A stretch of DNA of 64,000 nt. Origin: an uncultured Hyphomonas sp. (GTDB lineage Bacteria; Pseudomonadota; Alphaproteobacteria; Caulobacterales; Hyphomonadaceae). The DNA is taken from contig CAYGKE010000004.1 in the NCBI GenBank assembly GCA_964350465.1, forward strand, positions 20,616 to 84,615, in the 5' to 3' direction. Both the position numbers and the translations under genes were made by a program. Position 1 is the stretch's first letter. Every line of letters begins with the position of its first letter. This document shows positions 1 through 64,000 of this stretch, in pieces. The notes below the pieces were generated by a model that saw only the letters and a list, made by a program, of their open reading frames with translations, made no database searches and was not told the origin of the DNA.

Positions 1-453
1 CGTCAGGGTGTCATCGAGTGCGAAAGCTACGGACCCAGTATCGGGCGCCTGTCGCAAAAGGTTGCAACTAATGGCGCGTTTGATGGTTTTGGTACGCATC
101 CGATTATTGGCGATGCCCAGATGTGCCGGGTGATAGATCGCTCTGGCGGCCCGACACGTCGGCAGGTGCGGGTCTTCCTGCCCTCACCAGACCATCGCGG
201 CGCGACCCCGCCCATGGTATCGGAGGTGTCAATTGGCCTCGAATATGTTGGTGACGAGACGGTTACGGTCGAAGCAGGCACTTTCGACTGTCATCACTTC
301 CGCTATGTCGATGAGGATGGCCCGGGTATGGGCGGCACTCAGCATCCCAATTACGATATGTGGGTCACCAAGGATGACTTCATCTTCGTGCAGGGCGGCG
401 TCGGCGGCTATATGTCGACCTGGTATGAGTTAGTTGAGCTCGAACGCGGTTAG
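1..453 (+). CDS. Hypothetical protein, 5'-truncated by window edge
   Basis: Frame is open from base 1 (RQGVIECESYGPSIGRLSQ...) through track ORF 121..453; stop overlaps that of the convergent ORF at 450. Confidence 0.7.
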   Translation, partial: RQGVIECESYGPSIGRLSQKVATNGAFDGFGTHPIIGDAQMCRVIDRSGGPTRRQVRVFLPSPDHRGATPPMVSEVSIGLEYVGDETVTVEAGTFDCHHFRYVDEDGPGMGGTQHPNYDMWVTKDDFIFVQGGVGGYMSTWYELVELERG

Positions 454-815
454 TCGACTTTCGCAAACTCTTCGGCGACATCCTCGCTCGATGCTTCGTC
501 GCCGCGATCCAGCGCTTCGCGGTCTTGCTGCAGGATGCGGAAGATACGGGCGATATATTCCTGCATCCACAGGCCGCGCTCATCGGCGGCCTGCTTGCTC
601 GGGACATACGCGTCGATACTGGCCTTGGACACGGTCTCGCCCGCTTCAAGCAAGCGCTCGATCGTATCCATACGTTCGTGCATGACGGCGATTTCCTGGA
701 TCAGCGCGAGGTTTATGTTCATCACCCGCTCGACATCAGGGTTTTCGAGGAACCAGGGGCGTTTACCTTTGGCCTTGGCTCCGGCGAGAGCAATTGGGTC
801 AATGGTCTGTGTCAT
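450..815 (-). CDS. Conserved hypothetical protein (121 aa) coupled to the methyltransferase
   Basis: Starts 2 nt after the methyltransferase stop; helical, AKGKRPWF motif. Confidence 0.75.
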   Translation of the reverse strand: MTQTIDPIALAGAKAKGKRPWFLENPDVERVMNINLALIQEIAVMHERMDTIERLLEAGETVSKASIDAYVPSKQAADERGLWMQEYIARIFRILQQDREALDRGDEASSEDVAEEFAKVD

Positions 816-817
816 GG

Positions 818-2056
818 TCAGGCTACCTTTTTCGCGCCGACGACATGCCAGGCAGCTTTTCGGCCAAAGTCTTCGCTGTCATCGTCAGCCGCGTCCGGGA
901 AGACGTCCTTGTCGACCACCGCGGCAACGCCGCCATGCATGATCTGATTGGCACCGAAGCCGGCGTCTTTCATCCAGGCGTCCATGTCGATTTCATGCAT
1001 CTTGGTCCAGAACGGCTCATTATTGTAGAAGGCATCCCAGTCGCGCATGGCCTGCTCAAATAGTGGCATGTCCTCGCTATATTGCGGCTGTTCGACATGC
1101 AGGACGATGCCGCCGGGTTTCAGAAGACGCTGCGTCTCGGCAAAGATTTTGGGCATCGACTTGTAGCTGGTCTCATGCAGGAACATGGTCGACTGCACCC
1201 AGTCAAAGCTTTCATCTTCGAAACAGGAAAGATCAGAAACATCATCCTGAATGAAGGTGACATTCTCGATCCCCATACTCTTGGCGCGAGCGAGCCCGTA
1301 GCGCAGCATAGGTGCCCCGGCATCAACGGCGATGACCTCGGCATCGGGGAAGGCGGCTGCAATGGGGAGGACATTGTGGCCAAGACCTGCCCCGATGTCG
1401 AGGATACGTTTAGGCTTGAAATCATCGCCAAAGGTCTGCTTGACCCATTCGGCAACAGCGACCCCACCGCCATCATTATAACGTCCGAGCATGCCGCCCG
1501 TTGTGGCGAAGATGCCCGCGTCGTAATTAGCGGGACCAGTAATGTCGCCCGGGACAAGTTCGGTATGATAGCTGCCCGGCATACAGTGATGGTCGATCGC
1601 TTCGGTTGAGCGTGGCTGTTTGAATTTCGGGTCCAGCACGAGGCGCTCGTCGCCTTCGGTAAGCTGTCGCACTTTTTCATTTAGCTCTTCGGCCTGACGC
1701 AGTGTGACCCAGCGACCAGCCTGCTGGCGGGTTTCCATCGTTGCCCGGCGCAGCGCCGACCACCACTGAAACATCGGATCTTTGGTCAGGGCTTTGCGAA
1801 CCTCATGACGGGATTTGAAATCGCGTTTGTTCTCTTTTTTGAAGGCAGGCTCTACGCGTGCCCCAAAGGCCTCGCCAACACCTGGCATGACTTTGGTCGA
1901 AAGATGCCGATTCATCTGTGCCAGAAAATTGAACCGTGCAATCTCGTCATGAGTTGTTTCGGGATAGACGCCATGGCGACCAACGACACGGTAATCCGGC
2001 GGTCCATCATACTCGATATCAGCTTTTTCTGGGACTGAGTGCGCGCTATCTGCCAT
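818..2056 (-). CDS. Class I SAM-dependent methyltransferase with long N-terminal extension
   Basis: Motif I RILDIGAGLG, VIAVDAG, FDWVQSTMFLHE, LLKPGG; upstream GGAG. Confidence 0.85.
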   Translation of the reverse strand: MADSAHSVPEKADIEYDGPPDYRVVGRHGVYPETTHDEIARFNFLAQMNRHLSTKVMPGVGEAFGARVEPAFKKENKRDFKSRHEVRKALTKDPMFQWWSALRRATMETRQQAGRWVTLRQAEELNEKVRQLTEGDERLVLDPKFKQPRSTEAIDHHCMPGSYHTELVPGDITGPANYDAGIFATTGGMLGRYNDGGGVAVAEWVKQTFGDDFKPKRILDIGAGLGHNVLPIAAAFPDAEVIAVDAGAPMLRYGLARAKSMGIENVTFIQDDVSDLSCFEDESFDWVQSTMFLHETSYKSMPKIFAETQRLLKPGGIVLHVEQPQYSEDMPLFEQAMRDWDAFYNNEPFWTKMHEIDMDAWMKDAGFGANQIMHGGVAAVVDKDVFPDAADDDSEDFGRKAAWHVVGAKKVA

Positions 2057-2132
2057 GTTTCATCTCCGTCTACCCTTAACAAAATGGCCGCGAAGCGCGA
2101 CTGTTTCAAGCAAGGGACTATTCAAGTTCGCT

Positions 2133-2148
2133 AAAAGATATATCATTT
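2133..2148 (+). promoter_or_regulatory. Operator A copy 1 (AAAAGATATATCATTT)
   Basis: 16-mer with palindromic GATATATC core in a divergent intergenic region; identical copies at 24171 and 29209. Confidence 0.75.
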
Positions 2149-2179
2149 GCAAAATATAGCCATAGGGGAGTTTACGGAT

Positions 2180-2494
2180 ATGAGCACCAAAATCGTCGCA
2201 CTGTTCAACTTGAAGCCAGGTATCAGCGTTTCAGACTATGAGGCCTGGGCCCAGAGCAAAGACATTCCGACCGTCAACGGATTGCAATCGGTTGATTCAT
2301 TTGAAGTCTATAAATCGGTTGGCCTGCTCGGTACCGACGACAAGCCGCCCTATGCCTATATCGAGACCATAGACGTCAATGACATGGAAAAGTTTGGCGG
2401 CGAGGTGTCGACTGACACCATGCAGTCCATTGCCGGCGAATTTCAGGCGATGGCCGATGACCTGGTCTTCATTCTGACGGACAAGCTGGGCTGA
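2180..2494 (+). CDS. HapK/REDY-like dimeric alpha+beta barrel protein
   Basis: IVALFNLKPGISVSDYEAWA...DIPTVNGL..VDSFEV, PYAYIE; ATG 2180 after GGGGAG preferred over the track's TTG 2147. Confidence 0.7.
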   Translation: MSTKIVALFNLKPGISVSDYEAWAQSKDIPTVNGLQSVDSFEVYKSVGLLGTDDKPPYAYIETIDVNDMEKFGGEVSTDTMQSIAGEFQAMADDLVFILTDKLG

Positions 2495-2499
2495 GCGCG

Positions 2500-3336
2500 A
2501 TGGGACGGTTTTCAGGAAAAACGGCCGTGATCACCGGCTCAGGCCGTCGCAAGGGCCTTGGGGAAGCGATTGCCAAACGCCTCGCCGAGGATGGCGCAAA
2601 TATTGTCATCTCGGATATTGGTGCACCGCGTGATGACGCCACTGGCGCGGAACACATTGGCTCCACCGATGAGATGGAAGCCATCGCTGCCGACATGCGC
2701 GCGCTTGGCGTCGATGCTTCGACCTGCGTGTGCGATGTTCGCTCACTCGAAGACGTGCGCGCGCTTGCGAAACATGCTGTCGACACGCATGGCAGTCTCG
2801 ATATCTGGGTCAATAATGCCGGCATCGGCTATATCATGAAGCCGCTGCTGGAGGTGACCGAAGACGACTGGCGCGCTGTGATCGATGTCAATCTGACGGG
2901 TGCCTTTTTCGGCGTGAAGGCGGCTGCCGAAGTTATGACCAAGCAAGGCAAGGGCGGGCGGATTATTAATGTCGCATCGCAGGCGGCCAAGTCGGGCTTC
3001 CCGCATGCGCAAGCCTATACGTCCTCGAAACATGGACTCGTTGGTCTTGTGCGCTCAGCCGCAGTTGAACTGGGCGGCGACAAGATCACGGTCAACAATG
3101 TTTGCCCGAACCATGTCACGACGGGGCTTGGCGCCTGGCAGAATGAGTATTTCGCAAAAGTCGTTGGCGCAGATTCGGTTGATGATTATCTCAAGGCCAT
3201 GGCGGCGCGGATTCCATTGGGACGACCCGGATTGCCTGAGGACACTGCGAATGCGGTGGCCTGGCTATGCTCTGATGAGGCCAACTATATTACTGCTGAG
3301 AGCATGAATGTCTCAGGCGGCGAGGAACCGCACTGA
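2500..3336 (+). CDS. SDR family oxidoreductase
   Basis: TGSGRRKGLG, NNAG, YTSSK catalytic motif. Confidence 0.9.
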   Translation: MGRFSGKTAVITGSGRRKGLGEAIAKRLAEDGANIVISDIGAPRDDATGAEHIGSTDEMEAIAADMRALGVDASTCVCDVRSLEDVRALAKHAVDTHGSLDIWVNNAGIGYIMKPLLEVTEDDWRAVIDVNLTGAFFGVKAAAEVMTKQGKGGRIINVASQAAKSGFPHAQAYTSSKHGLVGLVRSAAVELGGDKITVNNVCPNHVTTGLGAWQNEYFAKVVGADSVDDYLKAMAARIPLGRPGLPEDTANAVAWLCSDEANYITAESMNVSGGEEPH

Positions 3337-4235
3337 TGGTGGTCCCTCCCGATCCTGCCCCGAAGGACTTCACTTGGCCGGGCGGCGCCAAACTTGCGCT
3401 GTCAATTGTCGTGAATGTCGAGGAAGGCGCTGAGAAGCGCGTTGATGAGGGCGACAAGAAGCCTGAACCGGTCGATGAGCTGAAAGCGGTGCCATCTGCG
3501 CCGATCCGCGTATTCTCGAATGAAAGCAACTACCAGTACGGTATCAATCGTGGCGCGCCGCGTGTCTTGAAGCTGCTCGACAAGGCGGGCGTGAACGCAA
3601 CCTGGACCGTCTGCGGGCAAGCGCTTGAAAAGGCACAATGGCTTGCCGATGCCTTGATGGCGCGCGGGGATGAACCGGCCGACCATGGCCATAAATGGGC
3701 CTTCACGGCCTTTATGGATGAAGACCGAGAGACGGCATTTATCGAGAAGAGCGCGGCCAGTATCGAGAAGACCTGCGGGCGTCGTCCGGCCGGTTGGCTG
3801 TCACGCTACCTCTATTCAGAAAATACCCGGCGCATTCTCAAGGCGCAGGGCTACACCTACCATATGGATGATTTTTCCGACGACTTTCCGTATTGGGATC
3901 AGGTCGACATGGGCAACGGAACGCGTGAGCCGATGGTGATCCTGCCTTATGCGATCGATAGCAATGACATGAAATTCTGGATTGATCCGTCTTTCACGAC
4001 GCAGATGTGGATCGACTATGCCAAGCAGACTTTTGATTGGCTGCTCAATGAGTCTGAAACTGAAGGCGCGCGGATGATGAGCCTTGGGCTGCATTTGCGT
4101 ATCATCGGTCGACCCGGCCGTATCGGCGCGCTGGAAGAAGTGCTGGATTATGTGACCAGTAAATCCGGGGTCTGGATCGCCACACGTGAACAAATCGCGC
4201 AGCACTTTGCTGTGCACGTGAAGCCGGAGAGTTGA
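3336..4235 (+). CDS. PuuE/allantoinase-like CE4 (polysaccharide deacetylase fold) hydrolase
   Basis: WPGGAKLALSIVVNVEEG, DHGHKW, GLHLRIIGRPGR. Confidence 0.8.
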   Translation: MVVPPDPAPKDFTWPGGAKLALSIVVNVEEGAEKRVDEGDKKPEPVDELKAVPSAPIRVFSNESNYQYGINRGAPRVLKLLDKAGVNATWTVCGQALEKAQWLADALMARGDEPADHGHKWAFTAFMDEDRETAFIEKSAASIEKTCGRRPAGWLSRYLYSENTRRILKAQGYTYHMDDFSDDFPYWDQVDMGNGTREPMVILPYAIDSNDMKFWIDPSFTTQMWIDYAKQTFDWLLNESETEGARMMSLGLHLRIIGRPGRIGALEEVLDYVTSKSGVWIATREQIAQHFAVHVKPES

Positions 4236-4236
4236 G

Positions 4237-4863
4237 ATGACACGGAAACTATTGGCAGTGCTTAGTGTGCTAGCTCTATCTGGCTGCATCGTCATCGAGT
4301 CAGATGAAGTTCATTCTGAAGTCGCGCGAGAGATTGAGCGCGAGATCGTTGCCGACAAAGCCGAGGCTGCTGTCGCCAACCCGCTTGATCTACGCCGCAC
4401 AACTTTGGTCGTTCGGGACATTGAGAGGTCGCTCGCTCTATATCGCGACGCGCTGGGCATGACCGTCGAGTATGATCAGGAATTGACCTCACCGGGCCTT
4501 AGCATGCGATATGGCGCCGATGGTGCGAACCGCTCGCGCCTCGTGCTCTTGAAAGCCAATGACAGCTTCATCGGTATGCTTGGTCTGTGGCAGTTCCTTG
4601 ATCAGACCGAGAAAGATCTGGCTGGACCTGACGCCGCCGATTTCACGCCCGGAGAGATCGTTCTCCTGTTCAATTCCAAGACCCTGGATGAGACTTTTCC
4701 TGCCGCCGCCGCAGCGCCGGGTGTGCAAATAGTCGGCGAACCGCATGAGCGGCGTTATCCCTCACCGGCCGGCGACATTGTCGTGATGGTGTCTATGCTG
4801 GTCGATAATGACGGGCATACGATCGAGCTCAACCAGATTATTTCCGATCCGCGTAATCCATGA
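4237..4863 (+). CDS. VOC/glyoxalase-fold lipoprotein
   Basis: Lipobox LALSG-C; TLVVRDIERSLALYRDALG and DNDGHTIEL VOC motifs. Confidence 0.75.
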   Translation: MTRKLLAVLSVLALSGCIVIESDEVHSEVAREIEREIVADKAEAAVANPLDLRRTTLVVRDIERSLALYRDALGMTVEYDQELTSPGLSMRYGADGANRSRLVLLKANDSFIGMLGLWQFLDQTEKDLAGPDAADFTPGEIVLLFNSKTLDETFPAAAAAPGVQIVGEPHERRYPSPAGDIVVMVSMLVDNDGHTIELNQIISDPRNP

Positions 4864-5420
4864 CACGGCTATCTCCCTTGTCCCTTGATCAGGTCGATCC
4901 GGAAACACGGTCCATGATCGAGAATGCAGAGAATCTGATGGGGTTTGTCCCGAATGATGCGCTGGTCATGGCCCGCCACCCGGCTTTGCTCAAAGCCATG
5001 TGGGGCTTAGTTGCAGCGATCTATGGACCGGGCGATGTGGACAATGGCTTGAAGCGATTGGTCGGAGAAGCAGCAAGCAAAGCTGCCGGTTGTTTCTATT
5101 GCTCGGCCCATGCCGCTCATGGCGCGCGGGAACATGGTGTCTCAGCTGAGAAGATCGAAGCGGTCTGGTCGTTTGAGGATAGCCCGCTTTTCACTGAGGC
5201 TGAACGTGCAGCTATTGCACTGGCCATGAAGGCGGGTGCCATACCTAATGAAACCGAAGACACGGATTTTGATCGCTTGAAACAGAATTTCAGCGATCGT
5301 CAGATCACAGAAATCGTTGCCGTCATTGCCATGTTTGGCTTCCTCAATCGATGGAACACAACGCTGGGCACAGCGCTGGAGCCGATGCCGATGGCTTCAG
5401 TGGAAGGACTTGCCTCATGA
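4860..5420 (+). CDS. AhpD-like / carboxymuconolactone decarboxylase family protein
   Basis: GCFYCSAH (CxxCxxH), FTEAERAAI, FLNRWN. Confidence 0.8.
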   Translation: MTRLSPLSLDQVDPETRSMIENAENLMGFVPNDALVMARHPALLKAMWGLVAAIYGPGDVDNGLKRLVGEAASKAAGCFYCSAHAAHGAREHGVSAEKIEAVWSFEDSPLFTEAERAAIALAMKAGAIPNETEDTDFDRLKQNFSDRQITEIVAVIAMFGFLNRWNTTLGTALEPMPMASVEGLAS

Positions 5421-6520
5421 TCAGGACGTTACGGCTGCTTGCTATTCTTGGCGGTCTTGGCCTCGCGTCTTGTGTAGCCCCAGCACCGCAGACCCCCGCC
5501 ATTGCACAGACTACGGCAGCGCCCTGGTCGCCGCCGCCGATGGTTAAGCCGGAACCGATCACGCGCCAGCCCTGGCAGGAGGCGGTCGTCAGTGTGCGTG
5601 ATATCGACACGACAGCCCGGTTTTTTCTTGAAGTAGCCGGTTACGAGGTCCGCACACGCGGACCGGTCGATTCCGCCATGCTTGAACATTGGGGGCTGCC
5701 CGCTGAAGCGAGTGCTGAGGCACTCGTTCTTGGTCGTCCTGGGCACGATCAGGGTCAGGTCAGGCTGGTTGAATTCAAAGACGCCGGCCGGCAAGTGCCG
5801 ATGCGTCCGGGCGCGCGTGCTTGGGATACGGGTTGTTACTTCTCACTCATGGTGCGCGCCAAAGATCTTGAGGCACGTTACGAAGAAGCGCTCGCGCTGG
5901 GCTGGTGGACCGAAACGCCCATTGCCGATCTTGAGTTTGGCACGTCAGTCCTGAAGATCGTCATCTTTCGCGGCCCTGACGGATTGCAGGTCCAAGCCTA
6001 TGAGCGTATCAGTCCGGAACTGCCCGAGGCGATTGGGCCATTTGAGCGTATGACGCAGCCTTTCAACGTGATGCAAATGGTGGCTGACCGCGACAAGACG
6101 CGAGAGCTTCTGGTCGGTGTCCTAGGTTTCGATACGTTCTGGTTCGGCCCGCCCTATGTTGATGAAGAGCCGACCTATATGCCAATTGGCATTCCTTATA
6201 ATCTGACGACCAGTGTGCATTATGGCGCCGGCATCTTCTATCCGCAGCCAGGTGAGTTCGGCCGGATGGAAAGTATTGAAATCATGGATCTGGAAGGCCG
6301 TGATTATTCCGACCGCTGCGCCGCGCCGAATTACGGCATCTTGGCGGTCCGTTTCCCTGTCGAGGATCTCGAAACGGCTCGTACCATGATTGAAGCGCGC
6401 GGCTGGCCGATTGCACGGGCAAAGACACAAACTGATATTGCTGGACTGGGCGAGGTTGAGATATTGGGCATCGATACGCCAGACGGTGCGATGGTAGATT
6501 TCTATGCGCTGGTTCCCTGA
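5417..6520 (+). CDS. Tandem-VOC-domain lipoprotein
   Basis: ATG 5417 overlaps the previous stop (ATGA); lipobox LAS-C; repeated VOC strands (SVRDIDTTARFF, GPDGL, TPDGAMVDF). Confidence 0.7.
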   Translation: MIRTLRLLAILGGLGLASCVAPAPQTPAIAQTTAAPWSPPPMVKPEPITRQPWQEAVVSVRDIDTTARFFLEVAGYEVRTRGPVDSAMLEHWGLPAEASAEALVLGRPGHDQGQVRLVEFKDAGRQVPMRPGARAWDTGCYFSLMVRAKDLEARYEEALALGWWTETPIADLEFGTSVLKIVIFRGPDGLQVQAYERISPELPEAIGPFERMTQPFNVMQMVADRDKTRELLVGVLGFDTFWFGPPYVDEEPTYMPIGIPYNLTTSVHYGAGIFYPQPGEFGRMESIEIMDLEGRDYSDRCAAPNYGILAVRFPVEDLETARTMIEARGWPIARAKTQTDIAGLGEVEILGIDTPDGAMVDFYALVP

Positions 6521-6535
6521 GGGCGCGGATTCCTG

Positions 6536-6564
6536 TTGACCTCTGCTTATACGCGCCCTAATTT
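6536..6564 (+). promoter_or_regulatory. Putative sigma70 promoter of the CitE-MaoC operon
   Basis: TTGACC-17 nt-TAATTT; the -10 overlaps operator B. Confidence 0.55.
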
Positions 6565-6576
6565 GTCCGGACAAAT
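6561..6576. promoter_or_regulatory. Operator B copy 1 (ATTTGTCCGGACAAAT, perfect palindrome)
   Basis: Perfect 16-bp palindrome 11 nt upstream of ATG 6588; resembles HutC-subfamily GntR boxes. Confidence 0.75.
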
Positions 6577-6587
6577 CCGGATGAGTC

Positions 6588-7406
6588 ATGATACCCACTT
6601 TTCGTTCCTTGCTTTTCGTGCCAGGCGCACGGCCTGATCGTTTTGATAAAGCGGCGTCGGCTGGCGCTGATACGATTATCATTGATCTGGAAGACGCTGT
6701 TCTGCGCGCTGACAAAGTTGAGGCGCGATCAGCTTCGCTCGGTTGGCTGGCGCACCGTGAAAAGACCGTTTGCGCCGGCATACGCATCAATTCGCCGAGA
6801 ACTGCCGAGGGGTGCGCCGATATCGCCGCGCTCGCCATGTCCGGCTGCAGCCCGGACTTTGTCATGGTGCCGAAAGCCGAAACGGGCGTGGATATGGAAA
6901 TTGTCGGCGAAGCCTTGGGCGGCGGTGCCTCACTAATCGCAGTGATCGAAAGTGGACGCGGCTTGCGCCGAGCTTTTGACATTGCCCAGCAATCGGCTGG
7001 CGGTATCCTGTTTGGTGGCGCAGATTTCAGCGCAAGTGTCGGCGCAGACCTGTCAGATTGGGATGCCATGCTGACAGCGCGAGGAACAATCGCAGCAGCC
7101 AGCGGTGCTGCGGGTATCCCCTGCTATGACGTGCCTTACCTGGACATAAAAAATGACGAAGGGCTGCGCGCCAGCACTGCGAAGGCCAAGTCCCTGGGTT
7201 TCTCCGGCCGTACCTGTATTCACCCTGTACAAGTGGAGGGTGTGAACGACGTGTTTTCGCCGACCCCCGCAGAAATTGTAGAGGCCCGCGAAATTATCAA
7301 ATCCCTTAATGACTCAGATGGCGGTGCTGTCCTGCACAAAGGAAAACTGGTCGATCGCCCGATCATTCTCGCGGCGCAAAGAACACTCGCCAAGATCGAC
7401 GAATAG
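6588..7406 (+). CDS. CitE-like acyl-CoA lyase (HpcH/HpaI aldolase-citrate lyase family; citramalyl/malyl-CoA lyase type)
   Basis: RSLLFVPG, IIDLEDAV, GIRIN, VPKAE, IES, FGGADF, CIHP. Confidence 0.85.
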   Translation: MIPTFRSLLFVPGARPDRFDKAASAGADTIIIDLEDAVLRADKVEARSASLGWLAHREKTVCAGIRINSPRTAEGCADIAALAMSGCSPDFVMVPKAETGVDMEIVGEALGGGASLIAVIESGRGLRRAFDIAQQSAGGILFGGADFSASVGADLSDWDAMLTARGTIAAASGAAGIPCYDVPYLDIKNDEGLRASTAKAKSLGFSGRTCIHPVQVEGVNDVFSPTPAEIVEAREIIKSLNDSDGGAVLHKGKLVDRPIILAAQRTLAKIDE

Positions 7407-7419
7407 AGAGGCAATAGAC

Positions 7420-7941
7420 ATGGTCAAAACTGTAAAAGAGGTTGGTCCTAATCGCTACCGCGAGACCTTCGGGCGCTATTTCGAAGATTTCAAAGAAGGC
7501 GACATATACGAACACCGCCCCGGTAAGACGGTAACCGAGTATGACAATCACATGTTCACGTTAATGACGATGAACACACATCCGATGCATTTCGATGCCG
7601 AGTTCGCTGCCGCTAGTGAGTTCAAAAAGAACCTGGTCGTCTCGCCTTACACGCTGGCCTTGCTGATCGGCATGAGCGTCACCGATACATCCCAGAAAGC
7701 TATCGCCAATCTCGGTATGGACGAGGTGAAGTTCACCGCGCCTGTCTTTGCAGGGGATACGATCTATGGCGAGAGTGAAGTTCTCGGCAAACGCGAAAGC
7801 AAGAGCCGGCCAGGTCAAGGCATCGTGACCATCGTGACGCGCGGCTACAATCAGGACGGGGTGATGATCTGCACGTTCAAACGCAATATGCTGATCCCAT
7901 CAGCCGGTAACGCCGTCGAAGACAAGATAGACACATATTAG
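7420..7941 (+). CDS. MaoC-family (R)-specific enoyl-CoA hydratase, RipB/Ich-like
   Basis: GRYFEDF, DNHMFTLMTMNTHPMHFD, PVFAGDTIYGESEVL; ATG 7420 preferred over the track's 7309. Confidence 0.85.
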   Translation: MVKTVKEVGPNRYRETFGRYFEDFKEGDIYEHRPGKTVTEYDNHMFTLMTMNTHPMHFDAEFAAASEFKKNLVVSPYTLALLIGMSVTDTSQKAIANLGMDEVKFTAPVFAGDTIYGESEVLGKRESKSRPGQGIVTIVTRGYNQDGVMICTFKRNMLIPSAGNAVEDKIDTY

Positions 7942-7950
7942 GAGGCCATC

Positions 7951-9150
7951 ATGGCAGATAGTGCATACATGTCGGCAGAGGCCGCAGAAGAAGAAGCGAT
8001 CATGCTGGACGCCATCGACAAATGGCTCGAGCAGAAGGTTAAGCCGGTTGCGATGGAGCTGGAGCACGCCAACGAGTATCCGCATGCGCTGGTCGAGGAT
8101 ATGAAAGAGATGGGTCTGTTTGGCGCTCTGATCGATCCTGAATTCGGCGGCCTTGGCCTGACAGCATCGCTGTACGCCAAAATTGTCACGCGTATCTCCG
8201 AAGAGTGGATGAGCCTCACGGGTATCTTCAACTCGCATCTTATGATGGCGCAGATTGTTCAGCGTTTCGGGACGCAGAAACAGAAAGAACACTGGCTGCC
8301 GAAATTTGCGACCGGTGAAATTCGCGGCGGCCTCGCATTGACCGAACCCAATGCAGGGACCGACCTGCAAGCGCTGACCACCAAGGCAACTCGCGTGGGC
8401 GACAAATATGTTGTCGAAGGCGCCAAGACGTGGATTTCAAACGCGATTGAAGGCCATTGCGTTGCGTTGCTTTGCAAGACCGACACGAAAGCTGAACCGC
8501 GTTACAAAGGCATGTCGATCCTGATCACGCAGACCAAGATTCCTGAGACGCGCGAAGACCTGCCAGGTGTCAAGAATGGCAACAAGCTGGAGAAGCTTGG
8601 CTATAAGGGCATCGATAGCGGCGAGCTGATCTACGATAATTATGAATGCGATGCTGAGCTTTGCCTGGTCGGCGGCGAAGAAGGCAAGGGCTTCTTCATG
8701 GCGACCGGCGGCTTGGAGATTGGCCGGATCAATATTGCTGCGCGCTCGGTTGGGATTGCGCGCCGCGCGCTCAAGGAAAGTGTTGCCTATGCCCAGACGC
8801 GCAAGTCCATGGGCAAGCCGATCTGTGAGCATCAGGCGATCCAACTCAAGCTTGGTGAAATGGGGGCCAAGACCCGCGCCGCTGAACTACTCGTGGCAGA
8901 TGCGGCGCGCGCCTATGACACGGGCGAACGGATCGATATGGAGGCTGGCATGGCGAAGTATTTTGCCTCGGAGACCGCTGTCGAAGTCGCCACTGAAGCG
9001 ATGCGTATTCATGGCGGTTATGGCTACTCAAAGGAATATGTGATCGAGCGGCTCTACCGCGACGCCCCACTGATGTGCATTGGCGAAGGCACGAATGAGA
9101 TGCAGCGCATCATCATCTCGAAACAGCTGGTCAAGCGGAACCCGGTCTGA
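7951..9150 (+). CDS. Acyl-CoA dehydrogenase
   Basis: LTEPNAGTD, GAKTWISN, KLGYKG, RIHGGYGY, IGEGTNEMQR. Confidence 0.92.
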   Translation: MADSAYMSAEAAEEEAIMLDAIDKWLEQKVKPVAMELEHANEYPHALVEDMKEMGLFGALIDPEFGGLGLTASLYAKIVTRISEEWMSLTGIFNSHLMMAQIVQRFGTQKQKEHWLPKFATGEIRGGLALTEPNAGTDLQALTTKATRVGDKYVVEGAKTWISNAIEGHCVALLCKTDTKAEPRYKGMSILITQTKIPETREDLPGVKNGNKLEKLGYKGIDSGELIYDNYECDAELCLVGGEEGKGFFMATGGLEIGRINIAARSVGIARRALKESVAYAQTRKSMGKPICEHQAIQLKLGEMGAKTRAAELLVADAARAYDTGERIDMEAGMAKYFASETAVEVATEAMRIHGGYGYSKEYVIERLYRDAPLMCIGEGTNEMQRIIISKQLVKRNPV

Positions 9151-10292
9151 TGTCTGACCTGCCTCTCAAGGGCATCCGTATCCTGTCAGTGGAGCAGTAT
9201 GGCGCCGGACCGTATGGCACCATGCTGCTCGCTGATCTCGGTGCCGAGGTGATCAAGATCGAGGACCCGTCGCGCGGCGGCGATGTCTCGCGCTCCGTTG
9301 GACCATACATGCTGGGGGAGGGCGATAGTGAATTCTTCCAGACATTCTCCTATGGAAAAAAATCGGTCGCGCTTGATCTCAAGTCAGCGGAAGGTCGCGC
9401 GAGATTTGAGGCACTGGTGAAAACCGCAGATGCCGTTTCCAATAACTTACGCGGCGACCAACCGGGCAAGCTCGGCCTGACTTATGAAGCGCTGAAAGCG
9501 ATCAATCCGAAAATTGTCTGCGCGCATCTGTCGGCCTATGGCCGCAAGTCTGAACGCGCTGCCTGGCCGGGTTATGATTATCTGATGCAGGCGGAAGCTG
9601 GCTTCATGTCGGTGACAGGCGAGCCGGATGGACCGCCTGTTCGCTTTGGCCTGTCCATGGTCGACTTTCATACCGGCAGCCAGATGGCGACGGCATTGCT
9701 GGCCGGTATTCTTGGCGCGAGCCGGACCGGCGAAGGCTGCGATCTCGACGTCTGCCTGTTTGATACAGCGCTGCACCAGCTGTCTTATCCCGGCACCTGG
9801 TATCTCAATCAGGGCCATATTACCGGCCGCCTACCGCGCGGAAGTCATCCGGCGATCACGCCAAGCCAGACGGTCAAAACCAAGGATGGTTGGGGTCTGC
9901 TAATGTGCCAGACACCGAAATTCTGGTTGCTCTGGTGCGAGCTCGCAGGGGCGCAGCACCTCAATGAAGATAAGCGCTTTTCATCGATCCCGAAACGGCG
10001 TGAGAACCTCACAGCCCTCAGTGATGCGGTCGATGCAGTGATGATGGCGAAGACCACTGAAGAGTGGATGCAGGTGCTTGGCGGGCATGTGCCCTTCGCG
10101 CCAGTATTGGATGTCGCTGAGGCACTAGATAATCCGTATGTCGCAAGCGTTGAGATGACCTCGCGCGTCGATCACCCGAATACCGATACCGGCTTGCGCG
10201 CACTGTCTTCCCCTTTCCGCGTCAATGGCGATCGGCCAAAGCTCACACGCGCACCAAAGATGGGTGAACATTCAGATGAGTTGCTAAAATGA
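9150..10292 (+). CDS. Class III CoA-transferase (CaiB/BaiF)
   Basis: LADLGAEVIKIE, GKKSVALDLK, catalytic Asp in MVDFHTG. Confidence 0.9.
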   Translation: MSDLPLKGIRILSVEQYGAGPYGTMLLADLGAEVIKIEDPSRGGDVSRSVGPYMLGEGDSEFFQTFSYGKKSVALDLKSAEGRARFEALVKTADAVSNNLRGDQPGKLGLTYEALKAINPKIVCAHLSAYGRKSERAAWPGYDYLMQAEAGFMSVTGEPDGPPVRFGLSMVDFHTGSQMATALLAGILGASRTGEGCDLDVCLFDTALHQLSYPGTWYLNQGHITGRLPRGSHPAITPSQTVKTKDGWGLLMCQTPKFWLLWCELAGAQHLNEDKRFSSIPKRRENLTALSDAVDAVMMAKTTEEWMQVLGGHVPFAPVLDVAEALDNPYVASVEMTSRVDHPNTDTGLRALSSPFRVNGDRPKLTRAPKMGEHSDELLK

Positions 10293-11458
10293 AGCTGGAC
10301 GGCGTCAAAGTCCTCGATCTTTCGGCTTTCCTGCCGGGGCCGCACATGACGATGATGATGGCTGACCATGGTGCCGACGTGATCATGATCGAACCAGCTA
10401 ACGGCGTTGGCGAGCCAACCCGCCAGATTGGCGAGAAAACCGCGGACGGCGTTTCGGTGTGGTTTCGCAATATTGCCCGCGGCAAGCGTAGCTTGAAACT
10501 GAACCTCAAGGATGAAGACGGCCGTGCGCTCTTCTATCGTCTGGCGGATCAGGCAGATGTCGTGCTCGAGGCGTTCAGGCCAGGCGTCGTCAAGCGTCTT
10601 GGCGTTGATTATGAGACTGTATCAGCGCGCAATCCACGTATCGTTTACTGCTCGATTTCGGCCTTTGGCCAGGACAGTTCGCTGGCCCACAAACCCTCAC
10701 ACGATACGGGCGTGCAAGCGTTGGCGGGGCTGATCGACCTCAATCGCGGGCTAGAGGATGATAAGCCGGCCATGCCGAGCATCCCTTTTGCTGATGCCGG
10801 GGCCTCCCTCATGGCGCTCTCGGCAGTTTTGATGGCGCTCTACCGGCGCGAGAAAACCGGTCGAGGCGACTATATCGACATGGCGATGTATGACGCTGCG
10901 ATTGCCTGGACCCCGAACGTATTGGGACCAGTCTTCGCCAGGGACGAACATCGTGAGCCAAAACAAATGCGCAGTTTTGGTGGCTCCGCTCTGACCAATC
11001 TTTACGAAACTTCGGATGGAGAGTTCATCGCATTCAGTGGGCCAGAACTGAAATTCGCAACCAATCTTCTAAGCGCGCTTGGCCGCCCTGATCTCATAGA
11101 GATCGTCAAGCTTGAGCCAGGCCCTGATCAGGTCCCGTTGCGCGCGTATTTGACAGCCACTTTCAAGTCCAAGCCTCTAGCGCATTGGCAAGCGTTTCTG
11201 GAGCCGCTTGACTGCGCCTGGTCGTGGGTACGTAGCCTGAAGGATGCTTTCGATGATCCGTTCACGGCAGAACGCGGCATGGTTTTTACCGATACTCAGG
11301 GCCATCGCCATATCGGCCCACCGATCAAGTTCAGAGATGAACCACCAAAGCCGGACACTCGCGTCCCTGGCTTCGGGGAAGACAGCCAGGCCATTGCTGA
11401 CGAGGCCGGACTTACCCCCGAAGCCATTGCCGGCCTCAAAGCCAAAGGAGTGATCTGA
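10289..11458 (+). CDS. Class III CoA-transferase (CaiB/BaiF), second paralogue
   Basis: GVKVLDLS, DHGADVIMIE, EAFRPGV, FADAGAS. Confidence 0.9.
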   Translation: MKLDGVKVLDLSAFLPGPHMTMMMADHGADVIMIEPANGVGEPTRQIGEKTADGVSVWFRNIARGKRSLKLNLKDEDGRALFYRLADQADVVLEAFRPGVVKRLGVDYETVSARNPRIVYCSISAFGQDSSLAHKPSHDTGVQALAGLIDLNRGLEDDKPAMPSIPFADAGASLMALSAVLMALYRREKTGRGDYIDMAMYDAAIAWTPNVLGPVFARDEHREPKQMRSFGGSALTNLYETSDGEFIAFSGPELKFATNLLSALGRPDLIEIVKLEPGPDQVPLRAYLTATFKSKPLAHWQAFLEPLDCAWSWVRSLKDAFDDPFTAERGMVFTDTQGHRHIGPPIKFRDEPPKPDTRVPGFGEDSQAIADEAGLTPEAIAGLKAKGVI

Positions 11459-11910
11459 TGCCAATCTATCCAAAGGACATGTTTGCCGCGACGCGAGCAC
11501 ACGAGGGTATTTGGGAAGGGACCTACACGCACATTGACGCTGACGCGCAGATCGAAGATCAGCACCGCACCCGGGTTGTCTGCGAGTTTCCTGACGATGG
11601 CGGCGATGTCTTCTATCGCCAACACATTCACTTCATGTGGGATGATGGCCGCACGCGCGATGACATGTTCGAAGGCATCCCGCGAGATGACAAGCTCTGG
11701 TATGACACACCGGCTTTCAAGGGACCGAGCTGGGAAACCCATGATGGTCTGATCATGCTCAATCTGCAACGTAAGGATGAGCCTGGGTCAAACTTCTTTG
11801 AAGTGATCATGATGGGTGATACCGGCAAACATCGCGCACGGACCTGGCACTGGTTCAGGGATGGCAAGCTGTATCGCCGTACACTTTGTAACGAGACGAG
11901 AGTTGGCTAA
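11458..11910 (+). CDS. DUF3598-like beta-barrel protein
   Basis: HEGIWEGTY start, all-beta pattern, RARTWHWF...RTLCNETR end; translationally coupled. Confidence 0.55.
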   Translation: MPIYPKDMFAATRAHEGIWEGTYTHIDADAQIEDQHRTRVVCEFPDDGGDVFYRQHIHFMWDDGRTRDDMFEGIPRDDKLWYDTPAFKGPSWETHDGLIMLNLQRKDEPGSNFFEVIMMGDTGKHRARTWHWFRDGKLYRRTLCNETRVG

Positions 11911-12285
11911 CTATCCAGCATGCTGATCAAGTAGGATCTGGTTTCCATCCGGATCAACAATCATGCAGGAGCCGGGCCCGGACCCGGCCTCGTCGACTTC
12001 GCTGACCGGCGTAATTCCGCTGGCTTTCAGACGCTTTTGAATGTCGCGCACATCTTCGAATGAATCCAGCGGCTGTGCGTCAGCGTCCCAGCCCGGATTG
12101 AAAGTCAGGATGTTCTTCTCAAACATGCCTTGGAACAGGCCAATCGTCGCTGTGGGTGATTTCAGGATGGCCCAGTTGTGAGCGGTCTGGTCATGATACA
12201 TCGAAAAGCCCAATGTCTCGTAGAACTTGATCGAGGCAGTCAGGTCTTTCACAGCAAGGCTGACGGAAAAATTTCCAAGCGACAT
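11911..12285 (-). CDS. VOC family protein
   Basis: SLAVKDLTASIKFYETLGF; DPDGNQILLDQH. Confidence 0.85.
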   Translation of the reverse strand: MSLGNFSVSLAVKDLTASIKFYETLGFSMYHDQTAHNWAILKSPTATIGLFQGMFEKNILTFNPGWDADAQPLDSFEDVRDIQKRLKASGITPVSEVDEAGSGPGSCMIVDPDGNQILLDQHAG

Positions 12286-12302
12286 GGGCAGGCTCCTGTT
12301 TT

Positions 12303-13019
12303 CTAACCGCGGGTGCGGTCAAGGCGCATTTCATACGCGAAACGGCCAGCCGGGTGAAGGCTCTCTGAAAACAGGATGATTTTACCCTTGCTGTCGCGGT
12401 AACGACGGACCGTTCTGAGTGCGGGAAAGCCTTGATCGGTGCCTAGCCGTTTGGCTTGGCTGGCATTGAGTGCCACGGCTTCCATACGCTGCACGACGCG
12501 ATCTACGCCGACGCCATGCTTATCCTCGATCCACTCTGATATCGAGCCGGACAAACCCTCGATGGTCTCGCGGTCAGGGGAAAGATCACTTCGAATATAG
12601 ACGGCCGTGATAGCCTGAGGTGCCTGGTCCTTAACCCGTCTGAATCCGATCAGCTGCTTGTAAGCGCCGGTTAGGCCAAGCCGGTCCAGTGTTTCATCGT
12701 CAGCATCTTGCATGACCGTAACTTCGAACTGGGAGTCTCGGGCATATTGCAGGATCGAGTCGAAGTCGCCGATCGGTTGGGCGAAGGCCGGTGCAGATGC
12801 TGCGGAGACAACTGTTCCTGCGCCCCGGCGGCGCTCGATCCTGCCTTCTTCGACAAGGATCCTAAGTGCATCACGCGCGGTATGCCGAGACACCGAATAG
12901 GTCTCGCAAATCTCCATTTCCGTCGGCAGCGCGTCGCCCGGTTTCAGCTTGCCATTCACAATCTGAGCCCGGAACTTGTCAGCCATTTCCCGGTAGCGTG
13001 GTTGTTTCGGCTTAGCCAT
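12303..13019 (-). CDS. GntR family regulator (HutC subfamily, UTRA domain) #1
   Basis: PRY..MAD, LPTEMEI, VSRHTARDAL wHTH; C-terminal UTRA. Confidence 0.9.
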   Translation of the reverse strand: MAKPKQPRYREMADKFRAQIVNGKLKPGDALPTEMEICETYSVSRHTARDALRILVEEGRIERRRGAGTVVSAASAPAFAQPIGDFDSILQYARDSQFEVTVMQDADDETLDRLGLTGAYKQLIGFRRVKDQAPQAITAVYIRSDLSPDRETIEGLSGSISEWIEDKHGVGVDRVVQRMEAVALNASQAKRLGTDQGFPALRTVRRYRDSKGKIILFSESLHPAGRFAYEMRLDRTRG

Positions 13020-14284
13020 TACATTGCTTTCCTGATTGCCGCCCAGTCGCTGGCAAGATGATCTCGGTGCGCTGGATCGGCGATAGAGATAAGTGACTTG
13101 GCGCGCTGGTCCAGCGATTTGTGAGCTAGGCTGGCGATCCCGTGCTCTGTGACCACAGTGTCGATATCGGCTCGCGTAATGGAGGTGGCATCTGGTGCCA
13201 GGCGAGGGACGATGCGGCTGATGCTCCCGCCTTTTGCGGTTGAGGTGAGCGCGATAATCCCTCGCCCCTGTGGTGAAGCTGCGGCGCCGCGCAGGAAATC
13301 GACCAGACCACCCGTGCCCGAGACCTGTCGCCCGCCGATGAATTCTGCGTTGACCTGGCCGAAAAGGTCGATCTCGATACAGGAATTGATCGCTTTGAGT
13401 TTGGGAATGGCGGCCAGTGTTGTGATCGAATGCGTATAGCTGACGGGCTGAAAGCGAATGCGGCGATCATGCGCGGCGCGCGCGTACAGCGTGTCAGTTC
13501 CGATCGCGACCCCGGTTGTAATTGCGCTTGGATAGTCAGCGATGGCCCCCGCATCGAGTAGGCCCAGTATAGGGTCAGAGATCATGCCAGCATGGATGCG
13601 CAGGTCGCGGCGATCACGCAGCGCTTCAAGGACCGCTTGCTGAACATTGCCAAGCCCGAATTGCAACGTGTCGCCATCGTCAATCAGTGATGCGATGTGT
13701 CTGCCAATCGAGGCGAAGGCAGGCGGCAAGCTTTTAGGTGGAACCTGAACCAGCGGCGTATCGTCCTCAGCAACATGTGTAAAGCGCGATAGTGGGACAT
13801 GTGGTGCATCTTGCGGCGTTTTCAGATGCGGGTTGATCACGGCCATACAGCGCACATCCTGTCGCTCCAGAACGGCACCGGCAAAATCAGACGAGACACC
13901 AAGGCTGACACGGTTGCCAGCGTCAGGCGGGCTGACCATGATGATTGCGCCATGCAGGGGCGTTGTCTCCAGCCATGTCCAGCTTTGCGTATAACTAAGC
14001 GGCAGAAAGTCGGTTTTGCCAGCTTCGAAACTGCCGCGTAGTGCTGGCGAGAGAAAAATGCTTTCTGCCCTCGCATCCTCGTGCAGGTTTGCCCAATCCG
14101 TCTGGTTGACACCTGGGATCCATATCCCGAGAAAAGTCACACCCGCAGCAAGCTGAGGCACTTGCCTGAACGCGTCCGCGACGGCCAACGGCTCACCGCT
14201 ACAGCCGCCAACATATAGCCTTGCTTTGCCTGGCAGGCTCAAACGGAACTCTTTTAGCGTGGATAAGAGCGGCGGATGCGTCAT
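13019..14284 (-). CDS. Acetyl-CoA hydrolase/transferase family (4-hydroxybutyrate CoA-transferase/RipA-like)
   Basis: DGDTLQFGLG, EIDLFGQVNAE, GTGGLVDF, VVTEHG. Confidence 0.88.
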   Translation of the reverse strand: MTHPPLLSTLKEFRLSLPGKARLYVGGCSGEPLAVADAFRQVPQLAAGVTFLGIWIPGVNQTDWANLHEDARAESIFLSPALRGSFEAGKTDFLPLSYTQSWTWLETTPLHGAIIMVSPPDAGNRVSLGVSSDFAGAVLERQDVRCMAVINPHLKTPQDAPHVPLSRFTHVAEDDTPLVQVPPKSLPPAFASIGRHIASLIDDGDTLQFGLGNVQQAVLEALRDRRDLRIHAGMISDPILGLLDAGAIADYPSAITTGVAIGTDTLYARAAHDRRIRFQPVSYTHSITTLAAIPKLKAINSCIEIDLFGQVNAEFIGGRQVSGTGGLVDFLRGAAASPQGRGIIALTSTAKGGSISRIVPRLAPDATSITRADIDTVVTEHGIASLAHKSLDQRAKSLISIADPAHRDHLASDWAAIRKAM

Positions 14285-14346
14285 TTATTCCTGTCTTGGG
14301 TTAGTTTTCGGGTTCACTCAAGCTTGTAACTTATGCTAGCACAATA

Positions 14347-14362
14347 AAATGTCCGGACAAAT
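14347..14362. promoter_or_regulatory. Operator B copy 2 (AAATGTCCGGACAAAT)
   Basis: 14/16 match to copy 1, in the divergent gap between the CoA-transferase/GntR#1 operon and the prpD operon; next to a TAAAAT -10-like hexamer. Confidence 0.7.
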
Positions 14363-15650
14363 GCAATCACAAACGATCTTGCAATCCCTGGCCAAGCATT
14401 TGGCACGGCCTGTGGATATTGCGACGGTCGACCGTGCGCGATTGCATCTGACTGACTGGATCGGGTGTGCGGTTGCCGGAGCAAAAGAGGTGCCGGGCGA
14501 GGTGCTGCGGCGCACCAAGGGGCAGGGCCGAAGCGGGGATGCCTTTTACTGGGGCGGTTTAGGCAATATTCTTGAAATGGATGATGTTGACAAACGCGCC
14601 ATCCTGCATCCCGGACCAGCTATTATTCCTGCCGTTTTGGCGCTTGCCGAAGGTCACAATGGCAACGCACTGTTGACTGCCATCGTTCGCGGTTATGAGG
14701 CGACGATTAGGCTCGGCCGCGCGGTCGGGCTGAGCCATTACGCTTTTTGGCATAGTACAGGCACGTGCGGGTCGATCGGAGCTGCCGCCGCATCTGCCAG
14801 CCTTCTTGAACTCGATGAAGAACAGACTGCTCAGGCCATGGCGCTCGCCCTGAGCCAGGCCGCAGGTCTATGGCAAACCCGGCACGAGACCTTCAGTATG
14901 GGCAAGCAATTGCACACGGCCCATGCGGCGCGGGCAGGGCTTGAAGCGGCTGAACTGGCAGCTGCGAGTTTCAAGGGACCATTGTCGATCCTTGAGGGCG
15001 AGCAGGGCTTTTTTGCCGCCATGTGCCAGGGCGCAAATCCACACACTGTGTTGGCTGAGTATGAAAGCGACTGGCTGATCCATGATGTCAGCTTCAAACC
15101 GTGGCCCGCTTGTCGGCATGCCCACCCAACCATTGATGCGGCGCTTGAACTTGCTGGCCAGATTGAAGACGCAGGCAGTGACAAGATCGACGTGCGCACC
15201 TATGGGGATGCCTTGAAATTCTGTGACCGGCCTAACCCTCAAACACCGCATCAGGCGAAGTTTTCATTACAGCATGTAGTTGCCATTTGTCTGACGCGAG
15301 GCGCGCCGCAGCTTGAAGACTTTGAAATGGCGACGGTCCGCGATCCTGAGATTACCGATATCCGGGCCCGCGTGAGTGTCAGTGTCGGCGAACCCTATGC
15401 CTCGGCCTATCCCGATCGTTACGGTGCCGAAGTCTCGGCAGAGGGTAAAATTGCCAGAGTTCCGGATGCTTTGGGTGATCCGGAGAACCCCGTCACCGCT
15501 GAGCAAATTTATACCAAGGCTACAACACTTATGCAGGTTGGTGGTTTAGACGATGGCCAAGCCAAAGCGCTGATTGCGCAGGTCAATAACCTTGGCCCAA
15601 ACGACAGCGCCGCGAATCTGTTGAAGGCTGTGCGGGAGGCGCTGACATGA
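14361..15650 (+). CDS. MmgE/PrpD family protein #1
   Basis: LEMDDV...HPG, KQLHTAHAA, SFKPWPACRHAHP; start 14361 (or 14349). Confidence 0.88.
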   Translation: MQSQTILQSLAKHLARPVDIATVDRARLHLTDWIGCAVAGAKEVPGEVLRRTKGQGRSGDAFYWGGLGNILEMDDVDKRAILHPGPAIIPAVLALAEGHNGNALLTAIVRGYEATIRLGRAVGLSHYAFWHSTGTCGSIGAAAASASLLELDEEQTAQAMALALSQAAGLWQTRHETFSMGKQLHTAHAARAGLEAAELAAASFKGPLSILEGEQGFFAAMCQGANPHTVLAEYESDWLIHDVSFKPWPACRHAHPTIDAALELAGQIEDAGSDKIDVRTYGDALKFCDRPNPQTPHQAKFSLQHVVAICLTRGAPQLEDFEMATVRDPEITDIRARVSVSVGEPYASAYPDRYGAEVSAEGKIARVPDALGDPENPVTAEQIYTKATTLMQVGGLDDGQAKALIAQVNNLGPNDSAANLLKAVREALT

Positions 15651-17020
15651 CGGATATGGTATCTGCCTTTGTTCACCATGGTCTGACGGCGCGCTATGAA
15701 GCCATGCCCGAGGCGGCGCGTATAGCTGCTCAAACCTATCTACTGGATTCACTTGGCGTCGGGATTGCCGGGGCCGTCGTTCCGTTGACGCATAATGTAC
15801 GTGCGTCGGCGGCTGAGTGGGCCGGTTCCGGCGACGCCTGGGTCTGGGGTCAGGGCAGCTTTCAGACAACACCGGCTAATGCTGCTTTTATCAATGGCTT
15901 TCAGATTCATTGTCAGGAGTTTGACTGCGTTCACGAGCCCGCTGTTGTGCATCCAATGGCGACGATTCTTGCAGCCATCATGGCCGAAGTGGACGGTAGC
16001 AATGCGAAGGTCAGCGGCAAGGAGCTCGCAATGGCGCTAGTCGTTGCGGCAGACCTCGCCACTGGTATCGGTGTGTCAGTAACCAGCCCGATCAAATTCT
16101 TCCGCCCTGCCAATGCCGGCATCTTTGGTGCGACACTCGGTATCTCGCGGTTGCGTAGCTTCACTGCAGAGCAGACAAAAGACGCACTCGGCTATGCGCT
16201 GGCTTTCTGTTCCGGCACCATGCAGGCGCATGTCGAAGGCAAACCTGCTCTACCGATCCAGATTGGAAATGCCGCACGCGGCGCGATCATGGCGTGCGAT
16301 CTTGCCCGCAATGGCATACCGGGTCCGCATGACAGTCTGGAAGGTCCGTTTGGTTATTTCAACTTGTTTGAGGATGAATCTAATCCCACAGAAGTAATCG
16401 CGTCACTCGGCAAGACCTGGCGAATTGCCGAGGTCAGCCACAAACCCTTCCCCACCGGCCGAGCCGCGCAGGGCGGTATCGTCCTGATGCAAAAACTCCG
16501 CGAGCAGGGCACGCGCGCTGATGATATCCAAAAGATAACGCTGACGGCACCGCCAATTATCAAACGTCTGGTTGGACGCCCTCTGAAAGCTGGTATGGGC
16601 GTCAATTATGCCCGGCTCTGTTTTCAGTATTCCGGTGCCGTAGCGCTGATAAGCGGCAATGTCGGCCTGGATGACTTCAGTGAAGCGGCACTGCGCGACC
16701 CGGATGTTCACGCGCTTGGCCAGAAGATCGAAGTGATTGATGATGGTTCAACAAACCCCGCTGCCTTTAAGCCGCAAGTTGCGGTTGCGACGCTTAAAGA
16801 CGGCCGCTTGGTCGAGGCGCGGATTGATGCGCTCTATGGGTCGCCATCTGATCCGATGACGCATGAGGCGCATCTCACCAAGTTCCGTGCCTGTGTCGAT
16901 TTCGGGTTTGGCGCCCCAAGATCAGACATCGCTGCAAGACTCATTGCGCTCACCGAAACACTCGAAACCCTTGAGGATGCGCGCATCCTCTCCCGACTAT
17001 CTGCTGGACAGGAGGCCTGA
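15647..17020 (+). CDS. MmgE/PrpD family protein #2
   Basis: QEFDCVHEPAVVHP, LEGPFGYF, HKPFPTGR, GSPSDPM. Confidence 0.88.
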   Translation: MTDMVSAFVHHGLTARYEAMPEAARIAAQTYLLDSLGVGIAGAVVPLTHNVRASAAEWAGSGDAWVWGQGSFQTTPANAAFINGFQIHCQEFDCVHEPAVVHPMATILAAIMAEVDGSNAKVSGKELAMALVVAADLATGIGVSVTSPIKFFRPANAGIFGATLGISRLRSFTAEQTKDALGYALAFCSGTMQAHVEGKPALPIQIGNAARGAIMACDLARNGIPGPHDSLEGPFGYFNLFEDESNPTEVIASLGKTWRIAEVSHKPFPTGRAAQGGIVLMQKLREQGTRADDIQKITLTAPPIIKRLVGRPLKAGMGVNYARLCFQYSGAVALISGNVGLDDFSEAALRDPDVHALGQKIEVIDDGSTNPAAFKPQVAVATLKDGRLVEARIDALYGSPSDPMTHEAHLTKFRACVDFGFGAPRSDIAARLIALTETLETLEDARILSRLSAGQEA

Positions 17021-17022
17021 CC

Positions 17023-18417
17023 TTGGCTGCTCAACACAAGACCTATTTTAATTCCGTCGATTGGAATGCCCTGCAAAAGGATCACCCCATTGGTGACGAT
17101 TTCCTGGCCTTTGCCAAGAAGAGCAAAGACGAGATCCGCACGCATCAGGAACGGTTATTTGCGCGTTGCGTGGACCGGGCCTGGAAAGTCCCGTTCTATC
17201 AGAGACTCTGGGGCGAAGCCGGGGTCGAGCCGGGTGACATCAAGGGTCTGGAGACACTGCCTCAGCTTCCGGTATTCGACAAATCAGACATCATGGCGTC
17301 AATCGCCCGCACACCGCCGCTTGGCGATTTCTCCGGGTTCGAAAGCCATAAAGACGGCCGCCCACCGGTCATCATGCATACGACATCCGGCACGACTGGC
17401 ACACCGCAAGTGCTGCTGTTTGGGGCGAAATCGCGTGAAGCACAGAACCTGCTGCTCGGGCGTCTTTACCGCTTTCAGGGTCTGCGCCCGGATGATGTCG
17501 TCCACTCGGTCTATGGTCATGGCATGATCAATGGTGGTCACTATGTCCGCGAAAGCGTCATTCACTGGACCAGCGCGATTTTCATGTCGGCGGGCACAGG
17601 TGTCGAAACGCGCTCTGTTCGTCAGGTCGAGCTGATGCGAGACTTTGGGGCGACCGTGATTGTCGGTTTTGCCGACTATATCAAGAAGCTCGCCAAGGTT
17701 GCTGCCGAACAAGGCATCGATCCCGTCAAGGATCTCAAAATCCGCATGGTATCCGGTCATCTTGGCCGCGAGGACAAGCAAGGCCTGTCGCAGTCCTGGG
17801 GTGGGGTCGAATGCTATGACTGGTACGGCGTTGGCGATACCGGCTGTATTGCCGGTGAAGGCCCGGACCGGGACGGTCTCTATGTCATGGAGGACGCGCA
17901 ATATCTTGAGGTTTGCGGCATTGAGGACGGCCTTCCCGTTGCCGAGGGTGAGTCAGGCGACATGGTCTGCACCTGTCTCTACAAGGATGACATTTATCCG
18001 ATCATTCGCTTCAACACACACGATGTGACCAAGGTGAAGACTGGTAACTCATCACTGGGTCTGAACTTCAAGCGCATTGAAGGCTTTCTTGGTCGTTCAG
18101 ATAATATGGTGAAGATCCGAGGCATCAATATCTTCCCGCAGGCCATGGGCCCACTGCTTGAGGAGGTCGACAGCTTTGCTGGCGAGTTTATCTGCAAGGC
18201 TGAGCGTGATGCTTCAGGCCGCGACGAGTTCATCGTCTGCGCCGAAGTGAACGGCCCGCGCGGTGACAGTGAGGTCAGCAAATTCAAGGCGTTTCTAAAA
18301 CAGAAGATCGGCATCGATTGCGGCGTTGAACTCTCAGGTCCGGGCGAGCTTTCCGCTCTGACCCAGACTGAAGTGCGCCAGAAACCCATCCGCCTGATCG
18401 ATGAGCGTTTTAAGTGA
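17023..18417 (+). CDS. Phenylacetate-CoA ligase-like (PaaK-type) adenylate-forming enzyme
   Basis: TTSGTTGTP P-loop, DWYGVGDTG, GRSDNMVKIRGINIFP; TTG start after GGAGG. Confidence 0.82.
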   Translation: MAAQHKTYFNSVDWNALQKDHPIGDDFLAFAKKSKDEIRTHQERLFARCVDRAWKVPFYQRLWGEAGVEPGDIKGLETLPQLPVFDKSDIMASIARTPPLGDFSGFESHKDGRPPVIMHTTSGTTGTPQVLLFGAKSREAQNLLLGRLYRFQGLRPDDVVHSVYGHGMINGGHYVRESVIHWTSAIFMSAGTGVETRSVRQVELMRDFGATVIVGFADYIKKLAKVAAEQGIDPVKDLKIRMVSGHLGREDKQGLSQSWGGVECYDWYGVGDTGCIAGEGPDRDGLYVMEDAQYLEVCGIEDGLPVAEGESGDMVCTCLYKDDIYPIIRFNTHDVTKVKTGNSSLGLNFKRIEGFLGRSDNMVKIRGINIFPQAMGPLLEEVDSFAGEFICKAERDASGRDEFIVCAEVNGPRGDSEVSKFKAFLKQKIGIDCGVELSGPGELSALTQTEVRQKPIRLIDERFK

Positions 18418-19691
18418 GCCCGCAAGAACGGTTTGCCTTTTACAAAGACCGGATTGCGCGCTTCAATCCGGGTCTGAATGCTTTCATCCATTTGCGTCTT
18501 GATGAGGCGAAAGCGGAGGCCGAAGCAGCAGAGCGCCGCGCCGAAGCTGGTGCACTTCTCTCGCCAATTGATGGCTGGTGCATTGCGGTAAAAGCAAATA
18601 TCGCGGTCGCGGGCCTGCCGCATCATGCAGGGATTGGCGCCTATAAGGATGACATTGCGGCGGCGGATGCCGAGGTTGTCAGACGCCTAAAGGTCGCTGG
18701 CGCGATCATCCTCGGCATCATCAACATGCATGAAGGCGCGCTTGGTGCCACGACAGACAATGAAGTCTTTGGTCGGACGCAAAACCCCTGGCGCGAGGGT
18801 GTAACGCCCGGCGGGTCATCAGGTGGATCGGGTTGCGCGGTTGCTGCTGGTCTATGCGATGCGGCGCTCGGCTCTGATACAATGGGCTCGGTCAGAATTC
18901 CATCTGCCTATTGCGGCATCCAGGGGCACAAGCCAACAACCGGTCTTGTGCCGGATGATGGCGTTTTGGCTTTGTCCCACACGCTCGACCATGTCGGCCC
19001 GCATGCGCGGCAGGTCAGTGGTCTTGCGCAGATTCTGGAAGTGCTTGCGGGAAAGTCGATGAGTATCCCCATCCCCGATCTTGATCAGGCGAGTTTTGGG
19101 GTCTGGCACGGAACCGGCCAAATCGAATGCGCTCAGACCGTAAAGGATGGGTTCCGCAACGCGCTAGAAACACTCGGCGACAGTTTACAGATCAAGATTG
19201 AGCCACCCGCCTATGCCTACGGAAAATCTCGCCGGGCGGGCCTCCTGATCTCAGAAATCGAGGGCCACGCAATCCATGTCGAGCGCCTAAAAACGGATCC
19301 AGAGGGGTTCAGTCAGACGTTCCGAAAACTCCTTGAATGGGGCGCGGCGCAATCCGCCCAAAAGGTCGATGCCGCCTATGCGCATATCCGCAATATAAGG
19401 GAGGCCGCCGGAGCGATCTTCGAGAAAGTCGATTTCGTCCTGGCCCCAACTGCGCCGCAGCTCGCTTTCGCATTCGACGAGGAAGTGCCCGCCAATCAAG
19501 CTGACTTTACAGCATGGGCCGATTTTGCGGCGCTGCCTGCGACAGCAATCTATACGGGGCTTAGCGAAACCGGTTTACCATGTTCAATGCAGGTCATCGG
19601 GCCAGAAGGCAGAGATGCCGAAACACTGGCCGTGGCGGCTGCCATGGAAGCACGGATCGGTCTGCCACCAATGCCGCCAGGGTTTGACTAG
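18414..19691 (+). CDS. Amidase-signature family amidase
   Basis: AVKANI, PGGSSGGSG, GSDTMGSVRIP (Lys-Ser-Ser triad). Confidence 0.9.
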   Translation: MSPQERFAFYKDRIARFNPGLNAFIHLRLDEAKAEAEAAERRAEAGALLSPIDGWCIAVKANIAVAGLPHHAGIGAYKDDIAAADAEVVRRLKVAGAIILGIINMHEGALGATTDNEVFGRTQNPWREGVTPGGSSGGSGCAVAAGLCDAALGSDTMGSVRIPSAYCGIQGHKPTTGLVPDDGVLALSHTLDHVGPHARQVSGLAQILEVLAGKSMSIPIPDLDQASFGVWHGTGQIECAQTVKDGFRNALETLGDSLQIKIEPPAYAYGKSRRAGLLISEIEGHAIHVERLKTDPEGFSQTFRKLLEWGAAQSAQKVDAAYAHIRNIREAAGAIFEKVDFVLAPTAPQLAFAFDEEVPANQADFTAWADFAALPATAIYTGLSETGLPCSMQVIGPEGRDAETLAVAAAMEARIGLPPMPPGFD

Positions 19692-20467
19692 AGCGTGAAT
19701 TTTGGTGGCCGTTTTTCTAGAAAGGCTTTGTAGCCATCCTTGAAGTCGGCATTTGAGAACCCTTCCAGAAACAGCGCTTCAGCTTCGGCCTGATCATCGA
19801 TCCAGCCGGATTGCAGGCCCCGTATCATCTTTTTTGTCGCACGCGTGGACCATTGCGAGATCGCAGCGATCTGCTCGCCAAATTCGCGTGCCGTCTGCAG
19901 CGCCTCACCTTTCGTGGCTAGGCGATCAATCAAGCGCATAGATTTGGCCTCTTCAGCCAAAAAAATGCGCCCGGTAAACAGAATGTCCTTGGTTGCGCCG
20001 GGTCCGATTGCTTGCAACAGGCGGCGCGTATCACCGGCCGGATAGACCAAGCCAAGTTTTCCTGGAGTGACACCAAACTTGCTGCCCTCGGAAGCGACAC
20101 GCAGGTCGCAGGCCATGGCGAGACTGACCCCGCCGCCAACACAGGCCCCGTCAATCGCGGCAATGGTCGGCTTGGGACAGTCCTCGACGGTGCGCAATGC
20201 TGCATCAATTCTCTGTCCCGCAGCCTTGGCGCTTTGAGCTGTCGCATAGATGGTTTCAAATTCGGATATGTCCGCGCCCGCTGCAAAAGCGCCTGCCTCA
20301 CCGCCATGTAAGATCAGGACTTTGACATCGGGGTTGGCTGTCGCTTGCGCCACAAGCTTCGGGATTGCTGACCACATCTCGACACTGAGCGCGTTGCGCT
20401 TGGCGGGTTGGTTGAGGACGATTTCGGCAAAGGGCGGCGCAAGATCTAGGCGGATTGAAGCGGTCAC
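19688..20467 (-). CDS. Enoyl-CoA hydratase/isomerase (crotonase) family
   Basis: KRNALS, FAAGADISEF, GACVGGG, ACDLR. Confidence 0.9.
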   Translation of the reverse strand: MTASIRLDLAPPFAEIVLNQPAKRNALSVEMWSAIPKLVAQATANPDVKVLILHGGEAGAFAAGADISEFETIYATAQSAKAAGQRIDAALRTVEDCPKPTIAAIDGACVGGGVSLAMACDLRVASEGSKFGVTPGKLGLVYPAGDTRRLLQAIGPGATKDILFTGRIFLAEEAKSMRLIDRLATKGEALQTAREFGEQIAAISQWSTRATKKMIRGLQSGWIDDQAEAEALFLEGFSNADFKDGYKAFLEKRPPKFTL

Positions 20468-21888
20468 ATGGCATCCTCGGAAAAGGCCTGTATCGCGGCC
20501 GGTGCGCCAGTATTAGCGATCAATGCCTTGCGCCTCAAGAAGCGCTGGAAACCGGCTGGACCCATCCGGCTGCCGCCCATGCCGGAGAGTTTGAAACTGT
20601 GCTTCTCGGCTTCATGAAACTGCGCCGTCAGTGCCGCATCGTTGAGGCTGACACCGCCGGCATCTATCTGGCGACCGATCGCCTCGGCCTCCTCAAGTGT
20701 GCCAGCAAATACGGCTGCCGAAAGACCATATTCGCTGTCATTGGCTTTGGTGATGGCCTCTTCAATTGTATCGAAAACCAATACAGGCATGATCGGGCCA
20801 AAGGTTTCCTCGGTCACGACTTTCATCTCATGCGTGGCATCGGCAATCACCGTTGGGCGTAGCCAGAGGCCACCGCCATGCGTTTCGATCTCGCCGCCGG
20901 TCAGGATGCGAGCGTCTTTTTCTTTCGCATCCTCAATGTGCGCGCGCAGAATGTCGGCCTGTTTGTCAAAGATGATCGGCCCGATCTCGCCTTGCGAAAT
21001 GTCAGGCCAGTTCAGCCGCACAGCCTTGGCTTTTTGGGTCAGGCGTTCGACAAAAGCTGCGTAGAGTGGCTTCGCCACATAGATGCGCTCAATCGATTGG
21101 CAGGCTTGGCCAGTGGACAGCACGGACCCGCGCAAAGCGGCATCCGTTGCCAAGTCAAGATTGGCGCTTTCCGTAACGATCAGCGGGTCTTTGCCACCAA
21201 GCTCCAGAAAAGCCGGGATCATGTTGGCGGCGGCCCCCGCAGCAACTTTGCGGCCCGTTGCGACCGAACCGGTAAAACAGATCGCATCAACAGCATTGAT
21301 CAGCGCCGCGCCTGTCTCTCCGTCCCCCTGAACGAAGGTCAGAACATCACTCATGCCGGCCTGCTCAATCGCGGTAAGGAGTGGGTCAACAAAGCGAGGT
21401 GTCACTTCCGAAGGTTTGATCATCACTGTACAACCCGCGAGCAGAGCTGGGATCGTATCGATCATGCTCAGCGTCAGTGGAAAATTCCATGGTGAGATGA
21501 CGCCGACCAGTTCATAGGGAACAAATTGCGGCGCATGGCGGATGGCCGGGTTTGATCGTCCCTCGGTCCAGCCAGTTGGCATTAGGCCCGGTGCCTGCGC
21601 CAGCCAGCCATGAATCGCGCCCGCAGCGCCTTTCACTTCCATAAGCGCGATGCGGCGGCGGCCCGTATCAATTTCCAGGGCTGCCGCAATCGAATGGGCA
21701 TGTTGATCAATGGCACGTGCGAGATTGGCGAGCTTGTTGCCGCGCTGCTCAAGCGTCATGGCCCTCCAACCCGGTGCCGACCCGCGCAAATGGTTCGCGG
21801 TCTCGTTGATCTCTTCCAGCCTTGCCGCTGCAAAGGAGAAATCCTGCTCGCCTGTGCGGGGATTGCGCGCCTGTAGCTGTCTGGACAT
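20464..21888 (-). CDS. Aldehyde dehydrogenase
   Basis: ISPWNFP, FTGSVATG, LELGGKDP, GQACQS, EETFGP. Confidence 0.92.
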   Translation of the reverse strand: MSRQLQARNPRTGEQDFSFAAARLEEINETANHLRGSAPGWRAMTLEQRGNKLANLARAIDQHAHSIAAALEIDTGRRRIALMEVKGAAGAIHGWLAQAPGLMPTGWTEGRSNPAIRHAPQFVPYELVGVISPWNFPLTLSMIDTIPALLAGCTVMIKPSEVTPRFVDPLLTAIEQAGMSDVLTFVQGDGETGAALINAVDAICFTGSVATGRKVAAGAAANMIPAFLELGGKDPLIVTESANLDLATDAALRGSVLSTGQACQSIERIYVAKPLYAAFVERLTQKAKAVRLNWPDISQGEIGPIIFDKQADILRAHIEDAKEKDARILTGGEIETHGGGLWLRPTVIADATHEMKVVTEETFGPIMPVLVFDTIEEAITKANDSEYGLSAAVFAGTLEEAEAIGRQIDAGGVSLNDAALTAQFHEAEKHSFKLSGMGGSRMGPAGFQRFLRRKALIANTGAPAAIQAFSEDAM

Positions 21889-21891
21889 GTT

Positions 21892-23478
21892 TCAGCCAAG
21901 CCCCAGCGCGCCAGGGTTTACAATGCCCTTGTCATCGACAGCCTGCTTGATCGCTTCGAGTAGTTTCCACGTCGCTTCGTCCCGGCCTTCGCGATAGGGG
22001 TAGGTTCGTCCAATCTGGAAATGCGCCGCGCCATGCTCCGTAAAGACGTCAAGGACGGCTTGTCGCGCTTTCTGAACGACCGCCGTGGCTTCCGGATTGG
22101 CTTCAAACCGTGTGACGCGTTTGGCGACATCCGGTTCAACTGTTTGCTCGTGTATGTCCCAGATCTCTTCCGGCCAGATAAATACCGGCTCGATCAGATA
22201 GCCGGTCGTGCCGAGACTGGTGATGAGATACCCGGTCAGGATGTCATGCATGTCCAACTCATCGCGCATGGCGTCGAAGCGGGTTTCGATGTCCCGCCAG
22301 GTCGCCTCGCCCTCCGAAACTGGAACAATGCCATGGATCGGGACCCAGCGCTCGCCTTGTGGCCCGAGGATGTTGTTCAATGGACCAAACGGATTGGCGC
22401 GTATGATGGTTGGTATAGAGTTTTCGATCTCCTTGCCGCCAAGATCCTTGGCGATCTTTTTCAGAACCGCCATATCTTCTTTGACGCCGGTCTTTGATCG
22501 CCCCTCGACCGAAACGTGCAGTGAATAGTCGACCTTATCCATGAAGCCGCGCCCGGCCATGGCAACTTTGGCCCCGGCTTTCAGGCCCTTCAGAATTGAG
22601 CCTTGCCCCTTGATGACATTGGTCAGGGACTTCGCGTCGGCCAGGATGCTGGCGCGTGCCATGCGCACCTTGGTCAGGTTGGGGTCAAAGCCGTAGATTT
22701 CGCAGGCAATATCCTCGCGCATCATCCTAGCCTGTGCCTGTGCGCAGGCGTCGCGTGTCGCAAACTCAAAGCTCGCATGTTCGTCTGCTTGCGGTAGAGG
22801 GATCAGGCGGAACGTGATCTCTGCCTTGTAGCCAAGCGTCCCGGCATCACCGCAGAATAGACCTGTCAGGTCGGGTCCGTAATGCCGCCAGAAAGGCTTG
22901 CCATTTTTGGTGCCGCCTGTGCCGGTCCGCACCAGTGTGCCATCCGCCAGAATGACCGTGACAGAAAGGACGCTATCGCCTGTCGTGCCGTATTTGCCAG
23001 CGCCGAAGAAGGCGTTGTTCTGTGACAGGCCGCCACCAATCGTTGAGGAGATGCCGGAAAGCGGCCCCCAGAAAGGTGTCCGCACGCCCTGCTTCTTCAG
23101 CGCCTCATAGAGTTGCGCCCAGGTCACGCCGGCTTGAACCGAGACATACATGTCGTCTGTATTGATCTCGATAATCTGGTCGAGTTTCGACATATCGAGA
23201 ATGCCGACATTGTCGCGGTCGGGCGTATAGCCTTTGGTATAGGACATGCCGCCACCGCGCGGGTTGAGCGATATTCCGCGCTCATAGGCGGCACACACGA
23301 CCGCCTGCAAATCCTCTAGGTTGGACGGCGACGCAACAAAGGCCGCAGTGTCACCCTTGTGCCAGATGTCCTGGCTCATCAGCTCGCGTGTGGCAGTATC
23401 CTCCTGCAGACCGTTTTCGCCCAGTTTCTGCTTCAGAACGCCGGGCAGGTCGCTGATGGATTTGATATCGTCAGGCAT
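21892..23478 (-). CDS. FAD-binding oxidoreductase (VAO/PCMH, D-lactate dehydrogenase-like)
   Basis: PRGGGMSY, VQAGVTW, STIGG, DAGTLG, HFQIGR, DDKGIVNPG. Confidence 0.85.
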   Translation of the reverse strand: MPDDIKSISDLPGVLKQKLGENGLQEDTATRELMSQDIWHKGDTAAFVASPSNLEDLQAVVCAAYERGISLNPRGGGMSYTKGYTPDRDNVGILDMSKLDQIIEINTDDMYVSVQAGVTWAQLYEALKKQGVRTPFWGPLSGISSTIGGGLSQNNAFFGAGKYGTTGDSVLSVTVILADGTLVRTGTGGTKNGKPFWRHYGPDLTGLFCGDAGTLGYKAEITFRLIPLPQADEHASFEFATRDACAQAQARMMREDIACEIYGFDPNLTKVRMARASILADAKSLTNVIKGQGSILKGLKAGAKVAMAGRGFMDKVDYSLHVSVEGRSKTGVKEDMAVLKKIAKDLGGKEIENSIPTIIRANPFGPLNNILGPQGERWVPIHGIVPVSEGEATWRDIETRFDAMRDELDMHDILTGYLITSLGTTGYLIEPVFIWPEEIWDIHEQTVEPDVAKRVTRFEANPEATAVVQKARQAVLDVFTEHGAAHFQIGRTYPYREGRDEATWKLLEAIKQAVDDKGIVNPGALGLG

Positions 23479-23492
23479 AGTTTGAGAGTCTC

Positions 23493-24155
23493 CTAGAATG
23501 AGGTCGGCGTCCAGAGGCCGAAGAAGGCGGCGAGCAGCAAGAGCAGCCAGATGGCCATTACCAGCGGCCGGGCGCGCTTGAGAGTGAGGGCAAGACTGGC
23601 TTCGGCAGCTTCGGCATTCTTACCCGATAGTCCCATCAGTGCAGGACCAAGCGGGCGCAATACAACGCGAATGAACAGACCGAGGCCAATACAACCCGCA
23701 AGCAATAGCATCTTGATGGCCAGAAAGGCGGGGATGTTTGTTTCGCCGAACAGGACCCAGATTGCTGTGGCGGTTAGACCAATGATCAGGAGCCAACGGA
23801 TGGCGAGATCCAGATTCTTCATCCAGCCCGGCGCGCCGCCATGGCTGAGATGTAATTTCCAGGCGAGAGCCAGCCAGACCACCGCGGCAAGGCAGATGGC
23901 GATGGTGACTGGCCAACCCAGACTCATCCATGACTTGCTCTCGGCAAGCACAAGACCTGTTGGCAATGCCAGGATCAGCGCGCTCCGCGGTGCCATATCG
24001 ACATCACCGACAATCTTGGCCGCCATCATACGCCGATCGGCACTCACGCCAGGCCGGGTCAGGAAATGACTTGTATAGAATGCGCCCAGGTCGCCGCCCA
24101 GCCAGTAGACAAAGACGAGAATATGCAAGAGTGCAAAAAGCGCCTGATCGGTCAT
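23493..24155 (-). CDS. Integral membrane protein of unknown function (about 5-6 TM)
   Basis: HILVFVYWLGGDLG first helix, multiple hydrophobic segments; GGAGG RBS. Confidence 0.75.
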   Translation of the reverse strand: MTDQALFALLHILVFVYWLGGDLGAFYTSHFLTRPGVSADRRMMAAKIVGDVDMAPRSALILALPTGLVLAESKSWMSLGWPVTIAICLAAVVWLALAWKLHLSHGGAPGWMKNLDLAIRWLLIIGLTATAIWVLFGETNIPAFLAIKMLLLAGCIGLGLFIRVVLRPLGPALMGLSGKNAEAAEASLALTLKRARPLVMAIWLLLLLAAFFGLWTPTSF

Positions 24156-24163
24156 GCGATCCT

Positions 24164-24193
24164 CCGATTTAAAAGATATATCATTTAAATCGG
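24164..24193. promoter_or_regulatory. Operator A copy 2 inside a 30-bp palindrome (CCGATTTAAAAGATATATCATTTAAATCGG)
   Basis: 14 of 15 pairs complementary; lies between the GntR#2 stop and the RBS of the membrane protein/FAD oxidoreductase/ALDH/crotonase operon. Confidence 0.8.
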
Positions 24194-24212
24194 TTTAGGC
24201 GAGACCCTTGCG

Positions 24213-25010
24213 CTATTTTTCGGTCTTCCAGTCTGTTTGAGCGGCATCATTACGGGTCAGGCGCATGTGATATTCGAAACGATCAGCGCGGTAATGGGCC
24301 GTAATGTCCTGAACCGGTCGTCCACTCTTGTCGCTCATGACGCGGTGGATGCGTAGCAAAGGTGACCCGGGCGCAACGCCGAGCGTTGCTGCAACCGCTG
24401 GTTCCGCTGCTGCCGCTGAAATGCTTTGTTCGGCTTCGACAGGTCCATGACCTGCCTTTTCCAGAAGCTTGATCAAGGACTGGCTTGTCAGCTCGGACTC
24501 CTCATAACCTTGAGCGACATCATAAGGTATATAGGTTATAAGATGAGAGAAGGGTTCGCCGTCCATCGACCTTACGCGAACGATCCTCTGCACACTTTCC
24601 CCGGCTTTCAGCTTCAGCGCGCCGCGAATGGCAGGACTGGCTGTGCCCACTGTGCAATCGAGCAGTTTAACGCTGGTCTCAACACCCATGCGCGTCAGTC
24701 CGTCGATCATTGTCTCAAAGCTGCCTTTGATCATCGACCCGTTGGCATCATAGGTGACGACGGTACCAATGCCCCGTTGACGTCTGACCAGACCGGCGAC
24801 AGCGAGTTCGTTCATCGCGCGCTTTACAGTGATCCGCGAAACGCCCAGCATTTGCGTTACGTCCTGCTCGGCTGGCAGATGATCACCATGCGCGAGGCCA
24901 CCATCGAGGATTTTCTTGCGCAGAATATCATAGATCTGCTGGTATAGCGGCGTTCCTGATTTCTCGTCGATCTGGCTGGGTTTGAGTTTCAGCATGGGAG
25001 TCCGGGCCAT
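24213..25010 (-). CDS. GntR family regulator (HutC subfamily, UTRA domain) #2
   Basis: PLYQQI, LPAEQDV, VSRITVKRAM; C-terminal UTRA ending YRADRFEY. Confidence 0.9.
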   Translation of the reverse strand: MARTPMLKLKPSQIDEKSGTPLYQQIYDILRKKILDGGLAHGDHLPAEQDVTQMLGVSRITVKRAMNELAVAGLVRRQRGIGTVVTYDANGSMIKGSFETMIDGLTRMGVETSVKLLDCTVGTASPAIRGALKLKAGESVQRIVRVRSMDGEPFSHLITYIPYDVAQGYEESELTSQSLIKLLEKAGHGPVEAEQSISAAAAEPAVAATLGVAPGSPLLRIHRVMSDKSGRPVQDITAHYRADRFEYHMRLTRNDAAQTDWKTEK

Positions 25011-25086
25011 TGTGTTTGTCTTGCCAGTTCAGTTGATTCAGAGTGCAAGGACACAGATGCCTGCAATCTAGGCGCGAGTATAGAGG

Positions 25087-25509
25087 CTATTCTCCTAGCC
25101 CCTTGGAAAGATCATTCGTTGGCCCGCCGGCGGCGCGGTGAGCGACAGAGTCAGGGCTACCCCAGATCTTGCCGCCAATATACTGGCCGATCGAGTTGGA
25201 AAACTCCTTGTATTCAATCGATTCATACATGCCGCAGGTCAGGTAGGGGTCGCCATTCATCAGCGCCTGTGCATCGCTAATATCGTCGGCGAGGACTAGA
25301 AAAACCGAACCAACCAGCGCTTCTCCGCCCGGCTCTCGGATCGGGCCGGCCGTAATATAGCGCGTCCAGTTGTCCTCGACATGCTGCAAATGCCCGGCAA
25401 GATGATCAAGGCGCGGTTTGGCACTGTCAGGACCGTCCCGGCAAATCACGAGATAGCATTTTTGCGGGAGCCGAGGCACTTCAGGGGGCTGCTTGGGAAA
25501 GGTCGGCAT
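25087..25509 (-). CDS. YciI family protein
   Basis: CRDGPD..PRLDHLAGHL, AGP, GSVFLV, DPY. Confidence 0.78.
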   Translation of the reverse strand: MPTFPKQPPEVPRLPQKCYLVICRDGPDSAKPRLDHLAGHLQHVEDNWTRYITAGPIREPGGEALVGSVFLVLADDISDAQALMNGDPYLTCGMYESIEYKEFSNSIGQYIGGKIWGSPDSVAHRAAGGPTNDLSKGLGE

Positions 25510-25518
25510 GGTCGTCTC

Positions 25519-26634
25519 CTATTTCAAAACGCCGCTGGCAACGAGGCGATCTATGACAGCTTGCTGCTGGGCGATAGCGTCAGCGCGTTCAATCATCTGA
25601 GCATCAGGTGTGCGATTGGCCGGCGCATGATTGGCTTGCCCGTATCCGCTTGCAAAAGCCGCATTAGGAAGGCGCGACAGCGTATTGGTCATGCCTGTCT
25701 TACGCCGGGTTTCCCGCAGCGCGCCAATGTCCAATACGGCATTTGCGTTCAGGGTTTCGCCCTGGTTCGCCTCTGCGAGACTGCGGCCATACCAGTCGAG
25801 CACGATTGACATGCCGTCAGTTGATGCGCTGGGCACTGGCGTACCGATTATCTCGGCGCTGTTGGCGGAAACGACGTAGGCAATATTCTCGATTGCACGT
25901 GCCTTCTTTGTAATGTGCTTTGGTGTCAGCGTGGGCGCGCCGACTTCGCTGGTTGGGTGGCAGAATATCTCCGCGCCCTTAAAGGCCTGCATCCGGGCAA
26001 TCTCTGGATAGAGAATTTCTTCACTGGCAATCGATCCAAGCACGCCAATTTCCGTGTGTGCGACCGGGAAAACGGCATCCTCGCCATAGATATCCAGATA
26101 CTTGTCCCAGACGTCATAAGGGCTTGGTGTGTACAGTGAAATCATCCTGCGATAGCGCAGCACAATATCGCCATTAGGGCCGTAGATCACGTTCGATTGG
26201 AAATAGAGATCCGGAAAGTTCGGATCAGTCTCGTAATGGTTGGAGCAAAGATAGATGCCAAAAGTCTGGGCGAGGCTTGCTAGCTTATCTGGAAAAGCGC
26301 CTTCCATGGGAATAGCGGCCTTATCCTGCCATTCTTCGCGCGTTTCCCCGAGTGGGAACCCAGTCATCCAGTATTCAGGCAAGACAACCAGTTTTACATC
26401 ATAGCCATTGAAGCCTTTCAGAAAGCCCCGGGCTGAGCCGATTTGGCCCCGGACACGGCCAATTGCCAGCTCTATTCGTGCGTGTGCGTCTTCAATCGTG
26501 CTGTCCTGATTGACCGCATCGCAAACAGTTTGAAGGGCAAGAGCGGTATAGCGCATTGATGGGTTTCCTTGGGCGAGAACGGGAGCAGCTAAAGTCGCCG
26601 CTCCGGCACTGAGAAGAAGTTCACGGCGGGTCAT
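25519..26634 (-). CDS. Nitrilase/carbon-nitrogen hydrolase-fold protein, Tat signal, non-canonical triad
   Basis: MTRRELLL..VLA-Q Tat signal; LVVLPEY; YRR in place of YRK; IASEEILYPE in place of ICYD..FPE. Confidence 0.8.
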   Translation of the reverse strand: MTRRELLLSAGAATLAAPVLAQGNPSMRYTALALQTVCDAVNQDSTIEDAHARIELAIGRVRGQIGSARGFLKGFNGYDVKLVVLPEYWMTGFPLGETREEWQDKAAIPMEGAFPDKLASLAQTFGIYLCSNHYETDPNFPDLYFQSNVIYGPNGDIVLRYRRMISLYTPSPYDVWDKYLDIYGEDAVFPVAHTEIGVLGSIASEEILYPEIARMQAFKGAEIFCHPTSEVGAPTLTPKHITKKARAIENIAYVVSANSAEIIGTPVPSASTDGMSIVLDWYGRSLAEANQGETLNANAVLDIGALRETRRKTGMTNTLSRLPNAAFASGYGQANHAPANRTPDAQMIERADAIAQQQAVIDRLVASGVLK

Positions 26635-27533
26635 GAGGCGTCCTGAAATGTGCGTATACTATCAGCGGCGGTCATTAGCTTTAGGCCTGTGCTTGTAGCG
26701 AGTGCATTGAGGATTTTACGTACGGCATGTATTCGAAACGGCTGCCCAAGCACATAGGGGGTCATCGTGAAGGCGAGGGCGGCGGCGCCCTCTTTATCGT
26801 GCAGGTCGACGCTATACTGCGCCGCTTCGATAATCTGCTCAGCCCAATCGTCTTCGGATTGCGAGCGATCAAGCAAGAGTTTGAAATCGCCAAGCTCGCC
26901 ATAGTGGGGCAGCGCGGTGATCGAACCGTTTGCTGTTCTCATAGCAAGCGGACGCTGGTCGGCCTCCCAGTCGAGTACAGTATTGAAACCTGCCTCAGTG
27001 AGGAGATCGAGCGTGCGATAGCTCTCGTTTCGCGCCGGGCTCATCCAGGTCGTGGCATCTGGGAACACTGATCGCGCATCGGCGATGAGCGCTCGCTCTT
27101 CAGCCTCGCTCAGGCCATCATGATGAATATGTGCGGTAGATACACCGTGGGCCGCGACCTCGTGCCCGCCCGCTTTAATGGCATCGATGAGTGGCGGATA
27201 GCGTTTTGCAATCTCGGCATCTACCGCGAACGTGGCCGTCACGCCCGTTGCCGAAAATTCGCGCATTAGGCGAAAAATGCCGATACGGTTGCCGTAATCC
27301 CGCGTCGTGAAATGGCGCAGATCCGGATAGGGCGTCTTCATCGCGCCGGGGTGTTTGAACGGCACGGAAGGCGGGTTCAGAGGAAAAAATTCGACTGGCA
27401 CAATGATTGTGGCGATCGCTTTGGTCCCATCTTTCAAGTAAACCGGCGCGCGTCTGTCGGCAGGCTCCCAGCCATAGTGCGGGTTATCCATGCCAGGCTT
27501 ACGGTGTGGGTAAATCAGATAGTCATCAGGCAT
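26631..27533 (-). CDS. PuuE-like CE4 hydrolase paralogue (conserved His apparently replaced)
   Basis: RDYGNRIGIFRL, EVAAHG, MTPYVLGQPFR; ATG 27533 follows the upstream stop, preferred over the track's 27668. Confidence 0.8.
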   Translation of the reverse strand: MPDDYLIYPHRKPGMDNPHYGWEPADRRAPVYLKDGTKAIATIIVPVEFFPLNPPSVPFKHPGAMKTPYPDLRHFTTRDYGNRIGIFRLMREFSATGVTATFAVDAEIAKRYPPLIDAIKAGGHEVAAHGVSTAHIHHDGLSEAEERALIADARSVFPDATTWMSPARNESYRTLDLLTEAGFNTVLDWEADQRPLAMRTANGSITALPHYGELGDFKLLLDRSQSEDDWAEQIIEAAQYSVDLHDKEGAAALAFTMTPYVLGQPFRIHAVRKILNALATSTGLKLMTAADSIRTFQDAS

Positions 27534-27537
27534 TTTG

Positions 27538-28482
27538 CTAGGAGATTGGGACAAAGCCGGTTCCTCCCGTCGCGACACCTCGGGCTGCGACATCCGCCAA
27601 TGTCTGATCCCAATAGTTCTCGCAGTAGAATTCAGCGATCTCTGCGCCCGTTGTGAACCAGACATCATCGCGGTGGCTGCAAATATGCCTCAGCGCCTCT
27701 TCAAACACGCGCAGGCGATGCGGTTGGCTGACCAGATAGGCGTGCAGTGGGATACACATCACGGTTCCGGACTGTTCGCCTTCCTTCAGCAACTGATCGA
27801 AATGCTTGATCAGCAGATCTGTGTAGCGCTGCGGGCTCCAACCCTGGACCGAATATGTGATGACATCATTCACTTCCAGCGAGTAGGGCATCGACACCAG
27901 CTTTCCGGTCTTGGTCTTGATCGGCTGGGGCTGATCATCCTGGAACAGATCGCACGTATACCAGAAATCATGCTCGGCGATCAGGTCCAGCGTATGCTCG
28001 GTATGCGTCAGCGCCGGGGCGAGATAGCCGCGGATACGTTTGCCGGTTGCACGTTCAACTGTTTCGATACTGTCTGTTAGTACCGCCACTTCCTGCTCTG
28101 GCGACATGCCATACGAATAACGCGTGTTATAAATGCCGTGGGAGAAGAACTCCCAGTTTCTTTCGTTCACGGCTTCGATGATTTCCGGGTGGTGATCAAC
28201 AAGCCCCACCGAGAGCGAGATACTCCCGCGTAGATCATACTTGTCGAACAGATCCATCAGCCGCCAATGACCGACCGTATTGCCCCAGGTGCGCTGTGAA
28301 TAGGCGACGACATCCGGGTTGCCACGTGGCCAGCCGGGACGCTTGTTATTATGTGGCGGCTGAAATTCGTAATACTCTATGTTTGGTGCGATCCAGAAGG
28401 CGAGCTTCTTGCCGCCCGGCCAGACGATCTTGGGCCGTCCTTCATAGGGCCAATAATCATAGAGGTTGGGATCAGCGTGCAT
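27538..28482 (-). CDS. PuuE-like CE4 hydrolase
   Basis: WPGGKKLAFWIAPNIEYYE, EFFSHG, IPLHAYLVSQPHR. Confidence 0.85.
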   Translation of the reverse strand: MHADPNLYDYWPYEGRPKIVWPGGKKLAFWIAPNIEYYEFQPPHNNKRPGWPRGNPDVVAYSQRTWGNTVGHWRLMDLFDKYDLRGSISLSVGLVDHHPEIIEAVNERNWEFFSHGIYNTRYSYGMSPEQEVAVLTDSIETVERATGKRIRGYLAPALTHTEHTLDLIAEHDFWYTCDLFQDDQPQPIKTKTGKLVSMPYSLEVNDVITYSVQGWSPQRYTDLLIKHFDQLLKEGEQSGTVMCIPLHAYLVSQPHRLRVFEEALRHICSHRDDVWFTTGAEIAEFYCENYWDQTLADVAARGVATGGTGFVPIS

Positions 28483-29177
28483 CAGCCCTGATACCTCGCA
28501 ATCGCCTCATGTACCTCGCTGACCGGCACAACGTCGGCATATTTGATCAGCAAGTCGGTCAGGTTCGCAAAGTGATAGCTCTCATGCTTGTCGGCGACGC
28601 ATTCCTCCGGGACGATGGTGCGGTAGCCATAACTTAAACTATCAACCGCAGTAGCGCGCACGCATCCTGACGTTGAGCCGCCGGTAACAACAACCGTGTC
28701 GACCTTGTGCCATGTCAGGAAACTGTTGAGCGGCGTTTCAAAGAAAGCGGACGGCATACGTTTGGTGTAGACCGCATCCACAGCCGGATCGATGGTCAAA
28801 CGATCATCAAACGCGGTGCGCTCTGAGCCATATTTGATATTCTGCAGGCTGTCCGGCGTATCCGTTCGCGTGCCCCAGACGCCGGCATCAGCGGCATTGT
28901 CCATATAGGCAACATGCGTCCAGATCACTGGCAGACCTTTTGAACGTGCGGCGTTTGAGATGGCATCAATATGCTCCATCTGACGAGGGTCCGTGATGTA
29001 GGCGGTCTTGTAGAGATCAGGCCGTGTGTACGCTTTTTGCGGGTCAACATTCACGATAGCGAGCTTGTCGCCAAACCCGAACCGCGCGCGCATAGGGTTG
29101 GAGCGAACCTCTTCGAATATCTCACGCGCTGTTTTGTCTGAGGTTACCATGGTCGGTTGGGACATATCGTGGGTCAT
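28482..29177 (-). CDS. Isochorismatase/cysteine hydrolase (maleamate amidohydrolase / N-carbamoylsarcosine amidase-like)
   Basis: Asp-Lys-Cys triad: VNVDPQ, TKRMPSAFF, STSGCVRATAVD. Confidence 0.88.
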   Translation of the reverse strand: MTHDMSQPTMVTSDKTAREIFEEVRSNPMRARFGFGDKLAIVNVDPQKAYTRPDLYKTAYITDPRQMEHIDAISNAARSKGLPVIWTHVAYMDNAADAGVWGTRTDTPDSLQNIKYGSERTAFDDRLTIDPAVDAVYTKRMPSAFFETPLNSFLTWHKVDTVVVTGGSTSGCVRATAVDSLSYGYRTIVPEECVADKHESYHFANLTDLLIKYADVVPVSEVHEAIARYQG

Positions 29178-29208
29178 AGGAATTCCGCTTGCATTCTATC
29201 TCTCATTC

Positions 29209-29224
29209 AAATGATATATCTTTT
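29209..29224 (-). promoter_or_regulatory. Operator A copy 3 (AAATGATATATCTTTT on +)
   Basis: Exact reverse complement of copies 1 and 2, in a divergent intergenic region. Confidence 0.75.
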
Positions 29225-29253
29225 TGCGCAAGTCTAGCCAATTGGAGGAAGTT

Positions 29254-29688
29254 ATGAAGAGTTTTATTCTGGGTGCGATACTTGGCTTGGCAGGCGGGGT
29301 TGGTATTGCTGCTTGCGTTGGCGTTCAGCCGCAGATCGCGCAAGGACAAGAAACTGCGCCAGAACCACCAGCTTACATGATCGTGCTTGGTGAAGTGCAT
29401 GACCGCCCGGCCTTTATGGAAGGGTACGCAGCCAAGTTACCGCCCATCTACGAGCAATATGGGGGTCACTATATCGCAATTGGGGGAGGTCCAGGCATCG
29501 AAGTCCTCGAGGGTGACTATGCCCCGCCGAGCTATGTGATCAGTAAATGGGAGAAGGCGCAGGACGCGCGGGATTTCTGGAACAGCCCGGAATATGACGC
29601 GCTCAGGCGCGCACGCATCAACAATAATTGGGGCACATTCGACGTCCTATTGGTGAACGGTCTCCCAAACCCTGCTGCCGCTGAATGA
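29254..29688 (+). CDS. DUF1330 family protein with signal/lipoprotein peptide
   Basis: GGAGG-ATG 29254; GIAA-C; AYMIV, YGGHYI, VLEG, FWNSPEY..LR. Confidence 0.75.
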   Translation: MKSFILGAILGLAGGVGIAACVGVQPQIAQGQETAPEPPAYMIVLGEVHDRPAFMEGYAAKLPPIYEQYGGHYIAIGGGPGIEVLEGDYAPPSYVISKWEKAQDARDFWNSPEYDALRRARINNNWGTFDVLLVNGLPNPAAAE

Positions 29689-29732
29689 AGCGTGCTGCCT
29701 CAGGTGCGGCAGATTTACAACATTGCCGCATT

Positions 29733-29748
29733 AAATGACCGGACAAAG
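29733..29748. promoter_or_regulatory. Operator B copy 3 (AAATGACCGGACAAAG)
   Basis: One substitution in the TGTCCGGACA core; abuts the -35 of the receptor promoter. Confidence 0.6.
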
Positions 29749-29777
29749 TTGGACATCTCGCGCAAAAGGTATATCAT
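29749..29777 (+). promoter_or_regulatory. Putative sigma70 promoter of the TonB-dependent receptor
   Basis: TTGGAC-17 nt-TATCAT. Confidence 0.55.
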
Positions 29778-29779
29778 TT
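29764..29779 (+). promoter_or_regulatory. Operator A copy 4 (AAAAGGTATATCATTT)
   Basis: 15/16 match; covers the -10 hexamer. Confidence 0.68.
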
Positions 29780-29839
29780 GTGCGGGAGATAAAAAAAGCC
29801 CGGTCAAAAACAATGCCTAAATTTGAGGAGATTTTGGTG

Positions 29840-32002
29840 ATGAAAAAGAATTTGATAGGAACAGCGGCGGCTTTTGCCATCGCAGCCGCATGGTCTGCAC
29901 CAGCGGTCGCGCAAGACTCAGGCGAAACGGATGCGCGCCGCCTAGGCACAGTAACCGTCACATCGCAGCGCACCGAGGAAAATCTGCAGGATGTCCCGAT
30001 TGCCGTAACAGCGCTTTCGGCCGTCCAGCTCGAGGACAAGCAAGTCGCGGATATGCTTGATCTGCAATTTCAGGTCCCGAACATCAACCTTGCGACAAAT
30101 ACGGGTACAGCCAACGCGGCCCGTATTTTCCTGCGCGGTGTGGGTGAGGATGAAAGCCGCGGCGCGGTCGATCAGGCGGTCGGAATCTATGTGGACGGAG
30201 TTTATATCGGCCGTTCCGTAGGTTCACTCTTTGACGTGGTTGACCTGGAGCAGATCGAAGTCCTGCGTGGCCCACAAGGCACGCTTTATGGCCGCAACAC
30301 GATTGGCGGCGCGATCAAGCTGACATCGGTCAAGCCACAGTTCGAGAATAGTGGTGACATCCGCACAACGATTGGCGACAATGGCCGCTTCGACCTGCGC
30401 GGTACCGGAAACATGCAGCTTGGCGAGAATACTGCTTTCCGTGTCACTGGCCTACTGCGCGAGCGTGATGGCTTCCATACCGTCATTCCGAATGGCGGCA
30501 ATGCCGGTCAGGGCAAGGACGTTGGCCGCCTGCACATTGCGTCCTTCCGCGCCAGCCTCCTGCACAATTTCAATGAAGACTGGAGTATTTTCGTTGCGGC
30601 GGACTCAACGATTGATCGTTCTGATCCAATCCCTGATTCAGCAGCGCCGCCAAATGATGCCGACAATAACCTGTTCACCATCGAACCTCTGGGTGCCACC
30701 GTATGTCCGCCAGGAAATGGCCCTTTCACCCCGATTGGGTGTTTCACGGCCTATGACCAGCGGGCTAAAACGCAAGGCATTTCTGCGAATATCGAGGGCA
30801 ATCTGGGTAATTTCACCTTCAACTCTTTGACCGGATACCGGCAGTTGGATGATGAACTGTCGACCCGCATCGGCTTCCCGTTCACGCAGATGACCGATCA
30901 GGATCAGCTCAGCCAGGAATTCACCTTGGCGTCCAACCATGACGGTCCCTTCAATTATGTTGTCGGCTACTATTACTGGAGCGAAGACCTTCAGCTGGAC
31001 TCGGTCTTTGTCTTCCCGTTCACCCTGAACTCGTCGACTGATTCCCATGCGATCTTCGGGCAGGGTACATATGAAGTGAATGACCAGTTGTCTCTGACAG
31101 GCGGTCTGCGCTTCACATCCGAATCCAAGGACTTTGACGGCGAGGCACTCTTGTCCGGTTTGTCACGGACCGATTCAGCTGACTTCGATAATGTCAGCTA
31201 TACAATCGGTGCCGATTATCGCTTCAATGAGTCTGTTCTGGGCTATGCCAAGTTCTCAACTGGCTTCAAGTCGGGCGGCTGGTCGCCGGATGCGTTCAGT
31301 CCAGCAGCTGTGTTCCTGCCTGTCCGCGAAGAAACGCTCGATTCGTTTGAGATTGGCTTCAAGTCGGACCTGTTTGACGACAGTCTTCGCCTGAACGCCG
31401 CCTACTTCTTCAACGACTATACCGATCTTCAAATCGGGGCGACGGTGCCAGGTCTCGGCTTTACCCGGTTCAATGTTGAAGGTGTTGAGATCCAGGGTCT
31501 TGAATTCGAGGCAACCTTGCAAGTGACCGACAATTTCCAGCTGAACGGTAATCTTGGCATCCTCGACGGGGAGTATACCGATCTTAGCACGTCATCGGCG
31601 GGCGGCTTGACCAATAGCGGCGCCACGCCAGCTTGCGGCGGCGTTGTTTCAATCGATTGTGCGAAAACACTCAGCCTCAAGAACGCGCCGGAATACAAGG
31701 GCAGCATTGGTGCCCTATTCAGCGTGCCAATGGGCTCAGGTGAGCTGATCGCCTCGGGTGACATCAATTTCGAGGATGAGAGCTGGAGCCTTGTTGCCAA
31801 CAGCCCGGATCATGCCCTGATCGATGTGCCAACCATCATCAATGCCCGGATCAAGTATCAGTCCGATGCTGGCTGGTCGGCGGCAATCTGGGGCAAGAAT
31901 ATCGGTGATGAGGAATATTACCGTGCTTCCTCGGCTGGTTCCTTCACAGCCTATGCCTCCGAACCAGCAACCTTTGGTATTGATCTCGGCTACGAATTCT
32001 AA
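29840..32002 (+). CDS. TonB-dependent receptor
   Basis: Signal peptide, TonB-box-like TVTVTSQR, plug motifs (IFLRGVG, LRGPQGTLYGRN), C-terminal Phe; ATG 29840 after GAGGAG. Confidence 0.93.
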   Translation: MKKNLIGTAAAFAIAAAWSAPAVAQDSGETDARRLGTVTVTSQRTEENLQDVPIAVTALSAVQLEDKQVADMLDLQFQVPNINLATNTGTANAARIFLRGVGEDESRGAVDQAVGIYVDGVYIGRSVGSLFDVVDLEQIEVLRGPQGTLYGRNTIGGAIKLTSVKPQFENSGDIRTTIGDNGRFDLRGTGNMQLGENTAFRVTGLLRERDGFHTVIPNGGNAGQGKDVGRLHIASFRASLLHNFNEDWSIFVAADSTIDRSDPIPDSAAPPNDADNNLFTIEPLGATVCPPGNGPFTPIGCFTAYDQRAKTQGISANIEGNLGNFTFNSLTGYRQLDDELSTRIGFPFTQMTDQDQLSQEFTLASNHDGPFNYVVGYYYWSEDLQLDSVFVFPFTLNSSTDSHAIFGQGTYEVNDQLSLTGGLRFTSESKDFDGEALLSGLSRTDSADFDNVSYTIGADYRFNESVLGYAKFSTGFKSGGWSPDAFSPAAVFLPVREETLDSFEIGFKSDLFDDSLRLNAAYFFNDYTDLQIGATVPGLGFTRFNVEGVEIQGLEFEATLQVTDNFQLNGNLGILDGEYTDLSTSSAGGLTNSGATPACGGVVSIDCAKTLSLKNAPEYKGSIGALFSVPMGSGELIASGDINFEDESWSLVANSPDHALIDVPTIINARIKYQSDAGWSAAIWGKNIGDEEYYRASSAGSFTAYASEPATFGIDLGYEF

Positions 32003-32028
32003 GCCAGGACCAACTGACTACCATTTAG

Positions 32029-32057
32029 AAGCCCCGGCCTCGCGCCGGGGCTTTTTT
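32029..32057 (+). terminator. Rho-independent terminator
   Basis: AAGCCCCGGC-CTCGC-GCCGGGGC-TTTTTT after the receptor stop. Confidence 0.85.
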
Positions 32058-32225
32058 ATCGACTCGTGTTTTGATCCGGCTATGGCAGTATCAGACACGT
32101 TTGCTTCAAAACGTCTTATCGACTTGCGATTTCATGCCTGTGATGGAACAAGCCGGAAAGATAATGTGCGCAATCCGGGTCATGTGTGGAATAAACATGT
32201 CCGAACTGCGGATCAGGAGGAATAA

Positions 32226-33725
32226 ATGCGCCAGGTCAGTCACTTCATTAATGGTCAGATGGTTGCTGGCTCATCCGGCCGGTTCAGCGATATCTACAAC
32301 CCGAACACGGGTGAGGTTCAGGCGCAGGTTGCCCTTGCGACGGAGGCCGAAATGGCAGGCGCCATTGAGGCTGCCGAGGCAGCGTTTCCGGCCTGGGCGG
32401 CGACCAATCCACAGCGCCGCGCCCGCGTCATGTTCGAATTCAAGCGCCTGCTGGAAGCGCATATGGACGAATTGGCGGAGTTACTTTCCTCCGAGCACGG
32501 CAAGGTCATTGCAGACTCACGCGGCGATGTGCAGCGCGGGCTTGAAGTCGTCGAGTATGCCTGCGGCATGCCGCAGGTCCAGAAAGGCGAATATACAGGC
32601 GCTGCCGGGCCTGGCATTGATGTCTATTCGATGCGCCAGCCACTTGGGGTTTGTGCTGGGATCACACCTTTCAATTTTCCCGCGATGATCCCGATGTGGA
32701 TGTTCGCCATGGCGATTTCGGCCGGCAACACATTCATCCTCAAGCCATCCGAGAAAGACCCGTCCGTGCCGATGCGACTGGCGGAGCTGTTCCTTGAAGC
32801 TGGCGCGCCGGACGGCGTCCTGAATGTCGTCAATGGCGACAAGACCGCTGTCGATGCCATCCTGGATCATCCCTCGATCAAGGCGGTGAGTTTTGTCGGC
32901 TCGTCAGATATTGCGCAGTACATTTACAGCCGCGGCACCGCCAACGGAACACGTGTCCAGGCCATGGGCGGGGCCAAGAACCACGGCATCATCCTGCCGG
33001 ATGCGAACATGGATCAGGCGGTGAAAGATATTGTCGGCGCGGCCTATGGATCTGCTGGCGAGCGCTGCATGGCATTACCGGTCGTCGTGCCGGTTGGCCA
33101 GAAAACAGCCGATGAGTTTATCGAGCGGATTTCCGATGAGGCGCGCAAGCTCAAGGTCGGCATCTCGACGGATGCGGACGCCCATTATGGTCCGGTTGTC
33201 TCCGCCGCCCATAAGGCCAAGGTCGAGGACTATATCCGCATCGGGGCAGAAGAAGACGGCGCGGACCTGCTGATTGATGGCCGCGGTTTCGAACTGCAAG
33301 GCTATGAGAATGGTTTCTTCATCGGCCCAACCCTGTTCGACAATGTAAAGCCCGGTATGAAAACCTATGAGGAAGAGATCTTCGGCCCCGTGTTGCAGGT
33401 TGTGCGCGCCGAAAGTCTTGAAGAAGCCGCCGCGCTGCCGAGCAACCACCAGTACGGCAACGGCGTTGCGATCTTTACCCGCAATGGCCGCGCCGCTCGT
33501 GACTTTGCCGCTTCGGTGAATGTCGGCATGGTCGGCGTGAATGTGCCGATCCCGGTGCCAGTCAGCTACCATACGTTCGGGGGTTGGAAGCGCTCGGCCT
33601 TTGGCGATACAAATCAGTATGGCACTGAGGGGATGAAGTTCTGGACCAAGATCAAGACCGTCACCCAGCGCTGGCCCGAAGGCGATATCGGCGACCAGGC
33701 CTTCATCATTCCAACCATGGGGTAG
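32226..33725 (+). CDS. mmsA: CoA-acylating methylmalonate-semialdehyde dehydrogenase
   Basis: ITPFNFPAMIPMW, AMGGAKNH, GSAGERCMA, EEIFGP. Confidence 0.93.
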   Translation: MRQVSHFINGQMVAGSSGRFSDIYNPNTGEVQAQVALATEAEMAGAIEAAEAAFPAWAATNPQRRARVMFEFKRLLEAHMDELAELLSSEHGKVIADSRGDVQRGLEVVEYACGMPQVQKGEYTGAAGPGIDVYSMRQPLGVCAGITPFNFPAMIPMWMFAMAISAGNTFILKPSEKDPSVPMRLAELFLEAGAPDGVLNVVNGDKTAVDAILDHPSIKAVSFVGSSDIAQYIYSRGTANGTRVQAMGGAKNHGIILPDANMDQAVKDIVGAAYGSAGERCMALPVVVPVGQKTADEFIERISDEARKLKVGISTDADAHYGPVVSAAHKAKVEDYIRIGAEEDGADLLIDGRGFELQGYENGFFIGPTLFDNVKPGMKTYEEEIFGPVLQVVRAESLEEAAALPSNHQYGNGVAIFTRNGRAARDFAASVNVGMVGVNVPIPVPVSYHTFGGWKRSAFGDTNQYGTEGMKFWTKIKTVTQRWPEGDIGDQAFIIPTMG

Positions 33726-33728
33726 GCC

Positions 33729-34865
33729 ATGCAGCTTAGCGAAGAACAGACCATGATTGCCGACATGGCGTCGGCTTTCTCAAAGGATCGCCTCCGACCC
33801 AATGCATCGGCCTGGGAGCGCGAGGAACGGCTTGACCGCGATACGCTGAAGGCCCTGGCCGAGCTTGGCTTTGGCGGCATCTATACGGGCGAAGAGCATG
33901 GCGGCTCCGGCCTTGGTCGGCTGGACGCTGTGCTGATTTTCGAACAGCTTTCGAAAGGCTGTGTCAGTCACGCCTCCTTCCTGTCGATCCACAATATGGC
34001 GACCTGGATGGTAGACCGGTTCGGCGATGCTGAGCTTCGCGCGAAATACATCCCGCAGCTCACCCGCGCTGACCTGATTGCCTCCTATTGCCTGACCGAG
34101 CCGGGCGCAGGGTCAGACGCTGCCAGCCTCAAGACCTCGGCCACTGCTGACGGCAATTCGCATTATGTCCTGAACGGTGCCAAGGCTTTCATTTCCGGCG
34201 GCGGCTTTTCTGATCTCTATCTTGTCATGGCGCGCACGTCGGATGATGGTGCGCGCGGCGTATCGGCATTTCTGGTCGAGAATGGCACACCGGGTCTCTC
34301 CTTTGGCAAGAAAGAAGAGAAGATGGGCTGGCGTGCCCAGCCGACCACGATTGTGAATTTCGATGAATGCCGCATCCCGGCGGAAAACCGCATTGGTCCT
34401 GTTGGCGAGGGTTTCAAATACGCTATGGCTGGGCTGGATGGCGGACGGCTTAACATTGCCGCCTGCTCGCTTGGCGGGGCACAGGACGCGATGGACCGCG
34501 CCATGGCCTATGCTGACGAGCGCAAACAATTTGGCAAATCTATCTCAGCCTTCCAGGCGACCCAGTTCAAGCTTGCCGATATGGAAATCGAGCTACAGGC
34601 TGCCCGCGCGCTGCTCTATACAGCTGCGACGCGCCTCGATCAGAAAGCCTCTGATGCCACAAAAATGTGCGCGGCGGCCAAGCGTTTCGTCACCGATACC
34701 GGGTTCAAGGTGGCCAATGATGCGCTGCAGATTCATGGCGGCTATGGCTACCTCGCCGACTATGAAGTCGAGCGTATCGTGCGCGACCTCCGCGTGCACC
34801 AGATCCTTGAGGGCACCAATGAGATCATGCGTGTCATCGTCTCGCGCGAACTGATGAAAGGCTAG
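33729..34865 (+). CDS. Acyl-CoA dehydrogenase (isobutyryl-CoA dehydrogenase type)
   Basis: YCLTEPGAGSDAA, QIHGGYGY, QILEGTNEIMR; between mmsA and mmsB. Confidence 0.88.
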   Translation: MQLSEEQTMIADMASAFSKDRLRPNASAWEREERLDRDTLKALAELGFGGIYTGEEHGGSGLGRLDAVLIFEQLSKGCVSHASFLSIHNMATWMVDRFGDAELRAKYIPQLTRADLIASYCLTEPGAGSDAASLKTSATADGNSHYVLNGAKAFISGGGFSDLYLVMARTSDDGARGVSAFLVENGTPGLSFGKKEEKMGWRAQPTTIVNFDECRIPAENRIGPVGEGFKYAMAGLDGGRLNIAACSLGGAQDAMDRAMAYADERKQFGKSISAFQATQFKLADMEIELQAARALLYTAATRLDQKASDATKMCAAAKRFVTDTGFKVANDALQIHGGYGYLADYEVERIVRDLRVHQILEGTNEIMRVIVSRELMKG

Positions 34866-34868
34866 GCC

Positions 34869-35759
34869 ATGACAAAGATCGCATTCATCGGCCTTGGTAA
34901 TATGGGCAGCGGCATGTGCGCGAACCTCGTCAAGGCTGGCCATTCGGTGCGCGCGTTTGACCTGAACCCGGAGGCGGTGAAGCAGGCAGAAAGTGTCGGC
35001 GCCAGGGGCGCGGGCAGTCTTGGCGATGCCGTCCGGGAGGCTGATGTGATCGTCACCATGCTGCCTGCGGGCAAGCACGTCCTGTCAGTCTATTTCGGTA
35101 ATCAGGGTGTCGCGGCTGAGGCCAAGCCCGGTGCACTATTCCTCGATTGCTCAACCATTGCCGTTGAAGATGCCCGCGCGGCTGCCAAACAGGCCGAGCA
35201 AGCTGGGTTCACCATGGTCGACGCCCCGGTCTCAGGCGGCACGGCGGCGGCATCTGCCGGGACGCTGACCTTCATGGTCGGCGGCACCAGCGATGGCTTT
35301 GCCCGCGCCAAGCCTGTGCTGGAAGCGATGGGCAAGACGATTGTTCATGCTGGCGCATCCGGCAATGGGCAGGTCGCCAAGATCGCCAATAATATGCTGC
35401 TCGGCATCTCGATGATTGCGACCTGCGAGGCCTTCAATCTGGCCGAGAAGCTCGGACTTGATGCCCAGACTTTTTTCGACATCTCGTCCAGGGCCTCCGG
35501 CCAGAACTGGTCCATGACATCCTATTGTCCGGCGCCCGGGCCTGTACCGGCTGCGCCTTCCAACAATGACTATAAGGCCGGGTTTGCCGTTGACATGATG
35601 CTCAAGGATTTACGGCTCGCCGCAGATGCTGCAGACAGCGCTGGCGCAGAGACGGTATTCGGCGACAAGGCAAGAGATATCTATGCCGCGCTCAGCAAGG
35701 ACGGTTTCGGCGCCCTTGATTTTTCCGGCGTGATGAAGCGCGTGAAAGCTGAGATCTAG
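34869..35759 (+). CDS. mmsB: 3-hydroxyisobutyrate dehydrogenase
   Basis: IAFIGLGNMG, DAPVSGG, AKIANNM, MMLKDL. Confidence 0.92.
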   Translation: MTKIAFIGLGNMGSGMCANLVKAGHSVRAFDLNPEAVKQAESVGARGAGSLGDAVREADVIVTMLPAGKHVLSVYFGNQGVAAEAKPGALFLDCSTIAVEDARAAAKQAEQAGFTMVDAPVSGGTAAASAGTLTFMVGGTSDGFARAKPVLEAMGKTIVHAGASGNGQVAKIANNMLLGISMIATCEAFNLAEKLGLDAQTFFDISSRASGQNWSMTSYCPAPGPVPAAPSNNDYKAGFAVDMMLKDLRLAADAADSAGAETVFGDKARDIYAALSKDGFGALDFSGVMKRVKAEI

Positions 35760-36250
35760 TCAATCGATTCCGGCGTGACATAGTCGCCATCGACATAAAT
35801 CAGCGGATCGACCTCGCCATGGGTGAAGACGTCCTCGACTTCACCGATAAAGATCGAATGCGTCCCGAAGGGCATTGACGAGACATTCTTGCAGACAAAG
35901 GAGGACTGGGCATCGACCAAGCGCGGCGCGCCATTATGTGCATCTGCCCACGTGCCGTCCTCAAACCGTTCCACACCGCGCTTGCCGCCGCTGCAGGCAA
36001 CCGCCAGATCAACCTGATCGGTGCGCAGGATATTGATACAAAAATCGGCACCAGTCTGCAGAACCGTATGCAAAGTGGCGGCCTGATTGACGCAAATCAG
36101 CATGCTTGGCGGGTCAAGGCTTAACTCGCTCACCGCTGTTGCCACCATGGCATAGGGCCGCGTCGCATCGGCGGCTGTGATAATCACAACAGCCTTACCC
36201 AGCCGCCGTAGACCGAGGCGCATTTCATCAGCAGAGACTGCGTGTTTCAT
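35756..36250 (-). CDS. Flavin reductase family protein
   Basis: AVVIITA, SLDPPSMLIC, GTHSIFIGEV, PLIYVDG. Confidence 0.85.
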   Translation of the reverse strand: MKHAVSADEMRLGLRRLGKAVVIITAADATRPYAMVATAVSELSLDPPSMLICVNQAATLHTVLQTGADFCINILRTDQVDLAVACSGGKRGVERFEDGTWADAHNGAPRLVDAQSSFVCKNVSSMPFGTHSIFIGEVEDVFTHGEVDPLIYVDGDYVTPESID

Positions 36251-36326
36251 TGCAACGTCCATTCAGCGCATCCAACAGCTATCGCAGCTAGCCTGCGACG
36301 TGCAAATTGCAAGCCGGTCGTACGGG

Positions 36327-37211
36327 TCAATCGCTCAGGCGCTCAACCGGGACTTCAAATCCGCAAATATCAAGGATTTCAGGCGGTTTGCGGTAGAAGA
36401 ACTCGTCATCGCGTACGCGTTTGGCTGTCTTGGCGTCTTCAAAGGCCGGGCTATCGCTGATCATCACTTGATAGTCCGGGCGCTCATCCTGGGGCAGGTC
36501 GGCTGCAACCGTCATGGAGATGATTTCGTCGCCGGTATCCGGGGCCTGGATCACACCACTTTCAATCGCGCGATCACCGCGCTGCAATTTCTGGATATAT
36601 TCAAAGCCATCAATCACCCGGCCAAAGACGGTCAGGTTGCGGTCGAGATAGCGCTGCGCATCAAGCACAATATAGAATTCTGTTCCGCCAGAGTCTGGGT
36701 CGGTATCACGCGCCATGGCCAGCGCGCCGGGACAATGGAGCAGCCATTCACGGTCGAAATTGTAGGACCTGCCAACCGCAAATCCATCAATATGACCAAC
36801 TTCTTCAGCGAACAGGTCGCCATTGCCAAGCGGGACAAAGGCCGCATCCGAGACCGGACGGTCATTCTCGTTTTCCAGGCTGGCAAAGCCTTCAATGACC
36901 GTTTCGTCTTTCAGGCCGCCTTGTGCGACAAAGCCATCAATGACCCGGTAGAAATACTGGCCATCATAAACGCCGTCACTCGCCAGTGTGCGAAACTGTT
37001 CGGCATGGCCTGGCGCAAAATCCGGGTTCAGCTCGATCGCGATCTCGCCATGGACGGTTTCGATCAGGACCAGATTTTCCGGCGCAAGCGGGCGCCAGAT
37101 CGGTGCCGTATCAATATCCACAAGTGCAGGTTCCTGAGGAAAGGCCACAGGTGCTGCTGCGCAAGCAGTGATTGCGGCAAGGGAAAGTCCAACAAGGCTA
37201 CGGATCAACAT
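36327..37211 (-). CDS. Cyclophilin-type peptidyl-prolyl isomerase, lipoprotein
   Basis: ITA-C lipobox; FYRVIDGFVAQGG, GALAMAR, YLDRNLTVFGRV. Confidence 0.85.
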   Translation of the reverse strand: MLIRSLVGLSLAAITACAAAPVAFPQEPALVDIDTAPIWRPLAPENLVLIETVHGEIAIELNPDFAPGHAEQFRTLASDGVYDGQYFYRVIDGFVAQGGLKDETVIEGFASLENENDRPVSDAAFVPLGNGDLFAEEVGHIDGFAVGRSYNFDREWLLHCPGALAMARDTDPDSGGTEFYIVLDAQRYLDRNLTVFGRVIDGFEYIQKLQRGDRAIESGVIQAPDTGDEIISMTVAADLPQDERPDYQVMISDSPAFEDAKTAKRVRDDEFFYRKPPEILDICGFEVPVERLSD

Positions 37212-37313
37212 GAGGGGTCCTCCGGGAAACAAGCTCAGGGCGTATCACAGAACGAACCATGAGGAGGCGCGGGCTGCAACGCGTTGATACAGCCCTGCAC
37301 CATGTGCCGCTGC

Positions 37314-37901
37314 CTAGGCCGCCGCAAGATTGGCGTTGGCAAAGTCCCAATTAACCAGATTGTCGAGCCAGCCTGCCATATAGGCCGGGCGGGCATTCTG
37401 GTGATCAAGATAATAGGCGTGCTCCCAGACATCCATGGTCAGGATCGGGGTGACACCGGCTTCGGTCAGAGGCGTCTCGGCATTGGCCGTCTTGCGCACT
37501 TCCAGCTTGCCGTCTGCCAGAACCAGCCAGGCCCAGCCAGAACCGAACTGTGTCGCGCCAGCTTTCGAAAACTCATCCTTGAAGGCCACATAGGAGCCAA
37601 AATCTTCCGCGATCTTGTCAGCAATTGCGCCGGTTGCCGCGCCGCCGCCACCTGGCTTCATCGAATGCCAGAAAAAGGTGTGGTTCCAGACCTGCGCCGC
37701 ATTGTTGAACACGCCGCCATCTGAAGAGCGCACGATATCCTCAAGCGATTTGCCAGCATGATCCGTGCCTTCAATCATCTTGTTCAGATTGGTGACATAG
37801 GCATTATGGTGCTTGTTATAGTGGTAGCTGAACGTATTGGCCGACATATGTGGCTCAAGGGCATCCGGGGCATAGGGAAGGGCTGGAAGTTCAAAAGCCA
37901 T
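37314..37901 (-). CDS. sodB: Superoxide dismutase [Fe]
   Basis: HYNKHH, AAQVWNHTFFW, QFGSGWAW, DVWEHAYY. Confidence 0.93.
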   Translation of the reverse strand: MAFELPALPYAPDALEPHMSANTFSYHYNKHHNAYVTNLNKMIEGTDHAGKSLEDIVRSSDGGVFNNAAQVWNHTFFWHSMKPGGGGAATGAIADKIAEDFGSYVAFKDEFSKAGATQFGSGWAWLVLADGKLEVRKTANAETPLTEAGVTPILTMDVWEHAYYLDHQNARPAYMAGWLDNLVNWDFANANLAAA

Positions 37902-38047
37902 GTAGAAAAGTCCTCCTGAGGGGCATCTGTGAATATCTGTGCAAGCCATGCCATACATATTGGCGGCCTGTACAGCCAGATCGGTTGAAATTGCGCCGGG
38001 ACAAGGGGTTAAGGCCCGGTCGCGTCATATTGTCGGAACAAATGAGC

Positions 38048-38461
38048 CTATGTATCCGCTGTCAGCACCGCGATCAGCTCAACCCATTCCAGAACGTCAT
38101 CACCGACGCCCTCGTCCTCCAGGAATGTAATAAAGGCTGGCAGTAGCGCCTCAACGCTGCCGCACTGGTCGGCAGCCGCTTTCAGCGCGGGCCAGGCATC
38201 CTGCTCGAAATCCTGTGCCAGATCCTCGAAATCCTCGATCATGCCCGGCACTTGCAACAGGGTTAGCGGTCCGGGATCATCATCCAGTTTTTCAGAGAAA
38301 TTCTTCAGCCGGTTGATCGTGCGATAATTGGCGATACTGAAATTGCTCAGGATGCGCTCGCTTTTCCATTCCACCCATTCCGGGGTGCAGGGCTCTGGGC
38401 CGGTCGCGCATGCCCCAAGGACTGCAAGTCCGGCGAGCGCGCCAAAACATCGCGTGATCAT
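38048..38461 (-). CDS. Hypothetical lipoprotein
   Basis: LGA-C lipobox; coupled to the upstream ORF. Confidence 0.65.
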   Translation of the reverse strand: MITRCFGALAGLAVLGACATGPEPCTPEWVEWKSERILSNFSIANYRTINRLKNFSEKLDDDPGPLTLLQVPGMIEDFEDLAQDFEQDAWPALKAAADQCGSVEALLPAFITFLEDEGVGDDVLEWVELIAVLTADT

Positions 38462-38703
38462 TCGCCGGCCTCTTCGACCCAGGCTTCAACCTCACCCTTC
38501 AGCTTCAGCGTTAGCGGGTTGCCCTTGCGGTCCACCGCCTTGCCAGCAGCCACCTTGATCCAGCCTTCGGAGATACAATACTCCTCGACATTGGTCTTCT
38601 CTTCGCCATTGAAGCGAATGCCGACGCCCTTGGCGAGCAAGTCGGCATGATAGAACGGGCTGTTTGGATCGACGCTCAGGCGGTCAGGGATCGTATCTGT
38701 CAT
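38458..38703 (-). CDS. DUF3297 family protein
   Basis: PDRLSVDPNSPFY, VEEYCISEGWI, G.VEAW. Confidence 0.8.
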   Translation of the reverse strand: MTDTIPDRLSVDPNSPFYHADLLAKGVGIRFNGEEKTNVEEYCISEGWIKVAAGKAVDRKGNPLTLKLKGEVEAWVEEAGE

Positions 38704-38731
38704 CGCTTCGCTTTAAACCAGGCCTTACCGT

Positions 38732-39076
38732 CTATTCAAGCAGATCATGTAGCTGCGGCGGCGCGGCCCGGCGCCATGACATGGTCAGCGCCGATAGGAC
38801 CGTTGCCCTGTCGGCGCTTGCGAGTGTGATCGTGGTCGCGCCTTTGTCACCCCATTTGTTCGGGACTTTGGAAAAGATGCCGGGTTCTGCCACGATCAGC
38901 ATCTCCTGCTCTTCGACACTCAGAAACACATTCGCCGTCTCATCGGCCTCGAGCAAAGTCGCTATGATCTTGCCGCGCGGCGCATCGACGCGAAAGCTGG
39001 CCCGGTCAAAATGCGGCTTCTCAATCGCCTTGGGCAGGCCAAGCGCCAGTGTTCGAAACTCTGCTACAGAAACCAC
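38732..39076 (-). CDS. MmcQ/YjbR family protein
   Basis: LALGLPKAIEKPHFDRASFRV, WGDKGATT. Confidence 0.75.
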   Translation of the reverse strand: MVSVAEFRTLALGLPKAIEKPHFDRASFRVDAPRGKIIATLLEADETANVFLSVEEQEMLIVAEPGIFSKVPNKWGDKGATTITLASADRATVLSALTMSWRRAAPPQLHDLLE

Positions 39077-39098
39077 GGCATATCCCCGACCTCAAAGA

Positions 39099-39860
39099 TC
39101 AGAATACGCGCGGACGCTCCACCTTGTCGACATGCAGACCGCATTCGGTCTTGTCCAAACCGGCCCACCGACCGGAGCGGATATCGGTCAGGCTTTCAGC
39201 CGGCTTGGTGCATGGCCAGCAACCTACTGACGGATAGCCTTGGCCAACCAGAGGATGGCGCGGCAGGCGGTGGCGGTCGAAATAGGCCTGGACATCGCCC
39301 TGCGTCCAGCTTGCCAGCGGGTTGACCTTGAACCGGCCATTGGCGTGCTCAACAACCGGCAGAGATAGGCGTGCCCCGCCATGGAAGCGTTTGCGACCTG
39401 TAATCCAGGCATCATAACCTTCGAGTGCAGGTTCCAGTGGGCGCACCTTGCGCAGGGCGCAGCAGGCATCCGGATTGTCTTTCCACAGCGTATTTTTTGG
39501 GTCCTCTGCCTGGCGCTCGCTTTCTTCTGGCGCAATCTCACGGACATTTGTCAGGCCGAGCTGGTCGATCAGCTCATCCTTATAGTCCAGCGTCTGCGGG
39601 AAATGCATGCCGGTCTCAAGAAACACGATGGGCAGGTTTGGATCAACTTCAGCGATCAGCGAAAGCATTACTGCGCTTTCAGTGCCAAAGGATGAGACAT
39701 AGGTGATCTCGCCCAGCCACTCGCGTAGCAGAGAAGATCGCAGAATGGTTTGCGCAGAAGCTTCGCGCAGCTCCTCATTCAAACGAACCAGGCGCTCTGC
39801 AACCGTTTCTTCAAGCGTAATTCGGATATCCGAATAAGGCATCTGGTCAGGCTTTCTCAT
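39099..39860 (-). CDS. cysH: Adenylyl-sulfate (APS/PAPS) reductase, 4Fe-4S type
   Basis: SSFG.ES, CCALRKV, GCWPCT, ECGLH; start 39860 or 39842. Confidence 0.9.
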   Translation of the reverse strand: MRKPDQMPYSDIRITLEETVAERLVRLNEELREASAQTILRSSLLREWLGEITYVSSFGTESAVMLSLIAEVDPNLPIVFLETGMHFPQTLDYKDELIDQLGLTNVREIAPEESERQAEDPKNTLWKDNPDACCALRKVRPLEPALEGYDAWITGRKRFHGGARLSLPVVEHANGRFKVNPLASWTQGDVQAYFDRHRLPRHPLVGQGYPSVGCWPCTKPAESLTDIRSGRWAGLDKTECGLHVDKVERPRVF

Positions 39861-40338
39861 GCCGCCTTGCAAACACAGATCCATGTGCATCCGCAGCGGG
39901 CTGATAGAACGCTGAATACTCTTCCAGCGCTTTCAACACATCAGATAGGTCAGCGCGGGCCGTCTCGAAAGCATCGAAGCCTGAACGGTTCATATAGAGA
40001 ATCTGATCTCTCAGCACGTGGCCGACCGCGCGCAGCTCTCCGGTATAGCCCAAACGACGCCTCAATAGCTGTGCCTGGCTGTAGCCGCGGCCATCGGTAT
40101 ATTTCGGAAAACTCACCTCGATCAGGCCAATTCGGTCCAGAAATGGCGCCAGATCATGTGGATCATCGTCCGGTTCCAGACGTACCCCAATTTGCGTGTT
40201 TCGGGCCAGTAGAGTTTCGGATTCCTGCACCAGGTGGGCCAGCGGCAGTGTCACGCAACCTGTAACAGGTATTGCAGTTTCACCCTCTATATGGGTCCAC
40301 ATATTCTCGGCTTCGGCGCCATCCTTAATCAGTGGCAT
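39847..40338 (-). CDS. DUF934 family protein
   Basis: IEVSFPKYTDGRGYSQAQLLR, ELRAVGHVLRDQ; ATG overlaps the cysI end. Confidence 0.85.
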   Translation of the reverse strand: MPLIKDGAEAENMWTHIEGETAIPVTGCVTLPLAHLVQESETLLARNTQIGVRLEPDDDPHDLAPFLDRIGLIEVSFPKYTDGRGYSQAQLLRRRLGYTGELRAVGHVLRDQILYMNRSGFDAFETARADLSDVLKALEEYSAFYQPAADAHGSVFARRHEKA

Positions 40339-41983
40339 AGACAGCCTCCTTGAACGGGTCGTGGCCGGTGCGGGACAGGGTATCGATGAATTTTTCATCT
40401 GCTGTGCTGCGCAGTTGGCGATAGGTGTCGACAATGCGTTTGACGGCGCCTGGCACAGCATCATGCGGCAGGGCAGGGCCAACAATGTCGCCGATGGCGG
40501 CTTTCTCGTCGGCGCGGCCACCTAAAGATATCTGATAGTATTCCTCACCTTTCCGGTCGACACCGAGAATACCGATATGGCCGACATGGTGATGGCCGCA
40601 GGCATTGATACAGCCTGAGATATTGATGTGCAGCTTGCCAATATCCTTCTGATAGGCCGGATCAGCAAACACTTTCTGGATATCCTGACCGACCGGAATG
40701 CTGCGCGCATTGGCGAGATTACAATAATCGAGGCCCGGGCAGACGATCATGTCCGTGATCAGGCTCTCATTCGCTGTCGCAAGGCCTGCTGCATCCAGCT
40801 CGCGGTAAACCTCATAAAGATCATCCAGCGCAATATGTGGCAGCACCAGGTTCTGTGCGTGGGTGACGCGGATATCGTCAAAGCCATAAGTCTCGGCGAG
40901 ATGTGCCGCGACCATCATTTGCGCATCGGTTGCGTCGCCCGCCAGCCCGCCAATCGGCTTCAGGCTGATCGTGGCCGAAGTATAGCCTGCCACCTTGTGC
41001 TTGTGCAGGTTGACGTCCGCCCAATTGGCAAAGGCCGGGTCGGCTGCCCTGGCGCGTTCAAAACCGTCGCTGGTCGCCGGCTTGTCTGCGAAGGCAGGCG
41101 GCGCAAAATAGGCATGAATGCGATCAATCTCGTCCTGCGGCAGGTCGATTTTTTCGGCGCTGCGCTGGGCGGCAAACTCTTCGTTCACCAGCCGCGCGAA
41201 CTCGGCCTCTCCGGTCTCCGAGACCAGAATCTTGATCCGCGCCTTATACTTGTTATCGCGGCGGCCAAAGCGGTTATAGACGCGCATGATCGCCTCGAGA
41301 TAATCCAGCAAGTCGGCTTCCGGCACGAATTCATTGACCAGGGCGGCAATGTGCGGTGTACGCCCCTGGCCCCCGCCAACATGAACCTCAAACCCAATCT
41401 CATCGCCGCGCTTGCGTATGTGCAGGCCGATATCGTGAACCCGGATCGCTGCGCGATCATGCTCTGCCGCCGTCACCGCGATCTTGAACTTGCGCGGCAG
41501 GAAAGCGAATTCCGGGTGGAACGTACTCCACTGGCGGATGATCTCGCACCACGGGCGCGGGTCCATGATCTCGTCCAGGGTCGCCCCGGCAAAATGATCG
41601 CTGGTTGTGTTGCGAATACAGTTGCCGCTGGTCTGGATGGCATGCATCTCAACTTCGGCAAGTTCGGCCAACACGTCCGGAATATCTTTCAGCGCGACCC
41701 AGTTATACTGAATGTTCTGGCGCGTCGTCATATGACCATAGCCGCGATCATAGACCCGCGCGATCTTGGCGAGCTTGCGCATCTTGGCGCTGTCGAGCTG
41801 ACCATACGGGATCGCCACGCGCAGCATATAGGCATGCAGTTGCAGGTAGACGCCGTTCTGCAGGCGCAGCGGCTTGAACTCGTCTTCCAGAATGTCTCCG
41901 GACAGGCGACGCGCGACCTGGCCGCGGAACTGGTCCACGCGTTCCTTGACGATCTGCGCGTCGAATTGATCATATCTGTACAT
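40325..41983 (-). CDS. cysI: Nitrite/sulfite reductase hemoprotein
   Basis: TTRQNIQ, QTSGNCIRN, CPGLDYC, ISGCINACGHHH siroheme/4Fe-4S motifs. Confidence 0.9.
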   Translation of the reverse strand: MYRYDQFDAQIVKERVDQFRGQVARRLSGDILEDEFKPLRLQNGVYLQLHAYMLRVAIPYGQLDSAKMRKLAKIARVYDRGYGHMTTRQNIQYNWVALKDIPDVLAELAEVEMHAIQTSGNCIRNTTSDHFAGATLDEIMDPRPWCEIIRQWSTFHPEFAFLPRKFKIAVTAAEHDRAAIRVHDIGLHIRKRGDEIGFEVHVGGGQGRTPHIAALVNEFVPEADLLDYLEAIMRVYNRFGRRDNKYKARIKILVSETGEAEFARLVNEEFAAQRSAEKIDLPQDEIDRIHAYFAPPAFADKPATSDGFERARAADPAFANWADVNLHKHKVAGYTSATISLKPIGGLAGDATDAQMMVAAHLAETYGFDDIRVTHAQNLVLPHIALDDLYEVYRELDAAGLATANESLITDMIVCPGLDYCNLANARSIPVGQDIQKVFADPAYQKDIGKLHINISGCINACGHHHVGHIGILGVDRKGEEYYQISLGGRADEKAAIGDIVGPALPHDAVPGAVKRIVDTYRQLRSTADEKFIDTLSRTGHDPFKEAVYATD

Positions 41984-42619
41984 CTAAAGCGTCACCCCTT
42001 CTTTGGGCATGGCGTGGCCAATGCCGACCGCGGTTTCAGTGCGGCCAACCCAGCGTTCGACATTCGGAAATTCGGAAAGATCAAACCCGCCTTCATGCGC
42101 GACGCGTGTATAGGCGACGAGGGCAATGTCTGTGCAGGATAAGGCAGTTCCAACCAGCCAGTCGCTCCAGGTCAGCTGCATGTCCATGACGCCGAGCGCC
42201 CTGCGTCCCTTGGCCATTAGTTGCGGGTCAATCTCATCATCCGGCAGGTCCAGATAGTGTTTCTTGAACCGGCGCACCGCGATGGCGGTCTCGTGGGAAT
42301 ATTGCTCCCAGAACAGCCAACTATTCATTTGCGCCCGTTGAAACGCGTCGCTTGGAATAAGGTCAGACCCCTCGGCCAGATATAGCATGATCGCGTTTGA
42401 CTGCGGCAAGACACGGCCATCCGGCCAGCGCGCCAGTGGCACTTGCCCGACCGGGTTCAGTGCCAGGAAGTCTTCGCTCCTCGTCCCACCATTCAGGATA
42501 TCAATCTCGACCCAGTCATGATCGATATCGAGATAATCGGCCGTCCAGCGCGGCTTCTGGCAATTGCCGGAAATGCTATCGCCATACAGGGTCAGTTTGG
42601 TAATCGCACGCGATGGCAT
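41984..42619 (-). CDS. Glutathione S-transferase family protein
   Basis: SGNCQK, NPVGQVP, QSNAIMLYLA, TDIAL. Confidence 0.88.
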   Translation of the reverse strand: MPSRAITKLTLYGDSISGNCQKPRWTADYLDIDHDWVEIDILNGGTRSEDFLALNPVGQVPLARWPDGRVLPQSNAIMLYLAEGSDLIPSDAFQRAQMNSWLFWEQYSHETAIAVRRFKKHYLDLPDDEIDPQLMAKGRRALGVMDMQLTWSDWLVGTALSCTDIALVAYTRVAHEGGFDLSEFPNVERWVGRTETAVGIGHAMPKEGVTL

Positions 42620-42924
42620 CAGATGATCACCCCATAGGGTACGGTCGGACCCTTGGCACGAATGGTCTCGCGCAGGGTCTCACGTCCGGCAATCTTGCCG
42701 TCTTCGCTGACCTCCATGAAGTATGGATCGGTGATCAGGTCTTGCTGGGTGTTGGCGAGCGCTAGAGCAGCTTCGGCTTCGTCGCCGGCGAAGACTCCAA
42801 TCTCGCTGGCATCATCGCTCCAGCTTCGATCCTGCCTCATCCAGACCACTTTCCCGGTCAGCGTCGCCCAGGCGGTAATCGTCTTCGGTGTTTCCGGTTT
42901 CAGTTTCGGGCGCACAGAGGTCAT
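42619..42924 (-). CDS. DUF2849 family protein
   Basis: ITAWATLTGKVVW, DPY, RETIRAKGPTV; usual cys-operon position. Confidence 0.75.
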   Translation of the reverse strand: MTSVRPKLKPETPKTITAWATLTGKVVWMRQDRSWSDDASEIGVFAGDEAEAALALANTQQDLITDPYFMEVSEDGKIAGRETLRETIRAKGPTVPYGVII

Positions 42925-44324
42925 GCCACGGACTCCAGTTCAAATCTTGCCAGCGCCTCGGCCGGTATCGCGCTGACCTCGCCAATGATCAGCAAGGCAG
43001 GACCCTTGATCCCGGCGCGGTCAATCAGTGACGGCAGTTCAGCCAGCGTGCCGAAAACCTTGATCTCATTTTCGCGGGTGCCGTTTTCGATGACAGCAAC
43101 CGGCGTTGATGCAGCGCGCCCGGCATGGATCAGTTTTTCTGCAATTGCAGCAGATGTGCCGACACCCATGAACACGACGACAGTTTGATTCTCACGCGCC
43201 AGGGCTGGCCAATCGAGGTCGGGGACACCGCCCTGCTTGGCGTGGCCGGTGACAAAAGTCAGGCTCTGGGCGTGGTCACGGTGGGTCAGCGGCAGGCCAG
43301 CTGACGCGGCGCACCCCAATGCAGAGGAGATGCCGGGTACGACCTGCGCTTCGATGCCCGCTTCGCGCAAGGCTTCAACTTCCTCGCCGCCGCGCCCGAA
43401 GACAAATGGGTCGCCGCCCTTCAGGCGCACAACGCGTTTGCCGGACTGTGCCGCCTCAATCATTAGCTCGTGGATCTGGCCTTGCGGTACGGAATGGTTG
43501 GCTTTGGCCTTGCCGACCGGAACGCGGTCCGCATCGCGCCGGACAAGATCGAGGATCTCATCGCTGACCAGGCGGTCATGGAACACCACGTCGGCATTCT
43601 GGATCAGGCGGAACGCTTTCAGGGTCAAAAGCTCCGGGTCACCAGGGCCTGCGCCGACAATGTGGACCGGGCCGGTTGTCGTCTCGCCTTGGCTGAACGT
43701 GGTCAGCATCTCGTGCAGCGCAGCCTCGGCGCCTTTCAGGTCACCGGCCAGCGCCAGTTCGGCCGGGGCGCCATTCATCGCGGCTTCCCAGAATTGGCGG
43801 CGCTGCGTGCTCACCGACAGGGCCTTGGCGACTTCAGGTCGGAAGGCCTTAGCCAAAGCCGCCAGCGGCCCGATATTTTGCGGGGTCAGCGCTTCCAGCT
43901 GTGTGCGGATTTTCTTGGCCAGAACCGGCGCCGCGCCGCCTGATCCAACCGCCGCGACCAGGTCGCCGCGATCCATGATCGACGGAACGGTAAAGTCGCA
44001 AAGCTCGGGTCGGTCGACGACATTGATCGGCACGCCATACTGCCGCGCCCAGGTCATGGCCCGCTCGGTATTGTCGTCAACGCGGCAAGCAATGATGGCG
44101 AACTTGGCGCGGTCCAGTGCCTGTCCGGCCTGATCCTGCGGCGCGATGGTGATCCGCCCTGAAAATTCCTCGGCGAAACCTGGCTCCAGCTCCTTGCCGA
44201 CAATCACGGTGATATTCGCGCCCGTCTTGGCCAGAAGGCGAACCTTACGCCGCGCCTCTTCGCCGCCGCCAAACACGACCACATGCGCGTCATCCATATA
44301 AAAAAAGGCTGGAAACAGCCGCAT
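42921..44324 (-). CDS. cysG: Siroheme synthase
   Basis: N-terminal dehydrogenase/chelatase, VGAGPGDPELLTLKA, RLKGGDPFVFGRGGEE. Confidence 0.93.
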   Translation of the reverse strand: MRLFPAFFYMDDAHVVVFGGGEEARRKVRLLAKTGANITVIVGKELEPGFAEEFSGRITIAPQDQAGQALDRAKFAIIACRVDDNTERAMTWARQYGVPINVVDRPELCDFTVPSIMDRGDLVAAVGSGGAAPVLAKKIRTQLEALTPQNIGPLAALAKAFRPEVAKALSVSTQRRQFWEAAMNGAPAELALAGDLKGAEAALHEMLTTFSQGETTTGPVHIVGAGPGDPELLTLKAFRLIQNADVVFHDRLVSDEILDLVRRDADRVPVGKAKANHSVPQGQIHELMIEAAQSGKRVVRLKGGDPFVFGRGGEEVEALREAGIEAQVVPGISSALGCAASAGLPLTHRDHAQSLTFVTGHAKQGGVPDLDWPALARENQTVVVFMGVGTSAAIAEKLIHAGRAASTPVAVIENGTRENEIKVFGTLAELPSLIDRAGIKGPALLIIGEVSAIPAEALARFELESVA

Positions 44325-44452
44325 GGGCGCTTACTCCCGAGAGTTTAGAAATTGCGCCGCACAAATGGGCTTGAGACCCCGCTCCGGCAAGCGTATGGCT
44401 CTTACTCCATTGTTTAGAGAAACTATAGTCAAAATCTGCTTAGAAGCGCGCC

Positions 44453-45388
44453 ATGTCCGACCCCACTGATCGCCTGCCCCCGCTGAATGCCCTGCGCGCC
44501 TTTGAGGCCGCCGCCCGCCGCCTGTCTTTCACCAAGGCCGCTGACGAGCTCAACGTCACACCGGGCGCGATTTCGCAGCACATCCGCCAGCTTGAAGACT
44601 ATGCTGGAACGCCGCTATTCAAGCGGACCGGGCGCAGCGTCCTGCTGACCGATGCAGCGCAGGCCGCGCTACCCCTTGTCCGCGAGGCATTTGACCAGAT
44701 CGCCGAGGCCGGCCGCATCATGCAGGCGCCAGCGCGCAAGGGCCGGGTCATGGTCAGCTCCGCGCCGAGCTTCGCCGCCAAATGGCTGGCCCCGCGCCTT
44801 GATGGGTTCCACAGCGCCCACCCGGATGTCGAAGCCTGGGTCAGCGCGGATAGTGGCATTACCGATTTCACCACTGCCGATGCTGACTTCGCCATCCGCT
44901 ATGGCGGCGGCGATTATGATGGCCTGAAAGCAGAAAAACTGCTCGATGAGACGGTGCTGCCAATCTGTTCGCCCGCGCTGCTCGAAGGCCCTGACCCGAT
45001 CCGTAAACCGGCTGATCTTGCCAAGCATACGCTCATTCATGATGTCTCGGCGGAGGTTGATCCATCCTGCCCGGACTGGAATAGCTGGCTGCAGGCGCGC
45101 GGCGCTGGCGCTGATGTCGATGGCACGCGCGGGCCGCGGTTCAATCAGTCGGCTTTGGCCATCGAAGCGGCTGCAACGGGCCGCGGCGTGGTCCTTGCCA
45201 AGCGTGCCATTGCCTCGGCCGATATCGCTGCCGGGCGGCTTGTTGCGCCCTTTGCAGATGGCTCAATCAGCGTCGATTATGGCTATTGGCTGGTCTGGCC
45301 GAAAGGTCGCCATCTCTCTGAAGACGTCCGCGCCTTCATCAAATGGGTCAAAGCTGAAGCGCATGCGAGCGAAGTCGCCGGGGTTTAG
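44453..45388 (+). CDS. LysR family regulator (GcvA-like)
   Basis: LPPLNALRAFEAAARRLSF HTH; divergent from cysG. Confidence 0.9.
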   Translation: MSDPTDRLPPLNALRAFEAAARRLSFTKAADELNVTPGAISQHIRQLEDYAGTPLFKRTGRSVLLTDAAQAALPLVREAFDQIAEAGRIMQAPARKGRVMVSSAPSFAAKWLAPRLDGFHSAHPDVEAWVSADSGITDFTTADADFAIRYGGGDYDGLKAEKLLDETVLPICSPALLEGPDPIRKPADLAKHTLIHDVSAEVDPSCPDWNSWLQARGAGADVDGTRGPRFNQSALAIEAAATGRGVVLAKRAIASADIAAGRLVAPFADGSISVDYGYWLVWPKGRHLSEDVRAFIKWVKAEAHASEVAGV

Positions 45389-45395
45389 GGCGGCC

Positions 45396-45704
45396 TTATC
45401 CCTTTAGCGCAGTGCCGAGCACGCCCGACAGCGCTTCGAGATAGGCAGCAAAGGCCTTGCGCCCTTCAGCCGTCAACCTGATCGTTGTCAGCGGTTTGCG
45501 CCCGACAATGGCTTTTTCAATCTCGATATAGCCAGCATCTTCCAGTTTGCGCATCTGGATCGACAGGTTGCCCTGCGTCACCTTCAGTGCGGTCTTCAGC
45601 TCGGTAAAGGAAGCCACTTCAGCGTTGGCGAGATAGGCCATCGCCCCAAGCCGAAGGCGGCCATGAATCACATCACTGATTTTGTCGATATCATAATCGG
45701 ACAT
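45396..45704 (-). CDS. Winged-helix transcriptional regulator
   Basis: IHGRLRLG, TQGNLSIQMRKLE.AGY. Confidence 0.85.
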   Translation of the reverse strand: MSDYDIDKISDVIHGRLRLGAMAYLANAEVASFTELKTALKVTQGNLSIQMRKLEDAGYIEIEKAIVGRKPLTTIRLTAEGRKAFAAYLEALSGVLGTALKG

Positions 45705-45713
45705 GTCGCGGCC

Positions 45714-46334
45714 TTACGGCTTTCCGCCCGGGCTGCGAAGCATGACATAGCCTGGAAGCGCCATGCAGAGGAGCAAGCCAACGCCCAGAATGAGAACATA
45801 ATGAGCTGGTTGATCAATGAAGAAGCTGAGGACGACCGTCGAGACGAACCATCCGACGGCCGTCAGTCCATACCAGGCCCGCCTGCGAATAATCGATGCA
45901 GCGAACCAGATCGCGCCCTGAAAGGCACAGACCACAACAGGAAACAGTAACCAGACCGACCAGTCGTTTCTCTGGTAGGCGACCGCCCCGAAAACCAGTG
46001 CCAGAATGAGATTGGCAATACCGCCGCCGGAAAACGCCGCCTCAATGGCACGTCTTGCTGTGCCGGTGCCGAAAGGTTGGGCACGGTTTCGCCAGAGATA
46101 GTAGAAATTCACCATCAGAAACAAGATGGTTGGGAGGAAACCAATCGCCATCCAGACAAGTGGTGATGCCTCAATTTCCCAAATCAGAAGCGCTCCGTTC
46201 AGGAAACATTGCAGGCCATAAAGCAGTCCAGCGGCGAGATAATTGATGCCCAAACCGCGATTGTCGAAGCCGCCATCCTCAACCAGCGCCCGCATGAAGG
46301 CGAGATCGCCCTCGGCTGTTTTCTGATCAATCAT
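45714..46334 (-). CDS. Hypothetical membrane protein (about 6 TM)
   Basis: ATG 46334 overlaps the acyltransferase stop; DLAFMRALVE then TM segments. Confidence 0.75.
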   Translation of the reverse strand: MIDQKTAEGDLAFMRALVEDGGFDNRGLGINYLAAGLLYGLQCFLNGALLIWEIEASPLVWMAIGFLPTILFLMVNFYYLWRNRAQPFGTGTARRAIEAAFSGGGIANLILALVFGAVAYQRNDWSVWLLFPVVVCAFQGAIWFAASIIRRRAWYGLTAVGWFVSTVVLSFFIDQPAHYVLILGVGLLLCMALPGYVMLRSPGGKP

Positions 46335-47539
46335 TGTACTGCCTCCGCGATTAGCCGCTTGTGGCGGGTGCGTTTCTTTCCGTTCAACACCCAGCCGATA
46401 AAAGTATAGCGCACGAGAAGCTCGTAGCTCGCCAGCATCAGGGGAATCGATAGTGCGAGGATCATGACGTATTTCACCTCGGCGGGCCACGCCCATTGCG
46501 ATACCCAGACCTGCAGGGCCATGATGATGGGCAAGTGGATGATATAGAGCCAGTAGGACGCATCGGCGATATAGCGGCGCATGGGGCTCTCTTTCGCCCA
46601 GATCTTCATGCACAGCCCAATCAGACCGAACGTCCAGAGCCAGATCGAGAGGGCATAGGCGACCGGGTAAAGCTGCGTCGCACTCTCAGGCAGGGGTTGA
46701 AAATAAGCGACCCTCACGCCGACCATGGACAGGCAATAGCCGGTCAAAACCACTGCGCCCGCCAGATAGATCGGCCAGAGCCTCGTTGCCCGAACAAGAT
46801 GCTGCGGGTCGCGCTGCATCAGCCAGCCAAGTCCAAACGCGCCGCCATAAGCAATGGTCGCGGTCAGGTTGGGCACAAATCCGTAGTCCGGTGTCGGAAT
46901 ACCGAAGAAGGGGTGCCAGTTCGCATGGTTCATGAAGGCGACTGCAGTCGGGAGTGCGATGAGGACTGGCAGAAGCCCAATCGGCGACAGCCAATTCAAA
47001 ACGCGGTCGCTAAGCGTTCCGAGCGTGCTCTTCAAACCAATGAGAGACAGTAGTGCTCGGCCCGCCAACATACCGGCATAGAGCAGCAGCAGGGCATATA
47101 GAAACCAGAGATGCGTTAGTGGAAACGTCTTCAAGGTCATTGGCGGTGGCGGCGGTGCATTCTCCGGCATCGTGCCGCCATTCGCGGTAATCATTGCCCA
47201 GATCGCGACGGCAATGAAACCTGCCATGATGATCGGCCAGAATACGACCATGGGAATACCGATCCGCTTCAGGCGGTCCTGAACAAATTTCCCGGTTCCG
47301 AGACGGTAGGTCTGCATGCGGCCGAAATATCCTGCCAGCAGGAAGAAAATCGTCATGCGAAAAATGTGCAGGGTGAAGGCGGTTCCGGAGATCGCGCCGG
47401 ACCGCTGCGTATCCATGACCAACCAGAGCTGATCACCTGGAAAGAAAGAGAAGGCGGCGTGAAAAACGATACCGAGCAATAGCGCGCTGCCGCGAACGGC
47501 ATCCAGGCCATGCAAGCGTGTGGGAGGGGTGTGAGACAT
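46331..47539 (-). CDS. Membrane acyltransferase-3 (OpgC/MdoC-like)
   Basis: LDAVR, HIFRM..FF.LAGYF, LTHLWFL, YIADASYWLYIIHLP. Confidence 0.85.
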   Translation of the reverse strand: MSHTPPTRLHGLDAVRGSALLLGIVFHAAFSFFPGDQLWLVMDTQRSGAISGTAFTLHIFRMTIFFLLAGYFGRMQTYRLGTGKFVQDRLKRIGIPMVVFWPIIMAGFIAVAIWAMITANGGTMPENAPPPPPMTLKTFPLTHLWFLYALLLLYAGMLAGRALLSLIGLKSTLGTLSDRVLNWLSPIGLLPVLIALPTAVAFMNHANWHPFFGIPTPDYGFVPNLTATIAYGGAFGLGWLMQRDPQHLVRATRLWPIYLAGAVVLTGYCLSMVGVRVAYFQPLPESATQLYPVAYALSIWLWTFGLIGLCMKIWAKESPMRRYIADASYWLYIIHLPIIMALQVWVSQWAWPAEVKYVMILALSIPLMLASYELLVRYTFIGWVLNGKKRTRHKRLIAEAVQ

Positions 47540-47579
47540 GGTTTGATCCTCAATTCATGCGGATCTCATACCTCATAAG

Positions 47580-47594
47580 GTTTATAATGTAAAC
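47580..47594. promoter_or_regulatory. Possible operator of the acyltransferase-membrane protein-wHTH operon
   Basis: GTTTA-N5-TAAAC palindrome, with GGTTTATAA repeated directly after. Confidence 0.35.
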
Positions 47595-47679
47595 TGGTTT
47601 ATAAATTTCCATTCCCACGCCTCGTGCCAATGCCGTCATTCCGGCTGAGTGATTGGCAAGAATCATTTAGACAGGGTCC

Positions 47680-48270
47680 ATGTCGAAACTCTATTTCACC
47701 TATTCTGCAATGAATGCTGGCAAGTCGGCGATCCTGCTTCAGGCTGCCTACAATTATCGCGAGCGCGGGATGGAGGTCATGCTATGGACCTCCGGCCACT
47801 ATAGTGCCGAGCCTGAGGCCGAGTTTGGCGAGATTGAATCCCGCATCGGGCTTAGCCAGCACGCCCATCTTTATCGCGGCCAGACGGATCTTTATGCCGC
47901 GATCAGCCAGCAGCATGCCGAGACGCAGCTCGGCGCCATCTTCCTTGACGAGGCGCAGTTCCTGACCAAGGCGCAGGTCTGGCAGCTTGCGCGGATTGGT
48001 GATGATCTTGGCCTGCCAGTCCTCTGCTATGGCCTGCGCACGGATTTTCAGGGCGAGACGTTTGAGGGCTCGGCCGCGCTTCTGGCGCTCGCCGATGATC
48101 TGCGCGAAGCCCGCACGATCTGTCATTGCGGCCGTAAGGCGACCATGACCGCGCGAATGGACAAAAAAGGGGGCGCCCTCAAAGAGGGCGCCCAAGTCAG
48201 TGTGGGTAAAGAGGTTTACGTCTCTCTTTGCCGCAAACACTGGGAGAAAGCGTTAGAGCGAACGGCTTAG
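47680..48270 (+). CDS. tdk: Thymidine kinase
   Basis: YSAMNAGKS, DEAQF, YGLRTDF, CHCG...Y.SLCRKH. Confidence 0.93.
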   Translation: MSKLYFTYSAMNAGKSAILLQAAYNYRERGMEVMLWTSGHYSAEPEAEFGEIESRIGLSQHAHLYRGQTDLYAAISQQHAETQLGAIFLDEAQFLTKAQVWQLARIGDDLGLPVLCYGLRTDFQGETFEGSAALLALADDLREARTICHCGRKATMTARMDKKGGALKEGAQVSVGKEVYVSLCRKHWEKALERTA

Positions 48271-50657
48271 TCGGCTTCAGAATTGCCGTAATAGCGTCGC
48301 TCATAAAGGTCCGCGCCGACCTCTTTCGAAGCCTCAACCAGCGGCGCGTACGGAATGTCGGTCACGGATACGATACCGGAATTGTAATTCTCGCCATCAT
48401 AGGCGCGGCCAGTAATCGGGCCGTCCATATACTGGAACATGTGCACGCCGACAAAATGCGGTGCCTCAATAAACGAAAACATATAGTCCTTGAACTTGCG
48501 GCCGCGATCTTCCTGGTCAGCCGCGAGCACAATGCCGGGATGCTCATGGCCGGCATCATCGGCGCCAAAGCTGAACTCACCGATCAATGACGGCCGATCG
48601 ACTTCGTCGAGAATTTCCCAATGCTCAGGGCGGTAGCCATCTTCATAGAGATTGAAGGAGAGGATGTCGGACTCTTCGGCGGCCGCGCGAACGATTTCAT
48701 CCGGCCGGCCCCAATCGGCCATACGGGCCCCAAGATAGAGATGGTTCGGCATGACCGATTTGGTGGCCCGGCGGATCGTCGAGAAATATTGCTTGCCATA
48801 GGCATAGAGCAGGTCGGAATAATCCTGGCGCTGTGCTGGCGTGGTGAAGCCCTCATCGACGCCGGCATCGAATACGTCCCATGACGCGATATCTGTTTCC
48901 CAGGCCGCGTTCAGTGCATCAATCGTCTCATACTTGTCTTTCAGGATTTGCGAGAAGGCCGCCTTGGCGGGCTTGTCATCGACACTTTCCTTCAGCGTAT
49001 TCAGGACCAGACCATAATACAGATAGTCATTGTCCGGGCGGCCAAAGCTCTGCTCATTGTCGTAGAATATGCCCATACACCAGGGGCTGGCCTGCATCTG
49101 GTCACGGACAAATTCTGCCGACACCACAGCGCGGTCATAGAATACCGGGTCGAACGGATCTGGCAGTGGATGCCAGAGATCAAAGCCACTGGTCAGGGTT
49201 TCAAATTCGCCATTGATATCGGCAAAGGCGATGAATGGGATGCGGGTGTTTTCGTAATATTCCGGCTCCGACCAATTGCCGAGCGAGGTATACCCCCAGT
49301 CAATCATCCGCTTGATGGTCACATCGCGCCAGGTGTCCATATAGGACTTCTCATAAGTCTCGCCGTAGCGGCGCTCGAGATTGGCGCTGTAGAAGCTGTA
49401 AGTCTCTCCCCGTGTGAGCGGACCGGCCACAACAGAGCGCCGATAGCCAAAGTGATCCCCAAGCGGATCATCATAGGCTGGCAGCCATTCGAACATATCA
49501 GCGCGCAGGTCAGATTTCAGCTCACGCGTTGGAATGGCCTCTTCATTGACCCGGTTCAGCGGTTGGTCGTCTTCGGATATGATTTCATTGACATCGCGCT
49601 CACTGATCAGGTCGTGGTCAAAATCATAGCCGGTGACGGTTGAGGAATTGGACAGGCGGATAATGTCGATGCCCGTCGAGAAATAGAGATAGCCTTCAGG
49701 ATCGACCAGCCACCACTTGCCATCGACTTTCTCGGTTCGGAAAAAGCCGGTGGCCTCAAGCTGTGGCCCATCTTTCCAGCCATGGAACTTGCTGCGCCCT
49801 GGCAGTGGCTCACCGACAAGTGCCGCCATCTCGGTTTCTGCGATGGCGCGTAGCTCCTCGTCAGAGCTGACCTTGGTCGCATAGTCGACCTTGGCGTTCT
49901 GGCCGAACTTGTCGAGAATACCGACCAGGAAATTGGGATCGATTTCAGGGTTCGGGCGCAAGCGAATATTGTCGATTGTGAATTCACGGTCGGAGAGATT
50001 ACCGGACACGGAAAGTGCGACCTGAGTGATCCCATCGAGGTTGAGTTTCTTCTTCCCCCAAAAGGAATAGACCTGACGGTCATCGCCGTCCCAACTCTCC
50101 GGGTTGGCGCGCAAACCGGACGGGAAGTTGAAATCATTGATTGCCGTGCCGTCAGCCTGCGTCTGGTCGTGACCATCCATCTTGCCATAGACCGTGCTTG
50201 CCGGGCCAACCGGTATCACGAAGCCGCGCGTATAGCCGTCACCGCTAATGTCAGACATGTTCAGATCAATCTGGACCGACTCTGACCCTGTGCCAGAAAT
50301 ATCAAAGGCGAAGTTGAAATCCTTATAGGCGCTCCAGTCCCAGGGTTCAGATGGGAGCAGGGCAAGGCTCGCGCTCCAATGATCCTTGGAGTTCAGAACA
50401 ACTTTCAGCGCCTTGCCGCCATCCGCGCTGTCGACAATTTCGAGCGACCCATTGTTTACCTTCACAAAGCCCGGCACAGCGCCGTCTTCAAAGTCGGCAA
50501 GCATGATGTCGCCCGGTAGTGTTGACGCGGCCTCAGGCGTTTCCGGCATATCAGTAGCGGGCTCAGCAGGTACCGTCTCGGCGCACGCCGCCAGAGCAAG
50601 TGCTGTTGACCCGGCAAGCCATATCCTGAGTGTTGGTCTTTTAATACGGTGGATCAT
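48267..50657 (-). CDS. GH50 beta-agarase-like lipoprotein
   Basis: LAA-C lipobox; WWLVDPEGY, WGYTSLGNW, catalytic Glu in FYDNEQSFG and IGEFSFG, RAYDGENYN. Confidence 0.87.
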   Translation of the reverse strand: MIHRIKRPTLRIWLAGSTALALAACAETVPAEPATDMPETPEAASTLPGDIMLADFEDGAVPGFVKVNNGSLEIVDSADGGKALKVVLNSKDHWSASLALLPSEPWDWSAYKDFNFAFDISGTGSESVQIDLNMSDISGDGYTRGFVIPVGPASTVYGKMDGHDQTQADGTAINDFNFPSGLRANPESWDGDDRQVYSFWGKKKLNLDGITQVALSVSGNLSDREFTIDNIRLRPNPEIDPNFLVGILDKFGQNAKVDYATKVSSDEELRAIAETEMAALVGEPLPGRSKFHGWKDGPQLEATGFFRTEKVDGKWWLVDPEGYLYFSTGIDIIRLSNSSTVTGYDFDHDLISERDVNEIISEDDQPLNRVNEEAIPTRELKSDLRADMFEWLPAYDDPLGDHFGYRRSVVAGPLTRGETYSFYSANLERRYGETYEKSYMDTWRDVTIKRMIDWGYTSLGNWSEPEYYENTRIPFIAFADINGEFETLTSGFDLWHPLPDPFDPVFYDRAVVSAEFVRDQMQASPWCMGIFYDNEQSFGRPDNDYLYYGLVLNTLKESVDDKPAKAAFSQILKDKYETIDALNAAWETDIASWDVFDAGVDEGFTTPAQRQDYSDLLYAYGKQYFSTIRRATKSVMPNHLYLGARMADWGRPDEIVRAAAEESDILSFNLYEDGYRPEHWEILDEVDRPSLIGEFSFGADDAGHEHPGIVLAADQEDRGRKFKDYMFSFIEAPHFVGVHMFQYMDGPITGRAYDGENYNSGIVSVTDIPYAPLVEASKEVGADLYERRYYGNSEAD

Positions 50658-50871
50658 GTAAGTCCTCCCATGGACATTTGTTGTGCCTTGAGGCCGCGTT
50701 TGGCACGCTTTTCTGGCTCATATATACACAGGAGAAGTGCGTCGGTCATCTTATTTTGTCAACAATCAACAAGATTCGAGTGGTCGTGTCGCACGCGAAA
50801 AATCGAACTTTGCCCCCATTTCGGCCATAATGAGCAGTTACTCACATAGACTGGAGACAATGGAGGTTCCA

Positions 50872-51426
50872 ATGCGCGACCGCACCCGTGGATGGATTTC
50901 AAGCTTGATCCTTGGCCTGGCGACCCTTCTGGCTTTTGTCGGCATCGGGCTTGCCGCCAATTCGCAGAGTGAAGCACCGGGCTCGCCTTTGATTGACTAT
51001 CAGGGCTTTGAGGCGCTGACAGACGAAGTCTTCGAAATTCGCAATCAGCGCTTGATAGACATTGCGAGCTTCAACGCCATGAAAGCCGACCCTGACACAA
51101 TCATTCTCGATACGCGCAGCGCCGCAGCCTTTGACATGGGTCATATCGAGGGCGCGATAAACCTGCCTTTCTCCGACTTCACAGACGAGAAACTGGCCAA
51201 AGTGATCCCGTCCATGGACACGCGTATCCTGATCTATTGCAACAATAATTTCATGGACAATATCGAGCCGGTGCCGGTCAAGCGCGTCGAACTGGCGCTG
51301 AATATCCCGACCTTCATCAATCTCTACGGCTATGGCTACGAGAATATCTATGAACTGGGCGACCTGCTCCAGACCGGCGATGCAGACGTCAACTGGGTCT
51401 CGGCTTTCGACCTTCAGGAAAACTAA
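50872..51426 (+). CDS. Exported rhodanese-like domain protein
   Basis: N-terminal hydrophobic helix; ILDTRS, GHIEGAINL, LIYCNNN; GGAGG before ATG 50872. Confidence 0.78.
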   Translation: MRDRTRGWISSLILGLATLLAFVGIGLAANSQSEAPGSPLIDYQGFEALTDEVFEIRNQRLIDIASFNAMKADPDTIILDTRSAAAFDMGHIEGAINLPFSDFTDEKLAKVIPSMDTRILIYCNNNFMDNIEPVPVKRVELALNIPTFINLYGYGYENIYELGDLLQTGDADVNWVSAFDLQEN

Positions 51427-51516
51427 ACCGCGTATTCTACCTATTGAATTCGCGGGCATTCGCCTGCAAATGGCCGCCTGAAGAGTAATTCCGGGCTGAT
51501 GGAGGCCGACTTGACG

Positions 51517-52332
51517 ATGACTGCAGCGCCAGAGGCGGCCGCGCCAAAAAAAGTGAACCCGAATGCGCCGACAGAGGAAACCGTCCTGTCGGTGCATCAC
51601 TATACTGACCGGCTGTTCAAGTTCCGCATCACACGCCCGACCAGTTTCCGCTTCCGCTCTGGCGAGTTCATCATGATCGGTCTGATGGGCGATAATGGCA
51701 AACCGCTGCTGCGCGCCTATTCGGTTGCCTCGCCGAACTGGGATGACACGCTTGAATTCTACTCGATCAAAGTGCCGGACGGCCCGCTGACCTCAAAGCT
51801 CCAACTGATCAAGGAAGGCGACAAGGTCCTGCTCGGCAAGAAGCCGGTCGGCACACTTGTCCATGACGCGCTTGTGCCGGGCAAACGGCTCTATTGCTTC
51901 TCGACCGGGACCGGCTTTGCGCCGTTCGCCAGCGTCATTCGTGACCCGGAAACCTATGACAAGTTTGACGAGGTCATCGTCACTCATACCTGCCGCGATG
52001 TTGCTGAGCTCGCCTATTCGAAAGAGGTGGTCGAGAGCTTTTTGAGCGATCCCGATATTGGCGAACTGGGCCGCGGCAAGCTTCGCCTCTACCAGACCTG
52101 CACGCGCGAAGCGTTCGACAAGGCCGGGCGTGTGACCGACCTGATCCGCTCCGGAAAACTGTTTGAGGATCTTGGCGTTCCGCGTCTCGATCCGGTAACG
52201 GACCGCGCGATGATTTGCGGCTCCATCGATATGACCAAGGAACTGAAAGGCCTGATGGAAGAACACGGCCTGAAAGAAGGCTCAAACGCTGAACCGGCCG
52301 ACTTCGTCATTGAACGCGCCTTTGTCGGCTAG
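51517..52332 (+). CDS. fpr: Ferredoxin-NADP+ reductase
   Basis: RAYSVAS, GPLTS, STGTGFAPF, MICGS, FVIERAFVG. Confidence 0.92.
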   Translation: MTAAPEAAAPKKVNPNAPTEETVLSVHHYTDRLFKFRITRPTSFRFRSGEFIMIGLMGDNGKPLLRAYSVASPNWDDTLEFYSIKVPDGPLTSKLQLIKEGDKVLLGKKPVGTLVHDALVPGKRLYCFSTGTGFAPFASVIRDPETYDKFDEVIVTHTCRDVAELAYSKEVVESFLSDPDIGELGRGKLRLYQTCTREAFDKAGRVTDLIRSGKLFEDLGVPRLDPVTDRAMICGSIDMTKELKGLMEEHGLKEGSNAEPADFVIERAFVG

Positions 52333-52356
52333 TTTTACAATCCTCAAACGCGTCAG

Positions 52357-52383
52357 TCATCCTTCGACTTCGCTCAGGATGAG
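52357..52383 (-). repeat. REP-like palindromic repeat, copy 1
   Basis: TCATCCTTCGACTTCGCTCAGGATGAG; terminal TCATCCT/AGGATGA stem. Confidence 0.9.
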
Positions 52384-52398
52384 CGTTATCCTCGCTTG

Positions 52399-52725
52399 AT
52401 GCAATTTTTCGTTTACATCCTTCGATGCGCTGATGGCGCATACTATGTCGGCAGTCATCGCGGGGATGATGTCATGGTCAGGGTTCATGATCACAATCAT
52501 GGAACAAACTCTAAGGCCTACACATACTCAAGGCGACCTGTTGAGTTGCTTTGGAGCGAGGCATTTGATGATCCACACGACATGGTCGCTGCTGAGCGTC
52601 GGCTCAAAGGTTGGAGCAGAGCAAAAAAAGAAGCTTTCATAAGTGGTGACATTGAGCGTTTGAAGCGCTCTCCAAATCCAGAACTGCGCCACCGGATTCC
52701 GCTAAGGGTTTGTATTACAAGCTGA
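52399..52725 (+). CDS. Small stand-alone GIY-YIG nuclease
   Basis: FVYILRCADGAYYVG, RVHDH, RRPVEL, ERRLKGWSRAKKEA; C-terminus possibly frameshifted. Confidence 0.88.
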   Translation: MQFFVYILRCADGAYYVGSHRGDDVMVRVHDHNHGTNSKAYTYSRRPVELLWSEAFDDPHDMVAAERRLKGWSRAKKEAFISGDIERLKRSPNPELRHRIPLRVCITS

Positions 52726-52744
52726 CAGGCCAGAAGAAACCGGA

Positions 52745-52771
52745 CTCATCCTGAGCGAAGTCGAAGGATGA
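52745..52771 (+). repeat. REP-like palindromic repeat, copy 2
   Basis: CTCATCCTGAGCGAAGTCGAAGGATGA, exact reverse complement of copy 1. Confidence 0.9.
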
Positions 52772-52856
52772 AGCGAACGACCGGACCCTTTGATCATACC
52801 AACCATTCCAAATCCTCAGATTGACACCGCATAGCGCGCAGCCTGATCTTGGGCAA

Positions 52857-53324
52857 ATGATCACTGTCCGGCCCTTCATCTCGTCCGACGCATCCGCTTT
52901 CCGCGAGCTCAACCTCGACTGGATCCGGCAATATTTTGAGATCGAGCCCGAAGACCAGGCCCAGCTCGATGACCCGCAGCGCCATATCCTGGACAAGGGC
53001 GGCCGTATCCTGATCGCTGATCATGATGGCGTTCCGGTCGGAACCGTCGCTCTGGTCAACGGCCACCAAGCCGGCACCGTCGAACTCATAAAGATGTCAA
53101 CACGATCAGATCTGCGCGGGCAGGGGATCGGCAAGGCGTTGATGATGGCCGCGCTCGAAACTGCGCGCGACATGGGCGCGTCCCGTATATGGCTGGAAAC
53201 CAGCACCAAACTGGACGCCGCCATCGCGCTCTACACAAAGTCGGGGTTTCGCGAGCTGAAGCCGGAAGAATGGGGCGATACGCCCTTCAGCCGCTGCAAT
53301 TGCCAGATGGTTTTGCAGCTATAA
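52857..53324 (+). CDS. GNAT family N-acetyltransferase
   Basis: ELIKM, RGQGIGKALM, AIALYTKSGF. Confidence 0.87.
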   Translation: MITVRPFISSDASAFRELNLDWIRQYFEIEPEDQAQLDDPQRHILDKGGRILIADHDGVPVGTVALVNGHQAGTVELIKMSTRSDLRGQGIGKALMMAALETARDMGASRIWLETSTKLDAAIALYTKSGFRELKPEEWGDTPFSRCNCQMVLQL

Positions 53325-53336
53325 ATTCAAAAGCCC

Positions 53337-53407
53337 TCATCCTGAGCAGAGCTGAAGGATGAGGGCTGAAGCAATACGAGATCATCCTTCGACGTCGCTC
53401 AGGATGA
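53337..53407. repeat. REP doublet (copies 3 and 4, inverted, 19-nt spacer)
   Basis: TCATCCTGAGCAGAGCTGAAGGATGA (53337-53362) and TCATCCTTCGACGTCGCTCAGGATGA (53382-53407), between convergent genes. Confidence 0.85.
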
Positions 53408-53422
53408 ACAAGCGGGTCAGAG

Positions 53423-54181
53423 CTACTTCCCGAAAGCATAGACCAGCGAAACGCGGCTGATCGTGTCAGTCGCCTCAAACCCGTCTACAGGATCGGTGTC
53501 ATGGCGCACTTCGAACGAGACCCGCGCCGACAGAGTATTGGTCAGGCTCGCCGTGATTGCTGCGACATTGCCAAACTGCGTCGAGGTTTCGGCATACAGC
53601 ATACTGGTATCATTGGTGAAACCGACATTGTCATTGAACTGGTAGGCAAAGTTCGATTTGGCCGTTGCACCAAAGGACTCCTCGGTCATGGCTGGGGTCA
53701 GAACCGTGAGGGGTGAGTTGGGATCAGCAACGGGGCGGATCTCGTCGATCTTGAAACCCGGGCCACCACGAACGGTCCAGCTGAGCGCATCGCTGTTATA
53801 AATTTCGTAGCCAAGGCCGCCGCCGACAAAGGCGCGGGACTCAAAGCCTGAAAACTCGTCCTTCTCGTAAGACAGTTCACCGAAGCCGAACAGTCTGTCA
53901 TTGATCTGACGGTCCAGGTTTGCACCCAGGAAAATCCGGTTTCTGGTCTCGACTTCATCAGTTTCGCCATAATCGATTGCGGCGTTGACACCGGCCGCCC
54001 AGACGCCCCAATCGCGGCCAAGGTCAACTGCCAGACCAAGATCGGTGGTTTCAGTATTACCGGTCGAAACCCCGGCGCTCAGGGAACCCTCGCCGGTCCA
54101 GGTTGCGTCTTCGGCTGCAAAGGCAGGCGCTGCGCCTGCCACAAGAAGGGCAGCGGCAGCAAGTTTAAGGTGTTTGATCAT
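53423..54181 (-). CDS. DUF481/YdiY-like outer-membrane beta-barrel protein
   Basis: Signal peptide AFA-A; STGNTET, amphipathic strands, C-terminal LVYAF. Confidence 0.82.
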   Translation of the reverse strand: MIKHLKLAAAALLVAGAAPAFAAEDATWTGEGSLSAGVSTGNTETTDLGLAVDLGRDWGVWAAGVNAAIDYGETDEVETRNRIFLGANLDRQINDRLFGFGELSYEKDEFSGFESRAFVGGGLGYEIYNSDALSWTVRGGPGFKIDEIRPVADPNSPLTVLTPAMTEESFGATAKSNFAYQFNDNVGFTNDTSMLYAETSTQFGNVAAITASLTNTLSARVSFEVRHDTDPVDGFEATDTISRVSLVYAFGK

Positions 54182-54257
54182 GATTGTATTCGCTCCTGTT
54201 GATCGCAGCGCGCGACATGGAGCCAAAAGCCTGAATTCAAAATGAATTTGGTGCAGT

Positions 54258-55349
54258 CTAGCTGCCAACCTGACCTCGGTGTCGCAATTTTGCATCAGCC
54301 AGCACACAGGCCATCATGGCCTCAGCGACAGGCACGGCGCGAATGCCAACACAAGGGTCATGCCGCCCCTTGGTGCGGACATCCACCTCTTCGCCGTCTC
54401 GTGTCACTGATTTGGTCTCGGTCAGGATCGAGCTGGTCGGCTTGATTGCGAGCCGCACGACAACATCCTGTCCGGTTGAGATACCGCCCGCAACGCCGCC
54501 ATTATTGTTGGAAAGAAAAGCAACCTTGTCGCCTTCCATGCGCATCTCGTCGGCATTCTCTTCGCCGCTGAACGCGGCTGCTGCGAACCCTGCGCCGATC
54601 TCAACGCCCTTGGCGGCATTGATACTCATCATCGCCCCGGCAAGTTCGCTGTCGAGCTTGCCATAGACCGGCGCGCCCCAACCGGCGGGAACACCGCTGG
54701 CCTGCACCTCGACCACGGCACCTGCCGATGACCCGGCTTTGCGTGTGTCATCCAGAAAGCTTTCCCACTGTTTTGCCATCGCAGCGTCCGGGCACCAGAA
54801 CGGATTGTTCTGTGTCTCGGCCCAGTCCCAGTTCTCGGGGTCGATCATGTGCGGGCCGATCTGCACCACCGCGCCGCGAATGATAATCTCCTCGCCCAGA
54901 ACCTGCCTTGCCACGGCACCTGCGGCGACCCGTGCTGCTGTTTCCCGCGCCGAACTGCGACCGCCGCCGCGATAGTCGCGCACGCCATATTTCTGATCAT
55001 AGGTATAATCGGCATGGCCGGGCCGGTAGCGATCGCGGATTTCGCTATAGTCTTTCGAGCGCTGATCGACATTTTCGATCATCAGGCTGATCGGCGTTCC
55101 GGTCGTGACCGCGCCATCCGTGCGATCATCTTCAAACACGCCGGACAGGATTTTCACATGATCCGGTTCCTTGCGCTGGGTCACGAAACGGCTGGTGCCG
55201 GGCCGTCTTTTGTCGAGGAAGCTCTGGATCAGCTCTGGCGTCAGCGCCAATCCGGGCGGGCAGCCATCCACCACACAGCCGAGCGCCGGGCCATGGCTCT
55301 CGCCCCAGGTGGTGACGCGAAACAGGTGTCCAAATGTATTGTGCGACAT
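54258..55349 (-). CDS. aroC: Chorismate synthase
   Basis: [34 protein letters not shown]. Confidence 0.95.
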
Positions 55350-55427
55350 ACAGGATTGTCCGTGGTTTCAAATCTAGCGGTGTCCTATATGCAATCTGGA
55401 GAACAAACAAACTCTTAGGATCAAGCC

Positions 55428-56090
55428 ATGAGCGACGAAACGACCGCGATCCCGCCCAGCCCAAGCGCAACCGATTATGCCGGCCATGGTGACCGCCCGC
55501 TGATCCCGGAGGCGAGCGAGCCTTATGCGCTGCTGAAAGCCTGGCTGGCTGAAGCCCGCGAGCATGAGCCAAATGACGGCAATGCGATGACGCTCGCCAC
55601 TGTCGACGCAGATGGCTTGCCAGATGCCCGCATTGTTCTGCTCAAAGGCGTCAGCGAAAAAGGCCTCGCCTTCTACACAAATTATGAAAGCGCCAAGGCC
55701 GAGCAATTGATGACCCATCCCAAGGCCGCTCTGGTCTTTCACTGGAAAAGCCTGCGCCGTCAGGTCCGGGTGCGCGGCGAGATCACCAAGGGCAGCGCCG
55801 AAGAGGCCGATACCTATTTCGCCTCCCGCGCCGCGCAAAGCCGGATCAGCGCCATCGCCTCTGACCAGTCGCGCCCGATGCCGGACCGTTCCGTGTTCGA
55901 GAACCGCATCGCAGAGCTTTCATCAATCTACGGCGATGATGACGATATCCCGCGCCCACCGCATTGGGGCGGCTTCTGGTTACAGCCTAGCCAGATCGAG
56001 TTCTGGCAGGACCAGGCCTTCCGCATGCATGACCGGCTGAGATTGCAACGAAGCGGCGCAGGCTGGACCGCAACCCGGCTGTATCCCTAG
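55428..56090 (+). CDS. pdxH: Pyridoxamine 5'-phosphate oxidase
   Basis: NAMTLAT, RIVLLK, FYTNYES.K, RPPHWGG, EFWQ..RMHDR, RLYP. Confidence 0.93.
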   Translation: MSDETTAIPPSPSATDYAGHGDRPLIPEASEPYALLKAWLAEAREHEPNDGNAMTLATVDADGLPDARIVLLKGVSEKGLAFYTNYESAKAEQLMTHPKAALVFHWKSLRRQVRVRGEITKGSAEEADTYFASRAAQSRISAIASDQSRPMPDRSVFENRIAELSSIYGDDDDIPRPPHWGGFWLQPSQIEFWQDQAFRMHDRLRLQRSGAGWTATRLYP

Positions 56091-56899
56091 CTTAGCGCAG
56101 GGCCGCCGCCTTCAGGCTCAAAGATATGTCCCGCATTTGGGTTGTCACGATCGATAATCTGTTCTGGTCCAAGCGCCACGAAATCGACAGCGCTATGCGT
56201 GCGCAGATACATGGTCAGGCTGAAATTATCTGGCGGCGGCATGTCGGGCGCAAGTGACGTCTGGACCGAGGCCTGGAACGTCAGATCATTGCCGCCGGTT
56301 GATTCAGCCTTCAGCACTTTCAACTTGTCATCGGCCGCTTGCATCCGGGCCTTGTCGCCGTCTGCCAGTCTATAAGTATTGATGTGAAAGCCGGGGCGCA
56401 TCTCACCTTGCAAGAGTTCGCTTTGCACGCCGCTCGACAGTTCCAGCACAAATGTCTCGTCAATCGGCACAGAGCCATCCGCCATAACGACCTTGAACAG
56501 CCAACGCGCCTCGCCCTCTTTGGCACGGAACTCGTTGCGCAGGCGGATCGCGACTTCGAGATTCGCCAGGTCGTTTTCAAACGGATTGGTTGAGGCGACA
56601 GCTGCGCCATTGCTCGCCGGCGCGCGCGTCTCAGATGCTGGCGCTGGTGCAGGTGTCGGCCGCTCAGCCGCAGGCGCAGGACTAGATGCCGGCGCAGGAC
56701 TTGGCGAGGGGGCAGGATTTTGCGTCGGCGCTGGCGAAGGCGAAGGGCTTGGCGATGGAGCAGGTGATGGCGCCGGACTTGGCGCGGGTGCTGGTGATGG
56801 CGCTGCTGGGGCCTGTACGGGTGCAGGCGCTGCACTTTTTCCGCACGCACCAAGCGCCGCTGCGGCTACGCTGATAAGAAGAAGTCTACGCATATTCAT
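56087..56899 (-). CDS. Hypothetical lipoprotein with Pro/Ala/Ser-rich linker
   Basis: LGA-C lipobox, about 10 SPAP/SPSP units, then a globular domain. Confidence 0.75.
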   Translation of the reverse strand: MNMRRLLLISVAAAALGACGKSAAPAPVQAPAAPSPAPAPSPAPSPAPSPSPSPSPAPTQNPAPSPSPAPASSPAPAAERPTPAPAPASETRAPASNGAAVASTNPFENDLANLEVAIRLRNEFRAKEGEARWLFKVVMADGSVPIDETFVLELSSGVQSELLQGEMRPGFHINTYRLADGDKARMQAADDKLKVLKAESTGGNDLTFQASVQTSLAPDMPPPDNFSLTMYLRTHSAVDFVALGPEQIIDRDNPNAGHIFEPEGGGPALS

Positions 56900-57005
56900 C
56901 CCTCATGTCTTGTTCCCTCAATAAGGCCTGCCGGCTGTCATTGGCAATCACCCAGCTTCACCCTGACCATTGCAAGACAGCCTGAGCCCGCCTAAAGCGC
57001 GGGGC

Positions 57006-57677
57006 ATGAGCCTGAAACTTGCCATATGGGATATGGATGGCACCATCGTGGACAGCCGCGAGGTGATCCAGACCGCGATGGTGCGCGCCTTTGAGGGCGA
57101 GGGTCTCGCCCCGCCCAGCTATGACCAGACACGCCAGATTGTCGGACTTGGCCTTGAGGAGGCGATTGCAAAACTCGCCCCTGAGCATGATGACATCGCG
57201 GCGCTGGCGGAGCGCTACAAACAGGCCTTTGTGCTGCGCCGGACAGAGCCGGAATTCAAGGAACATCTTTATGACGGCGCGCAGGAAACACTGGAGCGCC
57301 TTGCCAATGATAACTGGCTGATTGCGCTCGCGACCGGCAAGTCGCATCGCGGTATCCGTGCCATCTTCGACATGCATCCGCTAGAACAGTATTTCGATAC
57401 GATCTGGTGCGCCGATGATGGCCCCGGCAAGCCGCATCCGTTCATGTGCGAAGAGGCGATGAAGGCACTTGGCGCTGAGGCACATCAAAGTCTGATCATC
57501 GGTGACGCCATCCATGACATCGCCATGGGCCGCGCGGCGGGCATTCGCGCCATCGGTGTCGACTGGGGCTTTGGCGAGGCGCACGAGCTTCACGCCGCTG
57601 GCGCGCACGAAGTACACAGCGCGTTCGAGACACTGAATGACAGCCTCGACCAGTTTGCCGACGCACTCATCAAATGA
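57006..57677 (+). CDS. HAD-IA family hydrolase
   Basis: WDMDGT, ATGK, PGKPHP, IGDAIHD. Confidence 0.88.
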   Translation: MSLKLAIWDMDGTIVDSREVIQTAMVRAFEGEGLAPPSYDQTRQIVGLGLEEAIAKLAPEHDDIAALAERYKQAFVLRRTEPEFKEHLYDGAQETLERLANDNWLIALATGKSHRGIRAIFDMHPLEQYFDTIWCADDGPGKPHPFMCEEAMKALGAEAHQSLIIGDAIHDIAMGRAAGIRAIGVDWGFGEAHELHAAGAHEVHSAFETLNDSLDQFADALIK

Positions 57678-58381
57678 CCGCCAACCCCAAACGCTTCTAC
57701 AAATCCGCCTCTGTTGAGCAGTCCGGCGAGATCTGGGCAGTCACCCTCGATGGTCGTCCGATAAAAACCCCGGCAAAGGCTGATCTCAGCCTGCCGACTG
57801 AGGCACTGGCAGAAGCCATCGCTGCGGAATGGAATGCGCAGGGCGAGACCATCGACCTGCCATCGATGACGCTGACCCGTCTGGCCAATGTTGCACTTGA
57901 CCGGACACCAGAAACCCGCGCCGAACTGGCCGATGAACTCGCACGCTACGCCGAAACCGATGTCACCTGCTTTCTGGCCGAAGGTCCGGCAGCCCTTCGA
58001 GACAGACAGGACGCAGCCTGGCGGCCCTGGCGTGATTGGGCAGGGCAGGCGCTCGGCATCATGCTGGTGCCGGTCGAGGGTCTGATTGCGTCGCCGCAAC
58101 CTGCCGCGTCACTCGAGGCGGCAAAAGCCCACGCGCTTGGTCTGGATGATTTTCGCCTGACCGGCCTTGCCTGGGCCTACAGCCTGTTTGGCTCAGCCAT
58201 CCTGGCGCTTGCGCTTGAGCAGGAGCAGCTGAGCGGCGCCGATGCCCTGACCGCATCGTGTGTGGATGAGGACTGGCAGGCTGAACAATGGGGCGAAGAC
58301 GAGGAAGCAAAATCCATCCGCCTTGCCCGCGTCCGCGACGCTGAAGCAGTATCAGCTTGGTTTCAGGCACTTTCGGGCTAG
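57674..58381 (+). CDS. ATP12 family chaperone
   Basis: KRFYK, LDGRPIKTP, AEW.AQ, MTLTRLAN, VDEDWQ..QWGED.EA. Confidence 0.88.
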   Translation: MTANPKRFYKSASVEQSGEIWAVTLDGRPIKTPAKADLSLPTEALAEAIAAEWNAQGETIDLPSMTLTRLANVALDRTPETRAELADELARYAETDVTCFLAEGPAALRDRQDAAWRPWRDWAGQALGIMLVPVEGLIASPQPAASLEAAKAHALGLDDFRLTGLAWAYSLFGSAILALALEQEQLSGADALTASCVDEDWQAEQWGEDEEAKSIRLARVRDAEAVSAWFQALSG

Positions 58382-58413
58382 TCTATCCTTCATAAAAAGA
58401 AGGACAGGGCCCC

Positions 58414-59079
58414 ATGATCATCGTTCATCATCTCGAAAATTCGCGTTCACAGCGCGTCCTCTGGCTGCTCGAGGAGCTTGGCATTGAGTATGAGGTGAAA
58501 CGTTATGAGCGCGACAAGCAGACCATGCTGGCACCGCCTGAATTGCGCGCCGTGCATCCGCTCGGCAAGTCGCCGGTGATCGAGGACAAGGGCATCATCG
58601 TCGCTGAAACCGGCGCGATTTTCGAATACCTGCTCGAGACCTACGATACCGGCCACACGCTGTCGGCGGCCAAGGGCACACAGGAGGCCCGCGACATCAC
58701 CTATTGGCTACACTATGCCGAGGGCTCGGCCATGGCGCCGCTGCTGATGAAGCTGATCTTTGCCACTCTACCAGACCGCGCGCCCGGCCTGATGCGGCCC
58801 GTGGTCAAGAAAATCGCCAAGCGCACGCAGGACAGTTTCATCGATCCGCGCATCATGGAACATGTCAGCTATTGGAACGGTGCGCTGGCCAAGACCGGCT
58901 GGCTGGTTGGCGACAAGTTGTCAGCTGCCGACATCATGATGAGCTTCCCGGCTGAAGCCGCCAAGATCCGTATCGATCTTTCCGGACAGGCCAACGTCCT
59001 GACCTTTGTCGATAATTGCCACGCCCGGCCTGCTTACCAGAAAGCTCTCGAAACCGGCGGTCCCTATGCCTATGCGTGA
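58414..59079 (+). CDS. Glutathione S-transferase
   Basis: HLENSRSQRVLWLLEEL, HPLGKSP, ETGAI. Confidence 0.9.
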   Translation: MIIVHHLENSRSQRVLWLLEELGIEYEVKRYERDKQTMLAPPELRAVHPLGKSPVIEDKGIIVAETGAIFEYLLETYDTGHTLSAAKGTQEARDITYWLHYAEGSAMAPLLMKLIFATLPDRAPGLMRPVVKKIAKRTQDSFIDPRIMEHVSYWNGALAKTGWLVGDKLSAADIMMSFPAEAAKIRIDLSGQANVLTFVDNCHARPAYQKALETGGPYAYA

Positions 59080-59187
59080 CAACTATCTGGTTTGAGAAGC
59101 CAGCCCTAATCACCTGTTAATCCACATGAATGTCGCTGAAACGCGGCACTCACGCTGGGTTGCGTGTGGCTGTGTTTGTCTGCAGCC

Positions 59188-59697
59188 ATGATGAACCGCA
59201 TCATGACTACCCGAGTAGCCGCGCTAGCCCTAGCAGCGCCCCTGCTCTTCACCGCGCCAGCCTTGGCTGACAAGGCGCATGGCAAACGCTCTGGTGCCAC
59301 CATTTCGGTCCAGACCGGTAATGGCGCCATCACCTATTCGACCCGGTCGAACCGGATCAGCTATGCCGGTTATGGCTATCGGGATCGCGCTTATGCCCGT
59401 GATCGCTACGGCCGTCCGGAGCTTGAGCGCCAGGCCAAACGTGCCTGCCGCCGGGCGATTGCCCAGAAGGCGAGCTATATCGGTTTCCGCGATATCGACT
59501 TTGACAGCCGAGGGCGTGCCTACCAGATCGGCCCACGCGGCTTTGAGGTGACCTTTAACGAGGTCGAGTTTGAAGGTCGCCGCCGTGACTTTGAACGCCC
59601 TGTGACCTGTATCGTACGTCAGGGCCAGGTTCACCGGGTCGATGGCATCCCGCAGCCGGGCCGCCACCATCGCCGCCATAACGGCTACCGCTACTAA
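59188..59697 (+). CDS. Hypothetical secreted protein
   Basis: Signal peptide (PALA-D), Arg/Tyr/Gly-rich, two Cys; start uncertain (59188-59203). Confidence 0.6.
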   Translation: MMNRIMTTRVAALALAAPLLFTAPALADKAHGKRSGATISVQTGNGAITYSTRSNRISYAGYGYRDRAYARDRYGRPELERQAKRACRRAIAQKASYIGFRDIDFDSRGRAYQIGPRGFEVTFNEVEFEGRRRDFERPVTCIVRQGQVHRVDGIPQPGRHHRRHNGYRY

Positions 59698-59821
59698 CCC
59701 ATCCCGAACTGCAGAAAGCAGATGACGGTCCTGCCTCTCCATAACCTTGGGGCAGGGCCGTCTTTTACTTGTCAGCGTGCGCTGCAGCATTAATAACCCC
59801 TTCAGAACGCTGGAGGAATGA

Positions 59822-61354
59822 ATGCAAGACGTAATCGACGCCCTGGAAGCCCGCCGTGAACAAGCCCGCCTCGGCGGCGGCGAGAAGCGCATCGCCCGCC
59901 AGCATGAAAAGGGCAAGCTGACCGCCCGCGAGCGTGTCGCGCTCCTGCTCGACGAAAACAGTTTCGAAGAGACCGACATGTTCGTCGAGCATCGCTCGCA
60001 TGATTTCGGCATGGAAAAGCAGCGCATTCCCGGCGACGGCGTCGTTACCGGCCACGGCACGATCAATGGCCGCCTGGTCTATGTCTTCTCCAAGGATTTC
60101 ACCGTGTTCGGTGGCTCGCTCTCGCTGGCTCAGTCGGAAAAGATCGTCAAAGTCCAGAAAGCCGCGGCGAAAGTCGGCGCACCCGTCATCGGCATCTTTG
60201 ATGCTGGCGGCGCGCGCATTCAGGAAGGCGTCGACAGTCTGGCGGGCTATGCCGACATCTTCATGGAGAATGTCCTCTCCTCCGGCGTCATCCCGCAGAT
60301 CAGCGTCATCATGGGCCCGTGCGCCGGCGGCGATGTCTACAGCCCGGCGATGACCGACTTCATCTTCATGGTGAAGGATACCAGCTACATGTATGTCACC
60401 GGCCCGGACGTGGTGAAGACCGTGACCAATGAGGAGGTCAGCCACGAAAGCCTTGGCGGGGCGTCTGTCCATGCCACCAAGTCCGGCGTCGTCGATGGCG
60501 CGTTCGAGAACGACATCGAGGCGCTGACCCAGATGCGCCGCCTGATCGATTTCCTGCCCGGCTCCAACCGCGACAAGCCGCCAGTGCGCCCGACCTTCGA
60601 CACCATAGAGCGCCAGGATGAAAGCCTCGACACGCTGATCCCGGCCAATCCGAACCAGCCCTATGACATGAAGGAGCTGATCGAGAAGACCGTCGATGAG
60701 GGCGACTTTTTCGAGATCAGTCCCGCCTTTGGCGGCAATGTCATTTGCGGCTTCGGGCGCATGGAAGGCGCGCCCATCGGCGTCGTCGCCAACCAGCCGA
60801 TGACGCTGGCCGGCGTGCTCGATATTGACGCCAGCCGCAAGGCGGCGCGCTTCGTGCGTTTCTGTGACTGTTTCAATATCCCGATCGTCACCTTCGTGGA
60901 CGTCCCGGGCTTCATGCCGGGCACCAAGCAGGAATATGGCGGCCTGATCAAACACGGCGCCAAGCTGCTCTTCGCCTTTGCCGAGGCGACTGTGCCCAAG
61001 GTCACGGTGATCACGCGCAAGGCCTATGGCGGCGCCTATGACGTGATGAGCTCCAAACACCTGCGCGGTGATGTGAACTATGCCTGGCCGACGGCCGAGA
61101 TCGCGGTGATGGGGGCCAAGGGCGCGGTCGAGATCATCTTCCGCCAGGATATCGGCGATGCCGACAAGATCGCGGCGCATACGAAGAATTACGAAGACAA
61201 TTTCGCCAATCCGTATGTTGCGGCCAAGAAGGGTTATATTGACGATATCATCATGCCGCACTCAACCCGGCGGCGCGTCGCCAAGGCCCTGCGAACGTTG
61301 CAAGGCAAACAGCTCGAAAACCCGTGGAAGAAGCACGACAATATTCCGCTTTAG
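59822..61354 (+). CDS. pccB: Propionyl-CoA carboxylase beta subunit
   Basis: [45 protein letters not shown]. Confidence 0.93.
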
Positions 61355-61434
61355 GAAGTGGCGCTTAAGTGAACATTGGTAGAAGACACCAATGCCTCCT
61401 TGGGGTCAGGCGCGAACGTAAGCTCTATAGGCCC

Positions 61435-61512
61435 TCATCCTGAGCGAAGTCGAAGGATAAAGGGCCGTGCTTCCCAGACGCCCGCCTCACCCTTCGACTT
61501 CGCTCAGGATGA
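61435..61512. repeat. REP doublet (copies 5 and 6, inverted, 26-nt spacer)
   Basis: TCATCCTGAGCGAAGTCGAAGGATAA (61435-61460) and TCACCCTTCGACTTCGCTCAGGATGA (61487-61512). Confidence 0.88.
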
Positions 61513-61742
61513 GTCTCAAAGGGGCCAACCTTCTGCTCTCGCTCCCTCCGACGCCGAAAGCTGAAATTGGCGTACTGCCCCTTGAGGTCGAGACATGACC
61601 CAAATGTCGGCTTTCAGAGCTTTTCGAAGAAATTGAAAACTGCATATCAATTCAACACTTTCGTTTAATGCGTACATTGCGTGAAAAATTTTCATGAGCG
61701 CAGATAGCAGTTCGAGCAAAAAATGTGTTATGCGCGGCATTC

Positions 61743-62216
61743 CTACGCAAAGCCAAGCCAAGCAAAAATGTGGTCTTTGATAGCGCTGAAAATCACCGGC
61801 CAAGCGCTAAGCCAGCGACCAATTAACCGCCCAACCAAATCAAAAATACTGTCGCCCTCGATTGGCACCGTGCCGACAAAGAGCGGACCAAAAAGAAACC
61901 CCAAAACAACCAGACCCCAAAACATCTCAATAATAAACGCTTTGAGATCTTGCCAACCCTGCCTGCGCCTTGAGGTCCTGTACACCCAATTTATCCTTTC
62001 TCGCGGATCGGTTGGCCCGTTGCTCCAATCGCGGGCAAGGGCCCTCATAGAAGGCAACAAACGTTCAAAGTCTGGGTTTGATTCCGCGAGAGCTTTTATT
62101 TTCTCATAGACGGTTAGCACCTGCTCATCGGAGTAATCCGCGATGAGGTCAGCACCGTACTTCTGCTTAAATGCTTCCCGCGTTTGCTGGACTGTTTGGG
62201 TTGTGGGCTTGTTCAT
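61743..62216 (-). CDS. Low-GC hypothetical membrane protein
   Basis: 157 aa, GGAG RBS, C-terminal hydrophobic segments; no family recognised. Confidence 0.6.
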   Translation of the reverse strand: MNKPTTQTVQQTREAFKQKYGADLIADYSDEQVLTVYEKIKALAESNPDFERLLPSMRALARDWSNGPTDPRERINWVYRTSRRRQGWQDLKAFIIEMFWGLVVLGFLFGPLFVGTVPIEGDSIFDLVGRLIGRWLSAWPVIFSAIKDHIFAWLGFA

Positions 62217-62560
62217 CTTACTCCTACGCTGGTTACAACAGAGCTAGGACCCATGAATAGCATCGTCTTCGAATGCGCTACGGTGACCAGGAAATCCCAA
62301 ATGCCTAGAACACGTTCAATTCGTTTACCAATCTCAAATACCACTCAATCAACCGCTGTGGCAAGTTCGCTCCAGCCTGCAGCAATGGTCCAGTCGAACA
62401 GAGAATTGTTGTGGAGGTTTGCACCTTTTCACCATTGAGTTGACGCTGCGGCGCTGCCAACATCAAACTGGCTCCGAACCGGGGTATCTGCCTCGGGTTT
62501 CGTTTGGCCAACACGTTTCAGCATAGCACCAAAACCACCTAAGCCCATGGACAGGCGGCC

Positions 62561-62584
62561 GATCCCGGAATGAGTCGAGGATGA
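62561..62584. repeat. Degenerate REP-like remnant of a related family
   Basis: GATCCCGGAATGAGTCGAGGATGA; shares the AGGATGA end; single imperfect copy. Confidence 0.3.
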
Positions 62585-62710
62585 TCATCATGTAGGGGCC
62601 TTGGTCGGAAACTGACGCCTCTCAATGCGAAATGTCTCCTCCGACGCCGAAACCAGACATTCCAATTGATGCATTGTTGAGCGGAGCCAAATCGTCCTAC
62701 ACTTCCGCCC

Positions 62711-63208
62711 ATGGCCGAACCCGAAACAAACCCCGCCGAAAGAGACGCGGCTGGCGTCAAGGTCTGGCCGCCGGGTGTGCCGCTGGTCATCCTCATTCTT
62801 GGCGCGCTGCTGCAGCGCTTTGCGCCCTTGCCGAATGGCTGGATGCCTGCCTCGCCTTGGTCGAGCATTCTTGGCTGGGGCATCGTTATTGCCTCGGTCT
62901 ATTTTCTCGGCTTTCAGGCGGTGAAGACGATGCGGTCGACCGGCCAGTCGGAAATCCCCTACAAGCCCTCGACCGAGATTGTTGATCGCGGCCCGTTCGG
63001 TTTCACCCGCAACCCGATGTATCTGCAAATGGTGCTCGCCTGTCTCGGTTTTGGCATTGCCTTCGCTAATCCGTGGCTGCTGATCGGGACGCCGCTTTGC
63101 GCGCTGGGGCTCTATGCGCTCGTCATCCGCTATGAGGAGGCGTATCTGACCCGCAAGTTCGGACAGGCCTATCTCGACTATCAGGCGCGTGTTCGCCGCT
63201 GGCTTTGA
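62711..63208 (+). CDS. Isoprenylcysteine carboxyl methyltransferase/PEMT family membrane protein
   Basis: GPFGFTRNPMYL, EEAYL...FG..Y..Y...VRRW. Confidence 0.87.
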   Translation: MAEPETNPAERDAAGVKVWPPGVPLVILILGALLQRFAPLPNGWMPASPWSSILGWGIVIASVYFLGFQAVKTMRSTGQSEIPYKPSTEIVDRGPFGFTRNPMYLQMVLACLGFGIAFANPWLLIGTPLCALGLYALVIRYEEAYLTRKFGQAYLDYQARVRRWL

Positions 63209-63325
63209 CGGCTTGGTCTGACCCGCCGCCTATCCTCGCCGACGCGCCATCAGGTATTGGCAAAATGGCCGATCTATCCGCCCCCTCTCGGAATGGCCCT
63301 ATACTGAACCTCGATTGACCCTTTT

Positions 63326-63745
63326 GTGACCCTGCTTCTGGACCTTTGCTTTCGCCTGATGACCCTGCGTGTGCTTGACCCTCGACACTACCGCGACGTG
63401 CCGGTCTGGCTCTGGCCTTATGTGCTCTGGCAGCTTTTCTGCTTGCAGGGCTGGATGGAGGAGACCGGGCATCAGGCCCTGTTTACGATTTGCCCGGCGA
63501 CGGGCCGTCTCGACATTCTTTACACAACCGAACCGCTCTGGCCGCAGCGCGGCTGGCAGATGGATGAAATCTATGACGGCCTGCCCGACTGGCGGCTGTC
63601 CGACAGCCTTGATGATGGCGGGGCCAAGCTCAACCTGCTCAACCGGATTGGCGTCTATGTCTCGCGCGACCCCAGCCTTTGCATGGAAACCTTGGGCGCT
63701 GTGCCCCTGACCGAGCTGGCGCAAAGCACCACCGACCCGCCATAA
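63326..63745 (+). CDS. Hypothetical protein
   Basis: 139-aa ORF filling an intergenic gap; weak start signal. Confidence 0.4.
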   Translation: MTLLLDLCFRLMTLRVLDPRHYRDVPVWLWPYVLWQLFCLQGWMEETGHQALFTICPATGRLDILYTTEPLWPQRGWQMDEIYDGLPDWRLSDSLDDGGAKLNLLNRIGVYVSRDPSLCMETLGAVPLTELAQSTTDPP

Positions 63746-63783
63746 CCGATTGCCCTCGCCAAACCCTTCGGGCATGAAGGCGT

Positions 63784-64000
63784 ATGGCGAAACAGTCTCA
63801 AACGATTACCCTGATCGGTGCCGGGCGAATGGGCTCAGCGCTGGCGGGCGGCTGGCTGAAAGCTGGCCTTACCGGCGCAATCCACATTGTCGATCCGCGC
63901 GTCTCGCCGCTGGTGCAGTCCTGGGCCGATGACAGCAAGATCGTTCTCAATGGCGAGGCGCAGCCTGCCGACATTCTCGTTGTTGCCGTCAAGCCGCAAA
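63784..64000 (+). CDS. proC: Pyrroline-5-carboxylate reductase, 3'-truncated by window edge
   Basis: Hand translation MAKQSQTITLIGAGRMGSAL...ADILVVAVKPQ (absent from the ORF track). Confidence 0.85.
   Translation, partial: MAKQSQTITLIGAGRMGSALAGGWLKAGLTGAIHIVDPRVSPLVQSWADDSKIVLNGEAQPADILVVAVKPQ

Follow-up and report, generated by a model that had tools for sequence, protein, structure and literature searches.

Among the described systems that most resemble the locus studied here, the five-gene itaconate/methylsuccinate cluster of Pseudomonas aeruginosa (PA0878-PA0883) and Cupriavidus necator takes several C5 diacids (PMC12290011, PMC9875883), with the published functions Ict, Mcd, Ich, Ccl and Msi (PMC12290011). 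That cluster and our locus both contain a family-III CoA-transferase, an acyl-CoA dehydrogenase (ACAD), a MaoC protein, a CitE-type lyase and an MmgE/PrpD protein. In Yersinia pestis, ripABC encodes Ict, Ich and Ccl. A third likeness is to cyclic-imide systems, which follow the logic of ring amide to half-amide to diacid: the PuuE family includes cyclic imidases (BpIH and the Pseudomonas putida imidase), and a sequence of SDR, cyclic imidase and amidase-signature amidase is known from fungal nicotinate catabolism (HxnW-HxnM-HxnN of Aspergillus nidulans) (PMC11424739, PMC9304392).

A first-pass annotation of the window, by which we mean the whole 64,000-nucleotide stretch of DNA analysed, had described an expanded itaconate-degradation-like module at 6588-17020, and every gene that it listed lies where it had been placed (Table 1). 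We confirm that this module is real, conserved and related to the itaconate/methylsuccinate breakdown pathway. Given that start and stop codons overlap, that gene order is kept and that a 10-bp operator is enriched, the arrangement is not a product of chance. We consider it fairly likely that the module forms the lower, CoA-dependent part of an uncharacterised route that converts a ring amide or imide to a branched diacid. Its probable role is to complete the breakdown of such a diacid after release from a nitrogen-containing compound, rather than to degrade free itaconate.

Table 1. Coordinates of the module, its operators and adjoining features in the window.
Feature	Position	Strand	Evidence
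CitE/HpcH lyase, Ccl/RipC-like	6588-7406	+	PF03328, E 2e-31
MaoC-type (R)-hydratase, Ich/RipB-like	7420-7941	+	230.3 bits vs NF038241 RipB_Ich
Acyl-CoA dehydrogenase (ACAD), Mcd-like	7951-9150	+	three ACAD Pfam domains
Family-III CoA-transferase a, Ict-like	9150-10292	+	PF02515, E 3e-107
Family-III CoA-transferase b (CoA_transf_3), divergent paralogue	10289-11458	+	26% identity to transferase a
150-aa ten-stranded beta-barrel protein, unannotated ORF, DUF3598-like	11458-11910	+	DUF3598_N sub-threshold; AlphaFold2/Foldseek
124-aa VOC/glyoxalase-fold protein, accessory	11911-12285	-	PF00903, E 1e-9
HutC-type GntR regulator	12303-13019	-	GntR + UTRA domains
4-Hydroxybutyrate-CoA-transferase-family enzyme ("RipA-like"; AcetylCoA_hyd_C)	13019-14284	-	PF13336
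MmgE/PrpD protein 1 (PrpD1), epimerase-type active site	14349-15650	+	alignment to IDS epimerase 2HP3
MmgE/PrpD protein 2 (PrpD2), remodelled active site	15647-17020	+	cis-aconitate decarboxylase is best solved relative, 129 bits
PaaK-like adenylate-forming ligase, just beyond the module range	17023-18417	+	154 bits to PaaK models
Amidase-signature amidase	18414-19691	+	PF01425, E 8.5e-88
Operator B, TGTCCGGACA	6564-6573	.	exact match, 15 nt upstream of CitE start
Operator B copy overlapping PrpD1 start codon, divergent promoter region	14350-14359	.	exact match
Operator B-like site, TonB-dependent receptor promoter	29736-29745	.	1 mismatch
TonB-dependent receptor	29735-32002		

We compared the core enzymes with loci L051 and L035, stand-ins for Pseudomonas-type five-gene clusters that were recognised from their gene order and NCBIfam scores. 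The ACAD is 60-62% identical to its counterparts in these stand-ins and transferase a is 50-54% identical, both as reciprocal best matches, whereas the next paralogues in the genome reach 38% and 31%. This upholds the earlier proposal that the pair mirrors the Pseudomonas cluster. MaoC is a reciprocal best match as well (58-59%), and its identity to the MaoC proteins of Yersinia-type and Pseudomonas-type clusters is 58-64%; its most likely start is the ATG at 7420, which has an AGAGG site ahead of it, rather than 7309. The ACAD carries a GEGT motif with the catalytic Glu, and Asp172 of transferase a, invariant in eight sequences, occupies the expected catalytic Asp position of the family. Sequence identities of 50-62% nonetheless leave the substrate specificity unfixed.

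CitE and MaoC had been likened to RipC and RipB/Ich, and these are indeed their closest matches among NCBIfam models and solved structures: CitE scores 220.8 bits against NF038242 RipC_Ccl, and its best solved relative is Y. pestis RipC (3QLL, 177 bits, versus approximately 110 for other CitE proteins). However, both model scores fall far under the equivalog cut-offs of 375 and 340, which are exceeded at a genuine Rip-type locus (411 and 373), and CitE shares only approximately 40% identity with any reference. In trees, CitE fell in the RipC-side superclade, apart from the Pseudomonas sp. lyase, and MaoC fell with ACAD-containing clusters.

Relative to the Pseudomonas/Cupriavidus cluster, the locus also has an extra family-III enzyme and a 4-hydroxybutyrate-type transferase. 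The former, transferase b, retains an Asp aligned with Asp172 and is kept in Hyphomonadaceae, Erythrobacter and other family loci; its best solved relatives are a "formyl-CoA transferase" entry, a CaiB/BaiF protein, YfdE and SUGCT, with racemases lower, and by homology it may be a transferase or racemase-like. The latter, previously assigned to the RipA family, is nearer to 4-hydroxybutyrate CoA-transferases (229 bits, versus 156 to Y. pestis RipA), shares only 31-32% identity with RipA from a genuine Rip cluster, and is missing at L013, L018 and L027. Unlike in ripABC, the three counterpart genes do not form one operon here. The small VOC protein had been taken to mirror the Pseudomonas cluster, and yet we found no homologue of it in approximately 90 related loci at E 1e-3, so we regard it as an accessory gene of this genome, outside the conserved module. 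By sequence comparison, neither PrpD protein, nor the small VOC or the "RipA-like" transferase, is orthologous to its supposed counterpart.

Where the Pseudomonas/Cupriavidus cluster has Msi, our locus has two PrpD proteins. Of the six carboxylate ligands in iminodisuccinate epimerase (2HP0/2HP3) and methylsuccinate isomerase, PrpD1 retains five, together with the His/Tyr two-base pair, although at approximately 30% identity: in the alignment to 2HP3, E76, H87, Y131, H135, K186 and K250 match D88, H99, Y145, H150, K198 and K266, while N73 replaces H85, the first His (His88 in Msi). These residues are retained in 19 sequences, bar one Tyr at H135. PrpD2 keeps H88, E91, H102 and K266 but has no equivalents of Tyr148, His152 and Lys202 of Msi; across the 17 sequences compared, F152 and L202 invariably stand in for the ligand His and Lys, and P148 takes the place of the Tyr in 14. 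With 27-32% identity and altered active sites, neither protein fits the methylsuccinate isomerase pattern, and the notion that they mirror the PrpD of the itaconate cluster is not supported.

The nearby CoA ligase that had been reported is a PaaK-like enzyme, sub-cut-off against PaaK models and 78-90% identical across Hyphomonadaceae, whose 4-nt overlap with the amidase gene constitutes translational coupling. The two genes were adjacent in all 13 distant genomes that carry them, and the amidase accompanied the ligase in every related locus extending that far. In distant families, this pair recurs with PrpD1, PrpD2, the CoA module and PuuE-like, isochorismatase-like and crotonase genes. The gene set as a whole was found in Hyphomonadaceae, in Erythrobacter and in approximately 13 of the 300 alphaproteobacterial genomes that were sampled, often adjoining PuuE-type (imidase-like) and isochorismatase-type hydrolases; its order is shared by at least 12 Hyphomonadaceae and marine MAG loci, and its core is retained in Erythrobacter ani, with no imidase-like gene seen within 20 kb at the Erythrobacter-type locus. 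In our window, SDR and PuuE-like genes are adjacent at 2500-4235, and further PuuE-like genes and the amidase lie in the same island.

These data bear on the possibility that we are dealing with an ordinary expanded itaconate/methylsuccinate/mesaconate cluster, fed by free branched C5-dicarboxylates from the environment, whose extra transferases and PrpD proteins merely broaden its diacid range. The four core enzymes are nearest to Ict, Mcd, Ich and Ccl, the known cluster is itself versatile, and the plain five-gene locus L051 bears the same operator. Nevertheless, we judge this explanation unlikely, given the invariable ligase-amidase pair and frequent hydrolases across families, the misfit of both PrpD proteins to the Msi pattern, and a second Rip-like set elsewhere in the genome, where a 59% identical RipA orthologue and a separate MaoC-CitE pair could have free itaconate as their substrate. 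In addition, the TRAP transporter of the Pseudomonas/Cupriavidus cluster is missing: neither a TRAP nor a TTT dicarboxylate transporter was found in the island, which has only the TonB-dependent receptor and one membrane protein. Ligase, amidase and barrel protein are further additions relative to that cluster. The earlier suggestion of substrates beyond itaconate was reasonable. A stronger signal, however, is the constant linkage to ligase, amidase and often imidase-type hydrolases, which indicates a diacid derived from an amide or imide rather than just a set of free dicarboxylates.

The gene block is one regulon under HutC/GntR control, with a GntR regulator where C. necator has a LysR. The regulator gene adjoins the module in all related loci (the L051 copy is 33% identical), and its product presumably binds operator B, which has seven matches at no more than one mismatch versus 1.85 expected (seven or more in 0 of 100 shuffles). 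In every Hyphomonadaceae locus examined and in L027/L024, CitE is preceded at a distance of 25-35 nt by the same site, as AATTTGTCCGGACAAAT, which at L051 stands ahead of MaoC; the copy at the PrpD1 start has a position shared by relatives and by the distant genomes L098, L099, L102, L104 and L107. Separate transcription units, two operators in the island and gene order shuffled between families might suggest a C5-diacid module and an amide-utilisation module that lie side by side and merely share a regulator family. We find this highly improbable, since one copy of operator B stands ahead of the CoA module and another ahead of the PrpD-ligase-amidase operon, in our window as well as in distant L104 and L107, and the co-occurrence survives rearrangement across approximately 11 families. 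Most hydrolases of the island lie outside 6588-17020 and carry operator A rather than B; their connection to the module therefore depends on proximity, co-occurrence and a shared receptor promoter, in which a copy of operator A lies 20 nt downstream of the operator B-like site.

A more specific origin for the diacid would be alkyl-substituted maleimides or succinimides (methyl-ethyl-maleimide, methyl-vinyl-maleimide, hematinic acid) from oxidative chlorophyll, heme or bilin breakdown around algae, with the CoA module taking methyl/ethyl- or carboxyethyl-substituted maleyl- or succinyl-CoA esters. The island contains several imidase-like and amidase-like genes and a TonB-dependent receptor, although the latter matches only generic siderophore-type models. 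The coupled 150-aa protein (Pfam DUF3598_N, E 0.0013, under cut-off) is modelled by AlphaFold2 as a ten-stranded beta-barrel (pLDDT 94.3), with best Foldseek matches to BFA1, DUF3598 2O62, CpcS-like 3BDR, CpeS 4TQ2 and nitrobindin (TM approximately 0.72-0.76), and would thus share its fold with bilin lyases and heme-binding nitrobindin; however, this fold accepts many kinds of ligand, and the gene is restricted to Hyphomonadaceae-type loci, being missing from the Erythrobacter-type cluster. A HapK-like protein, of a type known from a tripyrrole gene cluster, is encoded first in the upstream operon; the hosts belong to marine Hyphomonadaceae and Erythrobacter, and monopyrrole products of this kind are documented in nature (PMC7318184). 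This support is all circumstantial, our literature search found no paper on bacterial maleimide catabolism, and the ACAD, 62% identical to that of methylsuccinate-type clusters, speaks for a small substrate with a methyl branch, making such an origin rather improbable.

For the broader route from a ring amide or imide, we propose that neighbouring ring-opening and amide-cleaving enzymes, namely the PuuE-type imidase-like, isochorismatase-like and nitrilase-like proteins of the second regulon, would deliver a branched diacid with a C4 backbone, resembling methylsuccinate, or the corresponding half-amide. The PaaK-like ligase and the amidase may process the half-amide, while PrpD1, through its two-base site, may equilibrate stereoisomers and PrpD2, which lacks one carboxylate-binding pair, may use a form with a single free carboxylate. 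The Ict-like transferase, possibly aided by transferase b and the 4-hydroxybutyrate-type transferase, would then form a CoA ester, which the Mcd-like ACAD would oxidise to a mesaconyl-C4-CoA-like enoyl-CoA and the Ich-like MaoC would hydrate to a citramalyl-CoA-like ester. Cleavage by the CitE-like lyase would yield acetyl-CoA and pyruvate, or close homologues; whereas the diacid of the known cyclic-imide systems enters central metabolism directly, here it would pass through a dedicated CoA module.

The first-pass annotation had read this region as an itaconate-degradation-like module, and its inventory holds: ORF listing together with Pfam/NCBIfam scans recovered every gene that it named, including the three CoA-transferases, the two MmgE/PrpD proteins (PrpD1 and PrpD2) and the nearby CoA ligase. 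Both plus-strand operons have overlapping start and stop codons throughout, and the MaoC start at 7420 is an ATG preceded by an AGAGG site.

Genes and operator-like sites of the window discussed in the text
Feature	Position	Strand	Remark
121-aa ORF	450-815	(-)	coupled to methyltransferase
SAM-methyltransferase	818-2056	(-)	~200-aa N-terminal extension
AAGATATATCATT site	2135-2147		HapK-like, SDR, PuuE-like, VOC, CMD genes and divergent methyltransferase
PuuE-like gene	3336-4235		218.7 bits, under 424.6 cut-off
Two-domain VOC protein (VOC389)	5351-6520		likely start ~5567; weak Pfam matches
TGTCCGGACA site	6564-6573		exact; 15 nt ahead of CitE start
CitE/HpcH lyase	6588-7406		
MaoC hydratase	7420-7941		
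Acyl-CoA dehydrogenase (ACAD)	7951-9150		
Family-III CoA-transferase a	9150-10292		
Family-III CoA-transferase b	10289-11458		
150-aa ORF	11458-11910		without annotation
124-aa VOC protein	11911-12285	(-)	
GntR/UTRA regulator	12303-13019	(-)	
AcetylCoA_hyd_C-type transferase	13019-14284	(-)	
MmgE/PrpD 1	14349-15650		
TGTCCGGACA site	14350-14359		exact; over PrpD1 start codon, divergent promoter region
MmgE/PrpD 2	15647-17020		
PaaK-like ligase	17023-18417		
Amidase-signature amidase	18414-19691		
TGTCCGGACA site	21878		one mismatch
AAGATATATCATT site	24173-24185		membrane protein, FAD oxidase, ALDH, crotonase genes
Second GntR regulator	24213-25010		
PuuE-like gene	26631-27668		
PuuE-like gene	27538-28482		
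AAGATATATCATT site	29210-29222		isochorismatase-like, two PuuE-like, nitrilase-like genes
TGTCCGGACA site	29736		one mismatch; TonB-dependent receptor promoter
AAGATATATCATT site	29766-29778		TonB-dependent receptor promoter, 20 nt from TGTCCGGACA-like site
Methylmalonate-semialdehyde-dehydrogenase-like ALDH, ACAD, 3-hydroxyisobutyrate-dehydrogenase-like gene	32226-35759		directly past receptor

Two kinds of itaconate cluster have been described, the Yersinia type (ripABC) and the Pseudomonas/Cupriavidus type, which comprises Ict (a family-III transferase), Ich, Ccl, Mcd and Msi, with an additional 127-aa VOC lactonase in P. aeruginosa (PMC12290011, PMC9875883). Of these, Mcd is the ACAD, with methylsuccinyl-C4-CoA as its specific substrate, and Msi isomerises methylsuccinate and belongs to the PrpD family (PMC12290011). 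Orthology to the second type was measured on two five-gene stand-in loci, L051 (Pseudomonas sp.) and L035 (Azospirillum), rather than on characterised proteins; among 151 genomes of L051's genus we found no P. aeruginosa-like cluster, only two Mcd-like genes.

The best models for the lyase and the hydratase were NF038242 RipC_Ccl (220.8 bits, under the cut-off of 375) and NF038241 RipB_Ich (230.3 bits, under the cut-off of 340). A three-gene Rip-type control locus, L033, passes the RipC and RipB models (410.7 and 373), whereas L051, like the window, falls below both (170.6 and 214.1), and thus the NCBIfam Rip cut-offs delimit the Yersinia type only. Since a Pseudomonas-type stand-in also fails them, the sub-cut-off scores are no argument against Ich/Ccl function. 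No RipC match above cut-off occurred in any of 14 control genomes.

By the stand-ins, the window matches the Ict-, Mcd- and Ich-type proteins of the Pseudomonas/Cupriavidus cluster. The ACAD is 60-62% identical to its L051/L035 counterparts (next-best paralogue in the genome, 38%), and its gene adjoins that of transferase a, which is 50-54% identical to the stand-ins (next paralogue, 31%) and conserves the aligned Asp; for these two the annotated likeness to the Pseudomonas-type cluster is upheld. The MaoC protein reaches 58-59%, against 47% for the next-best match, a partial one on contig C106 of the same genome. All three are the genome's best matches for the stand-in queries, transferase a as a reciprocal best hit. 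The CitE lyase is 39-40% identical to both cluster types, and the C106 CitE is nearly as near (37%). Its closest homologues come from Henriciella and Hyphomonas, which places the host among the marine Hyphomonadaceae. Among solved structures the lyase is clearly nearest Y. pestis RipC (177 bits versus ~110 for the rest).

In a tree of 81 lyases, the window lyase fell in a well-supported superclade with Rip-, Azospirillum- and Erythrobacter-type lyases, apart from the L051 group, while the hydratase tree placed its MaoC with hydratases of ACAD-containing clusters (SH-aLRT 93), beside the Rip clade. The proposed resemblance to Yersinia rip is partial: the lyase and hydratase match the RipC and RipB/Ich models best, yet lie under these equivalog cut-offs, and the window operon, unlike RipABC, has no RipA-orthologous transferase. 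In our reading, the core enzymes most probably carry out the Ict, Mcd, Ich and Ccl reactions, with a methylsuccinate-like diacid as their starting compound.

The annotated RipA-family member was a different matter. This transferase shares 31-32% identity with L033 RipA, scores 229 bits to 4-hydroxybutyrate CoA-transferases versus 156 to RipA among solved structures, and is missing at three related clusters (L013, L018 and L027), so the assignment was not sustained; a RipA orthologue is found instead on another contig (C202:867-2303), a transferase that shares 59% identity with RipA from a bona fide Rip-type cluster. A further MaoC and CitE lie side by side on contig C106 (19-1219), with 47% and 37% identity to the reference clusters; both contigs are small, and this pair and the C202 transferase may together make up a separate itaconate set.

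Transferase b shares 26% identity with transferase a and retains the Asp aligned with Asp172. A racemase role, with a His as in AMACR, is a candidate function for it; the solved structures that match it best come from various family-III enzymes, and racemases are not the best of them. The PA0880-type VOC is a 127-aa 2-hydroxyparaconate lactonase (PMC9875883). The 124-aa VOC protein had been put forward as the P. aeruginosa counterpart and is a putative one; no homologue of it was found at any related locus. The larger VOC389 showed no solved-structure match by sequence, was called only 'VOC family' by the Atlas, and is missing at the nearest Hyphomonadaceae loci; homologues lie beside receptors in the Erythrobacter-type cluster (37-38%) and within a Hirschia cluster (32%).

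The published Msi pattern consists of His88, Glu91, His102, Tyr148, His152, Lys202 and Lys266 (PMC12290011). Neither PrpD1 nor PrpD2 shows it, in a comparison that is imperfect in that the stand-in PrpDs themselves are without the Tyr. PrpD1 shares just 30-32% identity with the stand-in PrpDs; an alignment with IDS epimerase shows the two-base His/Tyr pair and the ligands E76, H135, K186 and K250 retained and Asn73 replacing the first His, and this pattern is constant in 19 sequences except for one Tyr at H135. PrpD2 is 27-28% identical to the stand-ins and retains only H88, E91, H102 and K266; F152 and L202 are invariant (17/17 sequences) and P148 occurs in 14/17. Given these residues, and since PrpD2 numbering coincides with that of the published Msi Tyr148, His152 and Lys202, PrpD2 looks like a collinear relative in which the second base and one of the carboxylate-binding pairs are gone, and it may act on a substrate with a single free carboxylate. 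With identities of 27-32% and altered active sites, the annotated PrpD likeness to the Pseudomonas-type cluster is not supported. The nearest solved structure to PrpD2 is cis-aconitate decarboxylase (CAD), a role that we dropped because PrpD2 has no counterparts of His159, Lys207 and the active-site Tyr of CAD.

The 10-bp motif TGTCCGGACA, the presumed target of the HutC-type GntR, has 7 matches in the window (up to one mismatch) versus 1.85 expected. It recurs at the same places at all Hyphomonadaceae loci that were checked, as well as in Erythrobacter ani and several distant genomes, and it also precedes the L051 hydratase. A second operator-like motif, AAGATATATCATT / AAGGTATATCATT, precedes three flanking operons and recurs at the receptor promoter, and the second GntR is its likely partner. 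The layout of the TGTCCGGACA and AAGATATATCATT sites thus suggests that the whole 6588-17020 block, with the ligase and amidase, forms one putative regulon; a second putative regulon, of oxidoreductases and amide/imide hydrolases, surrounds it, and the two meet at one outer-membrane receptor. This TonB-dependent receptor matched generic siderophore, heme and B12 models only, all below cut-off, and a scan for sigma-70 promoters and terminators found nothing beyond chance. The valine/thymine-type catabolic genes directly past the receptor appear to lie outside both regulons.

The block from methyltransferase to ligase is syntenic in Hyphomonadaceae genomes (55-92% identity). Erythrobacter ani and one marine MAG share a core set of two-domain VOC, two receptors, membrane protein, CitE, MaoC, ACAD, both family-III enzymes, GntR, PrpD1, PrpD2, ligase and amidase. 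Ligase orthologues (at least 45% identity) were present in ~13 of 300 sampled alphaproteobacterial genomes. The amidase adjoins the ligase in 12 of the 13 regions fetched, and most of these regions also hold, in shuffled order, PrpD1/PrpD2, the CoA module and genes of the PuuE-like, isochorismatase-like and crotonase kinds. Genome G228 has two PrpD1-PrpD2-ligase-amidase operons on two replicons (ligases 74% identical), one with the CoA module and the other with isochorismatase-like, PuuE-like and crotonase genes. Four Hyphomonas MAG loci (L015, L016, L020 and L070) carry a paralogous CitE (61-64%), three of them also an ACAD (74-75%), with no recognisable MaoC match in the ~500-nt gap between the two; one MAG (L015/L019) has this pair plus the full cluster.

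Cyclic imidases occur within PuuE-family enzymes (PMC11424739), and fungi are documented to break down nicotinate by a sequence of SDR, cyclic imidase and amidase (PMC9304392). For such a cyclic-imide/half-amide route the window holds candidates, identified by sequence: the PuuE-like genes and, near them, an isochorismatase-like gene and the amidase-signature amidase. We argue that the cell would itself make the diacid from an amide or imide and would not take it up as free itaconate, because the ligase-amidase pair is constant, with imidase-type hydrolases alongside in many genomes, because the island has no dicarboxylate transporter, because the PrpD proteins are non-Msi and because a separate Rip-like set lies elsewhere in the genome.

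To our knowledge, the published itaconate/methylsuccinate pathway has no well-documented natural methylsuccinate source. A conserved regulon joining Mcd-, Ich- and Ccl-type enzymes to amide/imide-cleaving ones would indicate a natural feeder route, which, if real, would lead from a nitrogen-containing ring compound to a branched diacid and give roles to two MmgE/PrpD subfamilies, the PaaK-like ligase/amidase pair and a DUF3598-like barrel protein. Since many marine Alphaproteobacteria carry the cluster, its substrate is probably an abundant marine metabolite. A literature search found no paper on itaconate in Hyphomonas; new for the source genome are the two-regulon split, the residue-level description of PrpD1 and PrpD2, the barrel fold and the second Rip-like set.

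The barrel protein is the 150-aa ORF product, which is confined to the Hyphomonadaceae version of the cluster and has a sub-threshold Pfam match to DUF3598_N. Its AlphaFold2 model, built with nine orthologues (pLDDT 94.3), is a ten-stranded barrel, for which Foldseek returned BFA1, DUF3598, CpcS-/CpeS-type bilin lyases and nitrobindin (TM ~0.72-0.76). Barrels of this fold bind hydrophobic ligands, including tetrapyrroles. An unlikely alternative is that the regulon is the end of a marine bacterial mineralisation of alkyl-maleimides and -succinimides from chlorophyll, heme or bilin oxidation: the ligase and amidase would convert a half-amide straight to a regiospecific acyl-CoA, PrpD2 would isomerise a mono-carboxylate (amide) intermediate, and the CpcS/nitrobindin-fold protein would handle a pyrrole-derived ligand. 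This idea agrees with the fold of the barrel protein, with the presence of a HapK-like gene and a receptor and with the marine origin of the hosts, but this evidence is circumstantial, and our literature search found no paper on bacterial maleimide catabolism. The methyltransferase and its coupled ORF are 66-92% conserved with the cluster in Hyphomonadaceae, and the methyltransferase makes an unexpected addition to a catabolic island.

Follow-up and report, generated by a model that had tools for sequence, protein, structure and literature searches.

A conserved Glu-Arg-Asp-Ser site aligned to the catalytic residues of the nitrilase superfamily in a protein from a Hyphomonas catabolic operon

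RESULTS AND DISCUSSION

A nitrilase-fold protein outside the canonical catalytic members

Reviews and databases define the nitrilase superfamily by a Glu-Lys-Cys triad taken to be invariant, and mutants in which the Cys is changed to Ser serve as dead controls. What, then, might a nitrilase-fold protein do if both the Lys and the Cys have been replaced, as alignments indicate, by Arg and Ser? This question is raised by one gene in the stretch of DNA analyzed here (64,000 nucleotides from an uncultured Hyphomonas sp., referred to as the window):

25519..26634, minus strand: E-R-D-S family CN_hydrolase gene, 371 aa (ORF, Pfam, AF2 model, Foldseek)

The open reading frame (ORF) begins with ATG on the minus strand; translation of the plus strand is stop-ridden. 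Residues 76-310 match Pfam CN_hydrolase (PF00795) at 84.3 bits (cut-off 23.2; E = 1.1e-23). An AF2 model of the protein (pLDDT 86.2, pTM 0.82) matched AmiE, AmiF, the PH0642 amidase, Nit2/Nit3, CPA, and D-carbamoylase in Foldseek, each with a probability of 1.00, and the best matches were AmiE (top), AmiF, and the PH0642 amidase. The protein is a nitrilase superfamily homolog both by sequence and by its predicted alpha-beta-beta-alpha sandwich fold, as an earlier note on this DNA had proposed. Of the Glu-Lys-Cys triad it keeps, by alignment, only the Glu, which places it outside the canonical catalytic members.

Annotation gives little guidance. The protein scored 48.3 bits against NCBIfam equivalog NF009802 (cut-off 427) and 51.7 bits against NF009803 (cut-off 406); no clade of the branch around it has an NCBIfam equivalog, and source names are generic ("nitrilase," "predicted amidohydrolase"). 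Our literature search found no published description of the function of this family, nor of any Arg/Ser nitrilase-fold family or any Tat-exported one. The family belongs to the amidase/formamidase-like portion of the superfamily and comprises hundreds to thousands of sequences from marine and freshwater Alpha- and Gammaproteobacteria.

Four residues align with the catalytic positions

The residues that align with the catalytic positions of the superfamily, named for their equivalents in the amidase AmiE, are as follows:

26374..26376, minus strand: Glu87 (GAA), equivalent to the catalytic general-base Glu, AmiE E59 (alignments)
26146..26148, minus strand: Arg163 (AGG), at the catalytic Lys site, AmiE K134 (alignments)
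26113..26115, minus strand: Asp174 (GAC), at the second catalytic Glu, AmiE E142 (alignments)
26023..26025, minus strand: Ser204 (AGT), at the nucleophilic Cys, AmiE C166; inside an invariant A-S-E-E (alignments)

Three independent alignments agree on these equivalences. A phmmer search of the PDB placed YRR on YRK and S204 on Cys146 of the PH0642 amidase (1j31), with a 3-residue gap nearby. A 54-sequence family profile aligned without gaps to Pseudomonas aeruginosa AmiE (2uxy), pairing LPEY with FPEY, RYRR with KYRK, PyDvW with PIEGW, and IASEEILYPE with IICDDGNYPE, and thus E87 with E59, R163 with K134, D174 with E142, and S204 with C166. Finally, a gapless hmmalign to relatives in the same branch that have Lys and Cys gave the same site equivalences. 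The earlier note had aligned the protein by eye, and its reading holds up: the Glu is intact within LVVLPEY (E87), YRK reads YRR (R163 within RYRR), and a Ser lies six residues before PE (S204 and P210 in IASEEILYPE).

By these alignments the site is better described as a tetrad, E-R-D-S, than as a triad. The second catalytic Glu, part of the C-E-E-K tetrad of amidases and formamidases, is absent, with Asp174 in its place. We considered Asp174 as a third family-specific change and ruled it out, because Asp occupies this position branch-wide, including in members with Lys and Cys; the Lys-to-Arg and Cys-to-Ser replacements are the only changes that the alignments mark as specific to the E-R-D-S family. 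The invariant H226-P-T-S229-E230 loop was likewise ruled out as a family-specific alternative centre of catalysis, since HPT[SG]E is also found in Cys-containing relatives. Nor does the family alignment offer an invariant substitute Cys or Lys; position 239, where a Lys may play a role, is Lys in 92% of family sequences and Arg in 8%.

A catabolic operon

The gene lies within a catabolic operon. This tight array encodes amidohydrolases and dehydrogenases, along with a GntR regulator and a TonB receptor:

29224..32002, plus strand: DUF1330 gene and TonB-dependent receptor, divergent, co-conserved with the operon
28482..29177, minus strand: isochorismatase-fold cysteine amidohydrolase, first gene of the array (Pfam, PDB)
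27538..28482, minus strand: PuuE2, PuuE-like, closer to the allantoinase/imidase PuuE (TIGR03212, PDB 3cl6)
26631..27533, minus strand: PuuE1, PuuE-like (NodB-fold), usual upstream partner of the E-R-D-S gene (Pfam, NCBIfam, PDB 3cl6, adjacency)
25087..25509, minus strand: YCII-family gene, 9 nt downstream of the E-R-D-S gene, co-conserved (Pfam, co-conservation)
24213..25010, minus strand: GntR/UTRA (HutC-type) regulator, co-conserved in the array (Pfam, NCBIfam, co-conservation)
19688..24155, minus strand: downstream co-conserved genes for a membrane protein (no Pfam match), an FAD-linked oxidase, an aldehyde dehydrogenase, and an enoyl-CoA hydratase

The operonic position claimed in the earlier note is borne out: the PuuE1 stop and the E-R-D-S gene's ATG overlap by 4 nt (ATGA), and the gap to the YCII-family gene is 9 nt. 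Orthologs suggest that PuuE1 starts at Met46 of a longer ORF (26631-27668). PuuE1, a divergent member, matches PDB PuuE (3cl6) at 1.7e-9 and has a Thr (FTMTPY) where PuuE has His259, its proposed catalytic residue; PuuE1 has no signal of its own. PuuE2 matches TIGR03212 at 7.5e-34 and 3cl6 at 7.6e-25 and keeps the His259 equivalent. The isochorismatase-fold enzyme, whose PDB match is N-carbamoylsarcosine amidohydrolase (3.2e-28), is most like N-carbamoylsarcosine amidohydrolase or maleamate amidase; its Cys motif, GxTTSGCVRATA, is intact. The operon also holds an amidase-signature enzyme.

PuuE1 adjoins the E-R-D-S gene in most loci, and some loci are minimal, with these two genes only (L031-L037, L040, L043, L050, L052, L071, and L072). 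An obligate heteromer of the two proteins is weakened as a candidate by a locus with the E-R-D-S gene and no PuuE1 (L006) and by loci with PuuE1 and no E-R-D-S gene (L111 and L116-119). The E-R-D-S protein is 88-91% conserved, on par with the canonical enzymes of the operon; the figure for PuuE1 is 66-75%. In other lineages, a signal-less E-R-D-S paralog occupies the same operon.

A scan for promoters and terminators gave matches no more numerous than expected from shuffled sequence. As evidence of transcription we set aside the sole candidate RNA run, which consists of contigs from a relative at 95-99% identity, with flat depth and adapter ends, and is possibly DNA.

Conservation and order of the replacements

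All four E-R-D-S residues are present in 311 of 313 family sequences, which span about 45-100% identity; site by site, E87 is found in 312, R163 in 313, D174 in 313, and S204 in 312. Such invariance is far above chance, and Glu87 is never replaced by Gln in the family, although an Ala-type clade of the branch includes Q-K-D-A members. The gene is under strong purifying selection (omega ~0.02-0.03; dN 0.04-0.07, with dS saturated). The earlier note's contention that the double substitution sits in an intact gene and is not decay is therefore upheld: the outcome that it named as refuting, homologues that keep Lys and Cys, is not what the family shows, as Arg and Ser are fixed across a large set of related sequences and are no peculiarity of a single strain.

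In a tree bootstrapped with 60 replicates, from which the catalytic columns had been taken out, the E-R-D-S family was monophyletic in 54 of 60 bootstraps. Its nearest relatives were Arg-type in all 60, with an Arg-plus-Cys protein as sister in 43. Because the family nests within this E-R-D-C clade, the tree places the Lys-to-Arg change ahead of the Cys-to-Ser change: Arg co-occurs with a retained nucleophile, and Ser took the place of Cys later, which gives the reconstructed series E-K-D-C, E-R-D-C, E-R-D-S.

Elsewhere in the branch, the nucleophile site differs as well. In a small sister clade (P0181, P0207, and P0238), Ser and Ala interchange there, and other clades have Ala or Gly; the latter are conserved families that keep the Glu and the Lys or Arg, and some of these clades have Tat-like signals. 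Together, these clades suggest that nucleophile-free functions are common nearby. The branch also includes tandem proteins of 640-745 aa with two CN_hydrolase domains (P0134, P0148, P0146, and P0153), in which a degenerate domain without the canonical triad is fused to an intact partner domain. The sites of these degenerate domains are non-conservative and variable (A-Q-L-G, H-A-E-G, N-K-S-G), whereas the replacements in the E-R-D-S protein are conservative and invariant, and the protein itself is single-domain. We also considered whether it forms a live/dead pair with a neighbouring paralog; paralogs do adjoin in three loci (L005, L063, and L064), but the 64-kb window contains this CN_hydrolase gene only.

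A putative Tat signal

The N terminus of the protein suggests export:

26572..26634, minus strand: putative Tat signal peptide, residues 1-21 (MTRRELLLSAGAATLAAPVLA, followed by QG); RR codons at 26623-26628 (motif conservation)

It reads M-T-R-R-E-L-L-L, then SAGAATLAAPVLA, then QG, and so combines an S/T-R-R-x-F-L-K-like motif, a hydrophobic stretch rich in Ala, and a cleavage site of the A-x-A type (VLA/QG). The twin-arginine motif is in frame in 56 of 64 alphaproteobacterial loci, where the length and sequence of the region vary but RR is fixed. The Pfam and TIGR01409 Tat models are passed by some orthologs only: against Pfam TAT_signal (PF10518; cut-off 22.7), our copy scores 13.0 bits and close orthologs score 15.3-17.5, while an Oceanicaulis/Glycocaulis-type ortholog reaches 25.3 bits, and 19.2 bits against TIGR01409 (cut-off 16.7). 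The signal region has low pLDDT in the AF2 model. Mature proteins of signal-bearing members have about 2.4 cysteines, compared with 5.6 in signal-less members.

A signal-free protein would result from a start at Met27, which has AAGGA 9 nt upstream, but such a start can be ruled out as a general rule: many orthologs have Ala, Leu, Glu, Ser, or Thr at position 27 and keep the in-frame M-x-RR, so they use the upstream start. A Met27-type start does hold for truly signal-less orthologs, such as that of Hirschia litorea.

Because RR is conserved, some orthologs pass the Tat models, and signal-bearing proteins are Cys-poor, the protein probably carries an export signal and, in this organism, probably folds in the cytoplasm before Tat exports it. 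Its localization is nonetheless uncertain, given the sub-threshold signal and the close orthologs in the same operon that lack any signal (e.g., in H. litorea), as does a gammaproteobacterial subfamily. The "Tat-exported" of the earlier note thus stands at the level of the conserved motif and falls short for this particular copy, at 13 bits against 22.7.

A possible serine-nucleophile hydrolase and its alternatives

What might the E-R-D-S protein do? We tentatively propose, at somewhat less than even chances, that it is a C-N hydrolase with a Ser nucleophile, acting on a small, polar nitrogen compound (an amide, carbamoyl, or imide-derived one) that the surrounding operon processes. Ser204 would form an acyl-enzyme (ester) intermediate, with Glu87 as general base; Arg163 would polarize the carbonyl and stabilize the oxyanion, and Asp174 would place the leaving amine and the hydrolytic water. 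With no thiol in its active site, such an enzyme would not be sensitive to oxidation in the periplasm. Catalytic competence, these residue roles, and the substrate class are, like export, what we infer from the sequence.

Several features favor the proposal. All four sites are invariant and preserve their chemical character (carboxylate, cation, carboxylate, nucleophilic XH); the degenerate tandem domains look different, and Glu87 is never Gln. The rest of the pocket appears to be shared with Lys/Cys relatives in the branch: PEY, YExD, [FW]F[NQ], and HPT[SG]E all recur, the last of them in a loop aligned with the region of AmiE around the pocket residue Tyr192. Strong purifying selection and the catabolic array point the same way, as does the sister protein in which Arg coexists with a retained nucleophile, Ser having replaced Cys only afterwards. 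Against it, Ser fails to replace Cys in canonical scaffolds (AmiE C166S), Ser and Ala swap in the sister clade and Ala or Gly occur in neighbouring clades, and PuuE1 has itself lost its proposed catalytic His. The operon, moreover, already has PuuE2 for ring opening, and isochorismatase-fold and amidase-signature enzymes for carbamoyl and amide hydrolysis.

The main rival, which we consider unlikely but weighty, is that the protein is a non-catalytic pseudoenzyme whose amidase pocket binds a small amide or ureide, or a partner protein, so that it serves as a periplasmic or cytoplasmic binding, sequestering, sensing, or scaffolding subunit, possibly with PuuE1. The loss of the canonical nucleophile and Lys, the deadness of engineered Cys-to-Ser relatives, and the Ser/Ala, Ala, and Gly clades nearby would all fit, as would a PuuE1 without a His259 equivalent, the canonical hydrolases already in the operon, and the tandem relatives, which indicate that this branch routinely couples a live and a dead domain. 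Yet a role for shape only predicts some Ala, Thr, Gly, or Gln among the family sequences, and Ser204, Glu87, Arg163, and Asp174 are near-invariant (311 of 313); the canonical Lys and Cys are gone, but their replacements are conservative, unlike those in the decayed tandem domains. The window holds no paralog with which to form a live/dead pair, and a partnership with PuuE1 must accommodate the loci, noted above, where either gene occurs without the other.

An improbable variant keeps catalysis and dispenses with the covalent step: Glu87 or Asp174 would activate water or abstract a proton, Arg163 would polarize the substrate, and Ser204 would only hydrogen-bond, in a direct hydrolysis or as a lyase, isomerase, or transferase. 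The conservation that favors a Ser hydrolase would equally favor this variant; the Ala- and Gly-type relatives are conserved and keep the Glu and the Lys or Arg, and the replacement of Lys ahead of the nucleophile suggests that the chemistry was already shifting. However, Ser is invariant in the main family, where Ala is not tolerated. To our knowledge, no catalyst without a covalent intermediate has a precedent in the nitrilase superfamily, and a literature search for one found none.

Still less probable is that the protein acts mainly as a Tat "carrier," binding PuuE1 in the cytoplasm and exporting it by hitchhiking. PuuE1 is encoded directly upstream with a stop/start overlap, has no signal, and is the only companion in the minimal loci; but the partnership is not obligate either way (L006; L111 and L116-119), signal-less orthologs keep the same adjacency, and the invariant active-site residues would be left unexplained. 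A decaying gene with a lesion confined to one strain, or a misalignment, has virtually no chance of being the right explanation of the substitutions. This view draws solely on the prior expectation that a protein deprived of Cys and Lys no longer functions, and it is already refuted by the site common to 311 of 313 homologs, by omega of about 0.02-0.03, and by three concordant alignments, including the gapless one to AmiE.

If the preferred Ser-hydrolase reading is extended to the family's history, a thiol-free Glu-Arg-Asp-Ser centre would have evolved stepwise (Lys to Arg, then Cys to Ser), giving rise to C-N hydrolases of a new mechanistic class and to the first superfamily member with a serine nucleophile, and one lineage would later have gained a Tat signal and lost most cysteines for an oxidizing periplasm; we hold this fuller scenario more tentatively than the Ser hydrolase itself.

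The E-R-D-S family is large and unstudied, and has either adopted thiol-free chemistry or is no longer an enzyme. If active, it would show the conversion of a thiol hydrolase scaffold to serine chemistry, which matters to enzymologists and for biocatalysts that resist oxidation, and would be a rare case of a soluble, exported enzyme with the nitrilase fold. If inactive, it would be a pseudoenzyme family, large and conserved, that has a pocket for ligands and is encoded in a nitrogen-compound catabolic operon. Either way, the current annotations ("nitrilase," "predicted amidohydrolase") are likely misleading, and the Arg-plus-Cys intermediate clade next to the family provides a ready-made series of E-K-D-C, E-R-D-C, and E-R-D-S.

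Comparison with related systems

The E-K-D-C and E-R-D-C relatives in the branch (P0161 and P0177; P0137, P0141, and P0197) share with the E-R-D-S protein YExD, [FW]F[NQ], Asp at the second Glu, HPT[SG]E, and catabolic gene contexts, and the E-R-D-C clade already has the Arg. They differ in keeping Cys, in the motif PCGE or CYD where the E-R-D-S protein has ASEE. Since they have no NCBIfam equivalog and no name beyond "predicted amidohydrolase," they provide no functional anchor.

Apolipoprotein N-acyltransferase (Lnt) has its CN_hydrolase domain on the periplasmic side and shows that the fold performs acyl transfer as well as hydrolysis; it is an integral membrane protein with a canonical E-K-C triad, a thioester intermediate, and no Tat signal. 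A nitrilase-fold domain outside the cytoplasm would be common to both proteins if the E-R-D-S protein is exported as predicted. The Lnt model (TIGR00546) matches relatives in the branch weakly (E of 1e-7 to 3e-20) and is absent among the NCBIfam matches of the E-R-D-S protein itself.

The best sequence-profile and structural matches are AmiE (P. aeruginosa 2uxy; Geobacillus pallidus 2plq) and AmiF (Helicobacter pylori 2dyu; Bacillus cereus 5g3o). These proteins are similar to ours in length (~340-aa core) and in having a C-terminal extension; PEY, [KR]YR[KR], and xxx[CS][DE][DE]xxYPE align without gaps, and the general-base Glu is common to all. Identity is only ~20%, however, and the AmiE/AmiF equivalog scores are 48-52 bits against cut-offs of 406-427. 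Relative to AmiE, alignment gives Arg for Lys134, Ser for Cys166, and Asp for Glu142; the twin-arginine N terminus sets our protein apart from AmiE and AmiF, and the pocket loop is HPTSE in place of RCQGY.

Engineered Cys-to-Ser variants of such enzymes have the same fold and a Ser at the nucleophile site. AmiE C166S was the non-functional control in a growth selection (PMC5467163), and, according to the PDB titles 5h8k and 5h8l, Medicago N-carbamoylputrescine amidase C158S was crystallized with ligand bound. These are single laboratory changes in a Lys-containing site, which yield inactive controls or ligand traps; in the E-R-D-S protein, by contrast, the Ser is natural, invariant, and accompanied by the change from Lys to Arg and by an altered flanking motif.

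The nitrilase-like gene and its array

The nitrilase-like gene is the fourth of a tight minus-strand array (intergenic gaps of -4 to +76 nt), and its ATG, with AGGA 6 to 7 nt upstream, overlaps the stop of the preceding gene (ATGA); thus, it is operonic, as the earlier note had held. The plus-strand translation of the same interval contains many stops.

Genes of the array and their divergent neighbors
Gene 1, (-): isochorismatase-fold cysteine amidohydrolase, most like N-carbamoylsarcosine/maleamate amidase; Cys motif intact
Gene 2, 27538-28482 (-): PuuE2, close to PuuE allantoinase/imidase
Gene 3, longest ORF 26631-27668 (-): PuuE1, divergent PuuE-like
Gene 4, 25519-26634 (-): nitrilase-like gene, 371 codons
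Genes 5 to 7, (-): YCII; GntR/UTRA regulator; membrane protein
Genes 8 to 10, (-): FAD-linked oxidase; aldehyde dehydrogenase; enoyl-CoA hydratase
Divergent from the array: DUF1330 gene and TonB-dependent receptor

The longest PuuE1 ORF, from 27668, includes an odd Arg/Ser-rich 45-residue extension (27534-27668, minus strand); the start in PuuE1 orthologs, and in gene calls made on identical metagenome contigs, corresponds to Met46 (27533), so that 4 nt separate PuuE1 from PuuE2.

The gene 4 product is a nitrilase superfamily member in both fold and sequence. It matched Pfam CN_hydrolase at 84.3 bits, well above threshold, but scored only 48 to 52 bits on the NCBI formamidase, aliphatic amidase, carbamoylputrescine amidase, and archaeal nitrilase models, whose cutoffs are 400 to 500 bits; it lies outside every named enzyme family. 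An AlphaFold2 model built from a 54-sequence alignment was confident except at the N terminus (pLDDT 86.2, pTM 0.82), and its best PDB neighbors were all nitrilase-superfamily enzymes, led by Pseudomonas aeruginosa AmiE, Bacillus cereus and Helicobacter pylori formamidases, and the Geobacillus pallidus and Pyrococcus horikoshii amidases. The 64-kb window contains no second CN_hydrolase gene.

Active-site residues and their conservation

All three motifs from which the earlier note had read, by eye, a Glu-Arg-Ser replacement of Glu-Lys-Cys are present. A phmmer-type single-sequence PDB search placed YRR on YRK of PH0642 and Ser204 on Cys146, with a gap nearby; this ambiguity disappeared because the family profile aligned AmiE (2uxy) gaplessly, pairing LPEY with FPEY, RYRR with KYRK, PyDvW with PIEGW, and IASEEILYPE with IICDDGNYPE. 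Glu87, Arg163, Asp174, and Ser204 are equivalent to AmiE Glu59, Lys134, Glu142, and Cys166, respectively. Columns shared with Lys/Cys relatives of the same branch are also gapless (LKYRK...ICYDVNFPE versus LRYRR...IASEEILYPE). Since PH0642, the AmiE profile, and the in-branch relatives agree, the by-eye assignment is borne out, and the site is a Glu-Arg-Asp-Ser (E-R-D-S) version of the Glu-Lys-Glu-Cys tetrad. Judged from these alignments, the protein lacks the superfamily's defining catalytic triad. A well-conserved Lys at residue 239 (Lys in 288 and Arg in 24 of the pooled family sequences) may also have a role.

Of 3065 proteins found in our first database search (E ≤ 1e-5), the best 120 (68 to 92% identity), which include Henriciella, Hyphomonas, Hirschia, and Parvularcula, have the motifs without exception. 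In a second subfamily at about 47 to 50% identity, mostly from uncultured marine Gammaproteobacteria, RYRR, D[VI]W, and IASEE are likewise retained. When both database searches and 80 genome loci were pooled (313 sequences), Arg163 and Asp174 were invariant (313/313), while Glu87 and Ser204 were each present in 312/313; the single Ser204 exception is an Arg+Cys relative. For the mature part against the nearest genomes, dN is 0.04 to 0.07 with saturated dS, and therefore omega is about 0.02 to 0.03. Identity across genomes (88 to 91%) equals that of the operon's canonical enzymes; PuuE1 is lower (66 to 75%). Such conservation and constraint rule out a strain-specific lesion, in agreement with the earlier view that the gene is not decaying.

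The surrounding branch

Among 50%-identity representatives, 1943 relatives were recovered exhaustively at E ≤ 0.001. Alignment of the best 150 brought out a branch not charted before, in which the site takes several forms (lettered by residues at the four AmiE positions): E-K-D-C (canonical Lys/Cys, with Asp where the second Glu would be), E-K-S-C, E-R-D-C, E-R-D-S, E-K-D-A, Q-K-D-A, and E-K-D-S. The whole branch shares Asp174, YExD and [FW]F[NQ] motifs, and an HPT[SG]E loop; the E-R-D-S family is set apart only by Lys→Arg, Cys→Ser, and a flanking motif (ASEE versus PCGE versus CYD). No branch clade matched an NCBIfam equivalog, and source names of family and branch proteins are generic.

In neighbor-joining trees of representatives, with catalytic columns removed, the main E-R-D-S family was monophyletic (54/60 bootstraps), its nearest relatives were Arg-type (60/60), and the Arg+Cys protein P0137 was its sister (43/60). 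Thus, Lys→Arg preceded Cys→Ser.

The branch also holds 640- to 745-aa tandem proteins with two CN_hydrolase domains (P0126, P0132, P0134, P0138, P0140, P0146, P0148, and P0153); in many, one domain is intact (E-K-D/S-C) and the other decayed (A-Q-L-G, H-A-E-G, N-K-S-G, or E-T-A-G), which suggests built-in live/dead heterodimers. A separate conserved clade (P0166, P0171, P0192, P0195, P0198, P0203, P0211, P0213, and P0224) has Ala at the nucleophile position, a K-x6-K-T-r-P motif, and, in some members, Gln for the general-base Glu. Tat-like leaders occur on P0192 and on P0242, which has Gly at the nucleophile position.

Leader and probable Tat export

The N terminus, MTRRELLLSAGAATLAAPVLA followed by QG, fits the twin-arginine pattern. 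A start at Met27, which has a plausible ribosome-binding site, was rejected: many orthologs lack Met there and keep the in-frame leader (M-[NT]-R-R-x-[FL]-L, of variable length). The leader is present in 56/64 alphaproteobacterial loci, with variant RR motifs in two more. Signal peptides evolve faster than mature parts, and leader dN (0.2 to 0.4) exceeds that of the mature part. We assessed Tat character from motifs and HMMs (PF10518 and TIGR01409): the window leader scored 13 bits on PF10518 (cutoff 22.7) and close orthologs 15 to 17.5, whereas the Oceanicaulis/Glycocaulis-type leader passed both (25.3; 19.2 versus 16.7). In Hirschia litorea, whose ortholog is leaderless, the ATG corresponding to Met27 overlaps the TAA stop of the preceding gene; the leader is also absent from L024, L029, L036, L044, L060, and the whole gammaproteobacterial subfamily.

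Mature proteins average 2.4 Cys with a leader versus 5.6 without; this difference is confounded with phylogeny, and the low content is an independent hint of export. Cys38 (26521-26523) and Cys130 (26245-26247) are co-conserved in 126/137 leader-bearing members, often as the sole mature cysteines, and could form a periplasmic disulfide; in the gammaproteobacterial subfamily these positions hold Val/Thr and Ala/Ser, and the overall Cys count is about 7. The proposed Tat export therefore stands in part: in the window organism it is probable from the recurrent twin-arginine motif, but the PF10518 score is below cutoff and some orthologs have no leader.

In Oceanicaulis, leader-bearing and leaderless E-R-D-S genes lie tail to tail (L063, 8047-9114, minus; L064, 4427-5524, minus). 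Other Oceanicaulis loci (L057, 503-1672; L065, 2361-3605; L068, 1016-2254) contain, about 5 kb upstream, a second and distantly related CN_hydrolase-like gene whose product also opens with a twin-arginine sequence (DRRRLF...). Its Glu and Lys are retained (FHEF, KHWK) and Ser stands six residues ahead of PE (TSSVQREPE); it appears to be a further nitrilase-fold protein that is exported and cysteine-free.

Genomic context

The whole array is conserved in Hyphomonadaceae and relatives. In five loci the operon is present and the nitrilase-like gene absent (L111, L116-119); in L112-114 and L120, an E-R-D-S paralog without a signal, encoded on the opposite strand, takes its place, which speaks for a function within one pathway irrespective of compartment. 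Thr in the PuuE1 motif FTMTPY aligns with PuuE His259, proposed to be catalytic (cited in PMC11424739); PuuE2 keeps His. Because T-x-T-P-Y is conserved in PuuE1 orthologs, PuuE1 and the nitrilase-like gene form a conserved pair of hydrolase homologs, both with altered catalytic residues.

Plus-strand genes flank the array at 15647-19691 and 32226-35759. One flank has PrpD/MmgE-like, PaaK-like AMP-binding, and amidase-signature genes, which are co-conserved with the array in several genomes (L007, L024, L026, L029, L048, and L049). The other flank has methylmalonate-semialdehyde-dehydrogenase-like, acyl-CoA dehydrogenase, and 3-hydroxyisobutyrate-dehydrogenase-like genes, and the gene content suggests a branched or C3 acyl-CoA route as the pathway end.

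Gammaproteobacterial subfamily members occur in other contexts, twice beside a Tat-signaled molybdopterin oxidoreductase and Fe-S subunit. In these two of three gammaproteobacterial contigs (L003, 10205-14051; L005, 10174-13981), the signal-less E-R-D-S paralog precedes an approximately 920-aa oxidoreductase, whose Tat signal is clear (NRREFLQGGGALAAG...) and whose FS0 motif reads H-x3-C-x3-C, then a NarH/DdhB-like 4Fe-4S subunit. L005 also has E-R-D-S, KYHK-type, and KYKR-type paralogs side by side (15181-17390, minus), adjoining an acyl-CoA-dehydrogenase-like gene.

Four 2019 biofilm metagenome runs contain identical copies of the nitrilase-like gene. In run X5 (2023, labeled possibly RNA), contigs of a 95 to 99% identical relative within 19500-32200 cover this gene, YCII, GntR, DUF1330, and the TonB receptor with a flat depth profile (∼17) and Nextera adapter ends; the signal is indistinguishable from DNA.

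Is the altered site functional?

Our tentative reading is a Ser204-dependent C-N hydrolase, in which Glu87 would be the base, Arg163 an oxyanion/carbonyl clamp, and Asp174 would position leaving group and water; the neighboring genes suggest a small amide or ureide, cyclic or linear, as substrate. All four positions are invariant and retain their chemical type, Gln never occupies the Glu87 position, Cys-containing relatives have the same pocket motifs, the Arg+Cys clade combines Arg with a retained nucleophile, and truly decayed domains of the branch look quite different. On the other side, Cys→Ser inactivates canonical members: a growth selection used AmiE C166S as its nonfunctional control (PMC5467163), and a carbamoylputrescine amidase carrying Cys→Ser has been crystallized with ligand bound. 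Moreover, Ser and Ala interchange in a small sister clade, further conserved clades (Tat-like leaders occur in some) have Ala or Gly, and the usual neighbor, PuuE1, has Thr for His259. A ligand-binding pseudoenzyme is the main rival and somewhat less likely, and a non-covalent catalyst is improbable. We give very little weight to a Tat carrier for PuuE1. PuuE1 followed directly by the nitrilase-like gene is the most persistent pair, standing alone in about a dozen genomes; the link is nevertheless not obligate, as shown by L006, where a leader-bearing ortholog stands alone, and by the operons of L111 and L116-119.

Neither a natural nitrilase-fold family with Arg and Ser nor one exported by Tat came up in full-text literature searches. 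In a recent review, the catalytic residues of the superfamily are still listed as Glu-Lys-Cys, or C-E-E-K (PMC11732141).

Follow-up and report, generated by a model that had tools for sequence, protein, structure and literature searches.

Two distinct predicted operators, assigned to two different GntR/HutC regulators, are located in one core promoter region upstream of TBDR1, a TonB-dependent receptor gene. Operator B (29733-29748) is the predicted site of GntR1 and operator A (29764-29779) is the predicted site of GntR2. Positions without a contig name refer to the window, the whole stretch of 64,000 nucleotides that was analyzed. Among 34 further loci in other genomes, which span five genera, 32 have the B-then-A pair upstream of the receptor orthologue, a count that overstates the independent support because orthologous promoters share ancestry. 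With moderate confidence, we consider double negative control probable, in which either bound dimer would block RNA polymerase and full expression of the receptor would need both effectors.

The receptor gene and its upstream gap

TBDR1 (29840-32002, plus strand) starts with the ATG at 29840 and encodes a 720-aa protein with the Pfam domains Plug and TonB_dep_Rec_b-barrel, for which no NCBIfam equivalog was matched. It is the predicted target of the regulation. A Shine-Dalgarno sequence, GAGGAG (29825-29830, plus strand), lies shortly upstream of the ATG within TTTGAGGAG. This stretch is the same in 12 of 13 aligned orthologues, and T.TGAGGA is shared by all 13.

The upstream neighbor of TBDR1 is a DUF1330 gene with its stop codon at 29688, and the gap between the two genes is 151 bp. 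In the gap, AAATGACCGGACAAAG (operator B) is followed by a 15-nt spacer, TTGGACATCTCGCGC, and then by AAAAGGTATATCATTT (operator A). The two operators, 15 bp apart, span 107 to 61 bp upstream of the receptor start codon. The sequence-only reading had described both operators and the hexamers TTGGAC and TATCAT, separated by 17 nt. Its coordinates and sequences are exact, the two hexamers being at 29749-29754 and 29772-29777, respectively.

A terminator-like hairpin is present downstream of TBDR1 at 32036-32052. Genes for aldehyde dehydrogenase, acyl-CoA dehydrogenase, and 3-hydroxyisobutyrate dehydrogenase, a set of the valine or methylmalonate-semialdehyde type, are found past the hairpin at 32226-35759. 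They are missing from the position after the receptor gene in all 34 relatives checked. Based on the hairpin and the non-syntenic downstream genes, TBDR1 is considered to be the last gene of its unit and probably the only one. A riboswitch or leader RNA in the 5' region was rejected, as the Rfam scan of 29100-30000 gave no significant match, nothing but one sub-threshold miRNA match.

On the upstream side, the fold between the DUF1330 gene and the receptor gene is no better than those of shuffled sequences (z = -0.87), and the scan of the plus strand found no terminator there. Since there is no convincing terminator after the DUF1330 gene, the receptor gene may not be transcribed independently, and read-through from the A-controlled DUF1330 promoter is possible. 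The two operators could then work on different transcripts, B on those from an upstream promoter or from DUF1330 read-through and A on those from the proximal promoter, with an additive or hierarchical output. The DUF1330 gene is ahead of the receptor gene in most loci; the gene order isochorismatase, DUF1330 (24 of 35 loci), and receptor is kept in 33 of 35 loci. Twelve bp ahead of B there is a conserved -35-like hexamer (TTGTCA, TTGCAA, or TTACAA). However, there is no -10-like hexamer 16-19 bp past it. The matching position is occupied by ACCGGA inside B, which makes an upstream promoter from the conserved TTGTCA/TTACAA hexamer unlikely. Any upstream transcript would still need to pass the repressor bound at A. 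Moreover, at eight of the 35 loci the DUF1330 gene is absent and the isochorismatase gene is divergent, yet all eight retain the proximal A and only one, L101 in genome G225, lacks B. Separate transcripts for the two operators are thus quite unlikely.

Two regulators and the motifs they are predicted to read

The genes for GntR1 (12303-13019) and GntR2 (24213-25010) are both on the minus strand. Each protein has an N-terminal GntR winged helix-turn-helix (wHTH) domain and a C-terminal UTRA domain of the chorismate-lyase fold in Pfam, the composition of the GntR/HutC subfamily. GntR1 shows full-length homology to NagR/YvoA and DasR, and GntR2 to 2ra5, DasR, and NagR. The two regulators are 30% identical to each other, and their recognition helices differ. 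Neither is equivalent to a named member by NCBIfam; their best scores are 89 and 126 bits against the cut-offs of 220 (HutC) and 157 (PhnF), and neither reaches any cut-off.

The known consensus of HutC operators is a palindrome of ~16 bp with a GT-N4-AC core, NyGTMTAKACNy (PMC4494728). Operator B has the structure (A/T)3-TGTCCGGACA-(A/T)3, that is, GT-CCGG-AC, and is a 16-bp palindrome of the HutC type. Operator A is a 14/16 palindrome (AAAWGATATATCWTTT) with an A/T-rich center and the length of HutC operators, and its core, GA-TATA-TC, differs from their GT...AC.

The core of B, TGWCCGGWCA, has four exact matches in the window, at 6564, 14350, 29736, and 57898. The first three are intergenic, and the last was taken as a chance match because it lies within an ORF. 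In the whole genome, the 16-mer of B has four exact and three one-mismatch matches, against zero and two for the control. B sites precede the lyase operon, etfB, and a hydroxylase-like gene, in addition to the receptor gene, and one is present in the divergent gap between gntR1 and MmgE/PrpD. The site at the lyase operon, a perfect palindrome ATTTGTCCGGACAAAT (6561-6576), covers the -10 of this operon, which encodes lyase, hydratase, acyl-CoA dehydrogenase, and CoA-transferase. The site at 14347-14362 separates the operon for acetyl-CoA hydrolase/transferase and gntR1 from the operon for MmgE/PrpD, ligase, and amidase.

The site at 14347-14362 overlaps the ATG at 14349 that opens the MmgE/PrpD frame, and a relative shares the encoded residues MSGQ. 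Either operator B is within the coding start, or the true start of MmgE/PrpD is the ATG at 14362. Another perfect B palindrome, ATATGTCCGGACATAT, was found at C6:62533-62548 (L094), far from the island; an electron-transfer flavoprotein gene (Pfam ETF) follows ~140 bp downstream. This location would fit the control of the acyl-CoA dehydrogenase branch by GntR1.

Motif A, with up to three mismatches, has four sites in the window (2133, 24171, 29209, and 29764), against 0.14 expected, and all four are intergenic. The site at 2133-2148 is upstream of an operon for HapK-like, SDR, deacetylase, and glyoxalase proteins. The site at 24171-24186, just beyond the stop codon of gntR2, is upstream of an operon for membrane protein, FAD oxidase, aldehyde dehydrogenase, and enoyl-CoA hydratase. 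The site at 29209-29224 lies between the isochorismatase operon, whose last gene is gntR2, and the divergent DUF1330 gene. In the whole genome (3.28 Mb), there are 13 exact matches of AAAWGRTATATCWWTT and one with one mismatch, while the reversed control has no exact match and one with one mismatch. Ten of the genomic A sites are on the island contig, six of them upstream of the window. In the island, A sites precede an aconitase-like gene, divergent genes for HMGL-like protein and CoA transferase, a DUF1838 gene, and the HapK, FAD-oxidase, and isochorismatase operons. The sites outside the island (C55:6140, C106:1240, and C25:29406; loci L091, L092, and L090) are upstream of a paralogous CN-hydrolase gene, upstream of a glyoxalase-fold gene, and between the divergent genes for a third TonB-dependent receptor and an AraC-family regulator.

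Relatives show the same association of the motifs with the island. In each of four complete relatives with the island, 10-12 A sites and 3-4 B sites cluster within it, against 0-1 for controls, and no A site was seen in a relative that lacks the island. The view of A and B as genuine, conserved motifs near the receptor promoter is borne out by their over-representation and their retention across genera.

The assignment of each motif to a regulator is based on gene neighborhoods. gntR1 is translationally coupled to the acetyl-CoA hydrolase/transferase gene, and B is at the promoter of that operon. gntR2 closes the isochorismatase operon, with one A at the operon promoter (29209) and another past its own stop codon (24171). 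Co-localization of regulators and motifs was surveyed across 60 relatives. The 17 further GntR1 homologue loci consist of 13 orthologues with 73-77% identity and four homologues with 42-43% identity from another family. B was found at the operon promoter, ~1.35 kb upstream, in 16 of them (12 of the 13 orthologues and all four distant homologues), and A in none; the single locus without B is truncated at the edge of its contig. Conversely, all 14 further loci of GntR2 orthologues (72-77% identity) have an adjacent A, and none of them has B. GntR2 homologues with 45-48% identity carry a co-varying variant of A, AAATGATCTATCTTTA. In genome G225, in which the search for GntR1 homologues found none, the receptor promoter has A only. 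Because each motif co-localizes and co-varies with its regulator gene across two families, the predicted pairing of GntR1 with B and of GntR2 with A is well supported by comparison.

Conservation of the operator pair and the predicted core promoter

Receptor orthologues (62-72% identity) are present in 48 of the 262 genomes of the family, in eight genera. The receptor and GntR1 are found together in 45 genomes of the family, the receptor alone in three, GntR1 alone in six, and neither in ~208. Six of the nine assemblies with a single occurrence are less than 90% complete, and the genomes are related to each other, so these counts are descriptive and not a statistical test. They support that the two gene blocks travel together across the family.

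All 17 loci from the same genus, including the one in this genome, keep B followed by A with a start-to-start offset of 31 bp. Thirteen of the 17 were used in the alignment. In these 13 promoters, TGACCGGACAAA of operator B and AAA.G.TATATCA.TT of operator A are invariant, while the spacer and the flanks drift. In other genera, the offset is 29 bp (g22), 30 bp (g29), or 33, 29, or 41-44 bp (g20). An A site is upstream of all 35 receptor orthologues examined, with one mismatch in L014, and a B site is retained upstream of orthologues in four genera. No single B-A geometry seems to be needed, as the offset ranges from 29 to 44 bp at these orthologues and is 52 or 67-68 bp at other receptors. Strict helical phasing of B and A was rejected on the same range, the 31-bp offset being fixed only within the genus. 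The offsets cluster loosely near whole helical turns, and the independent cases are too few for a claim of phasing.

Two variations were seen among the orthologous loci. In G031 (C1:541585-541650, L011), two tandem B sites 20 bp apart are followed by A upstream of the receptor gene. In the complete genome G010, the receptor orthologue (C1:2690954-2693122, L012) contains one in-frame TAG, either a pseudogene or possibly a sequencing error.

B is not universal. Receptors with 54% identity in two other families have A only, and one of them adjoins a GntR2-like gene with 37% identity. In the family itself, two genomes, G225 and G076, have A only at the receptor. G076 has a more distant GntR1 (51% identity), and a B site was found ~40 bp upstream of its gntR2 orthologue (C6:208612-208625, L126; gene 208663-209442). 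The sites in G076 indicate that its regulons would be coupled by a cascade rather than by convergence on the receptor.

These A-only receptors could suggest that A alone is functional and that the B-like sequence is a conserved relic or a part of an UP element or the -35 region. The receptor B also deviates from the palindromic consensus, with TGACC for TGTCC and a final G. Conservation argues against a relic: 13 genomes share twelve unchanged bases of B although the flanks drift, and B persists in four genera at shifting offsets. B is missing where GntR1 was not found (G225), and it recurs at two other receptor genes. A functionless B at the receptor is therefore highly improbable.

The sequence-only reading regarded the TBDR1 promoter as the only place where both motifs co-occur, which fails beyond the window. 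There are two A/B pairs within 150 bp in the whole genome, and more in relatives, and they are upstream of receptor genes. The second pair (C4:7545-7627) is outside the window, ~43 kb upstream, and precedes a receptor gene at 7674-9983 (769 aa, L040). It consists of B CGTTGTCCGGACAAAT and A AAATGGTATATCATTT, 67 bp apart, with an intervening TTGCCA or TTGTCA box that all five orthologues retain. Three of the four orthologues of this second receptor keep both sites at an offset of 67-68 bp. In the fourth (G018), B is decayed or lost, and two tandem A sites are present. A further pair of B and A, with an offset of 52 bp, was found in G010 upstream of another, third TonB-dependent receptor gene. 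Each catabolic operon examined in this genome, by comparison, has one motif only. From the distribution of sites, dual control looks like a general rule for the outer-membrane receptors of the island. The pair at the second receptor strengthens the idea of dual control while removing the uniqueness of TBDR1.

The consensus scan of 29100-29900 found one promoter-like site, TGGACA-16 nt-TATCAT, matching the consensus at 10 of 12 positions. The candidate -35, TGGACA (29750-29755, plus strand), starts one base after the end of operator B, and the candidate -10, TATCAT (29772-29777, plus strand), is inside operator A. The predicted transcription start is near 29784. The proposal that A covers the likely -10 and that B abuts the likely -35 stands in this predicted sigma-70-like frame, whereas the frame of TTGGAC with a 17-nt spacer was one base off. 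Only this genome and one relative have TTGGAC, and what is conserved is a T-x-G-x-x-A frame with a spacer of 16 bp. In the genus alignment, T and G at positions 1 and 3 of the hexamer 16 bp upstream of TATCAT are invariant. The -35 variants are TGGACA here and TCGCTA, TCGTCT, and TCGCCA elsewhere in the genus, and TTGCCA, TTGCTG, TTGTCT, or TTGATC in other genera. Most orthologues have TTGNNN or TCGNNN 16 bp upstream of TATCAT. A -35 scoring at least 3/6 at 16-18 bp is present in 31 of 34 orthologues, against 40% of random positions. Most orthologues have TATCAT as the -10; the rest have TATCAA, TATCTT, TACCAT, or TACCAA.

There are weak points in this frame. The -35 is poor in most orthologues of the same genus (TCGCTA, TCGTCT), and the -10 in three genomes, TATCAA, is missing the final T. 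The g20 loci with the 33-bp offset fit the promoter frame poorly. On balance, the architecture of A over the predicted -10 and B abutting the predicted -35 is plausible and moderately supported.

A -35 inside B, TTGACC or ATGACC, was rejected for TBDR1, as there is no conserved -10 at 16-19 bp. The spacing between this hexamer and A equals that of the TTGCCA box conserved at the second receptor.

The promoter of the lyase operon (window 6535-6576, loci L127-L132) is a useful reference promoter for the lineage. TTGACC-17-TAATTT is conserved there in seven genomes of three genera, an indication that canonical sigma-70 promoters are in use in the lineage. At this operon B covers the final four bases of the -10, the classical position of a repressor.

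Proposed modes of control and comparison with known systems

Under the proposed double negative control, GntR2 bound at A would cover the -10 and part of the spacer and block the recognition of the -10. GntR1 bound at B would have a footprint expected to reach the -35 and block the docking of polymerase. GntR2 would control hydrolase and redox genes through A, with about 13-14 sites genome-wide, and GntR1 would control the itaconate-type CoA module, its own operon, and etfB through B. Both sites are combined only at the outer-membrane receptor genes of the island. The effector of GntR2 is presumably an early compound or intermediate, and that of GntR1 a late diacid or an intermediate at the CoA stage.

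The position of B speaks against repression by both proteins. B is upstream of the -35, centered at about -43.5 here, at about -41.5 to -45.5 in other genera, at -64.5 in G010, and at -80 at the second receptor, ~36 bp further upstream than at TBDR1. Direct occlusion by B is less certain because activators also use such upstream positions. E. coli FadR, a member of the GntR family, represses fad from -10/+1 sites and activates fabA from a site at about -40. FadR is relevant to the upstream position of B; it differs in belonging to another subfamily with an FCD effector domain, and here there is no sign of activation. By analogy with FadR, GntR1 at B might activate the receptor promoter or aid RNA polymerase there while repressing the catabolic operons, and GntR2 at A would be the substrate-responsive repressor. 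B covers the -10 and the start at catabolic promoters, so GntR1 would have two types of position, and the poor -35 in most orthologues is what an activator-dependent promoter would show.

Such activation by GntR1 is unlikely. Characterized members of the HutC subfamily are overwhelmingly repressors (NagR, DasR: PMC4333415, PMC4918961), the -35 is decent unaided in this genome and G031, and offsets of 41-44 bp are off the usual spacing of activators. The second receptor of G018, which lost B and gained an adjacent second A, is a better fit to interchangeable repressor sites. If GntR1 were nevertheless an activator, it would act in two ways: a late, downstream intermediate would free it, turning the lower pathway (the CoA module) on and throttling import as feedback, while GntR2 would make import depend on the substrate. 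The outer-membrane step would then have its own flux governor, and a HutC-subfamily protein would be acting as an activator.

The operator pair ties two separately regulated halves of a large, uncharacterized catabolic island to common outer-membrane importers. One half consists of amide/imide hydrolases and redox enzymes, and the other is the itaconate-type CoA module. The pair is the best argument from the sequence that both halves serve one pathway, and they may share one imported substrate, as was proposed in the sequence-only reading. The compounds that free GntR2 and GntR1 from a 50-bp DNA would name the early and late intermediates of the pathway. About one in five genomes of this marine alphaproteobacterial family has the island, which makes an ecological relevance of the substrate likely.

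The best structural homologues of GntR1 and GntR2 are NagR/YvoA of Bacillus subtilis and DasR of Streptomyces, which binds dre operators. They are dimeric wHTH and UTRA repressors that are released by effectors and bind 16-bp palindromes of the GT-N4-AC type at or near core promoters (PMC4333415, PMC4918961). They differ in motifs and regulons, and operator A here has GA-TATA-TC instead of GT...AC.

ExuR and UxuR of E. coli, which belong to the GntR/FadR subfamily, are similar to the system here in that two paralogous GntR-family regulators act on the promoters of one network. These repressors cross-regulate shared hexuronate promoters as well as their own genes (PMC9369180). ExuR and UxuR have similar operators and are proposed to form heterodimers, whereas the motif centers here are unrelated (CCGG and TATA) and the sites are 15 bp apart. 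Their effector domain is FCD; here it is UTRA, and each motif is co-localized only with its own regulator gene.

The closest analogue is the deo/tsx system of E. coli with DeoR and CytR, two repressors that respond to different metabolites in one catabolic network. The deo operon is under both cytR and deoR, and tsx is in the CytR regulon (PMC3454398). As in the system here, the shared targets include an outer-membrane uptake channel, and each repressor also has its own targets. The systems also differ. DeoR and CytR come from different families, whereas GntR1 and GntR2 are both HutC-subfamily paralogues. CytR requires cAMP-CRP, and no CRP-like partner is evident here. DeoR is reported by Bremer et al. 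in J Bacteriol in 1988 to control a separate tsx promoter. tsx has two tandem promoters, one per repressor, whereas the two sites here flank apparently one promoter.

Two repressors on one promoter are already known, and convergence on shared catabolic and uptake genes is classical. What appears particular here, as judged from the predicted sites, is that HutC-subfamily paralogues with unrelated operators converge, and that they do so only at TonB-dependent receptor genes. The persistence of the arrangement over several genera and the large predicted regulon of about 13-14 A sites are also particular to this system.
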